This document shows, one piece after another, positions 1 to 64,000 of a DNA stretch of 64,000 bases (position 1 is its first letter; every line of letters starts with the position of its first letter). The position numbers and the translations under genes were made by a program. Source of the DNA: Schmidtea polychroa (lineage: Eukaryota); contig CM097886.1 in the NCBI GenBank assembly GCA_044892525.1, positions 11,098,001 to 11,162,000 on the forward strand, read 5' to 3'. The notes under the pieces were generated by a model. The model was not told the DNA's origin. It did no database searches and was given only the letters and a program-made list of their open reading frames with translations.

Positions 1-4
1 TACC

Positions 5-420
5 TAATAATGGTATTAGCACGAATAATATTTTCCAACCTTGTATAATTTGGTAGATTATCAACTCTATCACATTGTCTCAGAAATTTTGACTTAGAAA
101 AACATAAAGGGCTTCGCCAAAATGTATGACCGACAAATCAGCCCAAGAAGGACAGTCACTATAAAATACCACCGAAAAATATTTTCTAAAATTAAATGCT
201 TATATAATAAATTTTTCTATATTCCTGAATCGTCTGATAAATAATCAAAGTCAAGTATAAGATTTTGACTATATCGCAATTGTTGAAAAATCATTTCCAA
301 ATTGCGATTTTTCTCACGTAATGATTGACCGGATGCCACTATTCGTTGTCGCATAGATTCATATTTTCTACAATTTGTAATTAAACCTAAAAGTATTGAT
401 CTCAATCGCCGAATTTCTTC
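5..420 (-). other. Possible host-gene exons at window edge
   Basis: CAG acceptor at ~421 followed by an open frame EEIRRLRSILLG...; a second segment SKFLRQCDRVDNLPNYTRLENIIRANTII ends at AG|GTA near position 5. No family recognised. Confidence 0.25.
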
Positions 421-959
421 CTGATTATCAAAAAACTAACAAAAAACATAAACCTTGTAATTAATGTTAAAGTTTAACATTTTGTTTAATTAACCACGTT
501 TTTAGACACTGAACAGGGCTGACAGGGCTGACAGGGCAATCATACAAAATTATCCAAATTTGAAATGTTGATAAGTTAAAACAGATATGTTTTTGTAATT
601 TTCCTGATTTTAAAATTATAGAGAAAAATTATAGAGAAAAATTTATTTTTAACATCAATATTTTTGAATTTTTGATCTTTTAAATATGAAAAATATATAT
701 AAATCAAAACATTTGAAGAAATGAAAACAAACTAATGCTGGTTCAAAATTTTCTGTTGTTTGATGACTGGATTTAATCTCAAATTTATTGCTTCATGAAT
801 TCAAAATTACACAGAAGTTAGAACTAGGCGATCCTAAGTTGAGAGTTGGTTATTATTTTTAAGATTTCGAGTTTTCAATTAAGACCTTATTAACAATAGG
901 TACACGTGAAATTCCGTTTTGAATCGAACAAAATTAGATTTTAATTTTTTGTACCTTTT

Positions 960-1180
960 TAAAATTTTTATTTGGGAAATTTTTGAAATTTTTTGAGTTG
1001 GGAAAATTTGGGAAATTTGTTTTTGGGACATTTTAAATTTTGGGAAAATTTTGGGAAAATAATTTTGGGACTTTTTAAAATTTGGGAAATTTTTGAGTTG
1101 GTAAAATTTTGGAAAAATAATTTTGGGAAATTCATTTTGGGGATTTTGTGATTTGTAAATATTTTGTAAATATTCCATGT
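960..1180. repeat. Degenerate short-period tandem repeat (TTTTGGGAAAT-like)
   Basis: Repeated ttttgggaaa(a)t units; explains spurious ORF 879..1178. Confidence 0.8.
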
Positions 1181-1521
1181 GATTTTTTCCAGTTAATATA
1201 AGATTTTTTATGTTTTATAATATTTGAATGATGTTAAATTATGGCATTTGATGTTGAAGTTTGAGACTTTGGAGCTCATTTTCCATGGAAACTATGCATT
1301 TTTTCCATATATAGACCAGAGGCGTTCAAACATTTTGCTGCGAGGGCCAGTTTGGTATTTAAATTCATTAGCGGGGGCCATGCATTGTAAATATGTGAAT
1401 TAAAAAACTTTATTACAAGTAAAGCAGCGTCGAATTTTATTTTTTATAGTAAATTACAGATATAACAATACTAAACAAACATGTCTAAATTATATTATTA
1501 TAAAATTATTTCATGCAATTT

Positions 1522-4375
1522 TTAATGGGAATGGTGGAACTGGGTTTTTTCCTGGAGAGTTTCTTCAAAGTTGAGATTCAAATCGGAAACACCAATTATT
1601 AGCAATGATTGCAAATGATCATCAGATAAATTTGTCCTATATTTTGATTTCAGATACTTCATCCTGGAAAAAGTTTGTTCACACACATAGGACAATTTCC
1701 ATACATAGAAATAAATTTACCAGTCAATTGCTTTAAATTTGGAAATTCTTTTGCGTCCAAAAATTTGTAAAATCGATCAAGTTTCCTTCCTTGTATTTGT
1801 TCTTGATTTGATCGCTAGCTTGAAGATCAATTATTTCCATTTGAAACTGACTTGAAACGTCGCCAACGTTGCAGCCATATGGATTTTGAAACAGCCGAAT
1901 TTCCCTTGAATTTATGTCAAGATCAGAAAAACGCTTTTGAAATTCTAGTTTTAAATCCGCGATTACTTTTACTGCAGATATGGTGGGAAATCTTTCGTCA
2001 GTTTCTGTACTAAATATTTCACAGCACGTGAAATGGGAAAAATTACATTCATTCATATGACTTTCGAGCAATATCAACTTGGCTCTGAATGCTTTGATTT
2101 GCTCGAATAAATCACACATTAAGTTGTTTTTACCTTGGAGCTTTAAATTCAAGTTATTTACGCGTGTCACGACATCTGCAAAAATTGCCAATTTCCAGAG
2201 CCACTCTGCATCCGATAAAAGCGGTTCAGGGTGATTCTTTTCTCAAGAAAAAGTTTAATTTCCTTTCTGAGTTTGAAGAACTGCAATAACACTTTTCCAC
2301 ATCTAAGCCATTGAACTGCTGTATAATACGACAAGTCAACAGACTCGGATTCAATTTCTTCGAGGAAAGATCGAAATTGGCGATGATTGAGTGCACGTGA
2401 TCGAATAAAGTTTACGACAGAAACAACTGGTTTCAAGACTGGTTTCATCGACATCTTTTACACATAGGGCTTGTTGGTGGATGATACAGTACTGTTGGTA
2501 CTGTTGCTCCTGCGCTTTCACACACTTTTCTTATTAGCCCAACCACCCCAATATTTGCACCAGACATGTTTCTTCCCCGTCAATTGCCACACCTTGGAAT
2601 CGATTCCAGTCCAAGTTATATTTGGTCAACGTCTGTTGTAGTTCCTTAAAAATATCTGCTCCAGTTGTAGTGCCATGCATGCTATTAACCGATGCTAATT
2701 CTTGGGTGACATTAAGATTGTCGTCAACTCGTCACTAACGTCGGTCGATTCGTCCATCGCGATAGAATAGTGAGTGAAACGCTGTGCTTTCCCAGAAATC
2801 TGGTGGAGTATATTATTGCCAATATCGTCAATTCGACGAGCAACAGTATTGTGGGAAAGACTTATCGTTTTGAAAAGTTTCACCTTTTCCGGACATTGTT
2901 AGGTTCGATGGGTATGTCTTCGAACTAACACAAAAACGTTCTATCTGACACCAAGTAATTAATTTATGCGTGTAGGTAAATAAATAAATAAGGTAATATG
3001 TTTTAAATCTTTATTTAACAATAAAAGTTAATTACACGTTCGTTTATATATATATATATATCTAACAAGCTGCTTTCTATAAGTACAGAAAACGGTTATA
3101 CAAACCGCCCTAAAGAGTATTACTAAGGATCAAGGCTGGCCCTAAATGCGCCAACAGCCCGATATAGGTGAAAGGAAAAGAGATAGGGAAGATCACCAAA
3201 TTTTACGCGATAGAGTCAACCCAGAAATTGGTTAACTCTTTTTCAAATAAATATTAAATATTAAATAACGATACAACACAAAAATACGTGCTGACGTTAT
3301 GGTATCCCTTTAATGTTAGTGTAATTTAATTAGATAAAATATGTATATAAATATTTCAAAAACAATAACAATACTAACTATATAATATTCCAAAAAGCAA
3401 AATAAACCACAGATTGGTTGTTGAGCTTGCTAAAAATATATCCTTCTTTTTCTTTAATTAATACTCCAATAGATATTGGAGTTAAGTGATTGTATAAATG
3501 ATTCGAAAATCCCAAAATTCTTGTTAATATTTTCCCAATCGATAATTGTCTATCAAATCAGACTTGCAGTTATTAGTTAGAAATAAATTCCAATGTAAAT
3601 TCTCTACCGCTAAATGCGAGAAAATCTGTATCTATTTATAACAATTTCTTTCAATTAATTCTCAATCTTTTCTGTCGCGTCCTATTTTTCCGTCCCCCCG
3701 TTATCTAATTTTTATCTACTATTTATATGAATTTTATTTATCCTAATTCTATTAATAGTAATTGTTTAATTACTATTTTTATTATATATTTTTAAATAAT
3801 TTCTACAATTCTATTTTAGGTAATTATTTATTACTAATTATATTTTAGTTTTAATTTTAGTGTTTAATTTCTATTTTAGGTAATTTTTAAATAATATTTC
3901 TATTATACTTCTAATTAATTATTATTTAATTTCGAACCTTCAATTCCGGTTCCTACTGAACCCCAACAACATAATACTCCAACAGCTTCCATCATACACT
4001 CTTTAACGATGTTTCCATCCATAAAGGGTTTCCGTTTTTTCGCCAACAAATAAACAACTTTCATGCTAACTTAAGTCAATGATTCATTTTCCGAGTTTGC
4101 CTTCCTAAATAAATTTTGCTGAAAAGACAAACTACGACTCATTTCTTCAAATTTTTCAGTACGCTGCTTGTCCTTAAATTGTGAGTAAGCTGAAGCATGT
4201 TTTGTTTCATAATGTCGACGTAAATTGTATTCCTTCATTACCGCAACAGTGTCATTGCAAATTACACATATAGCTTTGCCATTCTTTGACTGCGATTGCA
4301 CAAAGAAATATTTGAATCCCCAATCTTCATTAAAAACGCGCACTCGTCATCTACTTTTCTTCTTTTTGTTTCCAT
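1522..4375 (-). pseudogene. hAT transposase, frameshifted and split by a solo LTR
   Basis: METKRRKVDDE..RVFNEDW, CVIC..KEYNLRRHYETKH, SLSHNTVARRI, YSIAMDESTDVSD, RALNHRQF, QWLRCGKVL, C-terminal YVCEQTFSRMK dimerisation motif. Confidence 0.92.
2897..3968. mobile_element. Solo LTR (Gypsy-type) inside the hAT transposase
   Basis: TGTTAGGTTC...GAACCCCAACA termini; 4-bp TSD ACAT (2893-2896, 3969-3972); removing it restores GVLCPEKVK. Confidence 0.9.
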
Positions 4376-4914
4376 GTTCAACTTTAAAAAATAATATTAA
4401 CATAATAATTAAGTTATAATATATTAAATATAAATCTAAACATACCAATTTACAATATATCAACCGTAAAGAATGTAAATAAGCTCCGCGGTCGATGAAT
4501 TTTTGGTTTGTCGTGTACAATCTTGTAGCTTTGCAGGCACTGCAGTTGAGTGCAGTCAGCCACTCCGCGCCGCCTACGTACAGTCAGAGTACAAAATCAT
4601 TCATGTAGTCGAGAGGCCGAGTCGCATCGCCGACTACCGAAAAAACTTGAATACCAGACTGTACTCTTTCGAGCGTGATACCGTGCGTATTCTAACCGAA
4701 TGCGCTCTTCATCTGCGCGAGATCTAATACCGACGCGCCACGCTACATTTATATTTTACAAAATTTTTCAAAATCCTTGTCGGGCCGGATAAAATCGCCT
4801 GCCGGGCTGGGTTTGGCCCGCGGGCCATAGTTTGGACACCTCTGATATAGACTATATAATTTTATGTTCGTTATAAAATTCCGACTTTAAAAAAAATCTT
4901 TAGGGGGTGGTAGT

Positions 4915-6050
4915 TAGGCTTGCCAGGTGTACGTTATTTGAACGTACCGTACGTTATTTTGGCTTACAAAATAAGAATGTACGTTATTTATGGAATTAGT
5001 GAAAACGTACCTAAAGGTACGTTTAATAACTGATTATTTTTTGATTTGTTTTGTTATAATATAGTTTTTGTCCAGTTCAACTTTAATGAAGCAGCGTTTT
5101 TGTATTCTTAAAGTATTATTTCTGGAATATTTGTAAAAAAAAGTATTTAAATGTAAATCTTCTTTTAATTTTATTTAAGATCTATATATGATGGAAAGAG
5201 AAATTGGTGTTTTTGGAATTTGTGCCATAAAATTAAATATTTTTATTTGTTTTGTTATAATATAATTTTTGTCCAGTTCAACTTTAATGAAGCAGCGTTT
5301 TTGTATTCTTAAAGTATTATTTCTAGAATATTTGTAAAAAATAAAGTATTTAAATGTAAATCTACTTTAAATTTTGTTTAAGATTTATATATGATGGAAA
5401 AAGAAATTGATACTGACAGCATCGAATACAACACGGAAGATGAAAATCAAAATATTAGTGGAAAATCAAAAATAAAAAGACAACGTCGTATAAATCATTT
5501 TAACGATGAGTGGCCAAAATCTTATCAATGGCTGGTCAGAGTAGCAGGGAAACCCAATGCTGCCAAATGTATTCACTGTCGCACAGAATTTAGCATTGCC
5601 GTATCTGGAATTCGAGATGTGAAACAACACATGAAAACAATAAAACATGTAACCAACTTAAAAGCAGCATCAAGTTCCAATAGCCTAACTTCATTTTTTT
5701 CAGTCTGATCAACAACAACTTCATTGGGTAAAACAATTAGCGCTGCAGAGTCTACCTTTGTATATCACAGTATTCAGCATTCGCATAGCTTCAATTCATC
5801 AAATATTACCAGTGCTTTATTGCATACTTTGTTTCCTGATTCAAAAATAGCATCCAATTTCACTTGTGGCCGTACTAAATGTTCAAAAATAGTAACAAAT
5901 GTATTAGCAAAAGAATCCCAAAATTCTATTATTACTAATATAAAAAACAAAAATCTTCCTTATAGTATTTCTACAGACACATCTAACATGGGAAATATAA
6001 AAATTTTCCTCTAGTACTACGATATATTTTGAAAGATGTTGGTGTTCAAA
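4915..6050 (+). mobile_element. 5' part of a second hAT (Blackjack-like end) with BED-finger transposase fragment
   Basis: Begins TAGGCTTGCCAGG; ORFs 5391..5708 (FNDEW..YQWL..AKCIHC..FSI..SGIRDVKQH..TIKH) and 5724..6014 (FPDSKIASNFTCGRTKC, YSISTDTSN); internal ~190-bp direct duplication at 5035-5400; truncated by a Gypsy remnant. Confidence 0.8.
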
Positions 6051-7400
6051 CAAAACTTTCATCACTGTAGCTAACACCAACCGTATCTAAATCTATTAAT
6101 GTAATTGATGTGTATGGCACAAGTTTTATTTTAAATGCTAAAATAAAATTCATTCCACCCACAAAACGTGGACTAACCACAATTACATTCACTTTCTGAC
6201 ATAATTCATTCCAAACAATCGAAGTCGTAAAGTCCCCCAAGCATGATATCGGCTTATTTACAAACGGCACTCTTAGCTTTATATATAACGGTTTTAAAAC
6301 TGACTACCACACGTCCTCCATATGGCCTCTGACATTACCGTCACCGAAGCACCTGTATCCCACAACATCTCAATCACTATTCCAAAGCATTGAACGAAAT
6401 TCCACCACCTTCCATCCGTCTTCTTCAACATCATAACATTTCGGTTTTTTGTGTTCTTCACATTTAATTCAACGACTCCATAGACGAAATGTTTGGCATG
6501 GAGCATATCTCGTTTAAAGGACGGTCTTTGCCATTTTCCCTATGAGCTCCTGTAATCGATCCTATTTCATTTACTTCAGATTCCGACGTGAAATCATTCT
6601 CAAGGTCTTCATAAGAATAAGTCAGATTTCCTAAATAATTTTATTCTTGAATACGGTGAATTCTTAATGAAGTGCAGTAATTAAAAAAATGATGATTTTT
6701 ACCGCATATTAAACAGCACTTGTTTAAAGAACTATTGTCTCGAATATAACCTGATTCACCACAACAGTAACATTGACCGGGTTGTAAAAGTTGCAATTCT
6801 GGTTGATGATACAGTAATCCTTTCGTTTTGTTGTAAACTCGTCTTGCAATATGTTTCAAAGAAACCGTCGGTCTATTGGGTCTCTCATTAACCAATGAAC
6901 TTTCTGAGGTTCGTCTTCTTTCAGTACCATGTTGTCTATTGTTACTGATGTATACGACGATTGTTTCCTATATCTGCCAATACAAATATCTCTCTGTTGT
7001 CTTCTGTATGTAAAATATTTTCAAAATTTACATTCAATTTTTCTATTTCTGTAAGAGATACTTCTGGGTTCATTGCATCCTTAACTTTTCTGAATACATA
7101 CGTCTTATTACAATATCCTTGACAATTATGTCTTCAGTTTGATTTGGAGCAAGAACTTCGCGCACTAATTTCCTTACTCTGAATACAAAATTTTAAAACC
7201 TTTCGTCCGATCTCTGCTTTATCAGACTCATGACTTTGATATTTTGCAAAAAACCTTTGAATTCTACATATTTTAAAATAGGCCAACTTTTTACCTCTTG
7301 ATCTGAGGCCGGAGCCTTTTGTGTTTCCTTAAAGACCATCCATATACAAATCGAACGCTGCTCCTAAATTGAGCAAATTTATCCTCACAAAATCTTCAAT
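6050..7400 (-). mobile_element. Degenerate Gypsy gag-protease remnant
   Basis: Zn-knuckle-like CYCCGESGY and CLICGKNHH (6641..6895); aspartic protease LWDTGASVTVMS (6294..6506). Confidence 0.75.
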
Positions 7401-8270
7401 AGATACAAGCTAGTCTTTTGCATTTTCTTCTTTTCCTCCAAAAAACTTCTTTATCACTGGATAATTTGAATCTTGAATATTCTTTGGCAAAGATTCCACA
7501 ATTTTCTGCCTTTGCTGTAATCTCGTAGGAGCTGCGATTTCGGCGTGGTCTATTAATAATCATTAAAACTAACACATTATTTTCAAATACATCTTTATTA
7601 AAATCCGAATATTTAAACAATATAACAATCTAGATATCGTCATTGCTCAGTTAATCTTACTGTCAGTATTTAAATGAAATTTAATATTTTAATTAGAAAT
7701 TACGTATTTCAATTGTTGGACTAGAAATAGAAAATTTAGAGTTGCTTTGATACGTTGAAGAACATAGCATGGAAACCGCACTATCAAATTCTATTCGTAT
7801 CAAATTCTATGATTAAACATTAAATAATAAATAGTACAAATTGAGGATAAATAAACTGATAATTAAGCTGATAACCTGTTGGTATAAAACCCACGAATAG
7901 CTAATGACACTCAAATAGTTCAGTTGCTAGTTAAAAATCCGTTAACAAGTTTTATAGAATTTTAATGATATTTAATTAGAAAAAATCTTATGTTTTTTAG
8001 AAAGAAATTAAAAATAAAAATTCCATTAGAAATCGTTGTGGATTAAAAAATAGACGAAATAGACATTTTCAGTAGAAAATATTTGCAAGATGTGTTGGGC
8101 TAAGCCTAGAAAATAGCTTGCCTTCTTCTCTTGTTTAAATTAATAATAGAGTAAATAACAAAAATTGAATGTTCCTTTGAGACGAAACCATAAAACATAT
8201 AAAAAGCATAAAGCCATTAAATATAAAAGACAAAACCAAATTCAAAAAATTAAAAAAAAATATTAAATAA

Positions 8271-8899
8271 TGTTGTGTATTTTGTGTAAGTTGGTATCAC
8301 TGTCTGACCCTTTGGTGTCCTTTTATTAAGGAAATCGAACAGCCCAACACAAAATTTATTCGAGATTACACTTTTTATCTATTACACACTTTAACATAAC
8401 AATTTCAGTTTACACCACTTTAAGTAACTCTTTTTATTCTGCATACTTTTCAATTTCAAATAATCAGTCTGAATATATCTTCTAACGGGAAATCTCCCTT
8501 TCTGGTACGCTGACTTAAATTGATTTGGTTAGTAATAAATTTTAAATTCGATTTACATTCCCTTTCAATTTACTGAGCTTCTTTCTTCGACCAACTGACA
8601 ATTCTGTTGACTTGATTGTTCTTTGTTCCCATATTTTCATTACTTCCCCATAAAATTAATTTTGTTATTTTTGGGTATCTTTTCTGCGGGTTTCCCATTG
8701 CCGATCTAATTGGTTTCGAGCTTGTAGTCTTCAAACCTCTGGTCGATTTATTTATTTAATTTAACTTTCCTCATTCCCAAATTTGATTCTCCATAATCAA
8801 ATAATAATGTTGATCACTTGGGTTTTCTCACACTGCTCGGGTTTTCTATTAGCAATATAATTTTTAATTAATATTTTGGTGCCATTTAGTAAATGAGAC
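8271..8899 (-). mobile_element. Partial LTR related to the 51862-52667 LTR, cut by a Polinton terminus
   Basis: Starts TGTTGTGTATTTTGTGTAAGTTGGT..CTGACCCTTTGGTGTCCTT, resembling the reverse complement of the 52667 LTR end; shares cgggtttccc/ctcgggtttt motifs. Confidence 0.6.
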
Positions 8900-9080
8900 A
8901 GTAGATGGATTGGACACTGCTAAAACCGGGCACCGATAACACAAAGACATACCCACGTAAAAAAATATTTATTTTTATTAAAAACTTTTATTAAAAATTT
9001 TTATACATAGGTAATGACTCATCAAGGACATTGAAACAAAGACTATGACTCATGCGATGACTCATTCAAGGTCAAATTTT
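8900..9080 (+). mobile_element. Polinton-like terminus (AGTAGATGGATTGG family)
   Basis: Same 14-mer as the inverted ends at 63520 and 63852; followed by ACAAAGAC, ATGACTCAT and TCAAGGTCA motifs. Confidence 0.7.
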
Positions 9081-9099
9081 CAAGTTCATGGTGGGTTAC

Positions 9100-9320
9100 A
9101 GGTAGACCTACATTTTACCCTTTCGTGCTGTTTCGAGCGTAACCCAGAATACAAGCAATACCTTACCACTTGATACCAGTTGAGTGGACAACGTTGGTAA
9201 TGTATCAAGTTGGTGAGTGTACGCAAAAAATGAGCGCACTATAATTGTCGGGCATTCCTTGGGTCTATGGACTATCGATAGAAGATGTCTGTCCGATTTG
9301 CTTAGGTCCCCTCAATTAAA
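9100..9320 (+). repeat. ~220-bp dispersed repeat; diverged inverted copy at ~27735-27950
   Basis: Shared blocks such as cattttaccc/atttcgtgctgtttc, gcgtaacccagaatac and cttctatcg/ttaggtcc on opposite strands. Confidence 0.7.
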
Positions 9321-9689
9321 TTTGCTTTCCATAACTCCACAAACCCTTCAACATACTCACCGGATTGACGTCAAGTCGTATTCATAAAACTAAACATTTT
9401 TTATTTACACAAATATACGTTCACAGACTCATATATACAAAGTTATGTCATGATTAAGGTGTTTCTTGTTTGTCCAAGTGTTTCTACTCGGCTAGACGGA
9501 GTATCTTCAACTGGGCTCTATTATCTCGACCTAGCCTATTTCGTTTGGGTTGACCTTGCTGGGTAAGTGAATGAAGTTCAGCCACCTCTGTAGGCATGGG
9601 TCGGATGGCTACAGCGACATGCGTGTCCACGATCTATTAATTTTGTTGAGTCTCCAGGGTTCTGACTTGAATCTTCAGTGCGCGGATCT

Positions 9690-9890
9690 CAGGTACATCC
9701 CAAACAACACTCAACGAACACGTAAAGAGCAAAACCAGAAATTATCATGAACACTGAAAAAAAGTGCACAAATCAGCACTCTTACACGAAACAAAATGCA
9801 AAATGTTACAAGATGCGTTCAAAAATTCATTAGATTAGCCGCGGAGATTCTTTATATCAAAAAACTTAAAACGTCCATCAACATTCAACT
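9690..9890 (+). pseudogene. Possible Penelope-like GIY-YIG endonuclease C-terminal remnant
   Basis: Frame-broken TTLNEHVKS, VHKSALLHE and RLAAEILYIKKLKTSINIQ resemble the PLE motif E(S/I)LYIKKLKPSLN.Q. Confidence 0.4.
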
Positions 9891-11247
9891 AAATTAATAC
9901 TTAAATTAATATTTAATTAGATTTAAAATTTAAAATTAAAAAAATATTTAAAATATAAAAAACGTTTTTTTGTAAAATAAAATATTAAAAAATTAAAAAT
10001 TAAATTTAAATTACAGAATTTAAAATTTAAAATAAAATAAGAAATATTATTTGGGTAATTAAAATAAAATATAAATAAAATATAATTAAACCAATAAATT
10101 TATTATATAATACGAAATAAATTTATTATCCCCCAACAATAATTATTAAATATAATAATGATCAAATTCACTTGAAAAAGTCAGTGCCGAAAATTCGTGA
10201 GTATCAACAAACATCGATATATTACTGATTTATAGTCTTGAAACTCTCTTTTTAATAAATTCAATTTAAAATTTATTTCATTATTTTTTTGATACTACCA
10301 CTGAGCAGATTGACAGGATACTTTTCACCTATTATATTTGTATTACAGACTGGCAGAACTCACCATGCATTTCATCCATTATATTTACCAGAGTTCCTTT
10401 CGTACTCTTCAAACTTACTTATTATTATTGGTCTTTCGAAGTGTATTAGAATGGATTTATTCAAATTAAAGGTTTAATTTGTAATTATTCATAGATCTCA
10501 AAAATCGACAGAGCTTGAAAATCACGCTCATTATTTCAAAACTTTACTACAGAACCATACTAATGGATTATGCTATCAAGTGGAATTGACTGGAAGCCGG
10601 TAAAATCCTTCTGGCAGAGAAAATCAAAGCGCAATGCAGCTGTTTTTGCCATTCACCGATAAGTTTTAACTATGTATTTATAAACCAGTTAATAAAATTT
10701 ATTTGTTTTAAACATTTTATTGTTATTATTTTATTTTATTTTTTTTTTATATAAGACTATTTATTTTGATTTCCATTGTCCCACTCCTTCTGCTGCTTAT
10801 GCTAGGCTGCAGGCTAGAGGAGTGATAATTCTTTGGCATCTCAAATCCCGAAGTTCGGAGTTTGGGATTCCAAAGACTTTAATAATAATACCAATAACAA
10901 CAACAACAATAATATAAATAGCAATGCTTAAATAATAATAATTTTGACACAATANNNNNNNNNNNNNNNNNNNNNNNNNNNNNNNNNNNNNNNNNNNNNN
11001 NNNNNNNNNNNNNNNNNNNNNNNNNNNNNNNNNNNNNNNNNNNNNNNNNNNNNNNNNNNNNNNNNNNNNNNNNNNNNNNNNNNNAATAGAGACTTATAGA
11101 TTTTTATAAAATTTAGGTTTGTGATTCGACTCATTTCTTTTGTTATTTATTTTATTTATTTGTTTGATTTATAATTCAATTAATTCATTTATGAGATGGG
11201 ACACCATAATATGCAAAACAAGAAGATTTTTATTAATTTATATATAT

Positions 11248-11410
11248 AGTAGAAGGAAGTATGCTCCATGACTCATCATATACCCCCCGCGATGACTCAT
11301 CACCTAGCAACCACGGTAACAATGGTAACCAGGTCAAGATCACATGACTCGTCAATGACTCATCAAGGTCATTCTATTTTTAGTAACTAGGTCAAGGTCA
11401 TTCTATTCAG
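11248..11410 (+). mobile_element. Polinton-like terminus (AGTAGAAGG) with AP-1 and nuclear-receptor-like motifs
   Basis: AGTAG start, C-run, three ATGACTCAT and AGGTCAAGGTCA as in the other termini. Confidence 0.55.
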
Positions 11411-14005
11411 TATTATAGATTAATGAGTTTTTATTATGTGATTTTCAAAAATGTCTGAAAATATTTTGTTAAATATTATTTTAAATGTTATTATAAAAGT
11501 TGCTCAAAAATCTTAACCAATTCTCACAAAGATATATTACACCCAATGATAATAAATTAGAATTCTAACTAATAAGCACTTTAATTGGTTAACCAAATGA
11601 CTCCTTTTTGAATCGAACAAAGATTTTTACTCCAAATGATAAAGAATTATCAATGAATGTTGTTATTAATGACCATGTATTTTTTACGAATGAACTGAAG
11701 CCATGTTGAATGAGTGGATGATCTTATCTTCGAACATAGAAGATCCAGAGAAAAAAAAAAACTTCATTTTGTAATTTTGGACCAACTTCCACCATATCAT
11801 TAAGTCCCACCCCATTACACATGGCTGCTGCATCAAACACAATACGCACTTTCGTGGTGTCCTTATCTCTTCTAACCACGGGAAAGTGTGGTAATATCCA
11901 TTCCGAATCTCCAGGCATCATTTTCTCTTTTACAATACTTATATAATCTTTTTTCAGGTAACCATTCAAAATATCCTGATACTGAGTTCGTAAGTCTTCC
12001 TTTTCAAGCATCTTGTCCAAACTTCGCAGTCGACTTTCTGCCATTTTTTCACTATTGGGCAAAGCTATTGGTGACTCTTTCCATGGCACTTTTACCTCGA
12101 AATGTCCGTCTACTTTCTTCATCTCAGATTTGGTTTTCTCATAAATCGCCTGGTCTTTCGCTGCAAATATATTTTCCTTTAAGCCGCTATCATCAATTTC
12201 CCAAAATCGCTCCATTTGTCGTTGCAAATCCTCGCCATTACCGAAGAACGTTCGTATGAAATTGCTTTGATGGTTCCAAGTTCTTCCCACCGAGGTTCTT
12301 CCAACACATGTCCAGCCAAGTGGAGTTAAACGGGCAATCGGTTCATCCAACTTACCATCGATTTCTTTGAGTGCTCGTTGAAGCGTTAAATAATCCGCGC
12401 CAATTAACACTTCAACTGCCTGTCTCTCGTCTAGCATCGGAAAATGGATGCCCTTCAGGTGAGTCCACTTATGTTTTTCTCTGGCCCAATTTACTATCTT
12501 CATTTCTCCCGTGATATTTGTTACGGCCAGTGCGTTGAGGTTTTTCGTCAATCGGCCGTCATTACTAATTAACTTCATGGTCACTGGAGTAGCCATCATC
12601 TGTTGGACATTACCGCCGATAACCCCTATCGGTGTCCTCTTTTCCACCCCTTTTAACCCAAGCTCCTTTAAAATTCTTAGATTGATGTAGCTTACTGAGC
12701 TTGCATCATCTAACAGTGCATTGACTTTTATTTTCTTGTTCCCATTTTCCAGGTAGATTGGAATTGTTCTTAAACTAAGGTAAGGTCTTAGGTTTTTCTC
12801 GTTCATCCTTTTCTGGGTCAGCATCGTGTTGTTACCTTTTTCACTCTCCTCACTAATTTGTCTTTCATGTAATAATTCGTTGTGCCTTTGCTTACATCCG
12901 GTAACCTTGCAGAAAGATTCTTTACGACATTCCTTGGCCATGTGATTTCTTTTGAAGCAATTCCTGTACAGTTTCTTTTCTTCGATGTATAACCGTTCCA
13001 CTTTTAACTCTGCCATCTGGTTGCCCCGTAAAATGCGTCCGACCTTTTGGATTGAATCTTTCTCTTCCCCTAGACACCCCTTCTACTCTTGACACATCAT
13101 AAGCCCTGGTGCTTGGTTTAGTCCCATACACAACCTCGTTAGTGGACCTTAGGATCTCCGCTTCTTGTTGTATCCATCTTCTCAAATCCTCTATCGTCTC
13201 CCGCAATTCCTTTTCTATTTTGTCTTTTTTCCATTTATACACAAGCTTCGTCGTTAACTTGCCCAAACACTTTTGAAAAAGATATCCAGTCTTTAACTCG
13301 GATTCTTTCCCAGTGGATCCAACAAATAAGTCTAGATCCTTCAAATCTCCTTCTCGAATTGGCCTGAACTGTTCCATCTCCTCTAACATTGATAAATATA
13401 TCCTTTCATCCCCACCATATCGCCTATCCAACTTCTCTTTTGCCATTTGATAAGCCTCTGCCGAATATCCAAGATTTTCAATTAACTTTAATGGCTCTCT
13501 GTGAAGGTACTTGTGCAGGTGAAACATCTTTTCAACCTCATCACCTTCCGCTTCGTCAACACATGCAGTAAAAGCTGCTTTCCATGGTTCGTACTCTTTC
13601 ATCTTGCCTTCAAAAACAGGGATTGTAATTTTCTGTAGACTTTCCAGTTTTCTTTTATGCACGGAATTATTCTTCTTGATGGTATCATCATTCACATTTT
13701 CCTTCTCTTCCATAAAAGATTGATTTCCTTTTCTTTCCATCAATGCCCCAATTATTTGATGTTTTTCCTCGATCTCTTGCAGGTCTTTATCTAAGATTGC
13801 AGTCCAATCTTTGCAATTTTTTACTGATCGTTCTCAGATCCCCTAATTCTTCATCTAGACTCTCCTTTTGATCTTCATATTCCGCCAACCATTCGCTAAC
13901 ATCCTTCCCATTTATATCATTGAGAATCTTGTTTCTCAATCTCGTTAATTTTCCTTTTTTCATTCTCTTTTTCCACAGTCCTTCTTCTAAAATCTCTTCG
14001 TCATT

Positions 14006-14222
14006 GCCCCCGCACAGCCTGAGTGACAAATGAAGTGTCGAACCTACTTGTATCCTATAATAGTTCAATCTTCTTTTATTTTCTAACTGCTTTCCTGTGT
14101 ATACTAACATTTGATAATTTACCGGAATTCCTTCTTTGTCCTGGATTTTTCCTTTTATCTTTTCAATTGTGTCATTCCATTCAACGTCAAGAGTAAGTAA
14201 GAGTCTTGAAAAATATTTGATT
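14006..14222 (-). pseudogene. Ubiquitin domain in frame with the N-terminus of BEL Gag
   Basis: QIFFKTLT[~11-nt deletion]TLDVEWNDTIEKIKGKIQDKEGIPVNYQMLVYTGKQLENKRRLNYYRIQVGSTLHLSLRLCGG, then NDEEILEEG...KKGKLTRLRNKI. Confidence 0.9.
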
Positions 14223-14495
14223 TATACTTCCCCATCGCAACTCAAAACCCATTACCCCACTCGCCCTCACCCTTGACTTAGCTCTGTTCTTTACCCTGTT
14301 CCCTTGGCTTCCCCCTTTAAAAGAGTGCTGGGGCCCATAGCAGCACTTTCCCACGCTCGGTAGGGAAGGGAGGATGGTTAATTTTACAAAAATATTAGCA
14401 AACACATAATACGCATAATATACACATAATATACATAAACACAAAAAAGACATTTTATAATCATTAATTACCTTGTTCCGGCTGGCTAGCCCGAA

Positions 14496-14511
14496 CCACG
14501 CTCTGCTACCA
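14496..14511 (-). promoter_or_regulatory. Primer-binding site, initiator tRNA-Met
   Basis: TGGTAGCAGAGCGTGG directly after ...TGAACA; complementary to the metazoan tRNAi-Met 3' end (..CTCTGCTACCA). Confidence 0.8.
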
Positions 14512-14589
14512 TGTTCATTTTTAAATTCAAAATAAAGCATAATAATTTTATTTCCATCCACAGAGCCAGTTTTGAATAACAACAATTTG

Positions 14590-15030
14590 TCCATGTCCAG
14601 ATCATAAGATAATTGAACAACCTAATGGTCGCATCTCAGTTGATTGGGTAGAAAGCTGCTTAACATCCGCAATAGAACGACATATTATGTCGCAAGGCAT
14701 TTCATATCCATGTTTATATCTAAATCGAGCTGCTTCCATTTGTGCACGACATACTTGAGATCGATAATCAGGGATCATACCAGTCATAACACCTCCAGTA
14801 CTTTCAGTAATATTAAACAATCTTGTAGCTGAACTCTTCTCAATCATTTTATCTGGAACCTTTCTTTGTATAGCTACTACATCACAATAATTGCATCGAA
14901 TACCCACGGAAAGCAATCCACCAAATAAATTTGATATCTGTTGGCCAAAAACACCATTAACGTTATCCGATTCCAAATAACATTTATCCTGGATCATATT
15001 GTTTGAATCATAATTAACCGCAGCCATCTT
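14590..15030 (-). pseudogene. PSMA6: Proteasome alpha-6 (alpha1) subunit fragment, intronless and degenerate
   Basis: SVGIR..VVAIQRKVPDKM....TRLFNITESTGGVMTGMIPDYRSQV.RA.MEAARFRYKHGYEMPCD...SIADVKQLSTQSTEMRPLGC. Confidence 0.88.
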
Positions 15031-15159
15031 TACCAACTCTTTACAACATTCACGTTCAAAAAACAAATCGATAAAAAACTCAACAACTCGATTTCCACTA
15101 AAAAAATACACACAAAAAATTAAACTCGAAAAAACCATTCTCGAAAAACATACTTGCCA

Positions 15160-15245
15160 TGCACAATTTTACGCGTCTGTGTGCGCACACAACCAAAATA
15201 CACAAGGAAAGCAAAAAGCGCACACAGACGCGAGCATCGAATTAA
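15160..15245 (-). repeat. Hairpin module A with 15-bp perfect inverted repeat
   Basis: CGCGTCTGTGTGCGC ... GCGCACACAGACGCG; homologous to 19675-19760. Confidence 0.85.
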
Positions 15246-15290
15246 ACATAGCAGGAAACGAAAATGAACCTATCGCAAGACGCACATCTC

Positions 15291-18220
15291 TAGGGTGAAC
15301 TTGTGTAGACGGACCAGGAATTGGGATGCCATTAAATCACCAAGCAAGCTTCGTGCGTGCTTACTTTATTAAAGAAGGCAATATAGATCATCAGATTCAG
15401 AAATTCTGGGAGCTTGAGGAAATTCAAGAAGCCCAAATAGCACTTTCAACAAAAGATAAATTAATTATGGAAGAAACTAAAAACCGATTAAACTACAAGG
15501 ACAATAGATATGAAGTTAGTTTGCCTTGGAAGAAAGAGAGACCAGTATTGGTTTTAAATAAAAACATGGCAGAAAAAAGATTGTAAGGATTAAAAGAACG
15601 ATTTAGTGAAGATGCGATATTGAAAGAAGAGTATTCCAAAATAATAGCAGAACACGAAAAAAAAGATTATATAAAGGAAATTACTAAGTCAGAGAAATTA
15701 GAAAATAAATGGTTGTTACCACACTTCCCAGTCATAAAGGGAGATCGAGAATCGACGAAAATAAGAATTGTGTTTGATGCAGCTGCCAAAAATTGTGGGA
15801 CTTGTCTGAATGACATAATAGAAACAGGACCAAAATTACAAAACGACTTGCTAGATGTTTTGCTACGGTTTAGGAAACATAGAATTGCCATAGTATGCGA
15901 TATTGCTGAAATGTTTTTGCAAATAGCCATAGCTGAGGAAGATAGAAAATATTTGAGATTTTTGTGGCAAGATGGAGAAAAAATCAGAATTTTTGTATTT
16001 AATAGATTGGTGTTTGGAATAAATGCCTCCCCATATTTAGCACAGTATGTTACTCAAGAGAACGCAAGAAATATAGAAAATAGATTTCCAAGAGCTGCTG
16101 AGACAATTATTAAATCCACTTATATGGATGACAGTTTAGATTCCGTGGAATCGGAAGCAGAAGCGTTTGAGTTGAAAAAAGATTTAGAAATAATTTGGAG
16201 TATGGCCGGAATGAAAACAAAGAAGTGGATAACAAATTCTGAAAGGTTGTTGGAAAGTATTCCATTGGAAGATCGAGCGTCAAAATTGAATATTGAAGAG
16301 GAAGGAAGCATGACAGTGAAAACTTTAGGATTAAGATGGTTATCGGACCGGACTAATTTGAGTTTTCGGTGAAGCCATTTCAATCAGATAAACTAACAAA
16401 AAGAACCTTATTAAGTTGGATAGCTAGAATATTTGATCCGCTAGGATTTTTAAGTGCATTTGTAGTAAGAGGAAAGCTGATAATGCAATCAACTTGGATG
16501 TCCGGAATCGATTGGGATGATCCATTGCCAATGGAAATAGAAATGAGCGCAAAAAGTTGGTTTGAAGAAGCAATCAATTTAAATGAGCTTAAAATACCTA
16601 GATGTTTAATTTATTCTGTGAATAGCGCAGTTCATATATTTTGCGATGCCTCTGAGAAAGCTTACGGAGCGATATTTAAGAGAGCAAACTAACGAAAACA
16701 TAGAAACTAGATTTATAGCGGCTAAGTCAAAAGTCGCTCCAGTTAAAATGGTTAGTATTCCGAGGATGGAATTGCTGGGAGCTTGTGTCGGCTTAAAACT
16801 CGCAAAAAAGATATCGAGAGCGATAAATTATGATATCAAGGATGTTACATTCTGGATTGCTAGTATGGATGTTCTATATTGGATACGACAGCATGCTAGA
16901 ACATTCAAACAATTTGTGATTATTAGGGTTGGAACCATACAGTTTGAAACATCAGCCAACCAGTGGAAGCATGTGCCTACGAAGGAGAATCCAGCAGATC
17001 TTATTTCCCGAGGAATGTCTGCTAGGGATCTGCAAGATAAAACTGAATGGTTAAAAGGACCAACTTTTCTCCAATTGGGAAAAGACGAATGGCCTAAAAC
17101 TGAATTCATCGACAGGCGAAAACATGTAAGGAAATTAAGAAAGTCGTTATGCACACGAATAAGCCAGAACTAAAGAATCGGAACTTTAAATCGTCAGTGA
17201 GCTGTTTCGAACCAGAATCTTATTCAGATTGGATTAAGTTAAAATGCATATACGCATGGGTAGTCAGATTTGTTAACAATTGCAGGTGTCAAATCGAATA
17301 AAAAAAGGATCAACTGAAATCCGAAGAAATCGAGATATTGAAATCAGAATAATCAAGGCGGATCAAGGAAAACATTTCGAAGAAGAAGTCAAACAATTGA
17401 AAAAATGTAGATCCGTTCAAGAAAGGAGTAAATTAACTAAACTGAATCCGATTTTAAATAACGATGGAATTATGCGATGTGATAGTCGTATAGTGAACGC
17501 TGAATTTCTAACAACTAAAGCAAAGGTATCCAATAATCCTGAGCGATAAAAGTTGAGTCACCAGACTAATCATTAAAGATTATCATAGGAAAGGAAATCA
17601 TTATGCTGGTGTAAACCACATATTGAGTGAGATAAATTAGGAATATTGGATATTAAGAGCAAGACAGTTAATCAAGGAATGTGAAAACAATTGTCCGGAA
17701 TGTATTAGAAGGAGAGCTAGGGGAATGGAACAAATAATGGCTCCACTACCTTCATTCAGATTTGATGAACCGATGCAAATATTTGGAAAAGTCGCTGTAG
17801 ATTTTGCGGGGCCATTTGAAACGATTCAGGGAAGGGGTAAAGTCAGACAGAAAAGATATCTTTGTTTATTCACCTGCTTACAAACCCGAGCAGTTCATTG
17901 TAAAATGGCTTACTCTTTTGACACAGATGTGTTTATTCGAGGCTTCCTGCGCTTCATCGGCAGAAGAGGAAAGCTTTTAATGATTTTATCGGATAATGGG
18001 ACAAATTTTGTAGGGGCTACCGGAGAAGTTCAAGAATTTGCGGTGGATTCCTAAAAAATGGCTAAAGTGATGTTGGAAAATCAGGTTAGATGGATATTCA
18101 ACCCGCCATCAGCGCCACATTTCGGAGGAGTTTTTCAATCTTTAATAAAGTCGGCGAAGAACTTAGCACAATATTAATAAGGGTAGAAGGGTTATTGAAT
18201 TCTCGACCTTTGACGGTCCA
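15291..18220 (+). mobile_element. Second BEL/Pao pol fragment (RT, RNase H, integrase), frameshifted
   Basis: IRIVFDAAAK, DIAEMFLQI, YMDD, HIFCDASEKAYGA, SIPRMELLGA, HVPTKENPADLISRG, YLCLFTC..TRAVH, SDNGTNFVGA. Confidence 0.93.
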
Positions 18221-18648
18221 ATGTATTGATAGCAAAAAAGATATTGCCCTCACTCGAAAGCACTTCTTATTAACTTATTAACTTCTTATTACAATTTTTC
18301 AATCTTATTATTAAATTCGCTTGATTTTAAAATTGAAGTTATCACCAAGGTAGAGTACCCGAGAGGCATTGCCTTGGCGAATCACTGTTTAAAAAATAAA
18401 TATTAATAACTTTATTTATTTAATTTTGAAAATTTGATTTTCTTTTTGAAATATTACTGATTTTCTTTATTTTTATCTCTCCCTATTTACCCTTGTTAAA
18501 TTCCTTTTGCCGTTTTGAGCAACTCATATTTATCTTGGATTGAAAGGTGCAAATTTCACAACCATCATAAAAATAAAAGGTTACTATTATCAAGTTGACA
18601 GTACTATTATATTATCATAATTGCATGCAGTGTTTCCTCGTAGACAAT

Positions 18649-19640
18649 CTAAGGTCTTGAGATCTTTGATTGACGTTCATATTTTCTCTTAAGTCTTTGA
18701 AAGTATATCAGTAGAGTGAGAAGAAAAATAATGAGAAATGATATCACGCTGATGATAATGGATGACAAAATAATACAAGTGCTTTCACTGTCATTTGATA
18801 ACGATGATTTAGTTCGGTTTCTTGAAATTGGTGCTCCATAAATAAAAGAAGAATTGATGTCATTCATGAATTGATTAATCATGTTTTTTGAAGAATTGTA
18901 ACTAGTTTTTGAACTGTAGGCATCAGATGTGTCAAATTGTACTCGAAACATTTTGTTTTCCACTAGCACGATTTTCCATTGATCGCAATGAAACGTACGC
19001 TGATAATATTTAATTTTGAAGTTGATTTTGAAAGTAATTGCTGAAATATTAAAATTTTAGACGTAATGTTACCTTGCAATACAGCTTGCAGTTTCCCGCA
19101 ATAATAGATTTCCACTTTCTTATTGGTACTCGCTGGTGGTGAGACTATCCATTTTTGATTATTATATTGTAATACGACTTGTTTCATTCTTCAATCCTAT
19201 GGATTATTGACTGGAATCAATTTTAACCCACTGGTTATCGATTTCAGTACCATTTTGACGCAAAAGCTTTTCGTAATAATGAACAATGATATCATACGTT
19301 TGATTTAATTTTATATTATTGTAATGGATAAAAGGTTTTCTGATATTCAATGTGTCGATAATTTAATTTTGGAAAATTAATTTCATTTTTTGGGATTCAT
19401 GGGGTTCCCAATATATATCGATTTCGTTCACTACTGGTTCTATTGAAACTGTATTTTTAAAATTTTTTGTTAAGATCTCTATTTGGATTAGGTTATACAT
19501 TTTTGTATTATTGTTCTGAAATAGCAATTGTGTTATTTCCCAGGGATTATTATAATTGATTGCTAATTGGCGGGCGACATAAAAATTTTTATTGAAATTC
19601 AATTTCACTGATGGGTCAAAGTAGTTTAATAAATTACTTA
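18649..19640 (-). pseudogene. Env-like type I membrane protein remnant downstream of the Gypsy integrase
   Basis: Broken ORFs 19363..19608, 18963..19187 and 18649..18969; several N-x-S/T sequons; C-terminal TM IILSSIIISVISFLIIFLLTLLIYF followed by a basic tail. Confidence 0.55.
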
Positions 19641-19674
19641 TTTCTATTTCTTCCGTTGTTTCACAAAGTGATTA

Positions 19675-19760
19675 ATTGTCGATGCTCGGGTCTGTGTGCG
19701 TTGTACTGGTTTTTGGAGGTTTTTGTGTGCGCACACAGACGCGGACAATTGTGAATATGA
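19675..19760 (+). repeat. Hairpin module A, second copy
   Basis: TCGATGCTCGGGTCTGTGTGCG...TGTGTGCGCACACAGACGCGGACAATTGTG. Confidence 0.85.
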
Positions 19761-19950
19761 TTTTATGATATGGAGTTTTTTGATTGGATGAAATTCTTTG
19801 TGTGTTCTTTGCTGGATTCGAATTTTTTGGATTGTATCGGTTTTTTATTGTTAAAGTTAGTGAGTTTGGATCTTGAGTTTTCGAATTTTTTGAAATTGCT
19901 GTGCTTTTGCCAAATATATAATTTAAAATCAAGTTTTTGAGATTTCTTCA

Positions 19951-20470
19951 ATGGATTTAATTAACAAATCAAATGATCATGCTATTCAACGCAACAGGGG
20001 CGTTCACATATCTCAGAATGGTAAATGTGTGACGTGCAAGGATGGATTTATTGAAAGACTTGAATCTGAAAACTCAATGGAAAGTAATGATGATGCCTTG
20101 AATGTTTCTCATATTATTCGTCATATTCCTGTTGGAAATACTACAAACGAAACTGATGGTTCCTTTTTTATGACTAAGAGATCCTGATAACTTTAATAGT
20201 GTTTTTGGCCAACTAATATCAAATTTATTTGGTGGATTGCTGCCGCAGGATTTTAGATTTGATTCGTCAGATTACATGTTTTCAGATCAAAGTTTTGACA
20301 AGGGTGTAACGAGTATTAAGAATCAATTTGAACAAAGTGGTCCTCCACTAGCAAATGAGGCAGATATTGAGAAATTACAAGTCAAGGAAATCACCGCAGC
20401 TAATGATACAGGTTTCAGTTGTCTGTCAGATTATGAGGTGGCCGATGAAGTGTACGAGTTGCTCCGTCGA
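19951..20470 (+). pseudogene. RNF126: RNF115/RNF126-type E3 ligase fragment, intronless, RING truncated
   Basis: N-terminal finger CVTCKDGFIERL; DYMFSDQSFDKGVTSIKNQFEQSGPPLANEADIEKL..CLSDYEVADEVYEL matches DYAW..[26 protein letters not shown].EDY...E.V..LPC. Confidence 0.8.
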
Positions 20471-20647
20471 GAAACGCGGACGATTACCCAGACGATACTA
20501 AGGACCAATCTTCAAAGGACAATTAAACACAAAGATAAAACCATACAATTTGGGTACATGTTGAATATATGTGAATTTTCTCCAATAATGGAACTCTTTT
20601 TATTGCATAATTTGAAAAATATCGTCCTGCATTTGTTCCCAAAACAT

Positions 20648-22770
20648 TTATAATAAGACTTTTGTTGTATATCCCAATGGCACGGGATTTTTAGTAACTC
20701 TTTGACTGACTACTTTTTCCTCTTTGATGTCATTCCTTTTCGATCTTAAGGGATATCTAGTATTTTCAATTGCTGGCGCTTTTTTGCAACGATTAGCATG
20801 AACTATAATTGTTCCAGCTTTCTTATTATTTTGCGGACGTAATTTCAGGTTTGTTTCCGTTGTATCACACACTATATACGGTCCTTTAAATGGCCGTTGC
20901 AACTTTTGTGACAAGTCTTTTACAGGCTCTGGCTTATTCACATAGACTAGATCTCCTATATTAATATTATATGCATGTTCCCTTATATCGTATGACTCTT
21001 TATACGCTTCCTGGTGATGTCTTATTTTTAGACCAGCTTGAGCCCATACTGAATGCAATCTCTCATGCATAATTACTTTATAATCCAATATATCCATATA
21101 CTGCGATATAGGTGCTTGAAATTTCAAATCAATTGGCATGTTGTTTCGGCGTAGTTTACATAAGATAGAAGGGTGCTTCACCAGTACTTTCATTAACTGC
21201 GTTTCGATATGCGAATAAACACGGTTTGATAAATAAATCCCAATCTCTTTGCTTTCGATTAACGTAAGATGAGATCATATTAATTAGTGTTCCGTTAAAA
21301 CTTTCTAGACCATCTGTTTATGGATGGTATGGTGATGTACTCAGTTTTAATATACCAAGTAGCTCCGATATCGAATTAAATAATTTGCTTTGAAAATTTG
21401 TTCCCTGATCTGTAAGTAACTTCTTTGGTGCTCCGTATCGAAAGATAATGTTTTCTACAAATATTTTTGCAACTGTTTCTACCTTTTGATTTTGCATGGC
21501 GTAGGCTTCTGGCCATTTAGTTAGATAGTCACAAAAGACAACGATATATTTATTGCCATTTACTGTTTCCGGTAATGGATGGACAATGTCCATTGCTGTC
21601 ATTTCCATTGGCGCTCCTGACACCGACATAGATTTTAATGGAACTTTTATCTTTCTTCTTGTGTTTCGTCTTTTCAAGCATACTTCACAGGTATGACACC
21701 ATTGTCTGACATCTTGTTCCATTGTTTCCCAAAACTACTTCAAATTCAATCTTGATAATGTTTTCCGAGCTGACAAATGTCCTCCTAGTGCTCTATCGTG
21801 ATAAATCAATAATAATGCTTCTCAATGTTTTGCTGGAACTACAATTAATAGATTTTCATTTTTTACACATTTTAACAAGCCTTCATGGATAATATATTTA
21901 TGTTTTTCCTCAACAATATGTTTCCAATCACACTCCTTTTTAATTGTTATTGCATTTTCTCATCATTTTCTTGATCATATTTTAATTCGTCTATATTATT
22001 TGGTAATTTAATTGCCATAAATATTGTATCATTATAGTTCATTTCTTCATTATTATCATTATTTTCCTCGGGGATTCTCGACAATGTATCAGCATTTGCA
22101 TTTGATTTACCCGCACGGTATTTAATTTCAAAATCATATTCCTGTAATGCAATTGACCATCTAATCAACTTACTTGTTGAATCTTTATGCTTCATGAGCA
22201 ATTGTAATGGATTATGGTCCATAAAGACAACAAATTGTCTACCAACTAAATACTGTCGAAATGTAGTTATTCCATAAACCAGTCCCAATGTCTCTTTTTC
22301 AATCGTAGAATAATTCTTTTCATGGAGTTTCAAAGTTCTATTAGTATATGCAATGACATGATCTTTCTCTCCTTCAACTTGTTGTCCTAGCACTGCGCCT
22401 AACGCAAAATTGCTCGTATCTGTCATTAAGATAAAAGGTATTTTAAAATTTGAGCATCTTAACATCGGTTTTTTAATCAGACTTTCATTAAGCAATTCGA
22501 ACGATTCCTGTTGAGTTTTTGTCCATTTAAATTGAGTCTGCTTTTTTATTAGTATGTTCAAAGGTTCTGCTACACGCGCAAAAATTTTAATGAATTTTCT
22601 ATAATAACTGGCGAATCCGAGAAATTGTCTAACATGATCTACATTTTTTGGAATTGGATAATTTTTAATTTTCTCTACATTTTCTGGGTTTGGTTGCAAT
22701 CCACTTCGTGATATAATATGACCCATATAGACTACCTCTGATTTCCCCCATTCGCATTTTGAGGGGAATT
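20648..22770 (-). mobile_element. Gypsy pol fragment: RT C-terminus, RNase H, integrase
   Basis: KCEWGKSEVVYMGH, RQFLGFASYYRKFI, LMTDTSNFALGAVL, YSTIEKE, NADTLSR, CHTCEVC, FCDYLTKWPEAY, LLTDQGTNF, TSPYHP, PFKGPY. Confidence 0.93.
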
Positions 22771-23330
22771 GATTCTCTCGTTTGACAACTATTTTGCTCC
22801 ATATTACAAAATGAATGAGTTTGTAACTTCCCTGTATCATCATCGAAAGCTTCTTCAAATTCTCTCAGTTCCGTTAAATATTCCTCAATCACTACAGCCT
22901 TTTCAATAATTTTACCTCTGACTTTGTATGGTTCCCATTCACAATCTCCGTCTTATTTCATGATTTAGTTTATAACAAACGTCTTTTTTTTGCCTTCAGT
23001 TTAATTTCCGGGTTAATTTTTAACTCTTCTGTTTGAAATGCTGCTAAACAATTTTCTGGCATAACTTCCACTGGCCTTTGAATCGTATACATCTTTATCA
23101 ATGAAGTGTGGCTCCACTTTCCACAGTAAAATACAAACATAGTACGTTTAACTATACATTCTCGAACTTTCGTTCGTCTTAAATCGGATTCTTGATATAC
23201 ATGATATTTTACATCTTTTTCAATCTTTAATTTCCGCGGATATGCATCTAAATCTTTCCCATTTCCGTTTTTGAACAATCATACGCAATCATACAGATTG
23301 TCTGTGTAATTATTGCGCACAAGATTATTA
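22770..23330 (-). pseudogene. N-terminal half of a chuvirus-type (class III-like) glycoprotein
   Basis: Signal peptide then IAYDC; VYQES..RTKVRECIVKR..FVFYCGKWSH; ENCLAAF; GDCEWEPY..G..IEKAVVIEEYLTEL..C....SC; joined directly to RT sequence at ~22770. Confidence 0.75.
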
Positions 23331-23892
23331 TCATAAACATTGCCCATGGAAATATCATCGTTTTTCTCATCTTTGGACTAAGTCTCCCGTTTAGCAATTT
23401 ATGGGGTACACTAATTTCATTATTTTCATTTATCGTACGCACTTTAATTAACTTCAACCATCCTCCATTCTTTTTCACCCAATTCATTAAATATTCATTT
23501 AAAACTCGAGCTGCTGTATCTATCAAATGGTTTAATTCATCTGATTCCATAATCTTATGAGCCCCTATTTCTAAAACTACATAGGTTAAGCTTGTTACTA
23601 TTACTTCTTTATCAATTCCATTTTTCGTCAACGTTGTAATCACTGCTGTATCACAAAATTCATAATTTTCACCAAATCTCTGCATAACGCTAGTAAGTTT
23701 CCTTTTCATTTCATTCGCCCTGTCCCCCAATTCACACTTTGCATCCACTTTTACTTTAAACATTGGGTATACTACTTTAACTAAATTCTTTAATAACTCT
23801 TTCGTCTCATCAAATTCTAATTCTGACCTTACCAGGCTCTTTTTTATCTCATGCAACGTTCTAGGCTTTTTTGTAATAATTTCACTATTCAT
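23248..23892 (-). CDS. Bcl-2-fold domain fused to the glycoprotein signal peptide and N-terminus
   Basis: BH4-like ETKELLKNLVKVVY, BH3-like MKRKLTSVMQRF, BH1-like AVITTLTKNGIDKEVIVTSLTY, strong BH2 VLNEYLMNWVKKNGGW; then hydrophobic MIFPWAMFMIIILCAIITQTIC and IAYDC. Confidence 0.78.
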   Translation of the reverse strand: MNSEIITKKPRTLHEIKKSLVRSELEFDETKELLKNLVKVVYPMFKVKVDAKCELGDRANEMKRKLTSVMQRFGENYEFCDTAVITTLTKNGIDKEVIVTSLTYVVLEIGAHKIMESDELNHLIDTAARVLNEYLMNWVKKNGGWLKLIKVRTINENNEISVPHKLLNGRLSPKMRKTMIFPWAMFMIIILCAIITQTICMIAYDCSKTEMGKI

Positions 23893-24540
23893 TTCGCTTC
23901 TTGGTACTTGCCATTCCTTTTGTACTTCGTTATTTTACTTTTATCTTTGTCATTATTTCCTAAGTCATTATTATCTATTACGCTTTCTCCTTCAATTCCA
24001 CTTTCATTTACATCATCTCCTTCTATATCAGTATTCGACCTGTCGGACTCATATCCTGTATTTGACATCTGACTTTTAATTACCATCACACAATTCACTA
24101 AATATCCTGAATCTGAACATAAGTATCCGTCTACCTCTAGTTTTCGAGGTATAAACCCACAATCGTATAAATACTCATCGTCATCTAACTCTTCACCTTT
24201 AAATATCAATAGAATAATTCCATCTTTTCCCATTCTTTCGTCGGCCTTTGTACACCAATTTTCTTTTATATACTCCGTTTTCCCCTCATTTTCATAATCT
24301 AATGCTATTACAAATGGTTTTAATTCCAACCTGGTTTCTCTAATCTCTTTTCCCAATTTTCGCAATAAGCCTTTTAATTTCTGTCTATATATCGATCCTT
24401 TATGGCCGTACTACATTTACAATTTCTAATTTACTATTTTCATCAAATTCCATTTCCTCAACTAATTTCAATTTTTCATTAATTTCATTTCTATCCCACT
24501 CATCTAAAGCTTCTCTCAAATCCTCTCAAGTTTCGAGCTT
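23889..24540 (-). CDS. Unknown ORF with acidic C-terminus, coupled to the Bcl-2 ORF by an ATGA overlap
   Basis: 158-aa ORF 23889..24365; degenerate coding-like sequence continues to ~24540; stop TGA overlaps the next ATG (AAATGAAT). Confidence 0.55.
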
Positions 24541-24590
24541 GAATCAGCAATATTGTATACTTACCTGGCGCGAAGAGTAATCTTCGCGTC

Positions 24591-24643
24591 TCCTGCATAG
24601 TACTGATGAGAGCAAAAAGCTCGAAACAAGTCTACTATTGGGA
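24591..24643 (+). ncRNA. Minimal type I hammerhead ribozyme
   Basis: Stem I ATAGTA(24597-602)/TACTAT(24633-38), extended by TCC/GGA; core CTGATGA 24603-09; stem II GAGC-AAAAA-GCTC; GAAAC-AA-GTC with predicted cleavage after C24632. All conserved core positions are present. Confidence 0.88.
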
Positions 24644-24741
24644 TTTGCACTGGGTATCACAAAGCTTGCAATGTTTATTTTATTGTTAGACATCCGTAAA
24701 ACAATATTTTAATATATATATATATTAATATATATCCCACA

Positions 24742-24810
24742 ACATATTTTGTCCCCCTATGGGTAATGGTCACACTAAACATGTTGCAAGGGTACTGCTC
24801 ACATACATCA
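24742..24810 (+). repeat. Module P: GACAAAATATTTTGTC palindrome plus ~29-bp GGGTACTGGTCAC/ACATGTTGCAA units
   Basis: Other copies at ~26100/26303, 36477-36540, 38480-38560, 41120-41180 and 41870-41950, in both orientations, usually next to N gaps. Confidence 0.8.
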
Positions 24811-25062
24811 NNNNNNNNNNNNNNNNNNNNNNNNNNNNNNNNNNNNNNNNNNNNNNNNNNNNNNNNNNNNNNNNNNNNNNNNNNNNNNNNNNNNNNNNNN
24901 NNNNNNNNNNNNNNNNNNNNNNNNNNNNNNNNNNNNNNNNNNNNNNNNNNNNNNNNNNNNNNNNNNNNNNNNNNNNNNNNNNNNNNNNNNNNNNNNNNNN
25001 NNNNNNNNNNNNNNNNNNNNNNNNNNNNNNNNNNNNNNNNNNNNNNNNNNNNNNNNNNNNNN

Positions 25063-26095
25063 TGATCGTCGTTTTCATCTTCCGACTGACACGTAGATTC
25101 CTCACTTTTCCGGCCATTTTTTAATTGTGCCCCTACCCTTTCCATTTCTTTAAATTGATGATCTGTAATAAAGAATCTAGCCAAAAATGGAATACAACCA
25201 ATAATTAATTTCCATGGTCATCCCGATATTGCATATATTCGATGTACTGACAACATTTGCGACACTACCACCTTTGCCGTTATCACAATCACGTAAATTC
25301 CAATTAAACTTGCACATACTTGCCCCAAAAACATGAACTTACCCCAAATCCTTTCCATCGTTTTGTATGTAGCTCGTTTGAAATGATCATGTATTAGCAA
25401 ATTTTCGTAATTTACTGTTCCTTCTCCATTCGGTAATACCGTGTCAATCATTTCTGAAATTATCCGTTCCTTCTTGGATGGAAACAACAAATTCCTTTGA
25501 GCTTCTTCGATATCTTCGCTCGCATACAAACCCATTTGTGCCATTTTGTTTAGTGATGAGAAATTTATCAGGTATTCTAAATTTGTTAATTCTAGTTTGT
25601 CTGGAGTCTTGACCCCACGATAATCTGGTAATGCTATCCATGAATCTGTCGCTAATCGGTATAAAGGGGCTAATAATCGATTGCATTGCAAAATCTTTGG
25701 TTTAGTTTGTTCATCAAGCAAGATTTATTTAGGCTTACTGGTAATTCGTTCGTACATTTTTCGTATTTAGCAATTTTCACTGTGACTTCTTTGCATTTGT
25801 AACTGTATAACGCTTCTCCAAATATTCTCACAAACACTCCATTTTCTGATATTAGTCTAGGTGCTACTAAATTTGGATTCGTAATTGCCATCGCCATCCG
25901 ATTTCGTAGAATCTCTTTATTTAACTTGCAATCGTTCAGAATCAATTCTCTATATACATTTTCCATTATGTTCTAACTAAAATGAAACAAATAATCAATT
26001 TTATTAATAAAATAATGAGTAAGTTTAATATCATCTCTATGAATTTTAATTTTTGCTTCTTCCACAACTTTTCTAGACACGTAAACACCTTCATA
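25063..26095 (-). pseudogene. C-terminal half of a chuvirus-type glycoprotein
   Basis: TYEGVYVS..HYFINKIDYLF, YRELILNDC, GEALYSYKC..V, CTNELPV, C..LLAPLY, MGLY..DI...LLFP, WGKFMFLGQVCASLIGIYVIV TM, acidic tail. Confidence 0.78.
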
Positions 26096-26302
26096 AGTGG
26101 AGGGGACAAAATATATTGTCNNNNNNNNNNNNNNNNNNNNNNNNNNNNNNNNNNNNNNNNNNNNNNNNNNNNNNNNNNNNNNNNNNNNNNNNNNNNNNNN
26201 NNNNNNNNNNNNNNNNNNNNNNNNNNNNNNNNNNNNNNNNNNNNNNNNNNNNNNNNNNNNNNNNNNNNNNNNNNNNNNNNNNNNNNNNNNNNNNNNNNNN
26301 NN

Positions 26303-27110
26303 AGTGTGATCAGTACCCTTGATAAAACTATATATAATTATAATAATAATGTTTTTATTAATTGCAATGTCATTGTTTGGGATTGGAAAAACACACTTAA
26401 TTAGTTTGATATAGTTTTAAAAATTTGAAAGTTTGAGGGTATGACCATCATAGTCACCTTTGAATTACTTTTTGTTTGATAAATATACTATATAGTTTTA
26501 AAGGTTTTGGAACCCTTGTAGGTTTTTAATTTTGAAGGTTAAGCACCCTTCATAAACCTTTGAAATAGTGACAATGAAACTTATATCTCAAATACCTTTT
26601 GTTTAATATGTTTATTATTAGTTTTTAAAATTTTTGAACCTTGGACCTTTCGAGAGTTTGACATACGAACTTACCATCAAAAGTCTTTTTGAATGATATA
26701 TAACTTGTAAGATTTGAAAAACATTTAAGTTTGAATACCCTTTTAAGGTTATTAACCCATCATAAACAAATACTTTTTGAATGATCACATATTATAAGAT
26801 TTGAAAGAAATCGAAGTTTTTTTGACCCTTGGAAGGTTCAGGACTCACCATAAACCTTTGAGGGCATGACCATCATACTCAATTCTCAAATACTTTCGAA
26901 TGAGCTATGGTTCAATAAAATCCATTGACTCCTAAAATTCAAATTTTAAAATTTGAACTTAAAAAATATTACCTTGACTTTAAAAAATATGAACTAGACC
27001 TTAAAATATGGCCATGACGTTAAAAATGACTTTGAATGAGTCAATAACATTGAATGAGTCATCCTATGAGTCATGGTCTTTGTTTCAATGACCTTGATTG
27101 AGCGATACGA
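26303..27110 (-). repeat. Degenerate copy of the subterminal arm seen at 34700-35900 and 42763-44340
   Basis: Shared blocks gagggtatgaccatcat, gaccttaaaatatggcc and atgagtcatggtctttgtttcaatgaccttgat. Confidence 0.7.
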
Positions 27111-27354
27111 TCTTGGATGAGTTTAAAGAATAAATTTTATTTTAATTTATGTTGTAATATTTTTTGTTATTTACATATATTGTGTTAATAAAAAAATTAT
27201 TGCTACATTATGCCCTTTATTACTACAGTGTCCTGTACGTTCGTTCTGCATACAAATACGCTACAATAAATTAAAACTATATTAAAACATTACTAAAAAT
27301 ATTTTGCGCTCCTCCCCCGAAAAAGGTTTCTGCAGGCGTTCATGGATGATCGAG

Positions 27355-27660
27355 CAACTAATTTTTTTCTGGATGGTATGCAATAGAAGCTGTGTGTCAT
27401 GCTAACAAATTAAATACAAAATATTAACAGATCCATCAGTTCTCAACATTTAAAGGATTTAATGATTGAAATGATTCCCGATAAAGATGCTGTAACTTTA
27501 ATTATTAGCAACACTGGAATTGTAATGACAAAGGCAGGTTTAATTAACAATTTGAGAACAATTGAATGATCTGGAACTAAAGCATTAGTGAAAACACTTC
27601 AGGTTGGGTCTTATATTTCAATGATAGGACAATTTGGTATAGAGTTCTACTCATTTCACC
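27355..27660 (+). pseudogene. HSP90: HSP90 N-terminal ATPase-domain fragment
   Basis: [68 protein letters not shown]; contains stops and frameshifts. Confidence 0.88.
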
Positions 27661-28330
27661 ACATTTAGTTTTGTTTATTAAGAAGTAAATGAGTAGTAAG
27701 AGCAGAATCACAGTTGAAAGTTATTATTGAAAAATGGACCTAAACGAAAGACGGACACAGGCCTTCTATCGGCCTTCAGTGAAACCTTCGAGCACTTGCC
27801 GATTATAGGGTACGCTCACTTTTCACTGGTACTTACCAACTCGATGAAGTTCCAACGTTGATCACTCAACGGTTATCGAGTGGTACAACATTCTCGTATT
27901 CTGGGTTACGCTGGAAACAGCACGAAATGGTAAAATGTAAACGATTGAACTCATATAGTCAACTTCATTTTTCTTTCCCAAAACGCCAACATAATATTGA
28001 ATTAAATACTGGTTATCAAAATTTTGTAACAATATAATTTAATTTAAAGTTAATTTAAAATTTTGTAATTTAATTGGATTTAATTTTATACTGTTCAATA
28101 GATAATAAAAAAAAATTTCATTATTAAAATCTGAATAAATTTATTAAATATTTCTTGCTTTCTAAATTTACTAAATTTTGGTAATTCGACAGTTCTTCTA
28201 GCTCTAACTGTTAAAATAAATTTATTATAATTGTTTTGACAATGAATTTTGAAGATTTCAATAATTAGTAAAAAACTTTGACAACCATAATCTTTAAATA
28301 AAAATTGTTATCATTTGTTTTAAAAAATTT

Positions 28331-28883
28331 ATGACTCCTTTATACGTACTATATTGCTCAATATTGTTAATAGTAACATTATGTTTTGTTCTTTCTGATA
28401 GATCATTCAAGTTGGATGAGGATACAGTTAAAGATAAAGAGTAAATGTTAATTGTTTTCATTTAAAATATTTTAAGAATTTGAAATATTATTCTTTAAGT
28501 ATTTATAAATTAAGGCATTTGAATGATCATGCCAAAGACGAAAAAATGAAAAAACCTATTGACGCAATGACTGATGAAGAATTGGAATTTTTTTATTTCC
28601 ATGAGCATGATAAGGATCATAATAAATTGTTGGACGGAAATGAACTTTTTATGTCTGTAATTGAACATATGGAACATGGTAATTTAGATAAAGCATGTTT
28701 GTAACTAATTTTTCCTTAGAGGATAAATATAAATCCGCAAAAGCTGACAATAATACAGCAGAGCAGTTTCAAGAAGGCGATATTCGAACTTTTATTTCTA
28801 ATATTTTATTATTTGATAATAATAATGATGGTTATTTAGATTTAAAAGAATTTAGAAAAATTTATGGAAATAAACACGAGTAA
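28331..28883 (+). CDS. MCFD2: MCFD2-like EF-hand ER cargo receptor; 3 exons (28331-28440, 28515-28678, 28720-28883), 145 aa, intact
   Basis: Signal peptide MTPLYVLYCSILLIVTLCFVLS; EHL..AMTDEELEFFYFHEHDKDHNKLLDGNEL; second EF-hand FDNNNDGYLDLKEF; GT-AG introns of 74 and 41 nt keep the frame. Confidence 0.9.
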
Positions 28884-29699
28884 TACATTCCTATGTTTTT
28901 ATCCACCTGCTTTTTAAAACTTTCAATTTATTAAATACAAATATTTGTATGATAAAAAGTGAATTTATTTTATATTTATGCAATTATTAAAAATTTTTAA
29001 ATATATTTTTTATTAAAACAGAAGTATTATATTTGTAAGCAAGGAAATCTGAACAAGTTGAAGATATGGATCTCACAAATCAGTTAAAGAAAAGTTCAGG
29101 TCAAATGGGCATCCCTTAAATATCTAAACAATCATAAATTTCCTACTCAAGACAATAAGTCATAAATTAAATACATTTTAAATATAGTGGTTTAATATAT
29201 TGGTTTGAATATTTTGTTTGATTTTAATGAGATGACCTTTTTAACAAACTGCTAGTGTATAACAACTGTGACTAGGAAATTTTGATACTGTATAAAATTG
29301 GAGGTTAGCAAAGGACAAGACTTATGATTAAAATTACCGATGTCCTAGGATTGACGAACGATTGATTTGTTTTCCGAGGTCCTTTTTAATGCCTAAAATA
29401 CTTGTTAATTTCTAGTGCAACTCTTCACATGGCAAAATGTAATTGGTGTCGGGTGTTCCTTGTCTCAAAGGAAAGCAACTCGTCTTCTCGTGAAATCTTG
29501 TGGAATGAACGATAGTCAGCTCGTGAATCTCGGTTTCGACTTACTTTAATATTAGTATGTATATTCTTATATTGATTTGGTCTCGTGACCAGCTTTTGGA
29601 GTTTCTAATTTGCATGTTTGGCATTTGGGTGCAACTAGGTACTTTCGATTACACGACATCTAATATTTAGGTGATTGAATTTATCCGTTTGTTGAATAG

Positions 29700-30400
29700 A
29701 GTAGGTAGTTAGTAGCCCCTGCCGCAATGATCCCCCTAGAAAAAATTTTGCGGCAACTCGTTTTTTTTGCTTTTTTGATTACGCAATTGTTGCAGTGGGC
29801 TACTTATTTTTTTTTTCAATACAAATAAAGGGGCCTATAGGAAAAAGCCAGGATTTCTCTGACTATAGTGAGCAGCTCTCGATGGAACCTGAGGATTTCA
29901 ATACAAAAAAGGGTCTACACTAAAAGAGCATAGAATTTTCTGACTATAGTGGTCCTGTGATTTTCAATACAAAATCCGACAATCACTAAAAAAGCATAGT
30001 AATTTAAGGTCTCAGGATATTTTCAATAGAAAAAGATGGTCTTCAATAAAAAAGCATGGTAAATTTTTGAATTAAAGTAAATTATGGTCTAAAAATTGAA
30101 TTACAGTAAATTATAGAAAAACAGCCAGGATTTCTCTGACTATAGTGAGAGGGTCTCCTTGGTCCAGTGATTTTCAATACAAATTTCAATTATCACTAAA
30201 AAGCATGCAATTTTCCAAGTAAATTAAAATCAGCTCCTTGGTCCTGAGAATTTCAATACAATAAAAGGTCATCACTAAAAAGCAAGGATTTCTCCAATTA
30301 TTTTTAAGGTAGGTATCAATGGTCCTAGGATTTTCAATACAGAAAAGAGGTCTACACTAAAAAAAAGTTTAATAAAAAGGTAAATTATAGGTAAAATTTT
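29700..30400 (+). mobile_element. Polinton-like terminus (AGTAGGTAG) followed by degenerate tandem repeats
   Basis: AGTAGGTAGTTAGTAG start; recurring ggatttctctgactatagtg and ttttcaatac..cactaaaa motifs. Confidence 0.5.
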
Positions 30401-31880
30401 TAAATTAAAGTAATTTATGTTCTAATAAACAATCAAACCAAATCATCTACAATACAGCAGTGTGTGTACAAATACTGCTGGAAGAAAAATAACATGTCGC
30501 ATTACTTTATATAAGCTGTGCTAATGCCGAAAATCTCATTCGGATTTGTCTATTGATAAAATCTATTACAATAACTTTACTGATTTTCATTGCCTTTTTA
30601 ATCAACCAAAGCAGGTAGATGTGAGCCCGCTGGCACAAAGACCTATGACTCGTCACTTTTCAGTGATGACTCATCGTGTAGAGGGTGAGTCAGGGGTCAT
30701 GTGGGTGTATCATATATGTGTGTATGACTCATGGGATTTGTTCTACAGCGGTTCAAACCCATCATGTCGGGTGAAACGCATGAGTCATATATCTTTCAAA
30801 ATTTTTCTAAGGTAGATGTGAGCCCGCTGGCACAAAGACCTATGACTCGTCACTTTTCAGTGATGACTCATCATGTAGAGGGTGAGTCAGGGGTCACGTG
30901 GGTGTATCATATGTGTGTGTATGACTCATGGTCTGTGTTCTACAACATGTCAAACCCATAATGTCGGGTGAAAAGCATGAGTCATATATATTTTTCAAAA
31001 TTTTTCTAAGTCAAGACAAAGACATGTACCCCCCCCCAAAGCAAAAAATTTTTATGACTCATACTTTTTAAAAATTTTTCTAAGTTAGAACAAAGACATG
31101 TAACTCATAGCATTAATTTTTATGAATCATTATTATTTCAAAATATTACTATTATAATTAATATTATTATTATTGATATTATTACTATTTAAATTATTAT
31201 TATTATTATTAAACATCCTTAGTATTATTAATATTATTTTTTAAAATTATTGAATGACTTTAATATTGCATCTGAATTGCATCTTTCTTTATTAACTGTA
31301 TTGCCGCTGTCTTTCTTAATCATATATTTTTTTTCTATCCTATTATCTTTCAATTTATTTAAAATATTATTATTAATATTATTATTATTATTTTTTTTTC
31401 TAAATCAATAACAAATAACTGATTAAAAATTTATTGATTAAAAAATCTATTAAAAACCAAGAGAAAGTCTTGCACGTTTTAATCTCCATATTGGAGAATA
31501 AATATTGTTTTGGTCCACTTTGAATTCTAAGTTAGAACAAAGACATGTATCCCCTCCCCCTATTTTAAAATTTTTTATTATATATATTTTTTTCAAACAA
31601 TTTTAGTTTCTAATTATTATTATTATTTCAAAATATTATTTATATTATTATTGATATTATTACTATTTAAATTATTATTATCATTAAACATCCTTACTAT
31701 TATTAATATTATTTTTTAAAATTATTGAATGACTTTAATATTGCATTTGAATTGCATCTTTCTTTATTAAACTTGCAACTGTATTGCCGCGGTCTTTGTT
31801 AATCATATATTTTCTATCCTTATTTGTGTTAGCAAGGGTCATTATATAATAACTTATACAAATTATTATTAAAACAACCA

Positions 31881-32417
31881 ATGAAAGCCATACACATAAA
31901 TGGTATAAATAAAATGAAAAACAAAAAAATCATATTTCATTTAAAAATGAACGGGGAAATAATTGAAATTTTAAACGGAGTGGTATCAAATGAAAAAGGA
32001 GGTGAATTAATCACAAATATTCAAATTCTCGTGGATGAAGCCATGAAAATTTACAGAAGGAATCCCGTCGATTTTTCGTGGATCCTCACAAGGAAAACCA
32101 TAAATGCAAAGGAAAATGCATTTAAAAGCATATTTTATTCCTTATTTGAAAATATGAAGTGGTCACGGGTCATCGTGGCTTTCTTATACATGAAAATTAT
32201 TTTACAAAGTTCGGAAGAGAACTATGAAAGATATTTTTAAAATAATATCTAGATAATTCAAAATGAAATTTCGCCATGGGTATCAGAAAATGGATCCTGG
32301 AATGTCATTAATGAAATTGTTGAAAAACGAAAATCTCAAGACAAGACAAAATTAATTTTAATAATGTTTGGAATTACTGTATGTTGTTTTTCTATAAAAT
32401 ATATTTTTAAAAATTAA
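31881..32417 (+). pseudogene. Bcl-2 family homolog with C-terminal membrane anchor (short disrupted stretch at 32238-32252)
   Basis: BH1 SLFENMKWSRVIVAFLY; past two in-frame stops, BH2 IIQNEISPWVSENGSW and TM LILIMFGITVCCFSIKYIF. Confidence 0.8.
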
Positions 32418-33008
32418 TACTTCTTTTATTCTTTAATATTGTAAAATAAAAAAAAAATTAATCTTTATTATTTATTACACTATAACATTCGCATTCCTCG
32501 TCACCACATTTATTATCTTTATTTGTTTCTTCATCATCGTTCATATTTTTGTCATATTGTGCATCATCCAATATATGATTATATATATTTATTCCGGTCA
32601 TTTCTAATATTTTTTCGGCTAAATACTTTATCCGATCATCTATAAAAAGAATTAAAAAATAATAATATTAATAATAAAATACCTTTTTCATTTAAAGTAG
32701 ACATTTTATGTATTTTATGTATTATGTGTCTTTGTTTATTTGCATGTTTATTGCACATGTCTTTATGTTATTCATGTGATGACTTAGTCATCTCTTTGTT
32801 AAAAATACTCATCATTTCCTTGTTTAAATTTAGTAGTCATGTCTTTCTAATTTACATGCTATTTTTTTTCTAACCAATCACAATTCTGATTGGTCAATTT
32901 TATCATTTCACTAAATACTCAATTTCGATTGGTCGGTGAGTAAATCTTTTTGTTTTGATATTATGTATAAACATCACTTTTAATTTCACTTTTAGAAAAT
33001 TTCAAAAT

Positions 33009-33491
33009 ATGAACAAGCAAATATTCATGACTAAAGAAGAAGAATCGATTTCGCGAAAATGTAAATTTATTATTTTTATTTTTAAACTTGAATTTATTAT
33101 TATGTTTTAGGAAATGTTTGTCACTTTTTCATTGGGAATCCGAAAAAAGCTCGTTTAGGAAACATACAGCAAAGTAAAATTTATTTAATTTTTAAAACTT
33201 TATTAATATTTTCCTATTAGATGTTTTAGCTTCAACTTCCGCTTCTATTCGATCCAATTTTTTGCCTGTGGATATTGATGAAGAAGGTAAATTAAATTAT
33301 TATTAATATTCAAAATATTAATATATATTCAGAAAACAACCAAAATTTACCCAACAAATCTCGCAGGAATGACAAAAAAGAAAAATATTTAATGAACAAT
33401 GCCATTCAAAACCCAAACATGCCCAATATTTCGACAAATGCCAACCAAAAATTAACCAACAAGTCTCGCAGGAAGAACAAAAAAGAAAAAT
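33009..33491 (+). pseudogene. Small spliced gene of unknown function (exons 33009-33060, 33111-33173, 33221-33286, 33333-33491)
   Basis: Three GT-AG introns (50, 47, 46 nt); exons 2-4 form one open frame ending in repeated NKSRR..KKEK; exon 1/2 junction creates TGA; CCAAT boxes at ~32870-32940. Confidence 0.55.
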
Positions 33492-34280
33492 GTAAGTGTT
33501 TTCAAATTGAAATATGTGATTCGAATAATTTATTTAATAATTATGATATAGATATTTTAAAGTAATTTATATTTTAGTTTTTATTACGTTTTTATAAAAT
33601 AATAACTGTTTTCCAATTGAAATATGTGATTCGAATAATTTATTTAATAATTACGATATATATATCTTTTTTCAAGTAATTTATATTTTATTATGTTTTT
33701 AAAAATAAAATTATTTAAGTTGATAACTATTATGAAATTTATTTTCAAAAATATTATTATTATCATGTAAATTTTTCCAATTGAAATATGTGATTCTGAT
33801 ATTTTATATAATAATAAGTAATTCATAGTTTATTACTTTTTATAAAATAAATAATTCAAAATAATTATCGATTTTTTTAAAAATTATTTTATTTGGAAAA
33901 ATTTACATTTTAATAATATTTTTGAAAATAAATTTCATAATAGTTATCAACTTAAATAATTTTATTTCATAATTTAAAAAATATAATTTATTAGTTGTCA
34001 TTAAAGATATTGTTATAAATAAAGATGAAAAATATTTTTAAACCTAATATTTTACACAGGTAAATTATACCCTGATTGTTGTCAAAGGACAGATCATGGG
34101 CCTGGTTGTCACGATACTATGGATAATTATTATAGTAAAACTTACTATAATAAAAAATATTACATATGTCCCATATGCATGACTCTAAACGTAAACGAAT
34201 ATATTGATTTTTATAATCAACATAAAAATCATTTATCCTATTTTGAAAGTAATAAAAAAGAAATTTTTTCAACATTAATT

Positions 34281-34765
34281 AAACATTTAATGAAATAGTT
34301 AATTCCGATAAAAAAATTATAACAAATTCTGAGGAAACTGAAATTATTGCACCAGAACCTATAGTAATTACTGAGGTTATAACAATTTCTGATGACGATG
34401 AAAATGTACAAGAAGAAGAAGATGGAGCTGAAGATCACGAGGAAGACCGTAGAGAAGATAGGCCAGAAGATGGTGGAGAAGATGGAGCTGAAGATGGTGG
34501 AGAAGATCGTGACGAAGACCGTAGAGAAGATCGCGAGGAAGATCGTGAGGAAGATCGTGAGGAAGATCGTGGAGAAGATGGAGCTGAAGATGGTGCTGAA
34601 GATGGGCCAGAAGATGGTGGAGAAGGCCTTGGAGAAGATGGTGAAAATTTACCAGTGATCGAATATGATTTGAATCGATCGCATAAGGTAATAAAATTAA
34701 ACATTGAAACAAAGAACATGACTCACTCAAGGTCATATGATGACTCATCAAGGCCATATTTTTAA
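34281..34765 (+). CDS. Acidic low-complexity reading frame (EDxx repeats) with SIM-like motif; no ATG, not in the ORF track
   Basis: Open frame ..EPIVITEVITISDDDENVQEEEDGAEDHEEDRREDRPEDGGEDG..; 12-nt GAAGAT periodicity. Confidence 0.5.
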
Positions 34766-34935
34766 GGCCAAGGTCATATTTTTAAGGTCAAGGTCATATT
34801 TTTAAAGGTCAAGGTCATATTTTTAAGGTCAAGGTCATATTTTTAAGGTCAAGGTCATATTTCTAAAGGTCAAGGTCATATTTTTTAAGGTCAAGATCAT
34901 ATTTTTAAGGTCAAGGCCATATTTTAAGGTCAAAC
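34740..34935 (+). repeat. ~21-bp tandem array of AGGTCAAGGTCATATTTT
   Basis: About 8 units; inverted copy at ~44150-44280. Confidence 0.9.
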
Positions 34936-34949
34936 CTTCACCAAAGGGT

Positions 34950-35600
34950 ATCATTCGAAAGGTATTTGAGAGGTCTATCTAATGGTCATATCCTCGAAGG
35001 TGTATGGTTGGTCAATAACCTTCAAAGGGTCAAAAACCTTCGAATATTTTCAAACTTTATATTATATATATCAGTCGAAAGGTATTTGAGAGGTAAGTAT
35101 GATAGTCATACCCTCGAAGGTGTATGGTGGGTCCTCGGCCTTCAAAGAGTCAAAAACCTTCGAATTTTTTCAAACTTTATAATATATATATATCAGTCGA
35201 AAGGTATTTGAGAGGTCTATCTAATGGTCATATCATCGAAGGTGTATGGTTGGTCAATAACCTTTAAAGGGTCAAAAACCTTCGAATATTTTCAAACTTT
35301 ATAATATATATATCAGTCGAAAGGTATTTGAGAGGTCTATCTAATGGTCATATCCTCGAAGGTGTATGGTTGGTCAATAACCTTTAAAGGGTCAAAAACC
35401 TTCGATTTTTTTCAAATTTTATAATATATATATCAGTCGAAAGGTATTTGAGAGGTCTATCTAATGGCTATATCCTCAAAGGTATATGGTGGGTCAATAA
35501 CCTTCAAAGGGTATCCAAAATTAAATATTTTTCAAATCATATAATATATATATATATCATTCAAAAGGACTTTTGATGGTGAGTTCGAAGGTCCAAGGGT
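34950..35600 (+). repeat. ~120-122-bp tandem repeat
   Basis: About 5 units of tcagtcgaaaggtatttgagaggt...aaactttataatatatata. Confidence 0.92.
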
Positions 35601-36069
35601 CGAAGGGTCCAAGGTTCAAAAATTTTAAAACCTTATAATATACATATCAAACAAAAGGTAATTTAAAGATGAGTATGATGGTCCAAGTTTGAAGGTCAAA
35701 AGAGTCCAAGGATCCAAGGTTTAAATTTTTCAAACCTTATAATATACATATCAAACAAACGGTAATAAAATTCATAATAAAACTCATTTATTTTTTGAAC
35801 AAACTCATCATTTTCAGAACATAGACAATGACGCGCCCATGGGATTTATTATTTATTACTATCAAATGTATTATTATTATTTATTATTATTAATTTCAAT
35901 ATTATTTATTATTATTATTATTTTCGAAGATATTTTCAAAATTTATTATTAATAATATTATTATTATTATAATTATTATTATTATTACTATTATTATTAT
36001 TGTCGATGTTTTATTATTATTTACTTAAATATTCATAAAACTTAATTTCTGCCTCAATTTACGATTTTC

Positions 36070-36260
36070 AATATTTGATGATTATTTTCAGGAACATTTT
36101 CATAATTTTAACGTTTTCATCATTTTCAATATTTTCATCATTTTTTAATATTTTCACGATTTTCAACATTTTCAGGAACATTTTCATTATTTTCAACGTT
36201 TTCATCATTTTCAACATTTTCATAATTTTCACGATTTTCAATATTTTCATGATCATTATC
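36070..36260 (-). repeat. 9/18-bp GAAAAT(GAT/GTT) repeat; inverted copy at 41370-41560
   Basis: Periodic gaaaatgatgaaaatgtt. Confidence 0.85.
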
Positions 36261-36864
36261 TTCAAAATTCTTATTTTAGTTATAAAATATCATTTTCAAA
36301 ATTATTTTCAAATTTCTTATTNNNNNNNNNNNNNNNNNNNNNNNNNNNNNNNNNNNNNNNNNNNNNNNNNNNNNNNNNNNNNNNNNNNNNNNNNNNNNNN
36401 NNNNNNNNNNNNNNNNNNNNNNNNNNNNNNNNNNNNNNNNNNNNNNNNNNNNNNNNNNNNNNNNNNNNNNNNNNNNGACAAAATATTTTGTCCCCCCTAT
36501 GGGTACTGCTCACACTCAACATGTTGCAAGGGTACTAGTCATGCTTATTATTATTGTTATACAATATGATGTTACTTAGACATTTGAAGGTTCAACCATG
36601 GTTACAATTTCTACATTTTGAAAACGCTAATTTGATTGGCTATCTCAATTTTTATAAATGTAAAAACCAAAGTAATTTAGTTATTAAGAAATTTATTTAT
36701 TACTGATTTCTACAAGTATGAATATGATTGTGTAAATCACAAAACACATTTAGTAACTTTATTATTTTGTCAATATTTTTTTTTATATATGTCATTTATA
36801 GCAAGGAAGTCCTACTAGAAATAAGGAAAAATTAAGTCCAACCTATTCCGAAGATAAGCGTTCA

Positions 36865-37315
36865 TTGAAATTTTTTAACAGCACAGTTGAAGATTTTATA
36901 AATAATCATGATACTTACACTGATAAGGAAATCATAAATCTTTTAAAAATTTTCAAACATTCCTCTATTGAATATTTGATTGAATTATTTAATTATGATA
37001 AATGCATTTTGAAGTTATTTAATGTATTTAGAAAAAAAACAATGGTAAACAACGATTCACTGAATGAATACTTTTGGAGTTGTATGTATTTAAGGTTGAA
37101 ACCGGGATATAGTAGATTGATTTATGAATGGATAGCAAAAGCCGATTTGATTGAAAATAAGCTAACGGAAAAACTGAACGATGTTAAGAAAAGTTTCGGT
37201 TTTGTATTTACCGTGTGGTCACGTAATTGTTTGTTCTAAGTGTCACGATAAGAATGTTCACAATTGTCAAGCCTGTTCAACACTGAATAATGAATATCAC
37301 ACTATATACATGTAA
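36865..37315 (+). pseudogene. Helical N-terminal domain plus C-terminal IAP/MDM2-type RING finger (frameshifted)
   Basis: 124-aa ORF; an overlapping frame 37181-37315 reads MLRKVSVLYLPCGHVIVCSKCHDKNVHNCQACSTLNNEYHTIYM*; the first Cys pair is degenerate. Confidence 0.7.
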
Positions 37316-37399
37316 GTTTTCAATACAAATCAATACAATATCAAAGTCAAATGAATTATTACCATACATAATGACGGTACTATAATGTAGAAAATTTTC

Positions 37400-37665
37400 A
37401 AACATTGAATAATATGAAATCATCTTTGTAATTAAATATATTGGGCGCAACTACCAAATGTTGATGATATGATGGATAGTTTGGTATTTATAATATTATT
37501 TTAGATTATTCAGAATGAAATATACCCATGAGTTCATCAAAATGGGAAAAGATCTTCGCAAGAACCATGAAGATGCTGGAAAAGCCGAAGAAACCCTAAT
37601 CAATATTTTAAAGTTGATATTATGTGTTACAGTAGTATTGGGTTATTTTTGTTTCGTAAATAAAT
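37400..37665 (+). pseudogene. Second Bcl-2-like remnant, related to 31881-32417
   Basis: IIQNEIYP*VHQNG (BH2, Trp codon mutated to TGA), then TM-like ILKLILCVTVVLGYFCF. Confidence 0.55.
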
Positions 37666-40381
37666 CTTTTAATTTGTTTTTATAAATTTATTGTTTTATT
37701 GTAATACCTTTTAATTAAAACATATTCATTATTAATTCATTTTGTTTTAATATTTGTATTAATTTTTTAAATAGTGTTATTTATATATATGGAAATTTGC
37801 AATTATATATACAATTATATATTATATACAATTATATTTACAATTATATTTACAATTATTATAAATCATAATGATGCTTTTCTTCTTTCCATTGATTCTC
37901 CTCTGATATTACTGCCATAATCATCTTCGACAAAATGCAAAGATAATATTTCTAGTGTCTTTGTTAATCATTCCCATTTATTGCAAAGTCTTTGTTAATT
38001 ATGCACTTGTATTGCAAATTTATTAGTCATACAATTATATTATTTTTTCATGCCCTGACATAATATTATTATTTATTATTATGATTATTTTATTTAACAA
38101 TACCATATAGCAAATTTTTAGGCAATTTAGTGAAAAGTACATGGTTATTTTAAATATAGCGATTTCTTAAGTAAAATATTTCCAGATAAATTTACCAATT
38201 TAGTTAGAAATCCCTGGTTTTTGGCTGTACCATTTAATTAAAATATTCTAGGATTCATAACAAATATTTTGATATAGTTGATACATATACCAATTATTTC
38301 AATTATTTAACTAGAAACATAACTGAATTCTTAGGTAATATAGTATTTTTTAGTTAATTTATAAATATAATCTGACATGTTGATGTATCAATGCAATATA
38401 CAACAAATTAATCAATAAAAACCATAGCATTTTGTAAGTTTCTATATATAGTCTGAATTTATCCGACAAAATATTCTGTCTCCCTACGTGTATTTATCGT
38501 AAGGGTACTGGTCACATTCAACATGTCGCAAGGGTATATTAATTAAGGCCTATGCATATTAGTTAAAAATTCTTAGGTAATTTAGTGAGAAATGGATGAT
38601 CATAGATATCAGAAATTCGTGAATAATTTGAATGTAACTTACCGAATTCTTATTTCGAGCGACTAATTTATTGGTTAACTTTGTCATGTTTAGTCATTTA
38701 TTATTTAGCAAAAGGTAATATATGCATATTTAGCATTTCATAGGTAATTTATTCATCTAGTGTTCATTACAATAGTTTATATAAATTCGTGAGAAATGCA
38801 TGGTCATTAATATATTTATTGATAATTTTGGTAGAAATTCTTTATCATTTGGAGTAAATTTCTATCTTTGTTCGAGGCAAAAAGGAATCATAATAGAAAC
38901 ATGATCATTTGGTTATCATTTAACCATTTAAAGTGCTTATTAGTTAGAAATATAGGGTTACAATTCTTTTTTAATTTAATGAGATGATCATTGGGTGTAA
39001 TATACCTTTGTGAGAAATATATGGTCGTATAGGTTAGGATATTTGAGTAACTTTTACCAAAACATGGATATTTTGTGCGATCAATTTATGAATATTGCTT
39101 AATTTTCTCATTTTTAATCATTTAAAATAATATTTAGCAAAGGTAATTTAGCAAAATATCATTGAAAGATTTATCCATCCGATAACAATATTCCTTCAAT
39201 AGATTTTTTACCCTTAATATTCAACCGATTTAATTTCTAGAAATCTAATTAAAATCATAAATTTCGTTCACTGATATCCACACCATGAATAAAATAACTT
39301 CTTAAATAAAATAATTTAAAGCAATAACCTTTGATATCAATCCCAATTAATTCTAAAGATTTCAAATATTTCATTGTCAAAACCAAGTAAATGGATCATT
39401 AACCCTAAAAGACTTAATAAAACAGTGGATAATTAATAAAAAACTGGTTCTAAAACAAAAAATCTAAATTACTGTGCAATGACATTCATCACAGTCTAAT
39501 AAACCTCTAAAACGATATAATTTCACAGGAACTATTATTAATTCATAGCTAAATACTGAATTTTTTCCCTTTAAAATTTGATATTTTACCAATAAGAACA
39601 TTGTCGATTTAAATAGAGATTTCAAACATTTTCACCTTAACCGATCCCTCACCAAATATTTCTACCCCATTAAATACCCCTTTAAAAATCATATATTACC
39701 ATCTTAACTGAACCTTCACTAAATCCAACCGACTTTAATATATCAGCCCTTTAATATATCAATTCTCTTAAAATTCATACAAAATTCTTCAAAATATGAA
39801 TTTTATTTAATTGTTACAGGCTTCAAACATTCTTCCATTGAAATAATTTATTATCTAAATTCATATAGTAAGAGCCCACTAAAAGATCAAAATTCACTAA
39901 AATCAATATTTTCTACAAATATTTCACCACATTTACCATCAAATACCTAACTAGAGATGAAATATATTGATCATAATTCTTCATCGATTCAGCAAATTAT
40001 ATAGCAATTATAACGTGATATATCTTTCAAAATCACAAATTTCAGTAGATTTTACAATAATTTTCAAGTAGATTTCAAATATGTCATGATGATAAATTAG
40101 CTGGTTTCAACTGTAGATTTTCAATATTTAAAAGTTCATCAATATTCTTAGAAAATATATGAAAAAATTATTTAGTCAAATTCAATATCATTACAAAGTT
40201 ATCATAAAAATTAAATAATAAAACTCTAATTATTAACCTAACTGTCATTAAAAATAATTTTTATTTAAAATTAAATTTAAAAATAAGTCAATAAAATATA
40301 GCAAATTAACAAGAAATTAATTATATTTGTCTTAGAATTAACACTAAAACTTTAAATTTTTAAATATTCTTTCAATTATTC

Positions 40382-40793
40382 ACAGGCTTGACAATTGTGA
40401 ACATTCTTATCGTGACACTTAGAACAAACAATTACGTGACCACACGGTAAATACAAAACCGAAACTTTTCTTAACATCGTTCAGTTTTTCCGTTAGCTTA
40501 TTTTCAATCAAATCGGCTTTTGCTATCCATTCATAAATCAATCTACTATATCCCGGTTTCAACCTTAAATACATGCAACTCCAAAAGTATTCATTCAGTG
40601 AATCGTTGTTTACCATTGTTTTTTTTCTAAATACATTAAATAACTTCAAAATGCATTTATCATAATTAAATAATTCAATCAAATATTCAATAGAGGAAGG
40701 TTTGAAAATTTTTAAAAGATTTATGATTTCCTTATCAGTGTAAGTATCATGATTATTTATAAAATCTTCAACTGTGCTGTTAAAAAATTTCAA
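40382..40793 (-). pseudogene. Inverted duplicate of the RING gene, truncated after ..HNCQAC
   Basis: Near-identical to 36865-37277 (H32P and one silent change seen). Confidence 0.85.
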
Positions 40794-41651
40794 TGAACGC
40801 TTATCTTCGGAATAGGTTGAACTTAATTTTTCCTTATTTCTAGTAGGACTTCCTTGCTATAAATGACATATATAAAAAAAAATATTGACAAAATAATAAA
40901 GTTACTAAATGTGTTTTGTGATTTACACAATCATATTCATACTTGTAGAAATCAGTAATAAATAAATTTCTTAATAACTAAATTACTTTTGTTTTTACAT
41001 TTATAAAAATTGAGATAGCCAATCAAATTAGCGTTTTCAAAATGTAGAAATTGTAACCATGGTTGAACCTTCAAATGTCTAAGTAACATCATATTGTATA
41101 ACAATAATAATAAGCATGACTAGTACCCTTGCAACATGTTGAGTGTGAGCAGTACCCATAGGGGGACAAAATATTTTGTCNNNNNNNNNNNNNNNNNNNN
41201 NNNNNNNNNNNNNNNNNNNNNNNNNNNNNNNNNNNNNNNNNNNNNNNNNNNNNNNNNNNNNNNNNNNNNNNNNNNNNNNNNNNNNNNNNNNNNNNNNNNN
41301 NNNNNNNNAATAAGAAATTTGAAAATAATTTTGAAAATGATATTTTATAACTAAAATAAGAATTTTGAAGATAATGATCATGAAAATATTGAAAATCGTG
41401 AAAATTATGAAAATGTTGAAAATGATGAAAACGTTGAAAATAATGAAAATGTTCCTGAAAATGTTGAAAATCGTGAAAATATTGAAAATGATGAAAATAT
41501 TGAAAATGATGAAAACGTTAAAATTATGAAAATGTTCCTGAAAATAATCATCAAATATTGAAAATCGTAAATTGAGGCAGAAATTAAGTTTTATGAATAT
41601 TTTAGTAAATAATAATAAAAAATCGACAATAATAATAATAGTAATAATAAT

Positions 41652-41697
<46 letters not shown>

Positions 41698-43019
41698 TTT
41701 TGAAAATAATAATAATATTTTGAAAAATAATAATATGACCTTGAAAATAATAATAATAATAATATTTTGAAAATAATAATAATATTTTGAAAAATAATAT
41801 GACCTTGACAATAATAATATGACCTTGAAAATAATAAAATAATAATTATAAAGTTATAATAATAATATTAATACCCTTGCGACATGTTGAACGTGACCAG
41901 TACCCTTACGACAAATACACATAGGGGGACAGAATATTTTGTCGGATAGACTAGGAGTATATAATAATAATAATATTGATTAAAACTTTGGAAATAATAA
42001 TTTTGAAAATAACATCTTCCGCGCGGGCGGTAATATCTTTCCAAATATTAATGATAAATTAAATTATTACGTAATCGAAATTTAAAACAAAAAAAATATT
42101 ATTATATAATTAACGATTTAAATAAAATTAAATTATTACGTATTCGATAATTAAAACAAAAATTAAAATATTATTATATAATTAACGATTTAAATAAAAT
42201 TAAATTAATAAGTAATCGATAATTAAAGCAAAAATAAAAATAATATATAATCAACGATTTAAACAAAATTAAATTATTAGGTATTCGATAATTAAAACAA
42301 AAAAAAATTTTATTATATAATCAACGATTTAAACAAAATTAAATTATTACGTATTCGATAATTAAAACAAAAAAAAATAAAAATATTATTATATAATTAA
42401 CAATTTAAACAAAATTAAATTATTACGTAAACAAAAAATAAACCGCTGGAACAAAAATAGATGTCTTTGTTACTAAAAATAGAACGACCTTGGTGAGTCA
42501 TCGGATCAAAAATGTTACTAAAATTATATTAAAAATGTTACTAAAAATAGATGTCTTTGTTACTCAAAATAGAACGACCTTGGTGACTCAGCGACTGAGT
42601 CATTGTCTTTGTTTAAATTACCNNNNNNNNNNNNNNNNNNNNNNNNNNNNNNNNNNNNNNNNNNNNNNNNNNNNNNNNNNNNNNNNNNNNNNNNNNNNNN
42701 NNNNNNNNNNNNNNNNNNNNNNNNNNNNNNNNNNNNNNNNNNNNNNNNNNNNNNNNNNNNNNATTAATAAATCCCATGGGCGCGTCATTGTCTATGTTCT
42801 GAAAATGATGAGTTTGTTCAAAAAATAAATGAGTTTTATTATGAATTTTATTACCGTTTGTTTGATATGTATATTATAAGGTTTGAAAAATTTAAACCTT
42901 GGATCCTTGGACTCTTTTGACCTTCAAACTTGGACCATCATACTCATCTTTAAATTACCTTTTGTTTGATATGTATATTATAAGGTTTTTAAATTTTTGA
43001 ACCTTGGACCCTTGGACCT

Positions 43020-43050
43020 TCGAACTCACCATCAAAAGTCCTTTTGAATG

Positions 43051-43081
<31 letters not shown>

Positions 43082-44130
43082 GATTTGAAAAATATTTAAT
43101 TTTGGATACCCTTTGAAGGTTATTGACCCACCATATACCTTTGAGGATATAGCCATTAGATAGACCTCTCAAATACTTTTCGACTGATATATATATATTA
43201 TAAAGTTTGAAAAAATTCGAAGGTTTTTGACCCTTTGAAGGCCGAGGACCCACCATACACCTTCGAGGGTATGACCATCATACTTACCTNNNNNNNNNNN
43301 NNNNNNNNNNNNNNNNNNNNNNNNNNNNNNNNNNNNNNNNNNNNNNNNNNNNNNNNNNNNNNNNNNNNNNNNNNNNNNNNNNNNNNNNNNNNNNNNNNNN
43401 NNNNNNNNNNNNNNNNNNNNNNNNNNNNNNNCGAAGTTTTTTGACCCTTTAAAGGTTATTGACCAACCATACACCTTCGAAGATATGACCATTAGATAGA
43501 CCTCTCAAATACCTTTCGACTGATATATATATATTATAAAGTTTGAAAAAATTCGAAGGTTTTTGACCCTTTGAAGGCCGAGGACCCACCATACACCTTC
43601 GAGGGTATGACCATCATACTTACCTCTCAAATACCTTTCGACTGATATATATATATTATAAAGTTTGAAAAAATTCGAAGGTTTTTGACCCTTTGAAGGC
43701 CGAGGACCCACCATACACCTTCGAGGGTATGACCATCATACTTACCTCTCAAATACCTTTCGACTGATATATATATATTATAAAGTTTGAAAAAATTCGA
43801 AGGTTTTTGACCCTTTAAAGGATATTGACCAACCATACACCTTCGAGGATATGACCATTAGATAGACCTCTCAAATACCTTTCGACTGATATATATATAT
43901 TATAAAGTTTGAAAAAATTCGAAGGTTTTTGACCCTTTGAAGGCCGAGGACCCACCATACACCTTCGAGGGTATGACCATCATACTTACCTCTCAAATAC
44001 CTTTCGACTGATATATATATATTATAAAGTTTGAAAATATTCGAAGTTTTTTGACCCTTTGAAGGTTATTGACCAACCATCAACCTTCGAGGATATGACC
44101 ATTAGATAGACCTCTCAAATACCTTTCGAA
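43020..44130 (-). repeat. ~122-bp tandem repeat, inverted relative to 34950-35600
   Basis: Identical peptides in ORFs spaced 122 nt apart (43505 and 43627); spans a gap. Confidence 0.92.
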
Positions 44131-44139
44131 TGATACCCT

Positions 44140-44442
44140 TTGGTGAAGGTTTGACCTTAAAATATGGCCTTGACCTTAAAAAATATGATCTTGACCTTTA
44201 AAAATATGACCTTGACCCTTAAAAAATATGACCTTGACCTTAAAAATATGGCCTTGACCTTAAAAAATATGACCTTGATGAGTCATCATATGACCTTGAG
44301 TGAGTCATGGTCTTTGTTTCAATGACCTTGATGAGTCATATGTCTTTGTTTAGAATTTGACCTTGAAAAAAAAATTTCGTTTACCCCCCCCGGGGTAGTG
44401 TGCCAGAGGTGACATGTGCCAGTGGTGACACATCCCACTACT
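44140..44442 (-). mobile_element. Nested Polinton-like terminus (AGTAGTGGGATGTG) at the 3' end of the PX-like gene
   Basis: Revcomp AGTAGT at 44442, G-run, AP-1 and TCAAGGTCA motifs; inner part is the inverse of 34700-34960. Confidence 0.7.
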
Positions 44443-44760
44443 AATAGCGCCCAATAAACATTGTTGATACGCACAATTTAGATGAGTTCCATAAATACAG
44501 TGAATATTTTCTAGGATTTTCCGAATGGTTTTGAATTGGTACAATATTAATCGTAAATTCGGGAAGCTTTTCTTTAGTTTTTGATACTTTCTTTCATCGA
44601 TAACATAGAAAATACTTTCATTTTTTATTGTTTTCAAATATTCTTCGTGAAATTTCGAATTAATGTAAACACAATGTATAGGCTCTAAAATATTATTCAC
44701 ATCCATAATACATAATTCAGTAACAGTATCAAATAGAATATCAATGAAAAAACAAGTCAT
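44443..44760 (-). CDS. Polinton-associated small protein (PX-like) ending in a C..H..CA motif
   Basis: IFYVIDERKYQKLKK..IHCIYGTHLNCAYQQC; adjacent to the protease. Confidence 0.45.
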
Positions 44761-44778
44761 TTAAAAAAAAACATTTAT

Positions 44779-45140
44779 TTAGTAATGTTTATACATTAGC
44801 CAAGCAAGACAATGTTGACCACATGTTTGAGTCAATGGATGTTGAAACTGAATTTTGTTGTATTCAATAGGACCACCATATAAGGTTAGTTTTTTGATCA
44901 AGAGAGTTAGATAATAGAAACCCATAGGATCGGAAACATATACTTTATCGGGCTTCTTATAGACTGCAATCCAGTGTTCTCCACCAAGAGTAGACGAATC
45001 AGTGTTGACAATAATGGCTTGATTGTTTTTTAAATAGGGAATTTTATCTAATGGGTACACTCCAACAAAATTATTTCACAGAATTTGATAACCAATTCGA
45101 TTAACCTGAACAGAATGATTATAATAATAACATAGGTTAT
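44779..45140 (-). CDS. Adenain-like cysteine protease (Polinton PRO); 5' end has a stop
   Basis: FVGVYPLDKIP, IIVNTDSSTLGGEHWIAV, YVSDPMG, QFQHPLTQTCGQHCLAWL. Confidence 0.9.
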
Positions 45141-45149
45141 TAAAAACTT

Positions 45150-45589
45150 ACTCCATGATATGCTAATTTCTTTCTTTACTTCATTTATGATCAATAAAAA
45201 AAATTTTTTGTTCAAACCAACAATGTGGAAACAAACCAAAAGCGGAAAACACTATTATATTTTTCAAAATTGGAAAATGTCGAATAATGGGTTGTAAAGC
45301 TACAATAATTACGACTGATTTGCAGTATAAAAATACAAATATAGTGTTACAATCAATTATCGTTACTATAGATCTGGGAAAATGTATTAATTTATACAAA
45401 TTGAGTAAACAAACCAATTGCATGTTCGAACCAGAATTATTTCCAGCTTTGAAACTTTTACAATATAACCCTTTGTGTGTCAATGTGTTTTCGAGTGGAA
45501 AAGTTGTTGTGTTAGGGCTTGGAAATTTAGATTACATCTCATTCGTTGATAATTTAGTAAAGGATATCATAAGATTGGTTGAAAATTGA
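45150..45589 (+). CDS. TBP-like protein (two TBP repeats, frameshift in the first)
   Basis: TIIFFKIGKCRIMGCK; LQSIIVTIDLG..INL..L..MFEPELFPAL..CVNVFSSGKVVVLG. Confidence 0.8.
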
Positions 45590-48500
45590 TTGGTTGAGAA
45601 ATGATACTTAATATGGTTATCAAATACGATAATTCTTTTTTTTTCACAATGAATAATCTTACTGAAAATGGTATTTTATAATTAATTATTTTCAATTTTA
45701 TCATTTATATTTAGAAAAGTTGATGTCGATTTTGTTAATGAAATTTTGAAAAAGTATGAGTCATAACATTTTTTTGCTATGGGGGGGGGTACATGTCTTT
45801 GTTCTAACTTAGAAAAATTTTGAAAAAGTATGAGTCATAAAACCTTTTTGCTATGGGGGGTACATGTCTTTGTCTTGACTTAGAAAAATTTTGAAAAATA
45901 TATATGACTCATGCTTTTCACCCGACATGATGGGTTTGACACGTTGTAGAACTAAGACCATGAGTCATACACACACATATGATACACCCACGTGACCCCT
46001 GACTCACCCTCTACACTATGAGTCATCAAACGATGAGTCATCACAGGAAGTGATGAGTCATAGGTCTTTGTGCCAGCGGGCTCACATCTACCTTAGAAAA
46101 ATTTTGAAAGATATATGACTCATGCTTTTCACCCGACATGATGGGTTTGAACCGCTGTAGAACAAATCCCATGAGTCATACACACATATATGATACACCC
46201 ACATGACCCCTGACTCACCCTCTACATGATGAGTCATCACTGAAAAGTGACGAGTCATAGGTCTTTGTGCCAGCGGGCTCATATCTACCTACTAACTAAG
46301 CTAAAGGGCCAGGACATTATGGTAAATTAAATTTTAATTATCTCAATAATCAAATTTTAAAATTTCAGATATTTTTACTTTCAATTGATTTGACTAATAA
46401 ATATGTTGCCATGCGCTTATTCAATGAGTAATTTTATAAAAATGTGCTAATGATCATCAAAAGACTTTTCTATGATAATCTGTAATATTGTTATCATTCA
46501 CATGAATTTTCAAGTTATGGACAAGCATAATTGATAAACGAAGTTAAAAATAAAATTTTCGGAATATGAATTATTTTAATTTACTCAAAATAACATTTTT
46601 TTCTGACGAAAATATTCTTGAATACAACAAAATATTGATCTAGTAGTAGGTAGATGCAATGATTAGCAAGAGGCTCCCTAACCTCACCCTCTTTAAGATG
46701 AAGTCACCATTAAATTTGATTTTTAAGTGAAATTTTCCTTTTAGCTCTATCTCGCTGTAGATCGGGGGTGAGATCTTCAAAATATTATTTCGGCAAAAAT
46801 TTGGAGGATGACGTCACCTAAATAGATTGAAGGACAAGTAAATGACAACCATTTTACTGTTACACCTAATTCCGAAATTTAATAACTTCTATAATCTAAA
46901 AAAAATCAATAAATATATATTATAGAAACACACAAACTTACCTGTGTGTAGAAATTTATTGTTCCGAAATTTAGTAACTTTATTATAGGTTTTGTGAAGG
47001 TGAGAGAAAAATAACTGAACACACCAATACAAAATACATAATGAAAAATGCATTCAAAATTCTTATATAGGTTTTTGTTCCGAAATAAATAACTGTTAAC
47101 ATATTGTTAAAATATAATTATTTTAAAATTATTAAAAAATGCAAGAAAATATTTTTAATTTAGATTCCGACAGCTCTACCTTGAGCTTTAGGGAAAAAGA
47201 AGAAAATACAATGTAAGTTTTATTCATTAAATTACAAAATATTAAAATATTTTATAGTATGTGTGAAGGCAGCATTTCAAATATTGAAGGTCCTTCGAGA
47301 TCTTTTGATTTACAGAAAGAAAAAAGCCATCGAAAATGAGCTGCAGAAAGAAGATTATAAAAATTAAAAAAACTATTTCATTCATGTACGCCGATTTTTT
47401 CCTAAATGTCTTAAAAAAATAAATGTGTTTGGTGATTACTTTATTTATTTATAAATATAAAAATATCTAACTTACATTTTAGCGAAATAAATCCATATTA
47501 ATGCATAAAATATCATAAATTTCCTAAAAACACCTGAAATTTAATTATTAATATATTTATAAATGATAAATTATAAACGATGACTAACAGTAATATTTAA
47601 GAACTTGAATAATGATCTCATAATTATATAAAATCAAAATTCAAGTCTTAAAATATACTTGAAATTAAAAAAATTACCTGAAAACCATTTTTAATAAATT
47701 AAATAAATGAAATTTAATAACTTCATTTTCACGTAAATGGTAACTCACCTCAACTGGTGTGCACACCAACGTGAATTATAGAGGTTATTAAATTTCGGAA
47801 TTGGGTGTATATATAATTAAAGTCTTTAGTTCCTTTCTAAAATAACCTGTATATAAATCTAATTTTATTGAATTTGAATGTTAAAATATTCATTTATTAT
47901 ATCTTTAAAACAGTTAATATTTGTATTTAAATCAAACATAAACATAAATTTAATTTGTTATGTTTTATGAAATATTTCGACACTGCCAAGCGCATTTTTC
48001 GAATCATTTATTAAAATTTGTCATTTTTTCTGGTCTTGGAATATTTTAATTAAAAACTCAACATAAAATAAAATTTAATTTCCACCATTTTCAATACAGT
48101 TATAATAAAAAAAAAATTTATAAATACATTTTTAGTAATTTAAATTTAGGGAAATATTTTTAAAACATTTATCTAAATTGAATAATGATTAATCCCAATA
48201 ACCGTTAATTGGTGGTTGTTTATTATCAATTATATGCCATCAAGTTTATGTTTAGAATGATAAAACTTAAGTAAATATTTAAGTATCATTTAAATTTAAA
48301 ACAATTTTCTATGTTAAAGAAGTTGTGTAACAAGTTATAATTTAATTTTGAAAAATTAATAATTGAAAGACTCAACTTTGCTGCTTCTTATATAAATAAA
48401 ACCAAGTCTCAGTATAAATATTTATTAATAATAAAAATTACCTAAAATAAACAATGCAAGTTTCCAAATAAATCGTATTATCAATTCAAACAATTATTTC

Positions 48501-49539
48501 TTGTATTCAATTGATTTTGAGCTACTTTAAAATTACTGCAAATATGTATTTGTTAATATTCTATGTGATGCGCGCTTTTGTAAAAATTACTGCTTTTGAG
48601 AAAATCTGTGAGACAATTCTGTTCAATCTCGGGTTTTAATTATTTCTCCGTATTACATTCGAAATTGCTATAACGCTAATTTTTGGCGATTATACTAAAT
48701 ATATTTGGGTTATTTATACTAGATTTTTAAAGCAACTGTTGTAAAATAAATTATATTAATTTATAATATTAAGAGTGTTATTTATTTCGAGTGTGATCTT
48801 ATTTTATTTTTATTTTCAATTAATTCAAGAATACTTGAATTATTCTGACTAAATCTTTCCAGCTGTTTTCTAATAATTTTATTGAAAAGGGAATTTTACC
48901 TTTAATTAAAAATTTGTTTTTCATATTAGTATTAATTTATTTGAAATAATTTTCCTTTTATAGATAAAAATTATATTGAAATCATTTATACCGATTAAAA
49001 GAGTAATAAAAAATAAAATACTCAAGCTATTAAATATATACACCCGATACCATAAAAATATACATTACAATTAAGGAATAAAATGATCGTAATTAATTGT
49101 CAAAATAAAAAATACACATAAATAATATCCACATGATAAAGAATATAAGAAATATGCATAAATTGTCAAATAGTTCAAGGATAGTCAATTGTCATGTTTT
49201 CAGATTGTTTTGAATTGACTTGGATTGATTGAATTGTTTTTGGATTGAATTGGGTGCATGGTCTCATCTCGGATCTATCGCCTTTCTTCAGCACATATAT
49301 TGACCCTATATTTACTGGGCCCCGTCTTATAGTATTTTTTAAGGGTGAATGTGTTGATGGGCCTACCCTCATCATCCAACATTCCTCACTGGGCCGTCAA
49401 GATAATGTCCGCATTATTTTTTATGCTACGAACTAACTCTATTTCGCAGTCTTGAATGAGCATTTTCGTCCGATTGAACTCTTTGCCCAATGCGATATTC
49501 AAGATATCCTCTCGTTTATTTGTCCTCCAAAATGACGAG

Positions 49540-50073
49540 TCAACTCTTTTTCTGTGATTTGTTGTCTTTATTTTTCGATTACAAAATTGGGCTCTTCTAT
49601 GTTTATGTCAGGTTCCAGTCTCAGTTCATCATATGTTTCATCGACGCTCATTGTGTCTTCTTCTTCGCCACTGTCTTGTTCTTCTGCTGAGAAGTACTCT
49701 TCATCCGAATCTAGATCGCACTCTGTTATCATCTTTGTTCATGTCATTCTAGTTTAACTGTTTGCACAGGCTCCTGTTTTCTTTCTTCCGATATGAATAT
49801 TAAATCATCGTCGCTATCCTCTAGCTTGTTTTCAAATGTTCTTCGAGTTCCATCTCTGTGAAAATTTAGTTCGAATTGTGAGGGCTCAATATACATGTCT
49901 TCATCTTCCATATATAAATCATCTTCTGTTGCTGTTGGTTGTGAGTTTTCTGATCTCGCATTCCATTTCACTACCTCCTCCCATTGTGTTTCAACAATGT
50001 CATAAATGACATTTAGGATTGATGTGGTGTGCCTCGCCGAAAAGGGTTCTGGTTTCTTTAGTATTTCATTCAC
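49540..50073 (-). pseudogene. Unknown acidic ORF with SIM-like DDDLIFISEE
   Basis: 109-aa ORF plus a frameshifted acidic continuation; higher GC than its flanks. Confidence 0.35.
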
Positions 50074-50141
50074 TGATTTGTATTTCTACCACATTTTGTG
50101 GTGTTGATGACTTGGTAGGCCAGATTTGATAACTTGATTAT

Positions 50142-53100
50142 GTGGGGAGCGAAACTTCAACTCATAGTTCACCAGTTAGAGTAAGATATTGGAGGGGAAA
50201 TGATTCAAATCAAGATTTAAATCAAAACTTTCTAAATTCAAAAATTGAAACCAAGTATAATTATTTATTTTCTACGAGTGGATTCAAAAGAATGATTAAA
50301 GATGTAATAAGGGAGTTGGAAGAAAATCAAGAAGATCGTGAACAACAATTAGGAGAATCAAATTTAATTTTCCATTCTTTCCAAAGTATTGAAATAAATT
50401 GTTGGAAGGGAAGACTACCAATTCGTAAATCTTATATTCCAACACCATTTATTTCTAAATATATTATAAATGTTAAAAATAGAGATAACAAATGTTTCCT
50501 ATGGGCAATTTTATCAGCTCTACATCCACAACAACATAATTCAGAGCGAGTATCTAAATATCGACAATATGAAAATGAAATAATATTTTGGGAAGATTTT
50601 GAACATCCAATGAAAATAGAACACATATCAAAATTTGAAAAGTTGAATAATCTTAGAATTAATATTTATGAATTAGAATCTTAGAATGGTAAGGAAATCA
50701 TACCAATTTATATTTCGAAACAAACAATTTCTGAAACAAGTTTTAGGTCTGAAACAATTAGTCTACTAATGTTAGAAAAGGATTCAATTGATTCAACTGG
50801 TTTAATTTCTCATTATGTTTGGATACAAAATTTTCAAGGTTTTATAAGATCTCAATCATCAACCTCTCATAGTGTTAGAGGACACACTTGTGAAAGATGT
50901 CTTTCTTATACAACTTCTGAAAATGTAAAAATAAAACATGAAAGATTATGTCAACAAATTGAACCAGCATTAATTAAAATGCCAAAAAATCCTGAGATGA
51001 AATTTAAAAACTATTCAAATTTATTAGAATCTCTTGTTACAATTTATGGAGATTTTGAAACTATTAATACAAAACAAAACCTAGAACAAGAATACATGAA
51101 TGTTATAGAAAGAAATGATCTAACCGAGTCTTGGAATGAATACAATTCCAACTTGGATTCCTCTCTCTCTCTCCAAACTTGGATGAATCAAATAGAATGA
51201 AAACTTTCTCAAGATGAATAAAAAATCTTTTACAATAACAATAACCCAACCACTTCCATCTGCATATAATTTATTCATCAAAACTAATTATCCTAAATTG
51301 GTTAAATCATTTGAAATATCATATCGAGGAACTTCAGCACAAGATACTTTAGATCATTTTGTTACAAATATAAATACTTTGGAACACTTATTATTTAAAA
51401 AATTACAAACCAATTATCCAATACATTTTTCATCACATCAACGAATTGAATATCAAAATTCTGAAATTTGTTGGATGTGTAAGCAAGACCTTTTAGATGT
51501 TACAAACCCAAAAGTTCCTGATCATGATAATTTTAAAAAGAGAAATAAATATAGAAGTGCAACACATAAATTATGTAATTTAAATTGTAAAAATCCAAAA
51601 TTCATACTAATCATATTTCACAATCTTGGTTATGATGTACATTTATTCATAAAACATTTAGCAATCAATGCAAAAAATAGTTTAAAGGTTATTGGATTGA
51701 CAAAAGAAAATTACAAGTGTGTAGAGTATGGATGTTTAAAATTCATAGATTCATTAAATTTCTTTAGAACAAGTTTAGATTCAATTGCAAAAACAATGAG
51801 ATTTGATCAAAATTTTAAATATACCACAGAAAATGTTTTAATTAAAAATATTATTCCAATGTGTTGGGGTTAGAGCAAAAACAAAATAAATTTCACAGGG
51901 TACCAGAAAGCAGAACAAAAATTGGTAAAATCAATATAAGTACAAAATTAATTAAAATTTAATAAAAATTAAAAATCAATATCGAACGGGGGTATCGGGT
52001 ATGGTTGAATGCCAAATTGTGAGACGCGGTTAGAAAGTATAATAAAAATGTAATAGGGTGACCATAGAAAAAGTTAATAAGGGAAAACAAATTAATTAAA
52101 ATTAATTAATCTGTAATGGAAAGCCCGAGCCAATGGAAAGCCCGAGCCCATGGGAAACCCGAGCATTGAAGAAAACCCGATGCGCAGTGAGACCCGAGAC
52201 ACCAGATAAGGGAATAACAATTCGAATAATAATTGCAGGGTAAATAAATTAAAATAATTGTCGAACCGTTCAAAATTTACTTAGGGTGCCCGGGGAAACA
52301 ATTAATTTCATTTTGTTAGATAATGGGCCTCTTAAAAACAGTATAAAAGGAGATCTTAGAAATGAGCAAGCCGCCATTTGGTCGAAGAGAAAAAGGAAAA
52401 AGTTAAACAGAAAATCCAGCAAGGACAAGTCAAAAGAGGAAATTTGTGAATTATAAAGAAGCTAGATCGTAGAAGAAAAGGTAATTACCCCTTGGGTTTC
52501 TTACCTTAGCGAACCAAATTCAAATTGAGAGAAAGGTGCAAATAGTGACAAATTGTAATTGTGATAAAAAGCGAATAAAGTTATTCTGTGTTGAGTTTTC
52601 ATTGATTTGATAAAATAAGGACACGAGGAGTCAGAGAAAGGACCGACTTACAAATAAAAACTCAACAAATGGAAGAATATCAAACTTGTTTAGCTAAAAG
52701 AATATATCCATATGATTATATGGATTCATTTGATAAATATCTCATAACAGAATTACCACATGAAAATTTTTATTCAATATTAAATCAATCAATTACATCA
52801 CAACAAGAGGATTCAAGAGCTAGAAAAATGTGAGAATTGTTTGATTGTGAAACTATGGGTGATTACACAGATGTATAAGTTTGGATGTTTATATTCTTGC
52901 AGATTGTTTCGAAAATTTTGTAAAAAGATTTCCTTTGAAACCTTACAACTAATAACTCTACCTTCATTAGCTTGGGATATATGATTATATGGTATGATTG
53001 GTTCAATTGAATTACTAACTGATGTAAACATGTTCAACATGATAAAAAATAATATCCGTGGAGGAATTAGTTATATAATGGGTGAAAGATATATCACTGC

Positions 53101-53537
53101 AATGAATTATAAATATATTTACAGAACTTTAGGACAAGAACCAGTTGTAGAAATTCAAAATGAGCAAGAATACGAAGTAATAAAAGAATGTTTAAATAAT
53201 CCATGTGAAATTTTATACATTGATGCAACAGCTTTATATTCAGGGACTATGACTCAATATTTACCATTTAAATCCTTTGAATGGCAAGAACCAACAAATG
53301 AATTAATCAACAATATATTAGGAATTCGTAAAAATTCTAATATTGGATATTTTCTAGAAGTATATTTAGAATATAGAGATAATATAAAATACAAAACAAA
53401 TTATTTCCATTTCCACCAAGAAGGTTAAATGAAGATGAATTATCCAAATGGCAAAAAGAGAAATGAACAAGAAAAAATTGTTACTAGCACAAAATTATTA
53501 TGTGATCAAACCAACAGAGTAAACTATCTTGTACATT
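50142..53537 (+). pseudogene. polB: Polinton protein-primed DNA polymerase B, disrupted
   Basis: INVKNRDNKCFLWAIL, HYVWIQNF, YGDFET, CWMC..DHD, IFHNLGYDVH, KFIDSLNFF.TSLDSI, KRIYPYDYMDSFDK, IRGGIS, ILYIDATALYS..M..LP, GYFLEVYLEY. Confidence 0.93.
51862..52667 (+). mobile_element. Solo LTR inserted in polB
   Basis: TGTTGGGG...CTCAACA; 4-bp TSD AATG (51858-61, 52668-71); removal joins IIPM to EEYQ..KRIYPYDY. Confidence 0.92.
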
Positions 53538-53760
53538 AGTAGGTAGTTATGTGCACTCCAGATCCAGACCCCCCCCTTTTTTTTTAAATTTTTAAAATAC
53601 CCCCCCCCCTACTTTTTTTAAATTTATTTTTTGTTTTGACTATCGATTACGTAATAATTTTAGGCTTTTGTCTTAATTATCGATTACGTAATATTTTAAT
53701 TTTGTTTTAATCATTGATTACATTATATTTTATTTTGTTTAAATCGTCGATTATGTAATA
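53538..53760 (+). mobile_element. Polinton-like terminus (AGTAGGTAG) truncating polB
   Basis: Starts right after VNYLVH; continues ATGTGCACTCCAGAT plus C-run, shared with 61262-61400; ATCGATTACG repeats related to 42050-42440. Confidence 0.6.
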
Positions 53761-55478
53761 TTTTTAAAGGGGTTAAAATTATAGTCATTTAAATGGATTT
53801 TAATAAATTGTATTAGTTAGATATTATCTTTTACAGATACTTATCGATAAAATATTAATCTTTAAAGATGGATAGATATTTTAAGGAAATTTGAGGCTTT
53901 TTAGATGATTTTAGTGGATAAATTACTTTGATATAAAAAGAATGTTCAATATTGTCATATAAATGAATTTTCTGGTATATTAGATGTTATCATTAGAGGA
54001 CTTATATCAGTTTCCTTTGGAAATTAATGATAATTATTTAGATATTTTTAGTCTAGATTGACTTTGATAATTTGTAATGCATTTATACTGAATTTTCTGA
54101 ATAATTTGAGCAATCAGTCAATCAATTTGAGTACACATGTGATAAAATACTTTTAAAAAATCATTAAAATTACTTTATAAATAACTTGAATGATTAGTAT
54201 TTAAGATAAATATTTATTGGATTATCAATGACTATAATTTCAAGTTCTTTCTTGTCGATTAATTGACTTTTTATTTACTATGTTTTGAATAATTTAAATG
54301 TTTTACATGTTATTTTTACAATAATTTCATCAATTTTTACCTAGTTATTTGAAATCTTACGAGTATGATACCTTGAATTCANNNNNNNNNNNNNNNNNNN
54401 NNNNNNNNNNNNNNNNNNNNNNNNNNNNNNNNNNNNNNNNNNNNNNNNNNNNNNNNNNNNNNNNNNNNNNNNNNNNNNNNNNNNNNNNNNNNNNNNNNNN
54501 NNNNNNNNNNNNNNNNNNNNNNNNNNNNTTCTTCAATGAAGAATAAGTTTCTTTTAAATTTATTTGTTAACACCTAGTTGTAAGTGCTTAGTACTTGGTA
54601 GTTGTTAGTGAGTAGTTGAAAATACTTGGTGGGTGATTGAATTTAGGTTGGTACTTAGTAGATAGTGGTTAGTACCTATTCGGTAACAGGTTGTTGGTAT
54701 TTGGTAACAGGTTGTTGGTATTTGGTAACAGGTTGTTTGTATCTAGTTGTATGTATCCAGTTGTTGTTGTTGTTGTTGGTATCTAGTTATATGTATCCAG
54801 TTGTTGTTGTTGTTATTGATATCTTGTACTATGTAAACGGTAACTAATTGTTAGTGTCTAGTTGTAAGTACTTGGTTGTTAGATTAATTTAATTAATGTT
54901 ATTTACTTATGCTTAAATATTTTTATAAAGATATTAAATTTTTGGTAATAATTTATGTAAGAAAACTAAATTTCCAATAATAAATAAAAGTATTTTCAAG
55001 TAATAATATTTATTTTACAGTTCATCGTCTTTATATAATCATTTTTACGAAAAATAATTTAATTATAACTTGTTTAAAACTTTGTTTAAATATAAAAATA
55101 AATTTAATAGTTAGTTTTTTAAATTCAAAGTAAAGTTAATTTGTATATAAAATAATTTTATAACTATTATAGAACAGAATTTCAAAATTATTTATTCAAT
55201 ACTATTTATGATAAAATTTTAGTGGATTTTTTGAAAATTCTTTCGTTTCTATCCAGAGAACTACAGTTTATTGTTCGCGAAACTTTATCTCAGCCATTCT
55301 CAGTGGGTAGTTAAACTTTAAATAATAAATGTGATATAAATTTATAGATGAATCCAACTTACTGTCATTACCTGTGGATATATAAATGAAATTCGGAAAG
55401 AACTAGGTTTATTTCTTTATCCTAATAAAAATATTTTATTAATTAATTTAAAGGATGCTCATATTCTGTTTTATTAGA

Positions 55479-55796
55479 AGTAGGGTAATGTGTGGAGCCG
55501 GGAACAAAGACATATGACGTCATCAATGACGTAACAAAGACATATGACGTCATACCCCGGGGTGGGGTTTCTTTAAAAAATTTTATTAAATTTTTTTAAA
55601 AAAATTACGTAATAAAGACATATTACGTAACAAAGACATATTATGCAACAAAGACAGATTACATAACAAAGACATATTACGCGTTCATAAATTATTAAAG
55701 GATAAATAAGGTCAAACTTTCAAAGCAGGGTATCATTCGAAAGGTCTTTAAGAGATCTATGCAAAGGTTTCACCCGGTTCCACACATTACCCTACT
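55479..55796. mobile_element. ~320-bp miniature element with Polinton-type TIRs
   Basis: AGTAGGGTAATGTGTGGAGCCGGG ... CCCGGTTCCACACATTACCCTACT (24 bp, 1 mismatch); no clean TSD. Confidence 0.7.
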
Positions 55797-55924
55797 CTAC
55801 TGTTTTTTCTCTCTCTTTTTCACCCCTTTGTCTCTTTTCTCTTTGTCCGATTGGGATTTAAGTGTAACCATGTATAGGCAGAATTTAATTCTCTACAAAA
55901 TGGCTCAATTACAATTTTAGTTTG

Positions 55925-56770
55925 TCGCTTTGTGTGTAATACACACATGTTTTTACGATAAATTTGTATTTTTCGCGCGGGTAACGTAATTTTCTTGGAT
56001 TTTTATTCATATATTATATAGATAAAATTTAATTTTCTATAAAATGGATTGATTAGAAATTATGTATCTTGTTTTGTGTGTAATGCACACATGTTTTATG
56101 ATAAATTTGTATTTATTATACGTTAACGTAATTTCCTTGGATGTTTATTCATATATTATATAGATAAAATTTAATTTTCTATAAAATAGCTTGATTAAAA
56201 ATTATGTCTCGTATGTTGTGTGTAATACACACATGTTTTTACGATAAATTTGTATTTTTCGCGCGGGTAACGTAATTTTCTTGGATTTTTATTCATATAT
56301 TATATAGATAAAATTTAATTTTCTATAAAATGGATTGATTAGAAATTATGTATCTTGTTTTGTGTGTAATACACACATGTTTTATGATAAATTTGTATTT
56401 ATTATACGTTAACGTAATTTCCTTGGATGTTTATTCATATATTATATAGATAAAATTTAATTTTCTATAAAATAGCTTGATTAAAAATTATGTCACGTAT
56501 GTTGTGTGTAATACACACATGTTTTTACGATAAATTTGTATTTTTCATACAGTTAACGTAATTTTCTTAGGATTTTATTCATATAATATATAGATAAAAT
56601 TTAATTTTCTATAAAATGGATTGATTAGAAATTATGTATCTTGTTTTGTGTGTAATACACACACATGTTTTTACGATAAATTTGTATTTATTATACGTTA
56701 ACGTAATTTCCTTGTATATTTATTCATATATTATAGAGATAAAATTTAATTTTCTATAAAATGGATTGAT
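55925..56770. repeat. ~143-bp tandem repeat, 6 units alternating 144 and 142 bp
   Basis: TGTGTG anchor at 55931, 56075, 56217, 56361, 56503 and 56647; units centred on TGTGTGTAATACACACA. Confidence 0.93.
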
Positions 56771-57299
56771 CTAGAGTTTAAAATGTTGTATTATTTTATT
56801 ACTTTGTTGCAACATTTTTATAATCTTATAACAATTTGCTTAAATATTTTACACCTGGTGAAATATTTCCGAAATATGTTATTACTTTGTTGTAATTTAC
56901 TGAAAGACTTCACAATTTATTACAATATTCTTTTTAATTTGTTGTCCGTTTTCGAAATAATGTATTGATTTGTCCCAATTAACATCATTATTTTATTACT
57001 TTGTTGCAGTATTTTTATTATTTTAGTTACAATTTGATAAATATTTTACAACTTTGTTGAAATTTTCTGAAATATGTTACTACTTTGTTGTAATATTTTC
57101 TAATCTTGTTACAATTTGCTTAAATATTTTACAACTGTTGAAAATTTATCTGAAATATGTTATTACTTTGTTACAATTTTATGAAAAACGTTATTACTGT
57201 TTTGCAATTTGATGAAAAATGATATTACTTTGTGGGTTCATCACATTATTTTGATTAAATTATTATGAAAATGTTAAATAAGTCAACTTTAGCGTCAAA

Positions 57300-57738
57300 A
57301 TGTGTTTTAAAATACTGCAACGTAATGCATTTATTTATCCTACCCCTTCCTTGATTTTGATTGGTCAGAACCCCGAAGACGAAGCCGGTTTCGGTGGAGT
57401 GGCAAAATTAAACAAAAGAGTTCCGAATTCGAAAAAGGAAACCCAGAAGTGGTTATCAGACCAGCTTGCGTACAGTTTGAACAAACCAATGCAGAAACGA
57501 TTCCCAACAAGAGTATATAAAACATATGGAATAAATGATTTATGGCAAATGGATTTGATGGAGATGATACCCTATTCGAAAATTAACAATGGGTATAAAT
57601 ATATTTTAACATGTATTGATGTATTCAGTCGGTTTGCCCGAGCAATACCCGTCAAGGCAAAATCTGCAGAAGAAATGTCTAAAGCTGTTAATGATTTATT
57701 TAAAGATGGACATCCTAATAACTTGCAAACGGACTTAG

Positions 57739-57788
<50 letters not shown>

Positions 57789-58423
57789 TTAGGTAAAGAA
57801 TTCTACAACAGTAAAGTCAAAATAAAGTCAAATCCTCAATAAATTGAAAATAAACCATTACTCGGTACATTCTCAATACAAAGCTGCTCATGTTAAAAGA
57901 TTTAACAGAACATTGAGAGATCGATTAAAGAAATTGTTCGTGCATCAAGGTAATAAAAAATGGGTATTGGTATTACCAAAAATAATAACCAGTTATAATC
58001 ATTCATCACATCGAGGACTGAATGGATTAAGACCGATTGATATCACTTCAAAAACAATCTATTCTAAAAAACCTGTAAAAATTACAAAACCGAAATATAA
58101 AGTAGGTGACCATGTTAGAATTAGTAAAATTAGTGCATCACCATTTATTAAAAATTTCGATACAAATTGGAGTGATGAAGTCTTTGTAATTTCAAAAATA
58201 AATACTAGCCAGAGTCCTGTAATGTATGTCATCAGTGATTATGATAACAATATTGTACAAGGAAAATTTTATGAGCAAGAATTACAAGTCATTCCTCCTC
58301 CAAAAGTATTTAGAATTCAAAAGATATTGAAAACTAAAAAGGTCGGCAAGGATAAACAATACTATGTCAAATAGCATGGTTATCAAAACCCATCATGGAT
58401 ATCAGAAAAGGATCTAGTAAAGT
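57300..58423 (+). pseudogene. Polinton retroviral-like integrase with C-terminal chromodomain; probable 54-nt intron 57739-57792
   Basis: LWQMDL, YKYILTCIDVFSRFA, LQTDLG|KEFYN, KAAHVKRFNRTL, YNHSSH, NWSDEVF, FYEQELQ, YYVK*HGY...SW. Confidence 0.92.
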
Positions 58424-59436
58424 GAATTTTTATACTATTTTACCAAGCAATAGTTGCCCGCTTATTCATCCAGACAATCAAGCCAGTAAATTCATGGTCA
58501 ATCTCCAGAATCCGATTTCTTTAAATGGTGACTGGGAAGTTGCACTGCAAGATTTTACATTCGTGTACAATACATTCCCAATTTATAGTCAATGTAAGAT
58601 TGATTTCAAGAGGAATGCTATGAAAACATGTAGTGGTATCTTTATTATCAGTAATTATGATAAAACATATCATATTCCGAATCAAATATTAGATCAGCAT
58701 TGCTCTATGTTTTACAAGGATGGATTAAATATCAGTTGTGATTTTAAACCATTTACAATAAAATTCGACTATATTGAAGATGCCAAACATTTGGGTTGCA
58801 ATAAGTTGAAAAATGAAGTTATAAAACAGAATATTTATTACGCTTTGATCTATTTGAAGCAAACAGTGTAATGAGAGAAGAAATCAAAATATCAGTGTCG
58901 TATAATAATGAAGTTGAAGAATCATTCACCTTTGCTGACGAATTATATATTGATAAAATTGATGTGTTACTTAAATATTTAAAGTACAATTGTTCACACA
59001 TATTTAAAAGTTTGGACATTGTGAAAGATTTGTTATTTACATTCAGTTTGAATGATGATATATGCGAAGTTACATTTGATAAAAATTTGACAAATACACT
59101 TGGATTAGAGAAGCAGCAATATCGGGAAAATCGGCTGGAATACGTAAACCAAGAATACTAGAACATCATCAACAAATGTTCATATATACTAACATTATCG
59201 AACCCATAATTGTTGGTGATTCCAGTGTTCCTCTTTTGAAATCGGTAAGGATTGGAAAATATGAACATGATGAAGTTGTCAATATAAATATCGATAATAT
59301 AATGTATTTACCAATAGCAAGTTCATGTATAAACAATATAGAAATAAATATTCGTGATGATAGTGGAAAACTTATAAACTTTCCAAAAGGTTCAAAAACT
59401 CATTTGACACTACATTTCCGTAAAGTAGATGGCTAA
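58420..59436 (+). pseudogene. Polinton minor capsid protein (penton/PZ), frameshifted
   Basis: FYTILPSNS..HPDN.ASKF.V.L..PISLNGDWEVAL; C-terminal FIYTNIIEPIIVGDSSVPLL..YLPI..IEINIRDDSG. Confidence 0.85.
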
Positions 59437-59750
59437 TTCCGATATTATTAGTATGTATAGTGATAGCCAATCTGGCGGTGAATTACCATATTTTATTGGT
59501 AAACAGTACGGATCAGGTTGGTTAAAAACAATAGGGAGATTTGCACTTCCTATTCTTAAACGTATTGGTAGTTTTGGTATGAAATTGCTAAAGACGTGAT
59601 TATGAATGAACAGAAAATATTACCATCCCTAAAAACAAATGCTTTAGCTGAGTTAGGTATGGTTCTACCTGGAGTTGCTGGTATGTTTCAAAAAGATACG
59701 CCTCCAGCAAGCGCTCCAAAACGTAAAGGACATGCAATATCGCGTATAAA
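59429..59750 (+). pseudogene. Polinton PW-like basic core protein
   Basis: QSGGELPYFIGKQYGSGWLKTIGRFALPILKRIG. Confidence 0.75.
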
Positions 59751-59753
59751 CAA

Positions 59754-60060
59754 ATGAATGAAAGGACATGGAACTATATTTGCAAAATGATTTGTGGTAA
59801 ATCCGAATTATGTATATTCGATAGACCATCGCCTCAAGCGGTAATCGAATTTGGGGCCTTTGAGGAAGTTTTTCCTATGAATTCAATTACTGATAGTAGA
59901 AATGATATCGAGTTTTATATTAATGGTTCGCAAACTGAATATTTAGATTTGAACGATACTTTATTGACTGTTCAGATCAAGGTTGTAGATAAAGATAGAA
60001 AGGTTTTGGATGTCAATGCTGATGTATTACCAAACAATTTCCTGTTTCATACTCTGTTTA
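59754..60060 (+). pseudogene. Polinton major capsid protein (PY), N-terminus only
   Basis: KSELCIFDRPSPQ..EEVFPMNSI..IEFYINGS.TEYLDLNDTLL..PNNFLFHTLF. Confidence 0.85.
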
Positions 60061-61832
60061 GAGCATCTAGAGCATCGGTATATAAATATCATGTAAAACC
60101 AACCCCCATTATAATATTATTCGAAAAAATAAAAATAGAATAAACAAAACACAAGAATTAGTTAAAACAAATTCAATTAAAAAATTTTCATCATATAAAT
60201 TTATCATTAATAAAATCAAACTCATCTTACCCAACTCCTATTATAATATTATTCGAATACAAATTTTAATTTATTTTATTAACCATTAATTCGAATTAAT
60301 CTTCTTATTTATTAATTATTAGTTTGCTAAATACTCACTCAAAACAAACGCATTCAATTCTAATTCCATAGCATCCAAGATATATTAGTCAGACGTCTTC
60401 AACTTATCCCGTGTAATATCGAGACCCACGGTTCCGATCCGTAACTTCCGAAACTTGATGACCACGAGACAACATATAACACAACACCATACAGATTCCT
60501 TTAAGTGACAACCCGTTAATTCCCTATTTTGGCAATATTCGAAATTAACGCTTACTGAAATAGTGACATCATTCTGATCAAGGGCACGCTTACACCCACA
60601 AACACAAAATCAGTGAATCAGCACACAAACTTTCAAGCAGCTACAACACACTAAATCCAATCGGGACAGACAAACGCTCCTGATTAATTGCCGGTTGGTG
60701 TAGAACAACATCGTTAACAATTTTACAATGATTAATTATAATTTGTGAAGTTGTATGCAACCATTTCAAGCGGGATTTTTATTTATTTTATCAATGGTAT
60801 TTTTGGTGTATAACAAATCAATTAAAACGGAATATGCGTCTAAGATACGGTTGGCAGATTCAACATTCACAGAAAAATACAGAATGCAGTAACTGATTCT
60901 CGTGAAATTCTCTTATTCGTTCAACGGAACTCATCTGTTTGGATTAATTTATGCGATTATCGGATTTTTCATTAATGTCTTCTAAATCGGAAAACCTTGG
61001 ATATTATCGTGCGATACATCTTTCGTTGCTTGTTTTACGCTACATTATTGCAATGATGTTCGTCTTGATTGTAATTATTTTTAATGTTCGTCTTGATTGT
61101 AATTATTTTTACTGTTCACTGGCTAAGCTATTTTATGATTTTCTCGTTTGGTTAATTTACTTGTAAATTGTTCCTAGTTTTGGAAGATGATGCTACCAAT
61201 GAAATCCTCAACTGTTTTCCTTCTGGCACCTTTGATATTGTTAAATTCGATTGTTCTATAACGTAGGTGCACTCCACTATGTGCACTCCAGATTCAGATA
61301 CACCCCCCATAATTTTTTTAATTTTTTTTTAATTTTAACTTTTGTTTTAATTATCGATTATGAAATAATTTTAATTTTATTTAAATCATTGATTACGTCA
61401 TAGATTTTGATTTTTTATAAGACTTTTTTATGCCAATATACTTGAAATTTAATTCTCTATTAAATGAGACTATAACGAAATCAAAATTCTGAAATTTCAT
61501 TTTTAGTACACCATTTTTGAAATTTACATATCTTTTAAACAAATATACATCTTTCTCATTCATTCATTCATCTTTATTGAAATATTTACAACCCAACATG
61601 TTTTAGTTATCAATAAATTGAGTAAGGGTAAGAAATTATTTAGAATCAACAAGTAACAAACCTTAGTGTAATAGATGTTAATACATATTACAATAAACCC
61701 ACTCACATGCGTATACAAATATTAAAACACGCACATATTAACATTATTTCGTACACACGCACAAATTAATATTATTCAATACATACAAGTCATAGAGGTT
61801 AAGCCTATACCAGCCAATGAAAAGCATGCATT

Positions 61833-62882
61833 TATTGGGTTTTTGGTTAATTTAAGTCGGTTCCCTCTGACTCCTCATGTCCTTTAAATCAAAACAATAA
61901 CGACCCAACGTATATTGAAATAACAAATTCACAATCTTTTCGCACCGCTTTACAATTAATAACCAAAGTTACGTTTGACCGATTCTCCGCTCGGTGTTGA
62001 TGCTTTGATAAAGATAATATTCACCTTTTATTCTCTTAGGTTCTCTTGACCAACGTTTTCCTCTTTTTCTATTTGATTTGATCCTTTTCACGCTTTTATT
62101 CTTATTCTATCTCTTCTTTTACCCTAATCTCCTAAATTCGTTTACGCCTTTTCCTAAGCTCGGTTTCTTCTTACCCTACCTGAGGCAAAATGCCGATTTG
62201 CTCTGATTATCCCTTTCCTTATATATCCTCGAAATCGGGATGACAAATGGTTATTGCTGAGCCAATCTTTCACTTGACATTTGCTTCCACGTATCTGCTT
62301 CGGCTGTCAACCATAAGGGTCCAACGAACCAAAATAATTAATGGCCCGTCCGGCCTTTCTACACGCACTATCTTCTTGATCTTTTCCAATTAATCATTGT
62401 GTCAAGCTAATGGGCCCAAATCTTTCTTCTGTTTACTTCTCTTCTTGTTTACCCAGCTCAGGTTTCCTTCATCTCTCGGGTTCTCTATTGGCTCGGGTTT
62501 CCCATTAGCTTGGGTTGTCTATTAGCCAATTAATTAATTAACATTTTCTGTTTTTACACATTTGAATGCTTTTCGACTCTTCCTAACCATTTTCTGATAA
62601 ATCCCTAACCATCATCTTGTTGACCATTAGCTACTCTATACCTGTCCCGTTTTCCCAATTCGATTTCGATGATTTTACCATTTATTTATTTTTCTCGGAT
62701 TTCCGGATTCTTGCCTTTCGTAATTGCTTTGGCATTTTCTAATACTGCTTCCATCACACTTTCCTTTACTATCGATTCTGTGCACGATCCCGCTTTTATT
62801 TGTCTTTTTTCTTCACTTACTTTTTATTTAAATTATTAACCTAAATTTCATTTAGATTTATTTTAATTTACGGACCTCAACA
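61833..62882 (-). mobile_element. LTR related to 51862-52667, opposite orientation
   Basis: TAAGTCGGTTCCCTCTGACTCCTCATGTCCTT and GGCTCGGGTTTCCCA blocks match; right end CCTCAACA; no matching TSD. Confidence 0.65.
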
Positions 62883-62901
62883 TATATATTAATACTAATA
62901 C

Positions 62902-62936
<35 letters not shown>

Positions 62937-63299
62937 TCTTTAGAAATAATAATGATAATAATAAGATATAAGGCTTGTTCGAAAGGTCTTGCATTAGGCT
63001 TTAAAATGAGCTATCGTTCAATAATTTTCGTTAGCGGGAACTATGTAAATTTAAATTTTAAAATATGATCTTGAAAAAAAAATAATAAAATAGTCAAATG
63101 ATCTTGAAAAATGGTCTCGGGAAAATGTTAATAACTTTACCAATAATAACGATCACCTCTATAGCTCATTCGAAAGGTCTTGCACTAAGCTTCAAAATAA
63201 GCTATCGTTCGATGAAATAAAATGATAGGAACAATAACGTTTTGCATGCCAAATAGTAGGGCACCGCTAGCACACTTAATAATATTTTGTGAAAAATAA

Positions 63300-63852
63300 T
63301 AACAAAATAATAATAATGAGTCATCGCGATGAGTCATATGACCTTGAAATGACATTGATTATTCACGGCCTTTGTTTAAATGGCCTTGAAAAATTTTGAC
63401 CTTGACGAGGCATTGGATGAGTCATATGACCTTGATGATTCATGTCTTTGTTTAAAATTTAACCTTGAAAAAAATTTCTTGTCGCGGGGGGGGGTGCTAG
63501 CGATGCCCAATCCATCTACTCAAGAGCATATCCCTAACACTATATAGGATGTATGTGCCCTACTTATTGTATAAACTATTCTATCGGGGACTGTTCTTTA
63601 CAAATATAGGTGTCTGTGACCTACTTATGTTATATAATGTGTAGCGGGGACTGTTTCAAAGATGACTTGACTTAAAATTTGATTAATTTTGACTTGAAAT
63701 ACATAAAAAAAATCCATGAAAACAGAAAAATTAGGTGAAAAACTTAAAAAATACCATAACCTACATAAAATTACTAGTTGACCTACTTAAAAATATTAAG
63801 CAAAAAATTCCTCAGTGGGGGGTCTGTACCCACGAGGACCAATCCATCTACT
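63300..63852 (-). mobile_element. Two stacked Polinton-like termini ending at 63520 and 63852
   Basis: CCAATCCATCTACT occurs twice; the inner arm has ATGAGTCAT and TGACCTTGA motifs. Confidence 0.7.
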
Positions 63853-64000
63853 ATACGTTTATATAATTGTATTGAAGAATGGAAATTTGTATAAATGATA
63901 TTTTTGTAATTTAACTTATCTTTATATTGATTTATTAGAAAGCCTACCAGACTGGTTACACGAAATTTTAGAATTTAAAGTTTGTTAAAATATAGATCCG

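Follow-up and report, generated by a model that had tools for sequence, protein, structure and literature searches.

A decayed LTR retrotransposon in the window

The window, i.e. the whole 64-kb stretch of DNA that was analysed, contains a decayed, internally deleted copy of a planarian LTR retrotransposon (family A, 14.3 kb when intact). Its parts, together with two separate retroelement pieces, are listed below with the evidence for each.

51859..52667, plus strand: solo LTR of family A, 27 kb away and on the opposite strand (96% to the 811-bp LTR; TG...CA ends)
25063..26096, minus strand: C-terminal half and anchor of a sister-family-B glycoprotein, a separate fragment (92% to B, 75% to A; PF24664 E 5e-25 and 2e-17)
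23893..24518, minus strand: acidic linker preceding Bcl-2, together with the second ubiquitin-like repeat, which has the DDDEYLYDCG motif (family comparison)
23248-23934, minus strand: reading frame from the Bcl-2-like region via one hydrophobic segment to AYDC (sequence)
23446..23856, minus strand: Bcl-2-fold domain, residues 13-149 counted from the Met at 23892 (Pfam PF00452, AF2, VIA)
23596-23619, minus strand: BH1 position, GIDKEVIV (BH1 comparison table)
23458-23490, minus strand: LMNWVKKNGGW (sequence)
23458-23481, minus strand: BH2, WVKKNGGW (sequence)
23293..23358, minus strand: hydrophobic segment, the predicted internal signal peptide of the glycoprotein (hydropathy, (-3,-1) rule, start of the PF24664 profile)
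23248..23292, minus strand: glycoprotein start (MIAYDC...) in the Bcl-2 frame, up to a frame break and stop (comparison with a natural intact copy)
22766..23247, minus strand: N-terminal third of a gB/chuvirus-type glycoprotein, in two further frames (PF24664 E 5e-10; 82% nucleotide match to family A)
22765..22766, no strand: junction of a ~3.0 kb deletion, family A residues ~1304-2307 gone (comparison with intact copies)
20528..22765, minus strand: last part of RT followed by RNase H and integrase, frameshifted and belonging to the window copy (PF17917 E 3e-34; PF00665 E 3e-12; 88% to family A)
18309..19658, minus strand: what is left of the C-terminal membrane protein, with a transmembrane helix and a likely FN3-type ectodomain, plus the beginning of ORF2 (78% to family A)

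The window copy begins with the part at 23893..24518, without Gag and without a 5' LTR, and an insertion of ~870 bp parts 18309..19658 from 20528..22765. Relative to an intact natural copy, the ~3.0 kb deletion removed the rest of the glycoprotein (G), the G anchor, the protease (PR) and most of RT, so that at 22766/22765 the first third of G now runs into the end of RT; short deletions were also found at ~23248 and 22986. The earlier note on this DNA had described a single ORF across 22770-23892. A frame running from the Bcl-2-like region through a single hydrophobic segment into AYDC is indeed present on the minus strand (23248-23934), but it stops eight codons past AYDC, and the C..CG..SH part lies in another frame (22970-23278), followed by a third piece at 22665-22952. 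The window copy itself is dead. The G piece at 25063-26096 was considered as its missing half and ruled out: being 92% identical to family B and 75% to family A, it stems from another element.

Intact copies encode Gag, Bcl-2, glycoprotein and Pol in one chain

Intact copies encode one chain of 3,419-3,437 aa with the order Gag, weak ubiquitin-like domains, Bcl-2, hydrophobic segment, glycoprotein, PR-RT-RH-IN and a second membrane protein, and this single ORF and domain order were found in families A, B, C and D. The env gene lies in frame between gag and pol, with the BCL2-like domain directly before it. The adjacency of the two domains, which the earlier note had proposed to check in intact genomic copies, was found as a single frame rather than as separate ORFs: 20 of the 30 best-matching loci of the genome read in one frame from the start of Bcl-2 into the G motif, and Gag zinc knuckles, Bcl-2, G, PR, RT and IN share a frame in 16 of 19 ten-kb stretches chosen for long frames. 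Among the matches listed, open frames of at least 3,400 aa hold 15 of 150, and two family B copies are 98.2% identical over 13.6 kb. Measured from LTR to LTR, the elements span 14.3 kb (A), 16.7 kb (B), 17.8 kb (D) and ~13.6 kb (C). The Ty3/gypsy pol order PR-RT-RH-IN, LTRs and a primer site are all present, and the 811-bp LTR of family A is accompanied by TG...CA ends, a primer site and a polypurine tract.

The Gag-side chain that ends in Bcl-2 is ~1,070 residues long. None of the four Gags examined starts with Met-Gly, which argues that Gag lacks an N-myristoyl anchor. Pfam matches to ubiquitin are weak (E 0.03 in family A, E 0.002 in family D), the Atlas search gave no usable match for this region, and the interval of ~100 residues between PR and RT, where Burro has a dUTPase-like region, is without a Pfam match. 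The upstream motif DSGY/GYESD was considered as a conserved degron, but it is missing from families B, C and D and this reading was dropped. At its other end the chain likely terminates in an FN3-type membrane protein with a PDZ-type tail; the intact C-terminal protein has FN3 look-alikes with a score of 0.92 but low recognition.

The intact glycoprotein matches PF24664 with E 2e-87, a class-wide family whose match does not separate chuvirus G from other Monjiviricetes or retroelement gB-type proteins. In line with the class III fold implied in the earlier note, Foldseek matched the G model to herpesvirus gB (E 5e-13), and in VIA 12 of the 13 top rows as well as row 18 were class III fusogens or their domains, with a best Z of 8.8. 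As judged from this model, in which the packing of the domains is unreliable (pTM 0.51, rmsd >20 A), the gB-type class III fold holds. A profile search of G by sequence matched no solved glycoprotein. The word-based homologue search for G retained 4 of 4,295 candidates, all of them unnamed homologues, and the other word-based searches were nearly blank (1 of 1,195 and 0 of 2,502 candidates).

A Bcl-2 fold without a canonical BH1

The Bcl-2 fold suspected in the earlier note was borne out by both profile and structure searches. Pfam PF00452 matched the window copy with E 9e-4 and sister copies with E 8e-6 to 1e-6, all below the curated cut-off. An AF2 model built from element sequences only reached a pLDDT of 79.5, and the top 33 VIA rows obtained with it were all Bcl-2-fold proteins (best Z 12.8 for Hydra Bcl-2-4, rmsd 2.7 A over 126 residues). 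In Foldseek no pdb or viral match reached an E below 0.001; the pdb rows listed were Bcl-2 family in 48 of 48 cases. Searching the PDB with a single sequence gave weak Bcl-2 rows (best E 0.08) with designed helical repeats ranked above them, and a 5-sequence profile gave Bcl-2 at E 2e-4. The match is beyond chance.

The motifs were also as the earlier note had described them, with BH2 (LMNWVKKNGGW) present and BH1 degenerate. Neither the W nor the G of the BH1 motif NWGR, in which G and R matter most for pro-survival proteins, is kept in any of the 18 element rows, the window copy having DKEV; the R is kept in Burro and is a K in six lineages. In most lineages the NWGR glycine has given way to an acidic residue, similar to G145E, a null mutant of Bcl-2. 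The BH3-to-BH1 span is 39 residues in A, B, D and P0003 and 30 in C, vs 47-48 in L066 and P0009, and families A-D have a groove region shortened by 8-17 residues; Burro has a normal span of 46. A degenerate BH1 also occurs in the stand-alone Bcl-2 proteins P0006, P0008, L071, L073 and L076. Mouse Boo, with SWSQ, bound no pro-apoptotic partner (PMC5691656), and some poxviral Bcl-2 proteins bind BH3 through other arginines (PMC7719400). With the W and G of NWGR gone from every element copy, anti-apoptotic action of the canonical kind is doubtful, and the role as an apoptosis regulator suggested in the earlier note appears weakened by this loss.

These features bear on a pro-survival function, in which the anchored Bcl-2 product would bind host Bax/Bak/Bok or BH3-only proteins and keep the producer cell alive. 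We regard such a function as rather unlikely: beside the altered BH1 and the shortened groove, a signal peptide inserted into the ER would presumably not reach mitochondria. In its favour, the closest structural matches are pro-survival Bcl-2 proteins, BH2 is intact, the domain is kept in nine of the ten lineages examined, and divergent viral Bcl-2 proteins still bind BH3 (PMC7719400). Moreover, the related Burro carries IAP and TRAF-like genes too, making apoptosis control a theme of these elements.

Between families A and B, dN/dS is ~0.18 for Bcl-2 and 0.045 for G, with dS near saturation. Among variants shared within family A, pN/pS is 0.74 for Bcl-2 (12 N, 4 S) and 0.20 for G, and the Bcl-2 values for families B and D are 0.06 and 0.42, respectively, suggesting that constraint on Bcl-2 is modest and uneven. 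In a tree of 30 Bcl-2 cores from which no rows were dropped, the 18 element rows group with P0008 (93/98); the tree neither rejects (p-AU 0.42) nor shows a single origin, leaves 14 of its 26 inner branches open and points to no donor.

The segment between Bcl-2 and the glycoprotein

The succession of Bcl-2, linker, hydrophobic segment and an [AV][YF]DC junction is common to families A, B, C and D, the giant Burro and the public proteins P0003, P0004, P0005 and P0007. In the window the segment comprises a basic n-region, a Met, an h-region and T-I-C ahead of the predicted cut. A small residue occupies position -1 in nine of ten lineages (background 0.22) and an allowed residue position -3 in nine, with both in eight, counts for which binomial P values overstate independence since the lineages are related. 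At offsets -6 to +2 the (-3,-1) rule holds in 0-4 of ten lineages; offset +3 likewise scores 8/10, by construction of the pattern, which makes the cut site uncertain.

The earlier note had proposed that the anchor of Bcl-2 doubles as the env signal peptide. A predicted cleavable segment that would leave the Bcl-2 side anchored is consistent with this, but the idea of a captured tail anchor was not supported. The alignment to the viral G profile (PF24664) starts within the segment, at profile position 4-6, and P0001 has the segment and G after Gag with no Bcl-2 match; the segment therefore looks, at the sequence level, like env's own signal peptide rather than a tail anchor taken over from Bcl-2. 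Between BH2 and the cut lie 42 to 70 residues, depending on the lineage. A Bcl-2 tail anchor is absent from the predicted precursor and would arise only after cleavage, and the product would be the end of the Gag-side chain instead of the free-standing Bcl-2 protein envisaged before.

Were the segment an uncleaved signal anchor, G would be held at both ends, on the Bcl-2 side until another protease acts. In family A the segment has the length and hydrophobicity needed to cross a membrane (KD 2.4 over 19 residues), and according to PMC13524379 some gB-type ectodomains have a transmembrane segment on either side. The (-3,-1) pattern at a fixed distance from YDC in eight of ten lineages and the short, signal-like h-region in C and P0007 make this arrangement improbable in our view.

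We give similarly little credence to a functional env translated from a subgenomic mRNA that starts at the Met before the h-region, in which case the fusion would only keep gag and pol in frame and the link to Bcl-2 would be incidental. Such a Met lies 18-22 residues ahead of the predicted cut in seven of ten lineages (A, B, C, Burro, P0001, P0003 and P0005), but is missing from D (only at -16), P0004, P0007 and the C variant L098, which rules out that a Met always starts the segment. The segment would be made in the polyprotein anyway, because Pol needs translation through env. Among contigs of four runs compared with a family B copy, no joint ending was seen close to the segment; as none of these runs is on record as RNA, this speaks neither for nor against such an mRNA.

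A proposed membrane-threaded polyprotein

On balance, we somewhat favour the interpretation that a compact Gag-Env-Pol LTR retrotransposon related to Burro (when intact with Gag, Bcl-2, gB-type G and Pol in one frame) has left a decayed piece in the window, and that in this element the segment is likely the internal signal peptide of G and, after cleavage, the membrane anchor of Gag-Bcl-2. The chain would thread the ER membrane much as flavivirus polyproteins do: Gag, Bcl-2 and the ubiquitin-like repeats between them would remain cytosolic, signal 1 would direct G into the lumen, the G anchor would bring PR-RT-RH-IN back to the cytosol, and signal 2 would send the second, likely FN3-type ectodomain into the lumen, the last helix leaving a short PDZ-type tail. 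While signal peptidase would release G, the capsid would stay tethered to the same membrane until the element protease cuts, a matrix-like job performed from the C-terminal side. Bcl-2 would not be essential to this tethering, as P0001 represents an element without it. Its fold is kept by selection but probably serves in a non-canonical way, by docking to the membrane or to a different host partner, and not by trapping BH3 peptides. A second, amphipathic segment lies downstream of the G anchor; if it crosses the membrane, the proposed topology would fail.

A more tentative extension, which we consider possible, is that enveloped particles arise from one membrane-threaded polyprotein. A groove-dead, anciently captured Bcl-2 and the leftover env signal would then act as an inverted matrix tethering Gag to the env-bearing membrane, and a second signal behind integrase would lead into an attachment protein of FN3 type, with a PDZ tail that directs budding towards a single surface of the cell.

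The Bcl-2/env junction in five element families of one planarian genome and in four unrelated public proteins points to an old, conserved design. The compact elements amount to Burro stripped to the parts it apparently keeps. With them, short constructs could test by what means a retroelement accommodates an in-frame env between its gag and pol, and whether Bcl-2 carried by a transposon controls cell death in an animal reliant on the turnover of stem cells.

Comparison with known elements and proteins

The architecture is real, but its domain order is already in print. The earlier note knew of no description of it; Burro, as presented by Arkhipova and Yushenova 2019 (PMC6431247), has BCL2 followed by an in-frame mononegavirus-like env. 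Burro and GYPSM1 are planarian giant Gypsy elements (Jurka 2007; Grohme 2018; both as cited in PMC6431247), and the capture of IAP by such elements, which the note had mentioned, is correct according to this source and is matched by a BIR in the giant element of the genome. In planarians, smedwi-2 RNAi, which relieves piRNA silencing, leads to derepression of BURRO1 (PMC8532177). In the literature found there was no signal-anchor model or BH1 loss for these elements, and a FN3-type or PDZ-tailed C-terminal protein was not met in searches made without dedicated terms; the extended data of Grohme 2018, Fig. 2A of PMC6431247 or Sacco 2022 (nematode gag-env-pol) may already show the signal peptide or the tail protein.

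Like Burro as described in PMC6431247, the compact elements encode one polyprotein with Gag with CCHC knuckles, a (here weakly matched) ubiquitin-like region, BCL2, env, PR, RT, RH and IN, and have env in frame between gag and pol with mononegavirus-glycoprotein matches. The giant Burro-type element of the same genome has the same Bcl-2/env junction; its RT-RH is 52% and its G 35% identical to those of family A. Unlike Burro, for which the same source gives >30 kb with LTRs and an ORF of 4,873 aa, family A measures 14.3 kb with 811-bp LTRs and has an ORF of 3,419 aa, and none of A-D reaches giant size. Furthermore, Pfam MATH, BIR and ankyrin were not found in ORF1 of A or B (first 3,333 aa) or in ORF2 of A, whereas all three were found in the giant Burro-type element of the genome.

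A likely orthologue of family A, Smed_errantivirus_1 (Smed), appears in a supplement of a 2026 eLife paper (PMC13524379), with a locus of ~14.8 kb as listed and 45 intact copies. It shares the gag-env-pol order and gB-type env with the flatworm HSV/gB-type GAG-ENV-POL errantiviruses described there and with our elements; 68 of 78 residues of its G fragment match the window G as counted by eye, and, likewise by eye, Smed 2, 3 and 6 look similar to families D, C and Burro, respectively. The paper, which also covers gag-env-pol elements of Macrostomum, Prostheceraeus, bryozoans and nematodes, contains no 'Bcl', 'Burro' or 'polyprotein' in the main text and no Bcl-2 annotation in its 7 supplements.

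Hydra Bcl-2-4, Trichoplax Bcl-2L2, canarypox CNP058, Bax, Bak and Bcl-xL have the same helical-bundle fold as the element domain (Z 11.7-12.8 over 124-132 residues) and share its BH2 W..GGW. The element domain differs from these viral and cellular proteins in that BH1 NWGR is lost, the groove region is shorter in A-D, and it is part of a polyprotein in which the following hydrophobic segment leads into a predicted lumenal protein. In the anchored capsid of flaviviruses and in HCV core, an internal signal peptide stays on the upstream protein, and the leader peptide of foamy virus env binds Gag. With no sequence relationship to the elements, all three serve as a working analogy, the likeness lying in the predicted logic of a signal that anchors the capsid side.

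The window copy and its intact relatives

In the window copy, the frame at 23248-23934 (minus strand) runs from a Bcl-2-like region through one hydrophobic segment into AYDC and stops eight codons later, so that the single ORF from Bcl-2 into the class III glycoprotein (G, env) claimed by the earlier note is absent here and its observation on this copy was confirmed only in part. The remaining G start is split over two other frames and was partly recognised as PF24664 by Pfam. Relative to an intact natural copy (82-88% identity), Gag and both LTRs are absent, short deletions occur at about 23248 and 22986, and the loss of ~3.0 kb at 22766/22765 has joined the first third of G to the RT end. 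The stretch 25063-26096, a C-terminal half of G, was ruled out as the missing part of this copy, since it belongs to a sister family, B (92% vs 75% to the copy's own family).

A genome-wide search (1,740 candidates, 150 scored, 152 matches) showed Bcl-2 and G readable in one frame at 20 of the 30 best loci, and 15 of the 150 listed matches lay in open frames of at least 3,400 aa. Families A (14.3 kb, 811-bp LTRs, 3,419 aa), to which the window copy belongs, and B (16.7 kb, 3,437 aa) encode a chain that starts with Gag, which has four CCHC knuckles, continues with two repeats of weak ubiquitin likeness and with Bcl-2, the segment, G and the G anchor, and then passes through PR, RT, RH and IN to a membrane protein at its end. 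Knuckles, Bcl-2, G, PR, RT and IN shared one frame in 16/19 stretches, which were chosen for long frames and give no frequency. The Bcl-2/segment/G junction was also present in families C (3,053-3,057 aa) and D (3,334 aa) and in a giant element bearing MATH, ankyrin, TRAF-like and BIR parts. These elements suggest a planarian as host. When 1.84 billion proteins were searched with a profile, 8 hits came back, namely four chains with Bcl-2, segment and G, one 82-aa fragment and three stand-alone Bcl-2 proteins. Single frame, domain order, folds, conserved junction and LTR hallmarks are directly established; that env is instead made from a separate mRNA is improbable.

Two family A units, 99.99% identical, lie in tandem with a common middle LTR (L031-L035, G000:C3:53220830-53248640), family C shows the same arrangement (L093-L094), and ORF2 is triplicated in one family B copy, reflecting either tandem integration or an assembly artefact. 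ORF2 (486-496 aa; L033:7605-9062), downstream of ORF1 in A and B, had no convincing Pfam match. In A, B and D (L032/L033, L037, L120) the 5' LTR is directly followed by the primer-binding site TGGTGAGCCCGACGTGA, which resembles a tRNA-Trp site. The rows examined in the eLife table give no tRNA type for the S. mediterranea elements (PMC13524379). The giant Burro-type element (L124-L126, G000:C1:201092001-201122000, and L127-L129; two copies, matching at 96.8% across 26 kb) contains MATH and ankyrin together with a TRAF-like ORF and a BIR ORF of 392-393 aa, and the genome holds at least 150 BIR matches. In the public proteins P0001 and P0007, several aspartic-protease domains in tandem come after a gag/env-type layout; RT gave no match in either.

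Folds of the Bcl-2 domain and G

The window Bcl-2 domain, folded from 20 element-derived rows with no cellular Bcl-2 among them, gave a model with pLDDT 79.5 and pTM 0.76. In a VIA search the top 33 of 50 rows were proteins with the Bcl-2 fold, the best having Z 12.8 (rmsd 2.7 A, 126 residues), and Foldseek was concordant (E 1e-3 and above). The G model, built from a natural family A copy (pLDDT 68, pTM 0.51; domain packing unreliable), matched herpesvirus gB (Foldseek E 5e-13) and, by VIA, rhabdo-, thogoto- and baculovirus class III proteins.

The hydrophobic segment resembles a signal peptide, probably acquired with G

In the segment, an h-region lies between a basic n-region and a polar c-region. 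For a putative cut placed two residues ahead of [AV][YF]DC, a small residue occupies -1 in 9/10 lineages and an allowed one -3 in 9/10, both fitting in 8/10; offsets -6 to +2 scored 0-4 of 10, and +3 scored 8 by construction of the pattern. An uncleaved anchor, with which the hydrophobic stretch itself would agree but the fit at the cut would not, is given little weight. Because the viral G profile begins aligning within the segment (profile position 4-6 in A, C, P0004 and P0007), and P0001 has the order Gag, DDEYLLDCG repeat, segment, G with no match to Bcl-2, the segment was, judging by sequence, most likely acquired along with G. Once cleaved, it would remain attached to the upstream chain, so the proposed doubling of the Bcl-2 anchor as env signal is plausible as to its effect and implausible as to origin.

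BH1 loss, constraint and origin of the Bcl-2 domain

BH1 reads DKEV (A), NKEV (B), DRDV (D), NRDK (C) and DQNR (Burro), and NQEK, NRDK, SRNK, SEEK or TDSK in the public proteins; its W and G are missing in 18/18 element rows. The BH3-to-BH1 span, which is alignment-dependent, is 39 or 30 in A-D versus 47-48 in locus L066 and protein P0009, and 46 in Burro. Exact NWGR occurs in only 2/12 non-element rows, so that BH1 degeneracy by itself is no proof. NWGR changes are linked to weakened or abolished BH3 binding (PMC5691656), and there are poxviral proteins that circumvent such a change (PMC7719400). A canonical pro-survival action, for which the poxviral case leaves room and against which the uniform loss of W and G speaks, appears rather unlikely.

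Between A and B the Bcl-2 domain is 56% identical (dN/dS about 0.18, dS near saturation) and G 82% (dN/dS 0.045); by sequence comparison the Bcl-2 domain is under constraint, unevenly inside families. One ancient capture by the elements was not rejected (p-AU 0.42). P0008, from a 100-kb contig, is a stand-alone Bcl-2 of 186 aa with a tail anchor. Its BH1 (KNGINKEVIV) is identical to that of A and B, and it was placed among them on a long branch; it possibly represents a donor-like lineage or a long-branch artefact.

A second membrane protein and the proposed working

L033:6038-7258; L038:8707-9921; L121:4715-5824; L094:2633-3466, C-terminal membrane protein
Window 18649-20690, minus strand, remains of the C-terminal membrane protein

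The frame continues behind integrase with another signal-like segment. It is followed by an ectodomain, which shows FN3 look-alikes (Atlas 0.92, low recognition), has no Pfam match and bears 8 N-glycosylation sequons in family A, and by a transmembrane helix. The chain ends in S/T-x-V/L, presumably a PDZ-type tail, as ETWV (A), ETFV (B), STLV (C), ETRL (D) and, in a Burro membrane ORF, ATLV (5/5, chance about 0.025 each). The family D protein also has PPSY, which resembles a late-domain motif.

We propose that the polyprotein would be threaded through the ER by two internal signals and that signal peptidase would release G, while the Gag-Ubl-Bcl-2 side would remain anchored and link capsid and Pol to the env-bearing membrane, a tether lasting until the element's own protease cuts; the Bcl-2 domain would act non-canonically. 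Threading, cleavage, anchoring and non-canonical action, taken as one reading, are slightly favoured. More tentatively, a groove-dead Bcl-2 and the signal peptide of env might form an inverted matrix, accompanied by an FN3/PDZ attachment protein.

Neighbouring features in the window

31833-32410, plus strand, second Bcl-2-like gene, not related to the first (BH1 KWSR; has its own tail anchor)
30610-46293, inverted repeats in nested arrangement, reaching 938 bp, 98% complementary
36802-37236 (plus) and 40422-40856 (minus), duplicated 145-aa ORF in the inverted repeats
11724-18054, both strands, BEL/Pao-type element pieces (DUF1759)
13787-14221, minus strand, ubiquitin ORF between these pieces
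14602-15168, minus strand, proteasome-subunit fragment between these pieces

The second Bcl-2-like gene, its frame broken by two stops, is similar to a family that has many copies and apparently introns (L074, L078-L092). Around it are the long nested inverted repeats together with TBP-like and integrase genes, surroundings reminiscent of a Polinton/Maverick.

Comparison with known systems

BCL2 is present in Burro-2, -3 and -4, whose env lies between BCL2 and PR, matches mononegavirus fusion glycoproteins and was presented as the first env located in frame between gag and pol (PMC6431247). The order BCL2 then env was thus already published, and the interpretation of the earlier note, partly supported overall, loses its claim to an undescribed architecture. 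The signal-anchor reading and BH1 loss in these elements were not found in the literature searched, itself represented in part, and sources beyond it may have them. BURRO1 is derepressed under smedwi-2 RNAi (PMC8532177). Six S. mediterranea gB-type gag-env-pol elements are catalogued in the accessible part of PMC13524379, which makes no mention of Bcl-2 in its account of them; element number 1 there and the window G are alike in 68/78 residues by eye. The window's element works like Burro, whose size and MATH/BIR/ankyrin features it does not share, and in all features open to testing it agrees with the gB-type gag-env-pol errantiviruses.

Follow-up and report, generated by a model that had tools for sequence, protein, structure and literature searches.

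Two broken, nested Polinton derivatives with damaged apoptosis-related genes in Schmidtea polychroa

A 15.7-kb stretch of the Schmidtea polychroa genome raises the question of whether a Polinton can exchange its core genes for cargo. The stretch lies at positions 30,610 to 46,293 of the window, by which we mean the whole 64,000 nucleotides of contig CM097886.1 that we analyzed. The original prediction was of one non-autonomous or satellite Polinton carrying apoptosis-control genes in place of replication and capsid genes, and mobilized in trans by core genes at 50-60 kb. We find instead that the stretch consists of two broken Polinton derivatives, an outer one and an inner one nested within it. 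We use family A for the Polinton subfamily to which the outer element, with its terminal inverted repeat (TIR), belongs; class B and families C, D and K are other Polinton groups in the same genome. The features of the outer element are as follows.

30,604-30,609, + strand: left target-site flank, AACCAA
30,610-31,144, + strand: left TIR of the outer family-A Polinton; begins with AG, 197-bp unit present twice
31,881-32,417, + strand: two-exon Bcl-2-like gene of family A, broken by a short deletion that took the splice-donor region
32,461-32,667, - strand: small accessory ORF, also conserved in sister copies, with a Cys motif at the C-terminus
33,009-33,491, + strand: four small exons of 52, 63, 66 and 159 nt, with phase 1 introns throughout, predicted to form the 5' part of polB
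34,060-34,709, + strand: start of the main polB exon, including an acidic stretch; frameshifted and cut at 34,709
34,702-34,709, + strand: 8-bp microhomology joining polB to a sub-repeat of the nested element's TIR
44,443-44,760, - strand: ORF of family A, unassigned to any known family and retaining the first 107 of its 111 codons
44,782-45,158, - strand: adenain-like protease, a core gene, with an in-frame stop upstream of the catalytic His
45,226-45,240, no strand: founding deletion junction, where the MCP-protease spacer meets the interior of the TBP-like gene; the deleted genes are MCP, PZ, penton, integrase and ATPase
45,240-45,589, + strand: TBP-like gene, 5'-truncated by the founding deletion; matches homologues in complete elements from about residue 39-44
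45,666-45,743, + strand: 26-codon stub of an accessory ORF, joined to the right TIR by a second local deletion
45,743-46,293, - strand: right TIR of the outer element
46,294-46,299: right flank, AACTAA, identical to the left flank at 5 of 6 positions

The predicted TIRs of about 500 bp are real Polinton ends. They are 91% identical over 555 nt, both are built on the doubled 197-bp unit, and their termini (AGCAGG and AGTAGG) show the long, AG-starting form that is a Polinton trait. The near-duplication of a 6-bp target site also stands: a 5/6 match between the flanks has a chance probability of about 0.013, and sister loci carry perfect 6-bp target-site duplications (TSDs), namely gtaatg, ccagta, ctcata, ttatat and gcattc. 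The genome contains 27 exact termini of this type, and we retrieved the interiors for 26 of them. The outer element accounts for about 5.9 kb of the stretch. It represents a low-copy Polinton subfamily (TIR, Bcl-2, polB, an ORF of no known family, protease and TBP-like gene) in decayed form, collinear with sister copies that keep polB, at 94-96% identity. Older family-A relics with pieces of capsid or integrase genes occur at 5 loci. What did not survive is the notion of one element between the outer TIRs, as 34,702-44,442 (9.7 of the 15.7 kb) is a separate insertion from a family with its own termini and TSDs.

Contrary to the prediction that polB is missing, its 5' end is present. The segment at 34,029-34,709, which had been taken for an acidic SIM-like ORF, is the polB N-terminus, matching the family's polB at 95% and another family's polB at 45% (E 5e-17). 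The four small upstream exons join the main exon in frame in a predicted gene model, so the supposed separate spliced ORF is likely the 5' part of polB; in the window copy, the first junction between small exons yields a stop. Sister copies have full-length polB (PF03175, E 5e-18). Of the protein-primed polymerase expected of an autonomous Polinton, the window thus retains the 5' part alone. From the 8-bp microhomology at 34,702-34,709 we infer that a later deletion took sequence on both sides, about 3.9 kb from the outer element and about 118 bp from the left end of the nested one. Contigs of two runs stop matching at 34,709. No contig among those listed bridges the join, which proves nothing either way, and the join therefore rests on the assembly.

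The remaining core genes that an autonomous Polinton would have (integrase, double-jelly-roll MCP, penton and packaging ATPase) were not found in the unmasked element, either by tblastn with core proteins of complete families or, for the MCP, with a 110-sequence profile. Here the search for missed genes bore out the prediction, apart from the start of polB. The protease and the TBP-like gene were also correctly recognized (Pfam E 2.2e-5 for the adenoviral protease domain, 2.5e-12 for the TBP domain), and both are broken here. The protease domain is interrupted before its catalytic region by a stop that occurs at 5 of the 6 matched loci, all 5 of the capsid-less subfamily; the sixth, which has no such stop, still contains MCP sequence. 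The junction between protease and TBP-like gene is common to 7 loci. At two of these, the window and C1:253.47M, both termini and the TSD were checked, and the TSD at C1:253.47M is perfect. Another ORF had been called PX-like, PX being the penton in Polinton nomenclature (PMC4028283). We found no match to the penton or, with its intact sister ORF as query, to Pfam, and rejected both penton and PX domain as readings. The nested element's right end abuts this ORF at 44,443, and the last 29 codons of the ORF in the window run into the nested TIR.

The inner insertion contains these features.

34,702-44,442, no strand: nested palindromic non-autonomous Polinton derivative with family D termini; arms about 34,702-37,287 and 40,371-44,442
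36,802-37,312, + strand: IAP-type RING gene in the left arm, with no BIR match; a deletion has taken the first Cys pair and caused a frameshift
37,502-37,682, + strand: what remains of the second exon of a Polinton Bcl-2 (BH2 and membrane tail), interrupted by a family-fixed stop
40,355-40,856, - strand: right-arm mirror of the broken RING gene; this part of the arm is 99.4% identical over 800 nt

Its right terminus, at 44,442, is intact. Exact termini of the nested type number 370 genome-wide, versus 27 for the outer TIR, and free copies with both termini and perfect 6-bp TSDs occur at 6 loci (taatag, gacgac, tttgca, cacgta, accaat and ggatgc). A complete element with such termini also exists, that of family D, with a TSD, core genes, Bcl-2, TBP and RING. 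We considered whether the long inverted repeat could be a Foldback or cut-and-paste transposon, and rejected this because the ends are AG-starting Polinton termini with 6-bp TSDs that are also found on a complete Polinton. In three DNA-like runs, summed contig depth, a rough measure, increases about 100-fold at 34.6-34.8 kb. The four masked stretches (128-155 bases) all lie inside the nested part and are individually too short for a core gene. The original prediction had named core genes within the element and separate insertions as findings that would speak against it, and both were made in part.

The nested element is the source of both RING copies and of the second of two predicted Bcl-2-like genes. 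The first, in the outer element, appears to be a Bcl-2 homologue. Although its exon 1 falls below the Pfam cut-off (0.022 for PF00452), it matches a family K Bcl-2 that passes this cut-off (33% identity, E 7e-14), and it is on this homologue that its probable membership rests; any anti-apoptotic activity is putative. The second is not a gene but a relic, which matches family A exon 2 with E 0.001 and has the stop in 13 of 13 instances retrieved. We also tried to read it as a BH3-only gene and rejected this, since the frame it requires lacks conservation and the BH2 exon, stop included, occupies the conserved one.

Two copies of an IAP-type RING were correctly seen (Pfam E 1.1e-6 in the window), both broken. 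The BIR implied by an IAP was not found: the intact homologue of 184 aa matches only the RING of cIAP/XIAP, so the gene looks like an IAP-type E3 RING rather than a full IAP. The first Cys pair is missing in 12 of 20 instances retrieved, including both arms in the window. Elsewhere, among the 150 best-scoring copies, which were selected for likeness to an intact query, most have an open frame, and the gene may matter to complete elements.

Damage to the cargo was rightly suspected, since none of Bcl-2, RING, TBP and protease is intact in the window, and the same cargo is present in complete elements. Elements of families K, C and D contain Bcl-2 and TBP-like genes alongside all core genes (in family C, in 3 of 3 elements retrieved), and one of these three complete families, D, also has the RING gene. 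We therefore conclude that the cargo did not replace the core genes. The apoptosis-related genes belong to an inherited, standard accessory set; they are damaged in this stretch, and the spread did not require them. Regarding their origin, the suggested comparison of Bcl-2 with host paralogs gave a tree (14 rows, all kept) in which the Polinton copies join one host-like paralog with support of 83/93; we regard capture from that paralog as a possible lead only.

Given that core genes are missing or broken, the outer element is non-autonomous, as predicted, and its mobilization in trans is likely. It is unlikely that the helper was at 50-60 kb. The polB there is fragmented and comes from a distant family (25% over 104 aa); the integrase-penton-MCP fragment contains a frameshift and no more of the MCP than residues 1-85. 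Family K is complete: its integrase matches rve (E 1e-11), its ATPase passes Pox_A32 and its core frames are open. Searches with the MCP sequence against PDB or Pfam gave nothing useful, and we therefore searched by fold, obtaining a predicted double jelly roll (pLDDT 94, Foldseek E 1.5e-15). The putative penton of family K is labeled by gene position alone. Family K shares the first 19 bp of the outer terminus; this 19-bp sequence has 167 matches, most of which are not family A, 8 of 10 retrieved loci being family K. However, at 99.2-100% likeness to one another, K copies are younger than those of family A (94-98%), which counts against K as the helper. Family C is very abundant, with 4,382 first-look MCP candidates. 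No viral contigs with this MCP were confirmed.

We consider it probable, at roughly 87%, that the outer element is a decayed copy of a capsid- and integrase-less Polinton subfamily, holds a palindromic derivative inside it and was likely moved in trans by the integrase of complete Polintons. Its history would have run as follows. The relics suggest that family A once included a complete Polinton, equipped with polB, protease, MCP, penton and integrase. A single internal deletion, shown by the shared junction, then took the block from MCP to ATPase together with the 5' end of the TBP-like gene, and the protease gained its stop. The reduced form would then have spread to at least 7 loci on borrowed integrase, perhaps with its own polB. 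As the structure shows, a palindromic family-D derivative, in whose subfamily the RING was already broken, entered the window copy. The microhomology at 34,709 is consistent with the last step, in which most of polB and the nested left end would have been lost.

The idea of a single satellite Polinton that exchanged core genes for host-manipulation cargo and was moved by the genes at 50-60 kb retains the TIRs, the near-TSD, the real absence of MCP, penton, integrase and ATPase, and the genuine Bcl-2, RING and TBP domains. Yet we find it hardly credible. Such a satellite would be one element, with cargo that its relatives lack or that is intact. Here the RING copies and second Bcl-2 belong to a separate family of 370 termini, complete elements hold the same cargo, Bcl-2, RING, TBP and protease are all broken, a polB 5' end is present, and the proposed helper genes are broken, with a polB from another family. 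Moreover, among the interiors of 26 of the 27 exact termini, no other locus has the same composite, outer termini and intact cargo. Of the original observation, then, the ends and most domains hold, and the single element, the lack of polB, the two Bcl-2 genes and the PX-like gene do not; of its interpretation, Polinton ends, non-autonomy and mobilization in trans are upheld, and the exchange of core genes for cargo is not. It is also improbable that the capsid-less copies are independent decay products or segmental duplicates and form no transposing subfamily. Every copy does have further private deletions or insertions, and private changes in polB are near neutral (pN/pS 0.78). Nevertheless, one junction and one protease stop are common to loci on three contigs with differing sequence beside the termini, and there is the perfect TSD at C1:253.47M. 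The shared junction with different flanks largely refutes this explanation.

Somewhat less improbable, though still unlikely, is that one TIR family is splitting in two, with family A as a replicon whose polB is under selection and class B as a polB-less capsid-integrase unit gaining the same ends, the two complementing each other as segments after their complete ancestor decayed. Class B comprises 4 loci with the outer TIR, capsid, integrase and ATPase, and no polB (TSDs gcattc, ttatat and one 5/6 match). Two complementary gene sets thus share common termini, with polB only in A and capsid, integrase and ATPase only in B. Their ages are similar (94-98% identity in A, 95-98% in B), and no intact complete element with the outer TIR was found among the interiors of 26 of the 27 exact termini. 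In junction-bearing copies, with near-identical duplicates left out, shared changes in polB are 6 synonymous versus 3 non-synonymous (pN/pS 0.13, p 0.003), as against 2 versus 10 for protease plus TBP; this is a weak signal that polB may be under purifying selection, as it comes from 9 shared changes whose sharing fits no single tree, in a count that ignores mutation bias. Against such a partnership, the class-B core matches that of the abundant complete family C (94% identity for MCP DNA, 90-96% for integrase protein), so C could serve A without B. In family K, the core frames are open and the 19-bp terminus is identical. Either A or B could be helped by families C and K.

The main use of this analysis is as a correction, in that an apparent cargo satellite is an artefact of nesting. 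What is left could bear on the way Polintons replicate and integrate. Spread without an integrase, combined with a constrained polB and decayed protease and TBP-like genes, suggests replication in cis with borrowed integration. The reciprocal class with the same ends opens complementation between defective Polintons to testing.

The outer element shares long AG-starting TIRs, a 6-bp TSD, pPolB and an adenain-like protease with Polintons/Mavericks (PMC4028283, PMC6431247), and its complete relatives share integrase, A32-like ATPase, double-jelly-roll MCP and a putative penton. Krupovic et al. (2014, PMC4028283) record nine Polintons in which MCP, protease and ATPase were lost jointly. The family A subfamily differs from these nine: integrase is gone too, polB and a dead protease remain, and it still spread to at least 7 loci. 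In the window copy, most of polB has been lost as well. We found no published pair of defective Polintons of the A/B type by title and abstract, in a search that left subscription journals and Repbase reports mostly outside, and nothing on nested or split Polintons in the portions of PMC8532177, PMC3014272 and PMC12220804 considered.

Anti-apoptotic homologues in animal Polinton-like elements are already published, with Bcl2 and IAP homologues reported in adintoviruses (Starrett et al. 2021, PMC8502044); those in our stretch are broken and ride along as passengers. Like our elements, adintoviruses are animal Polinton-like elements with accessory genes, and a figure legend in the same paper marks a TBP-like gene for related viruses of eukaryotes other than animals. 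Unlike in adintoviruses, the RING here has no BIR match, and the genes are broken and spread over two nested elements. The part of the adintovirus supplement examined has no flatworm entry. Nematode Mavericks (Widen et al., bioRxiv 10.1101/2022.07.12.499685) likewise have intron-bearing, host-derived cargo between TIR and core block, and modular exchange between elements, whereas here the cargo is a Bcl-2 whose nearest relative is one host-like paralog. Burro Gypsy elements of planarians are also mobile elements with BCL2-like and BIR motifs (PMC6431247), but they are retrotransposons. The window itself has a Bcl-2-bearing Gypsy element with a viral fusion gene at 20-26 kb, whose Bcl-2 does not group with the Polinton Bcl-2s.

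Bidnaviruses have a two-segment layout, with ssDNA and no known integrase. Their segmented genomes include a pPolB of Polinton origin (PMC4061559). A polB unit and a polB-less unit sharing terminal repeats would resemble the A/B pair, whose mutual dependence is putative. If true, the A/B split would be a genomic snapshot of a route to bipartite, bidnavirus-like genomes.

The outer termini of the element at 30,610-46,293 are inverted repeats (30,610-31,144 and 45,743-46,293) with 91% identity over 555 nt. The flanking hexamers, AACCAA and AACTAA, match at 5 of 6 positions (chance ~0.013), and sister loci have perfect 6-bp target-site duplications (TSDs). In the Schmidtea polychroa assembly (781 Mb, AT-rich, four very large contigs), the exact 26-letter pattern of the outer terminus has 27 matches versus 0 for a reversed control, and for 26 of these 27 the interior was retrieved and mapped. 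The window itself is C2:11,098,001-11,162,000. The original observation is partly confirmed and its interpretation partly supported: the ends are Polinton ends, but the proposal that apoptosis-related cargo replaced the core genes does not hold. The apparent replacement has three sources: the insertion of one element in another, an overlooked polB start, and accessory genes that are present in complete elements too.

Self-comparison of the window gives a second, larger inverted repeat, ~34,702-37,287 versus 40,371-44,442, which finishes on the right, at 44,442, in a further Polinton terminus beginning with AG. The genome holds 370 exact matches to this terminus, and six free copies of the nested element that retain both ends are flanked by perfect 6-bp TSDs. 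Free palindromic copies are 88-98% identical to the window's nested part over most of its length, and one complete Polinton with the same ends has a TSD and polB, integrase, MCP, ATPase, Bcl-2, TBP-like and RING genes. The 15.7-kb stretch is two elements, not the single one originally proposed: a nested part of 9.7 kb, and an outer part of ~4.1 and 1.85 kb on either side. Summed contig depth, a rough measure, rises ~100-fold in the bin 34,582-34,827 in three DNA-like runs, one study possibly being the source of the assembly itself.

Nested Polinton-ended non-autonomous elements occur in 4 of 8 mapped loci of the capsid-less type (the window, L016-L018, L020-L021 and L024), with three terminus types and, in two cases, perfect 6-bp TSDs. 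Snap-back-like, mirror-image Polinton derivatives with polB in them are frequent (L048-L049 at C1:74.55 Mb, L019, L097-L098 and inverted polB pairs); one locus of family A, the window's outer subfamily, consists of two 9-kb palindromic arms that are 99.5% alike. Diverged sub-repeats of the nested arm type (65-81%) at 26,430-27,100 probably belong to the end of a further Polinton derivative.

The stretch was originally said to contain no recognisable polB. In fact, 34,029-34,709 is 95% identical to the N-terminus of family-A polB and 45% identical (E 5e-17) to that of family K, a complete family, and in sister copies its frame continues into PF03175. The acidic "SIM-like" ORF belongs to this gene, and the "spliced ORF" is predicted to be its 5' exons: these are 52, 63, 66 and 159 nt long, every intron is in phase 1, and the last acceptor is in frame with polB. 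The splice motifs mostly recur, with some changes, in the six sister copies with the start motif (nine examined). At 34,702-34,709, polB is joined to a TIR sub-repeat of the nested element through 8 bases common to both, with ~3.9 kb missing relative to a sister copy. Contigs of two runs end their match at 34,709, as expected if other copies run on into polB, and none of those listed bridges the join.

The cargo consists of standard Polinton accessory genes that are broken here. Bcl-2 and TBP-like genes lie beside the core block in 3 of 3 fetched elements of the abundant complete family C, in full-length family K and in the complete family-D element (which has the nested termini). In the window, Bcl-2 is missing the splice-donor region, which is retained at 5 of the 9 family-A loci that were examined; the 5' end of the TBP-like gene is gone, and the protease is interrupted by a stop ahead of the catalytic His. 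The first Cys pair is absent from 12 of the 20 fetched RING instances, both window copies included. An intact RING homologue matches cIAP/XIAP in the RING only, with no BIR matched. Most of the 150 best-scoring copies elsewhere, a selection biased to intact ones, keep the RING frame open; this counts against a standard-and-broken reading, and the gene may work in complete elements. Two further gene calls are not confirmed: the second "Bcl-2" is what is left of a BH2 exon, with a stop in all 13 instances fetched, and the "PX-like" ORF matches neither penton nor Pfam.

The point of remaining interest is the integrase-less outer subfamily and its mirror class. A single deletion left the MCP-protease spacer, which now runs to 45,226, fused to an internal point of the TBP-like gene, present from ~45,240; this junction is seen at 7 loci. 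The protease stop is found at 5 of 6 matched loci, the lone exception retaining MCP sequence, and five older loci have pieces of MCP, penton or integrase, all broken, beside family-A genes. Together, these observations suggest that a complete family-A ancestor lost its capsid-integrase block and that the deleted form then multiplied; such multiplication would imply that integrase was supplied in trans. In one old family-A relic (L117, C1:152342-152348 kb), an 801-bp integrase-penton junction fragment occurs ~seven times in tandem.

Selection was assessed in 8 copies assumed to bear the junction; it was observed in 7 of them, and the eighth stops just short of it. Changes in polB common to at least 2 copies are 6 synonymous versus 3 non-synonymous (pN/pS 0.13, p 0.003), and private ones 36 to 112 (pN/pS 0.78); the corresponding shared counts for protease and TBP combined are 2 versus 10 (pN/pS 1.31). 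These numbers are small, the sharing is not tree-like, and mutation bias lies outside the model.

Class B, the mirror image of family A, comprises four loci that share the window's TIR and have a C-like protease-MCP-PZ-penton-integrase-ATPase block together with TBP-like and Bcl-2 genes. They lack polB.

Class B loci in the assembly (fetched as L012-L015, L022-L023 and L057-L058)
C1:8061823-8072640
C4:15674942-15686882
C1:263603223-263614083
C2:154346551 onward

The ages of the two groups are similar, and it is possible that they complement each other. Complementation is nevertheless unneeded, given that the class B core is 94% identical to family C in MCP DNA, and we consider it unlikely that A and B are complementing parts of one split Polinton with a common TIR. 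Families C and K are candidate helpers for A. Family C has 4,382 first-look MCP candidates genome-wide, of which 132 were scored. Family K shares its first 19 bp with the window's outer terminus, and adenovirus core origins are about this long; its copies are younger than those of A. Its integrase, ATPase, protease and Bcl-2 each score above their Pfam cut-offs, and its MCP is predicted to have a double jelly-roll fold (pLDDT 94.2; Foldseek against iridovirus and PBCV-1 capsids, best E 1.5e-15). The genes at 50-60 kb, originally suggested as helper, are broken, and the polB there belongs to a different family.

Family-K elements (L091-L092, C2:50146177-50162685, and L093-L107) are young complete Polintons, 99.2-100% alike, with an intronless Bcl-2 above the Pfam cut-off. 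The fragmented polB at 50,292-53,428 (with L134) is of a distant family and has a near-identical repeat ~21 kb downstream, past the window edge.

A tree in which one host-like paralog groups with the Polinton Bcl-2s (support 83/93) provides a lead towards an old capture from such a paralog. For 5 of 5 Polinton Bcl-2s tested, the closest relative outside Polintons (24-42% identity) is a host-like Bcl-2 exon at C1:268544050-268544511 (L141-L142), which lies more than 10 kb from any Polinton gene. Seven near-identical canonical Bcl-2 exon copies cluster at C4:89.9-90.8 Mb (L071-L077).

In the literature, as represented by titles and the starts of abstracts, we found neither an integrase-less, polB-keeping Polinton subfamily nor a complementary pair. 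Nine Polintons without MCP, protease and ATPase were reported by Krupovic et al. (2014, PMC4028283), who identify PX as penton; Maverick cargo with introns was described by Widen et al. (10.1101/2022.07.12.499685), and Bcl2 and IAP homologues are reported in adintoviruses (Starrett et al. 2021, PMC8502044). The window also has, at 20,200-26,000, a Gypsy-type element with a Bcl-2-like ORF (23,251-23,892, Pfam E 8e-4) and a Monjiviricetes-type fusion glycoprotein gene (E 1e-16), which resembles the planarian Burro elements, as far as these are covered in the review PMC6431247.
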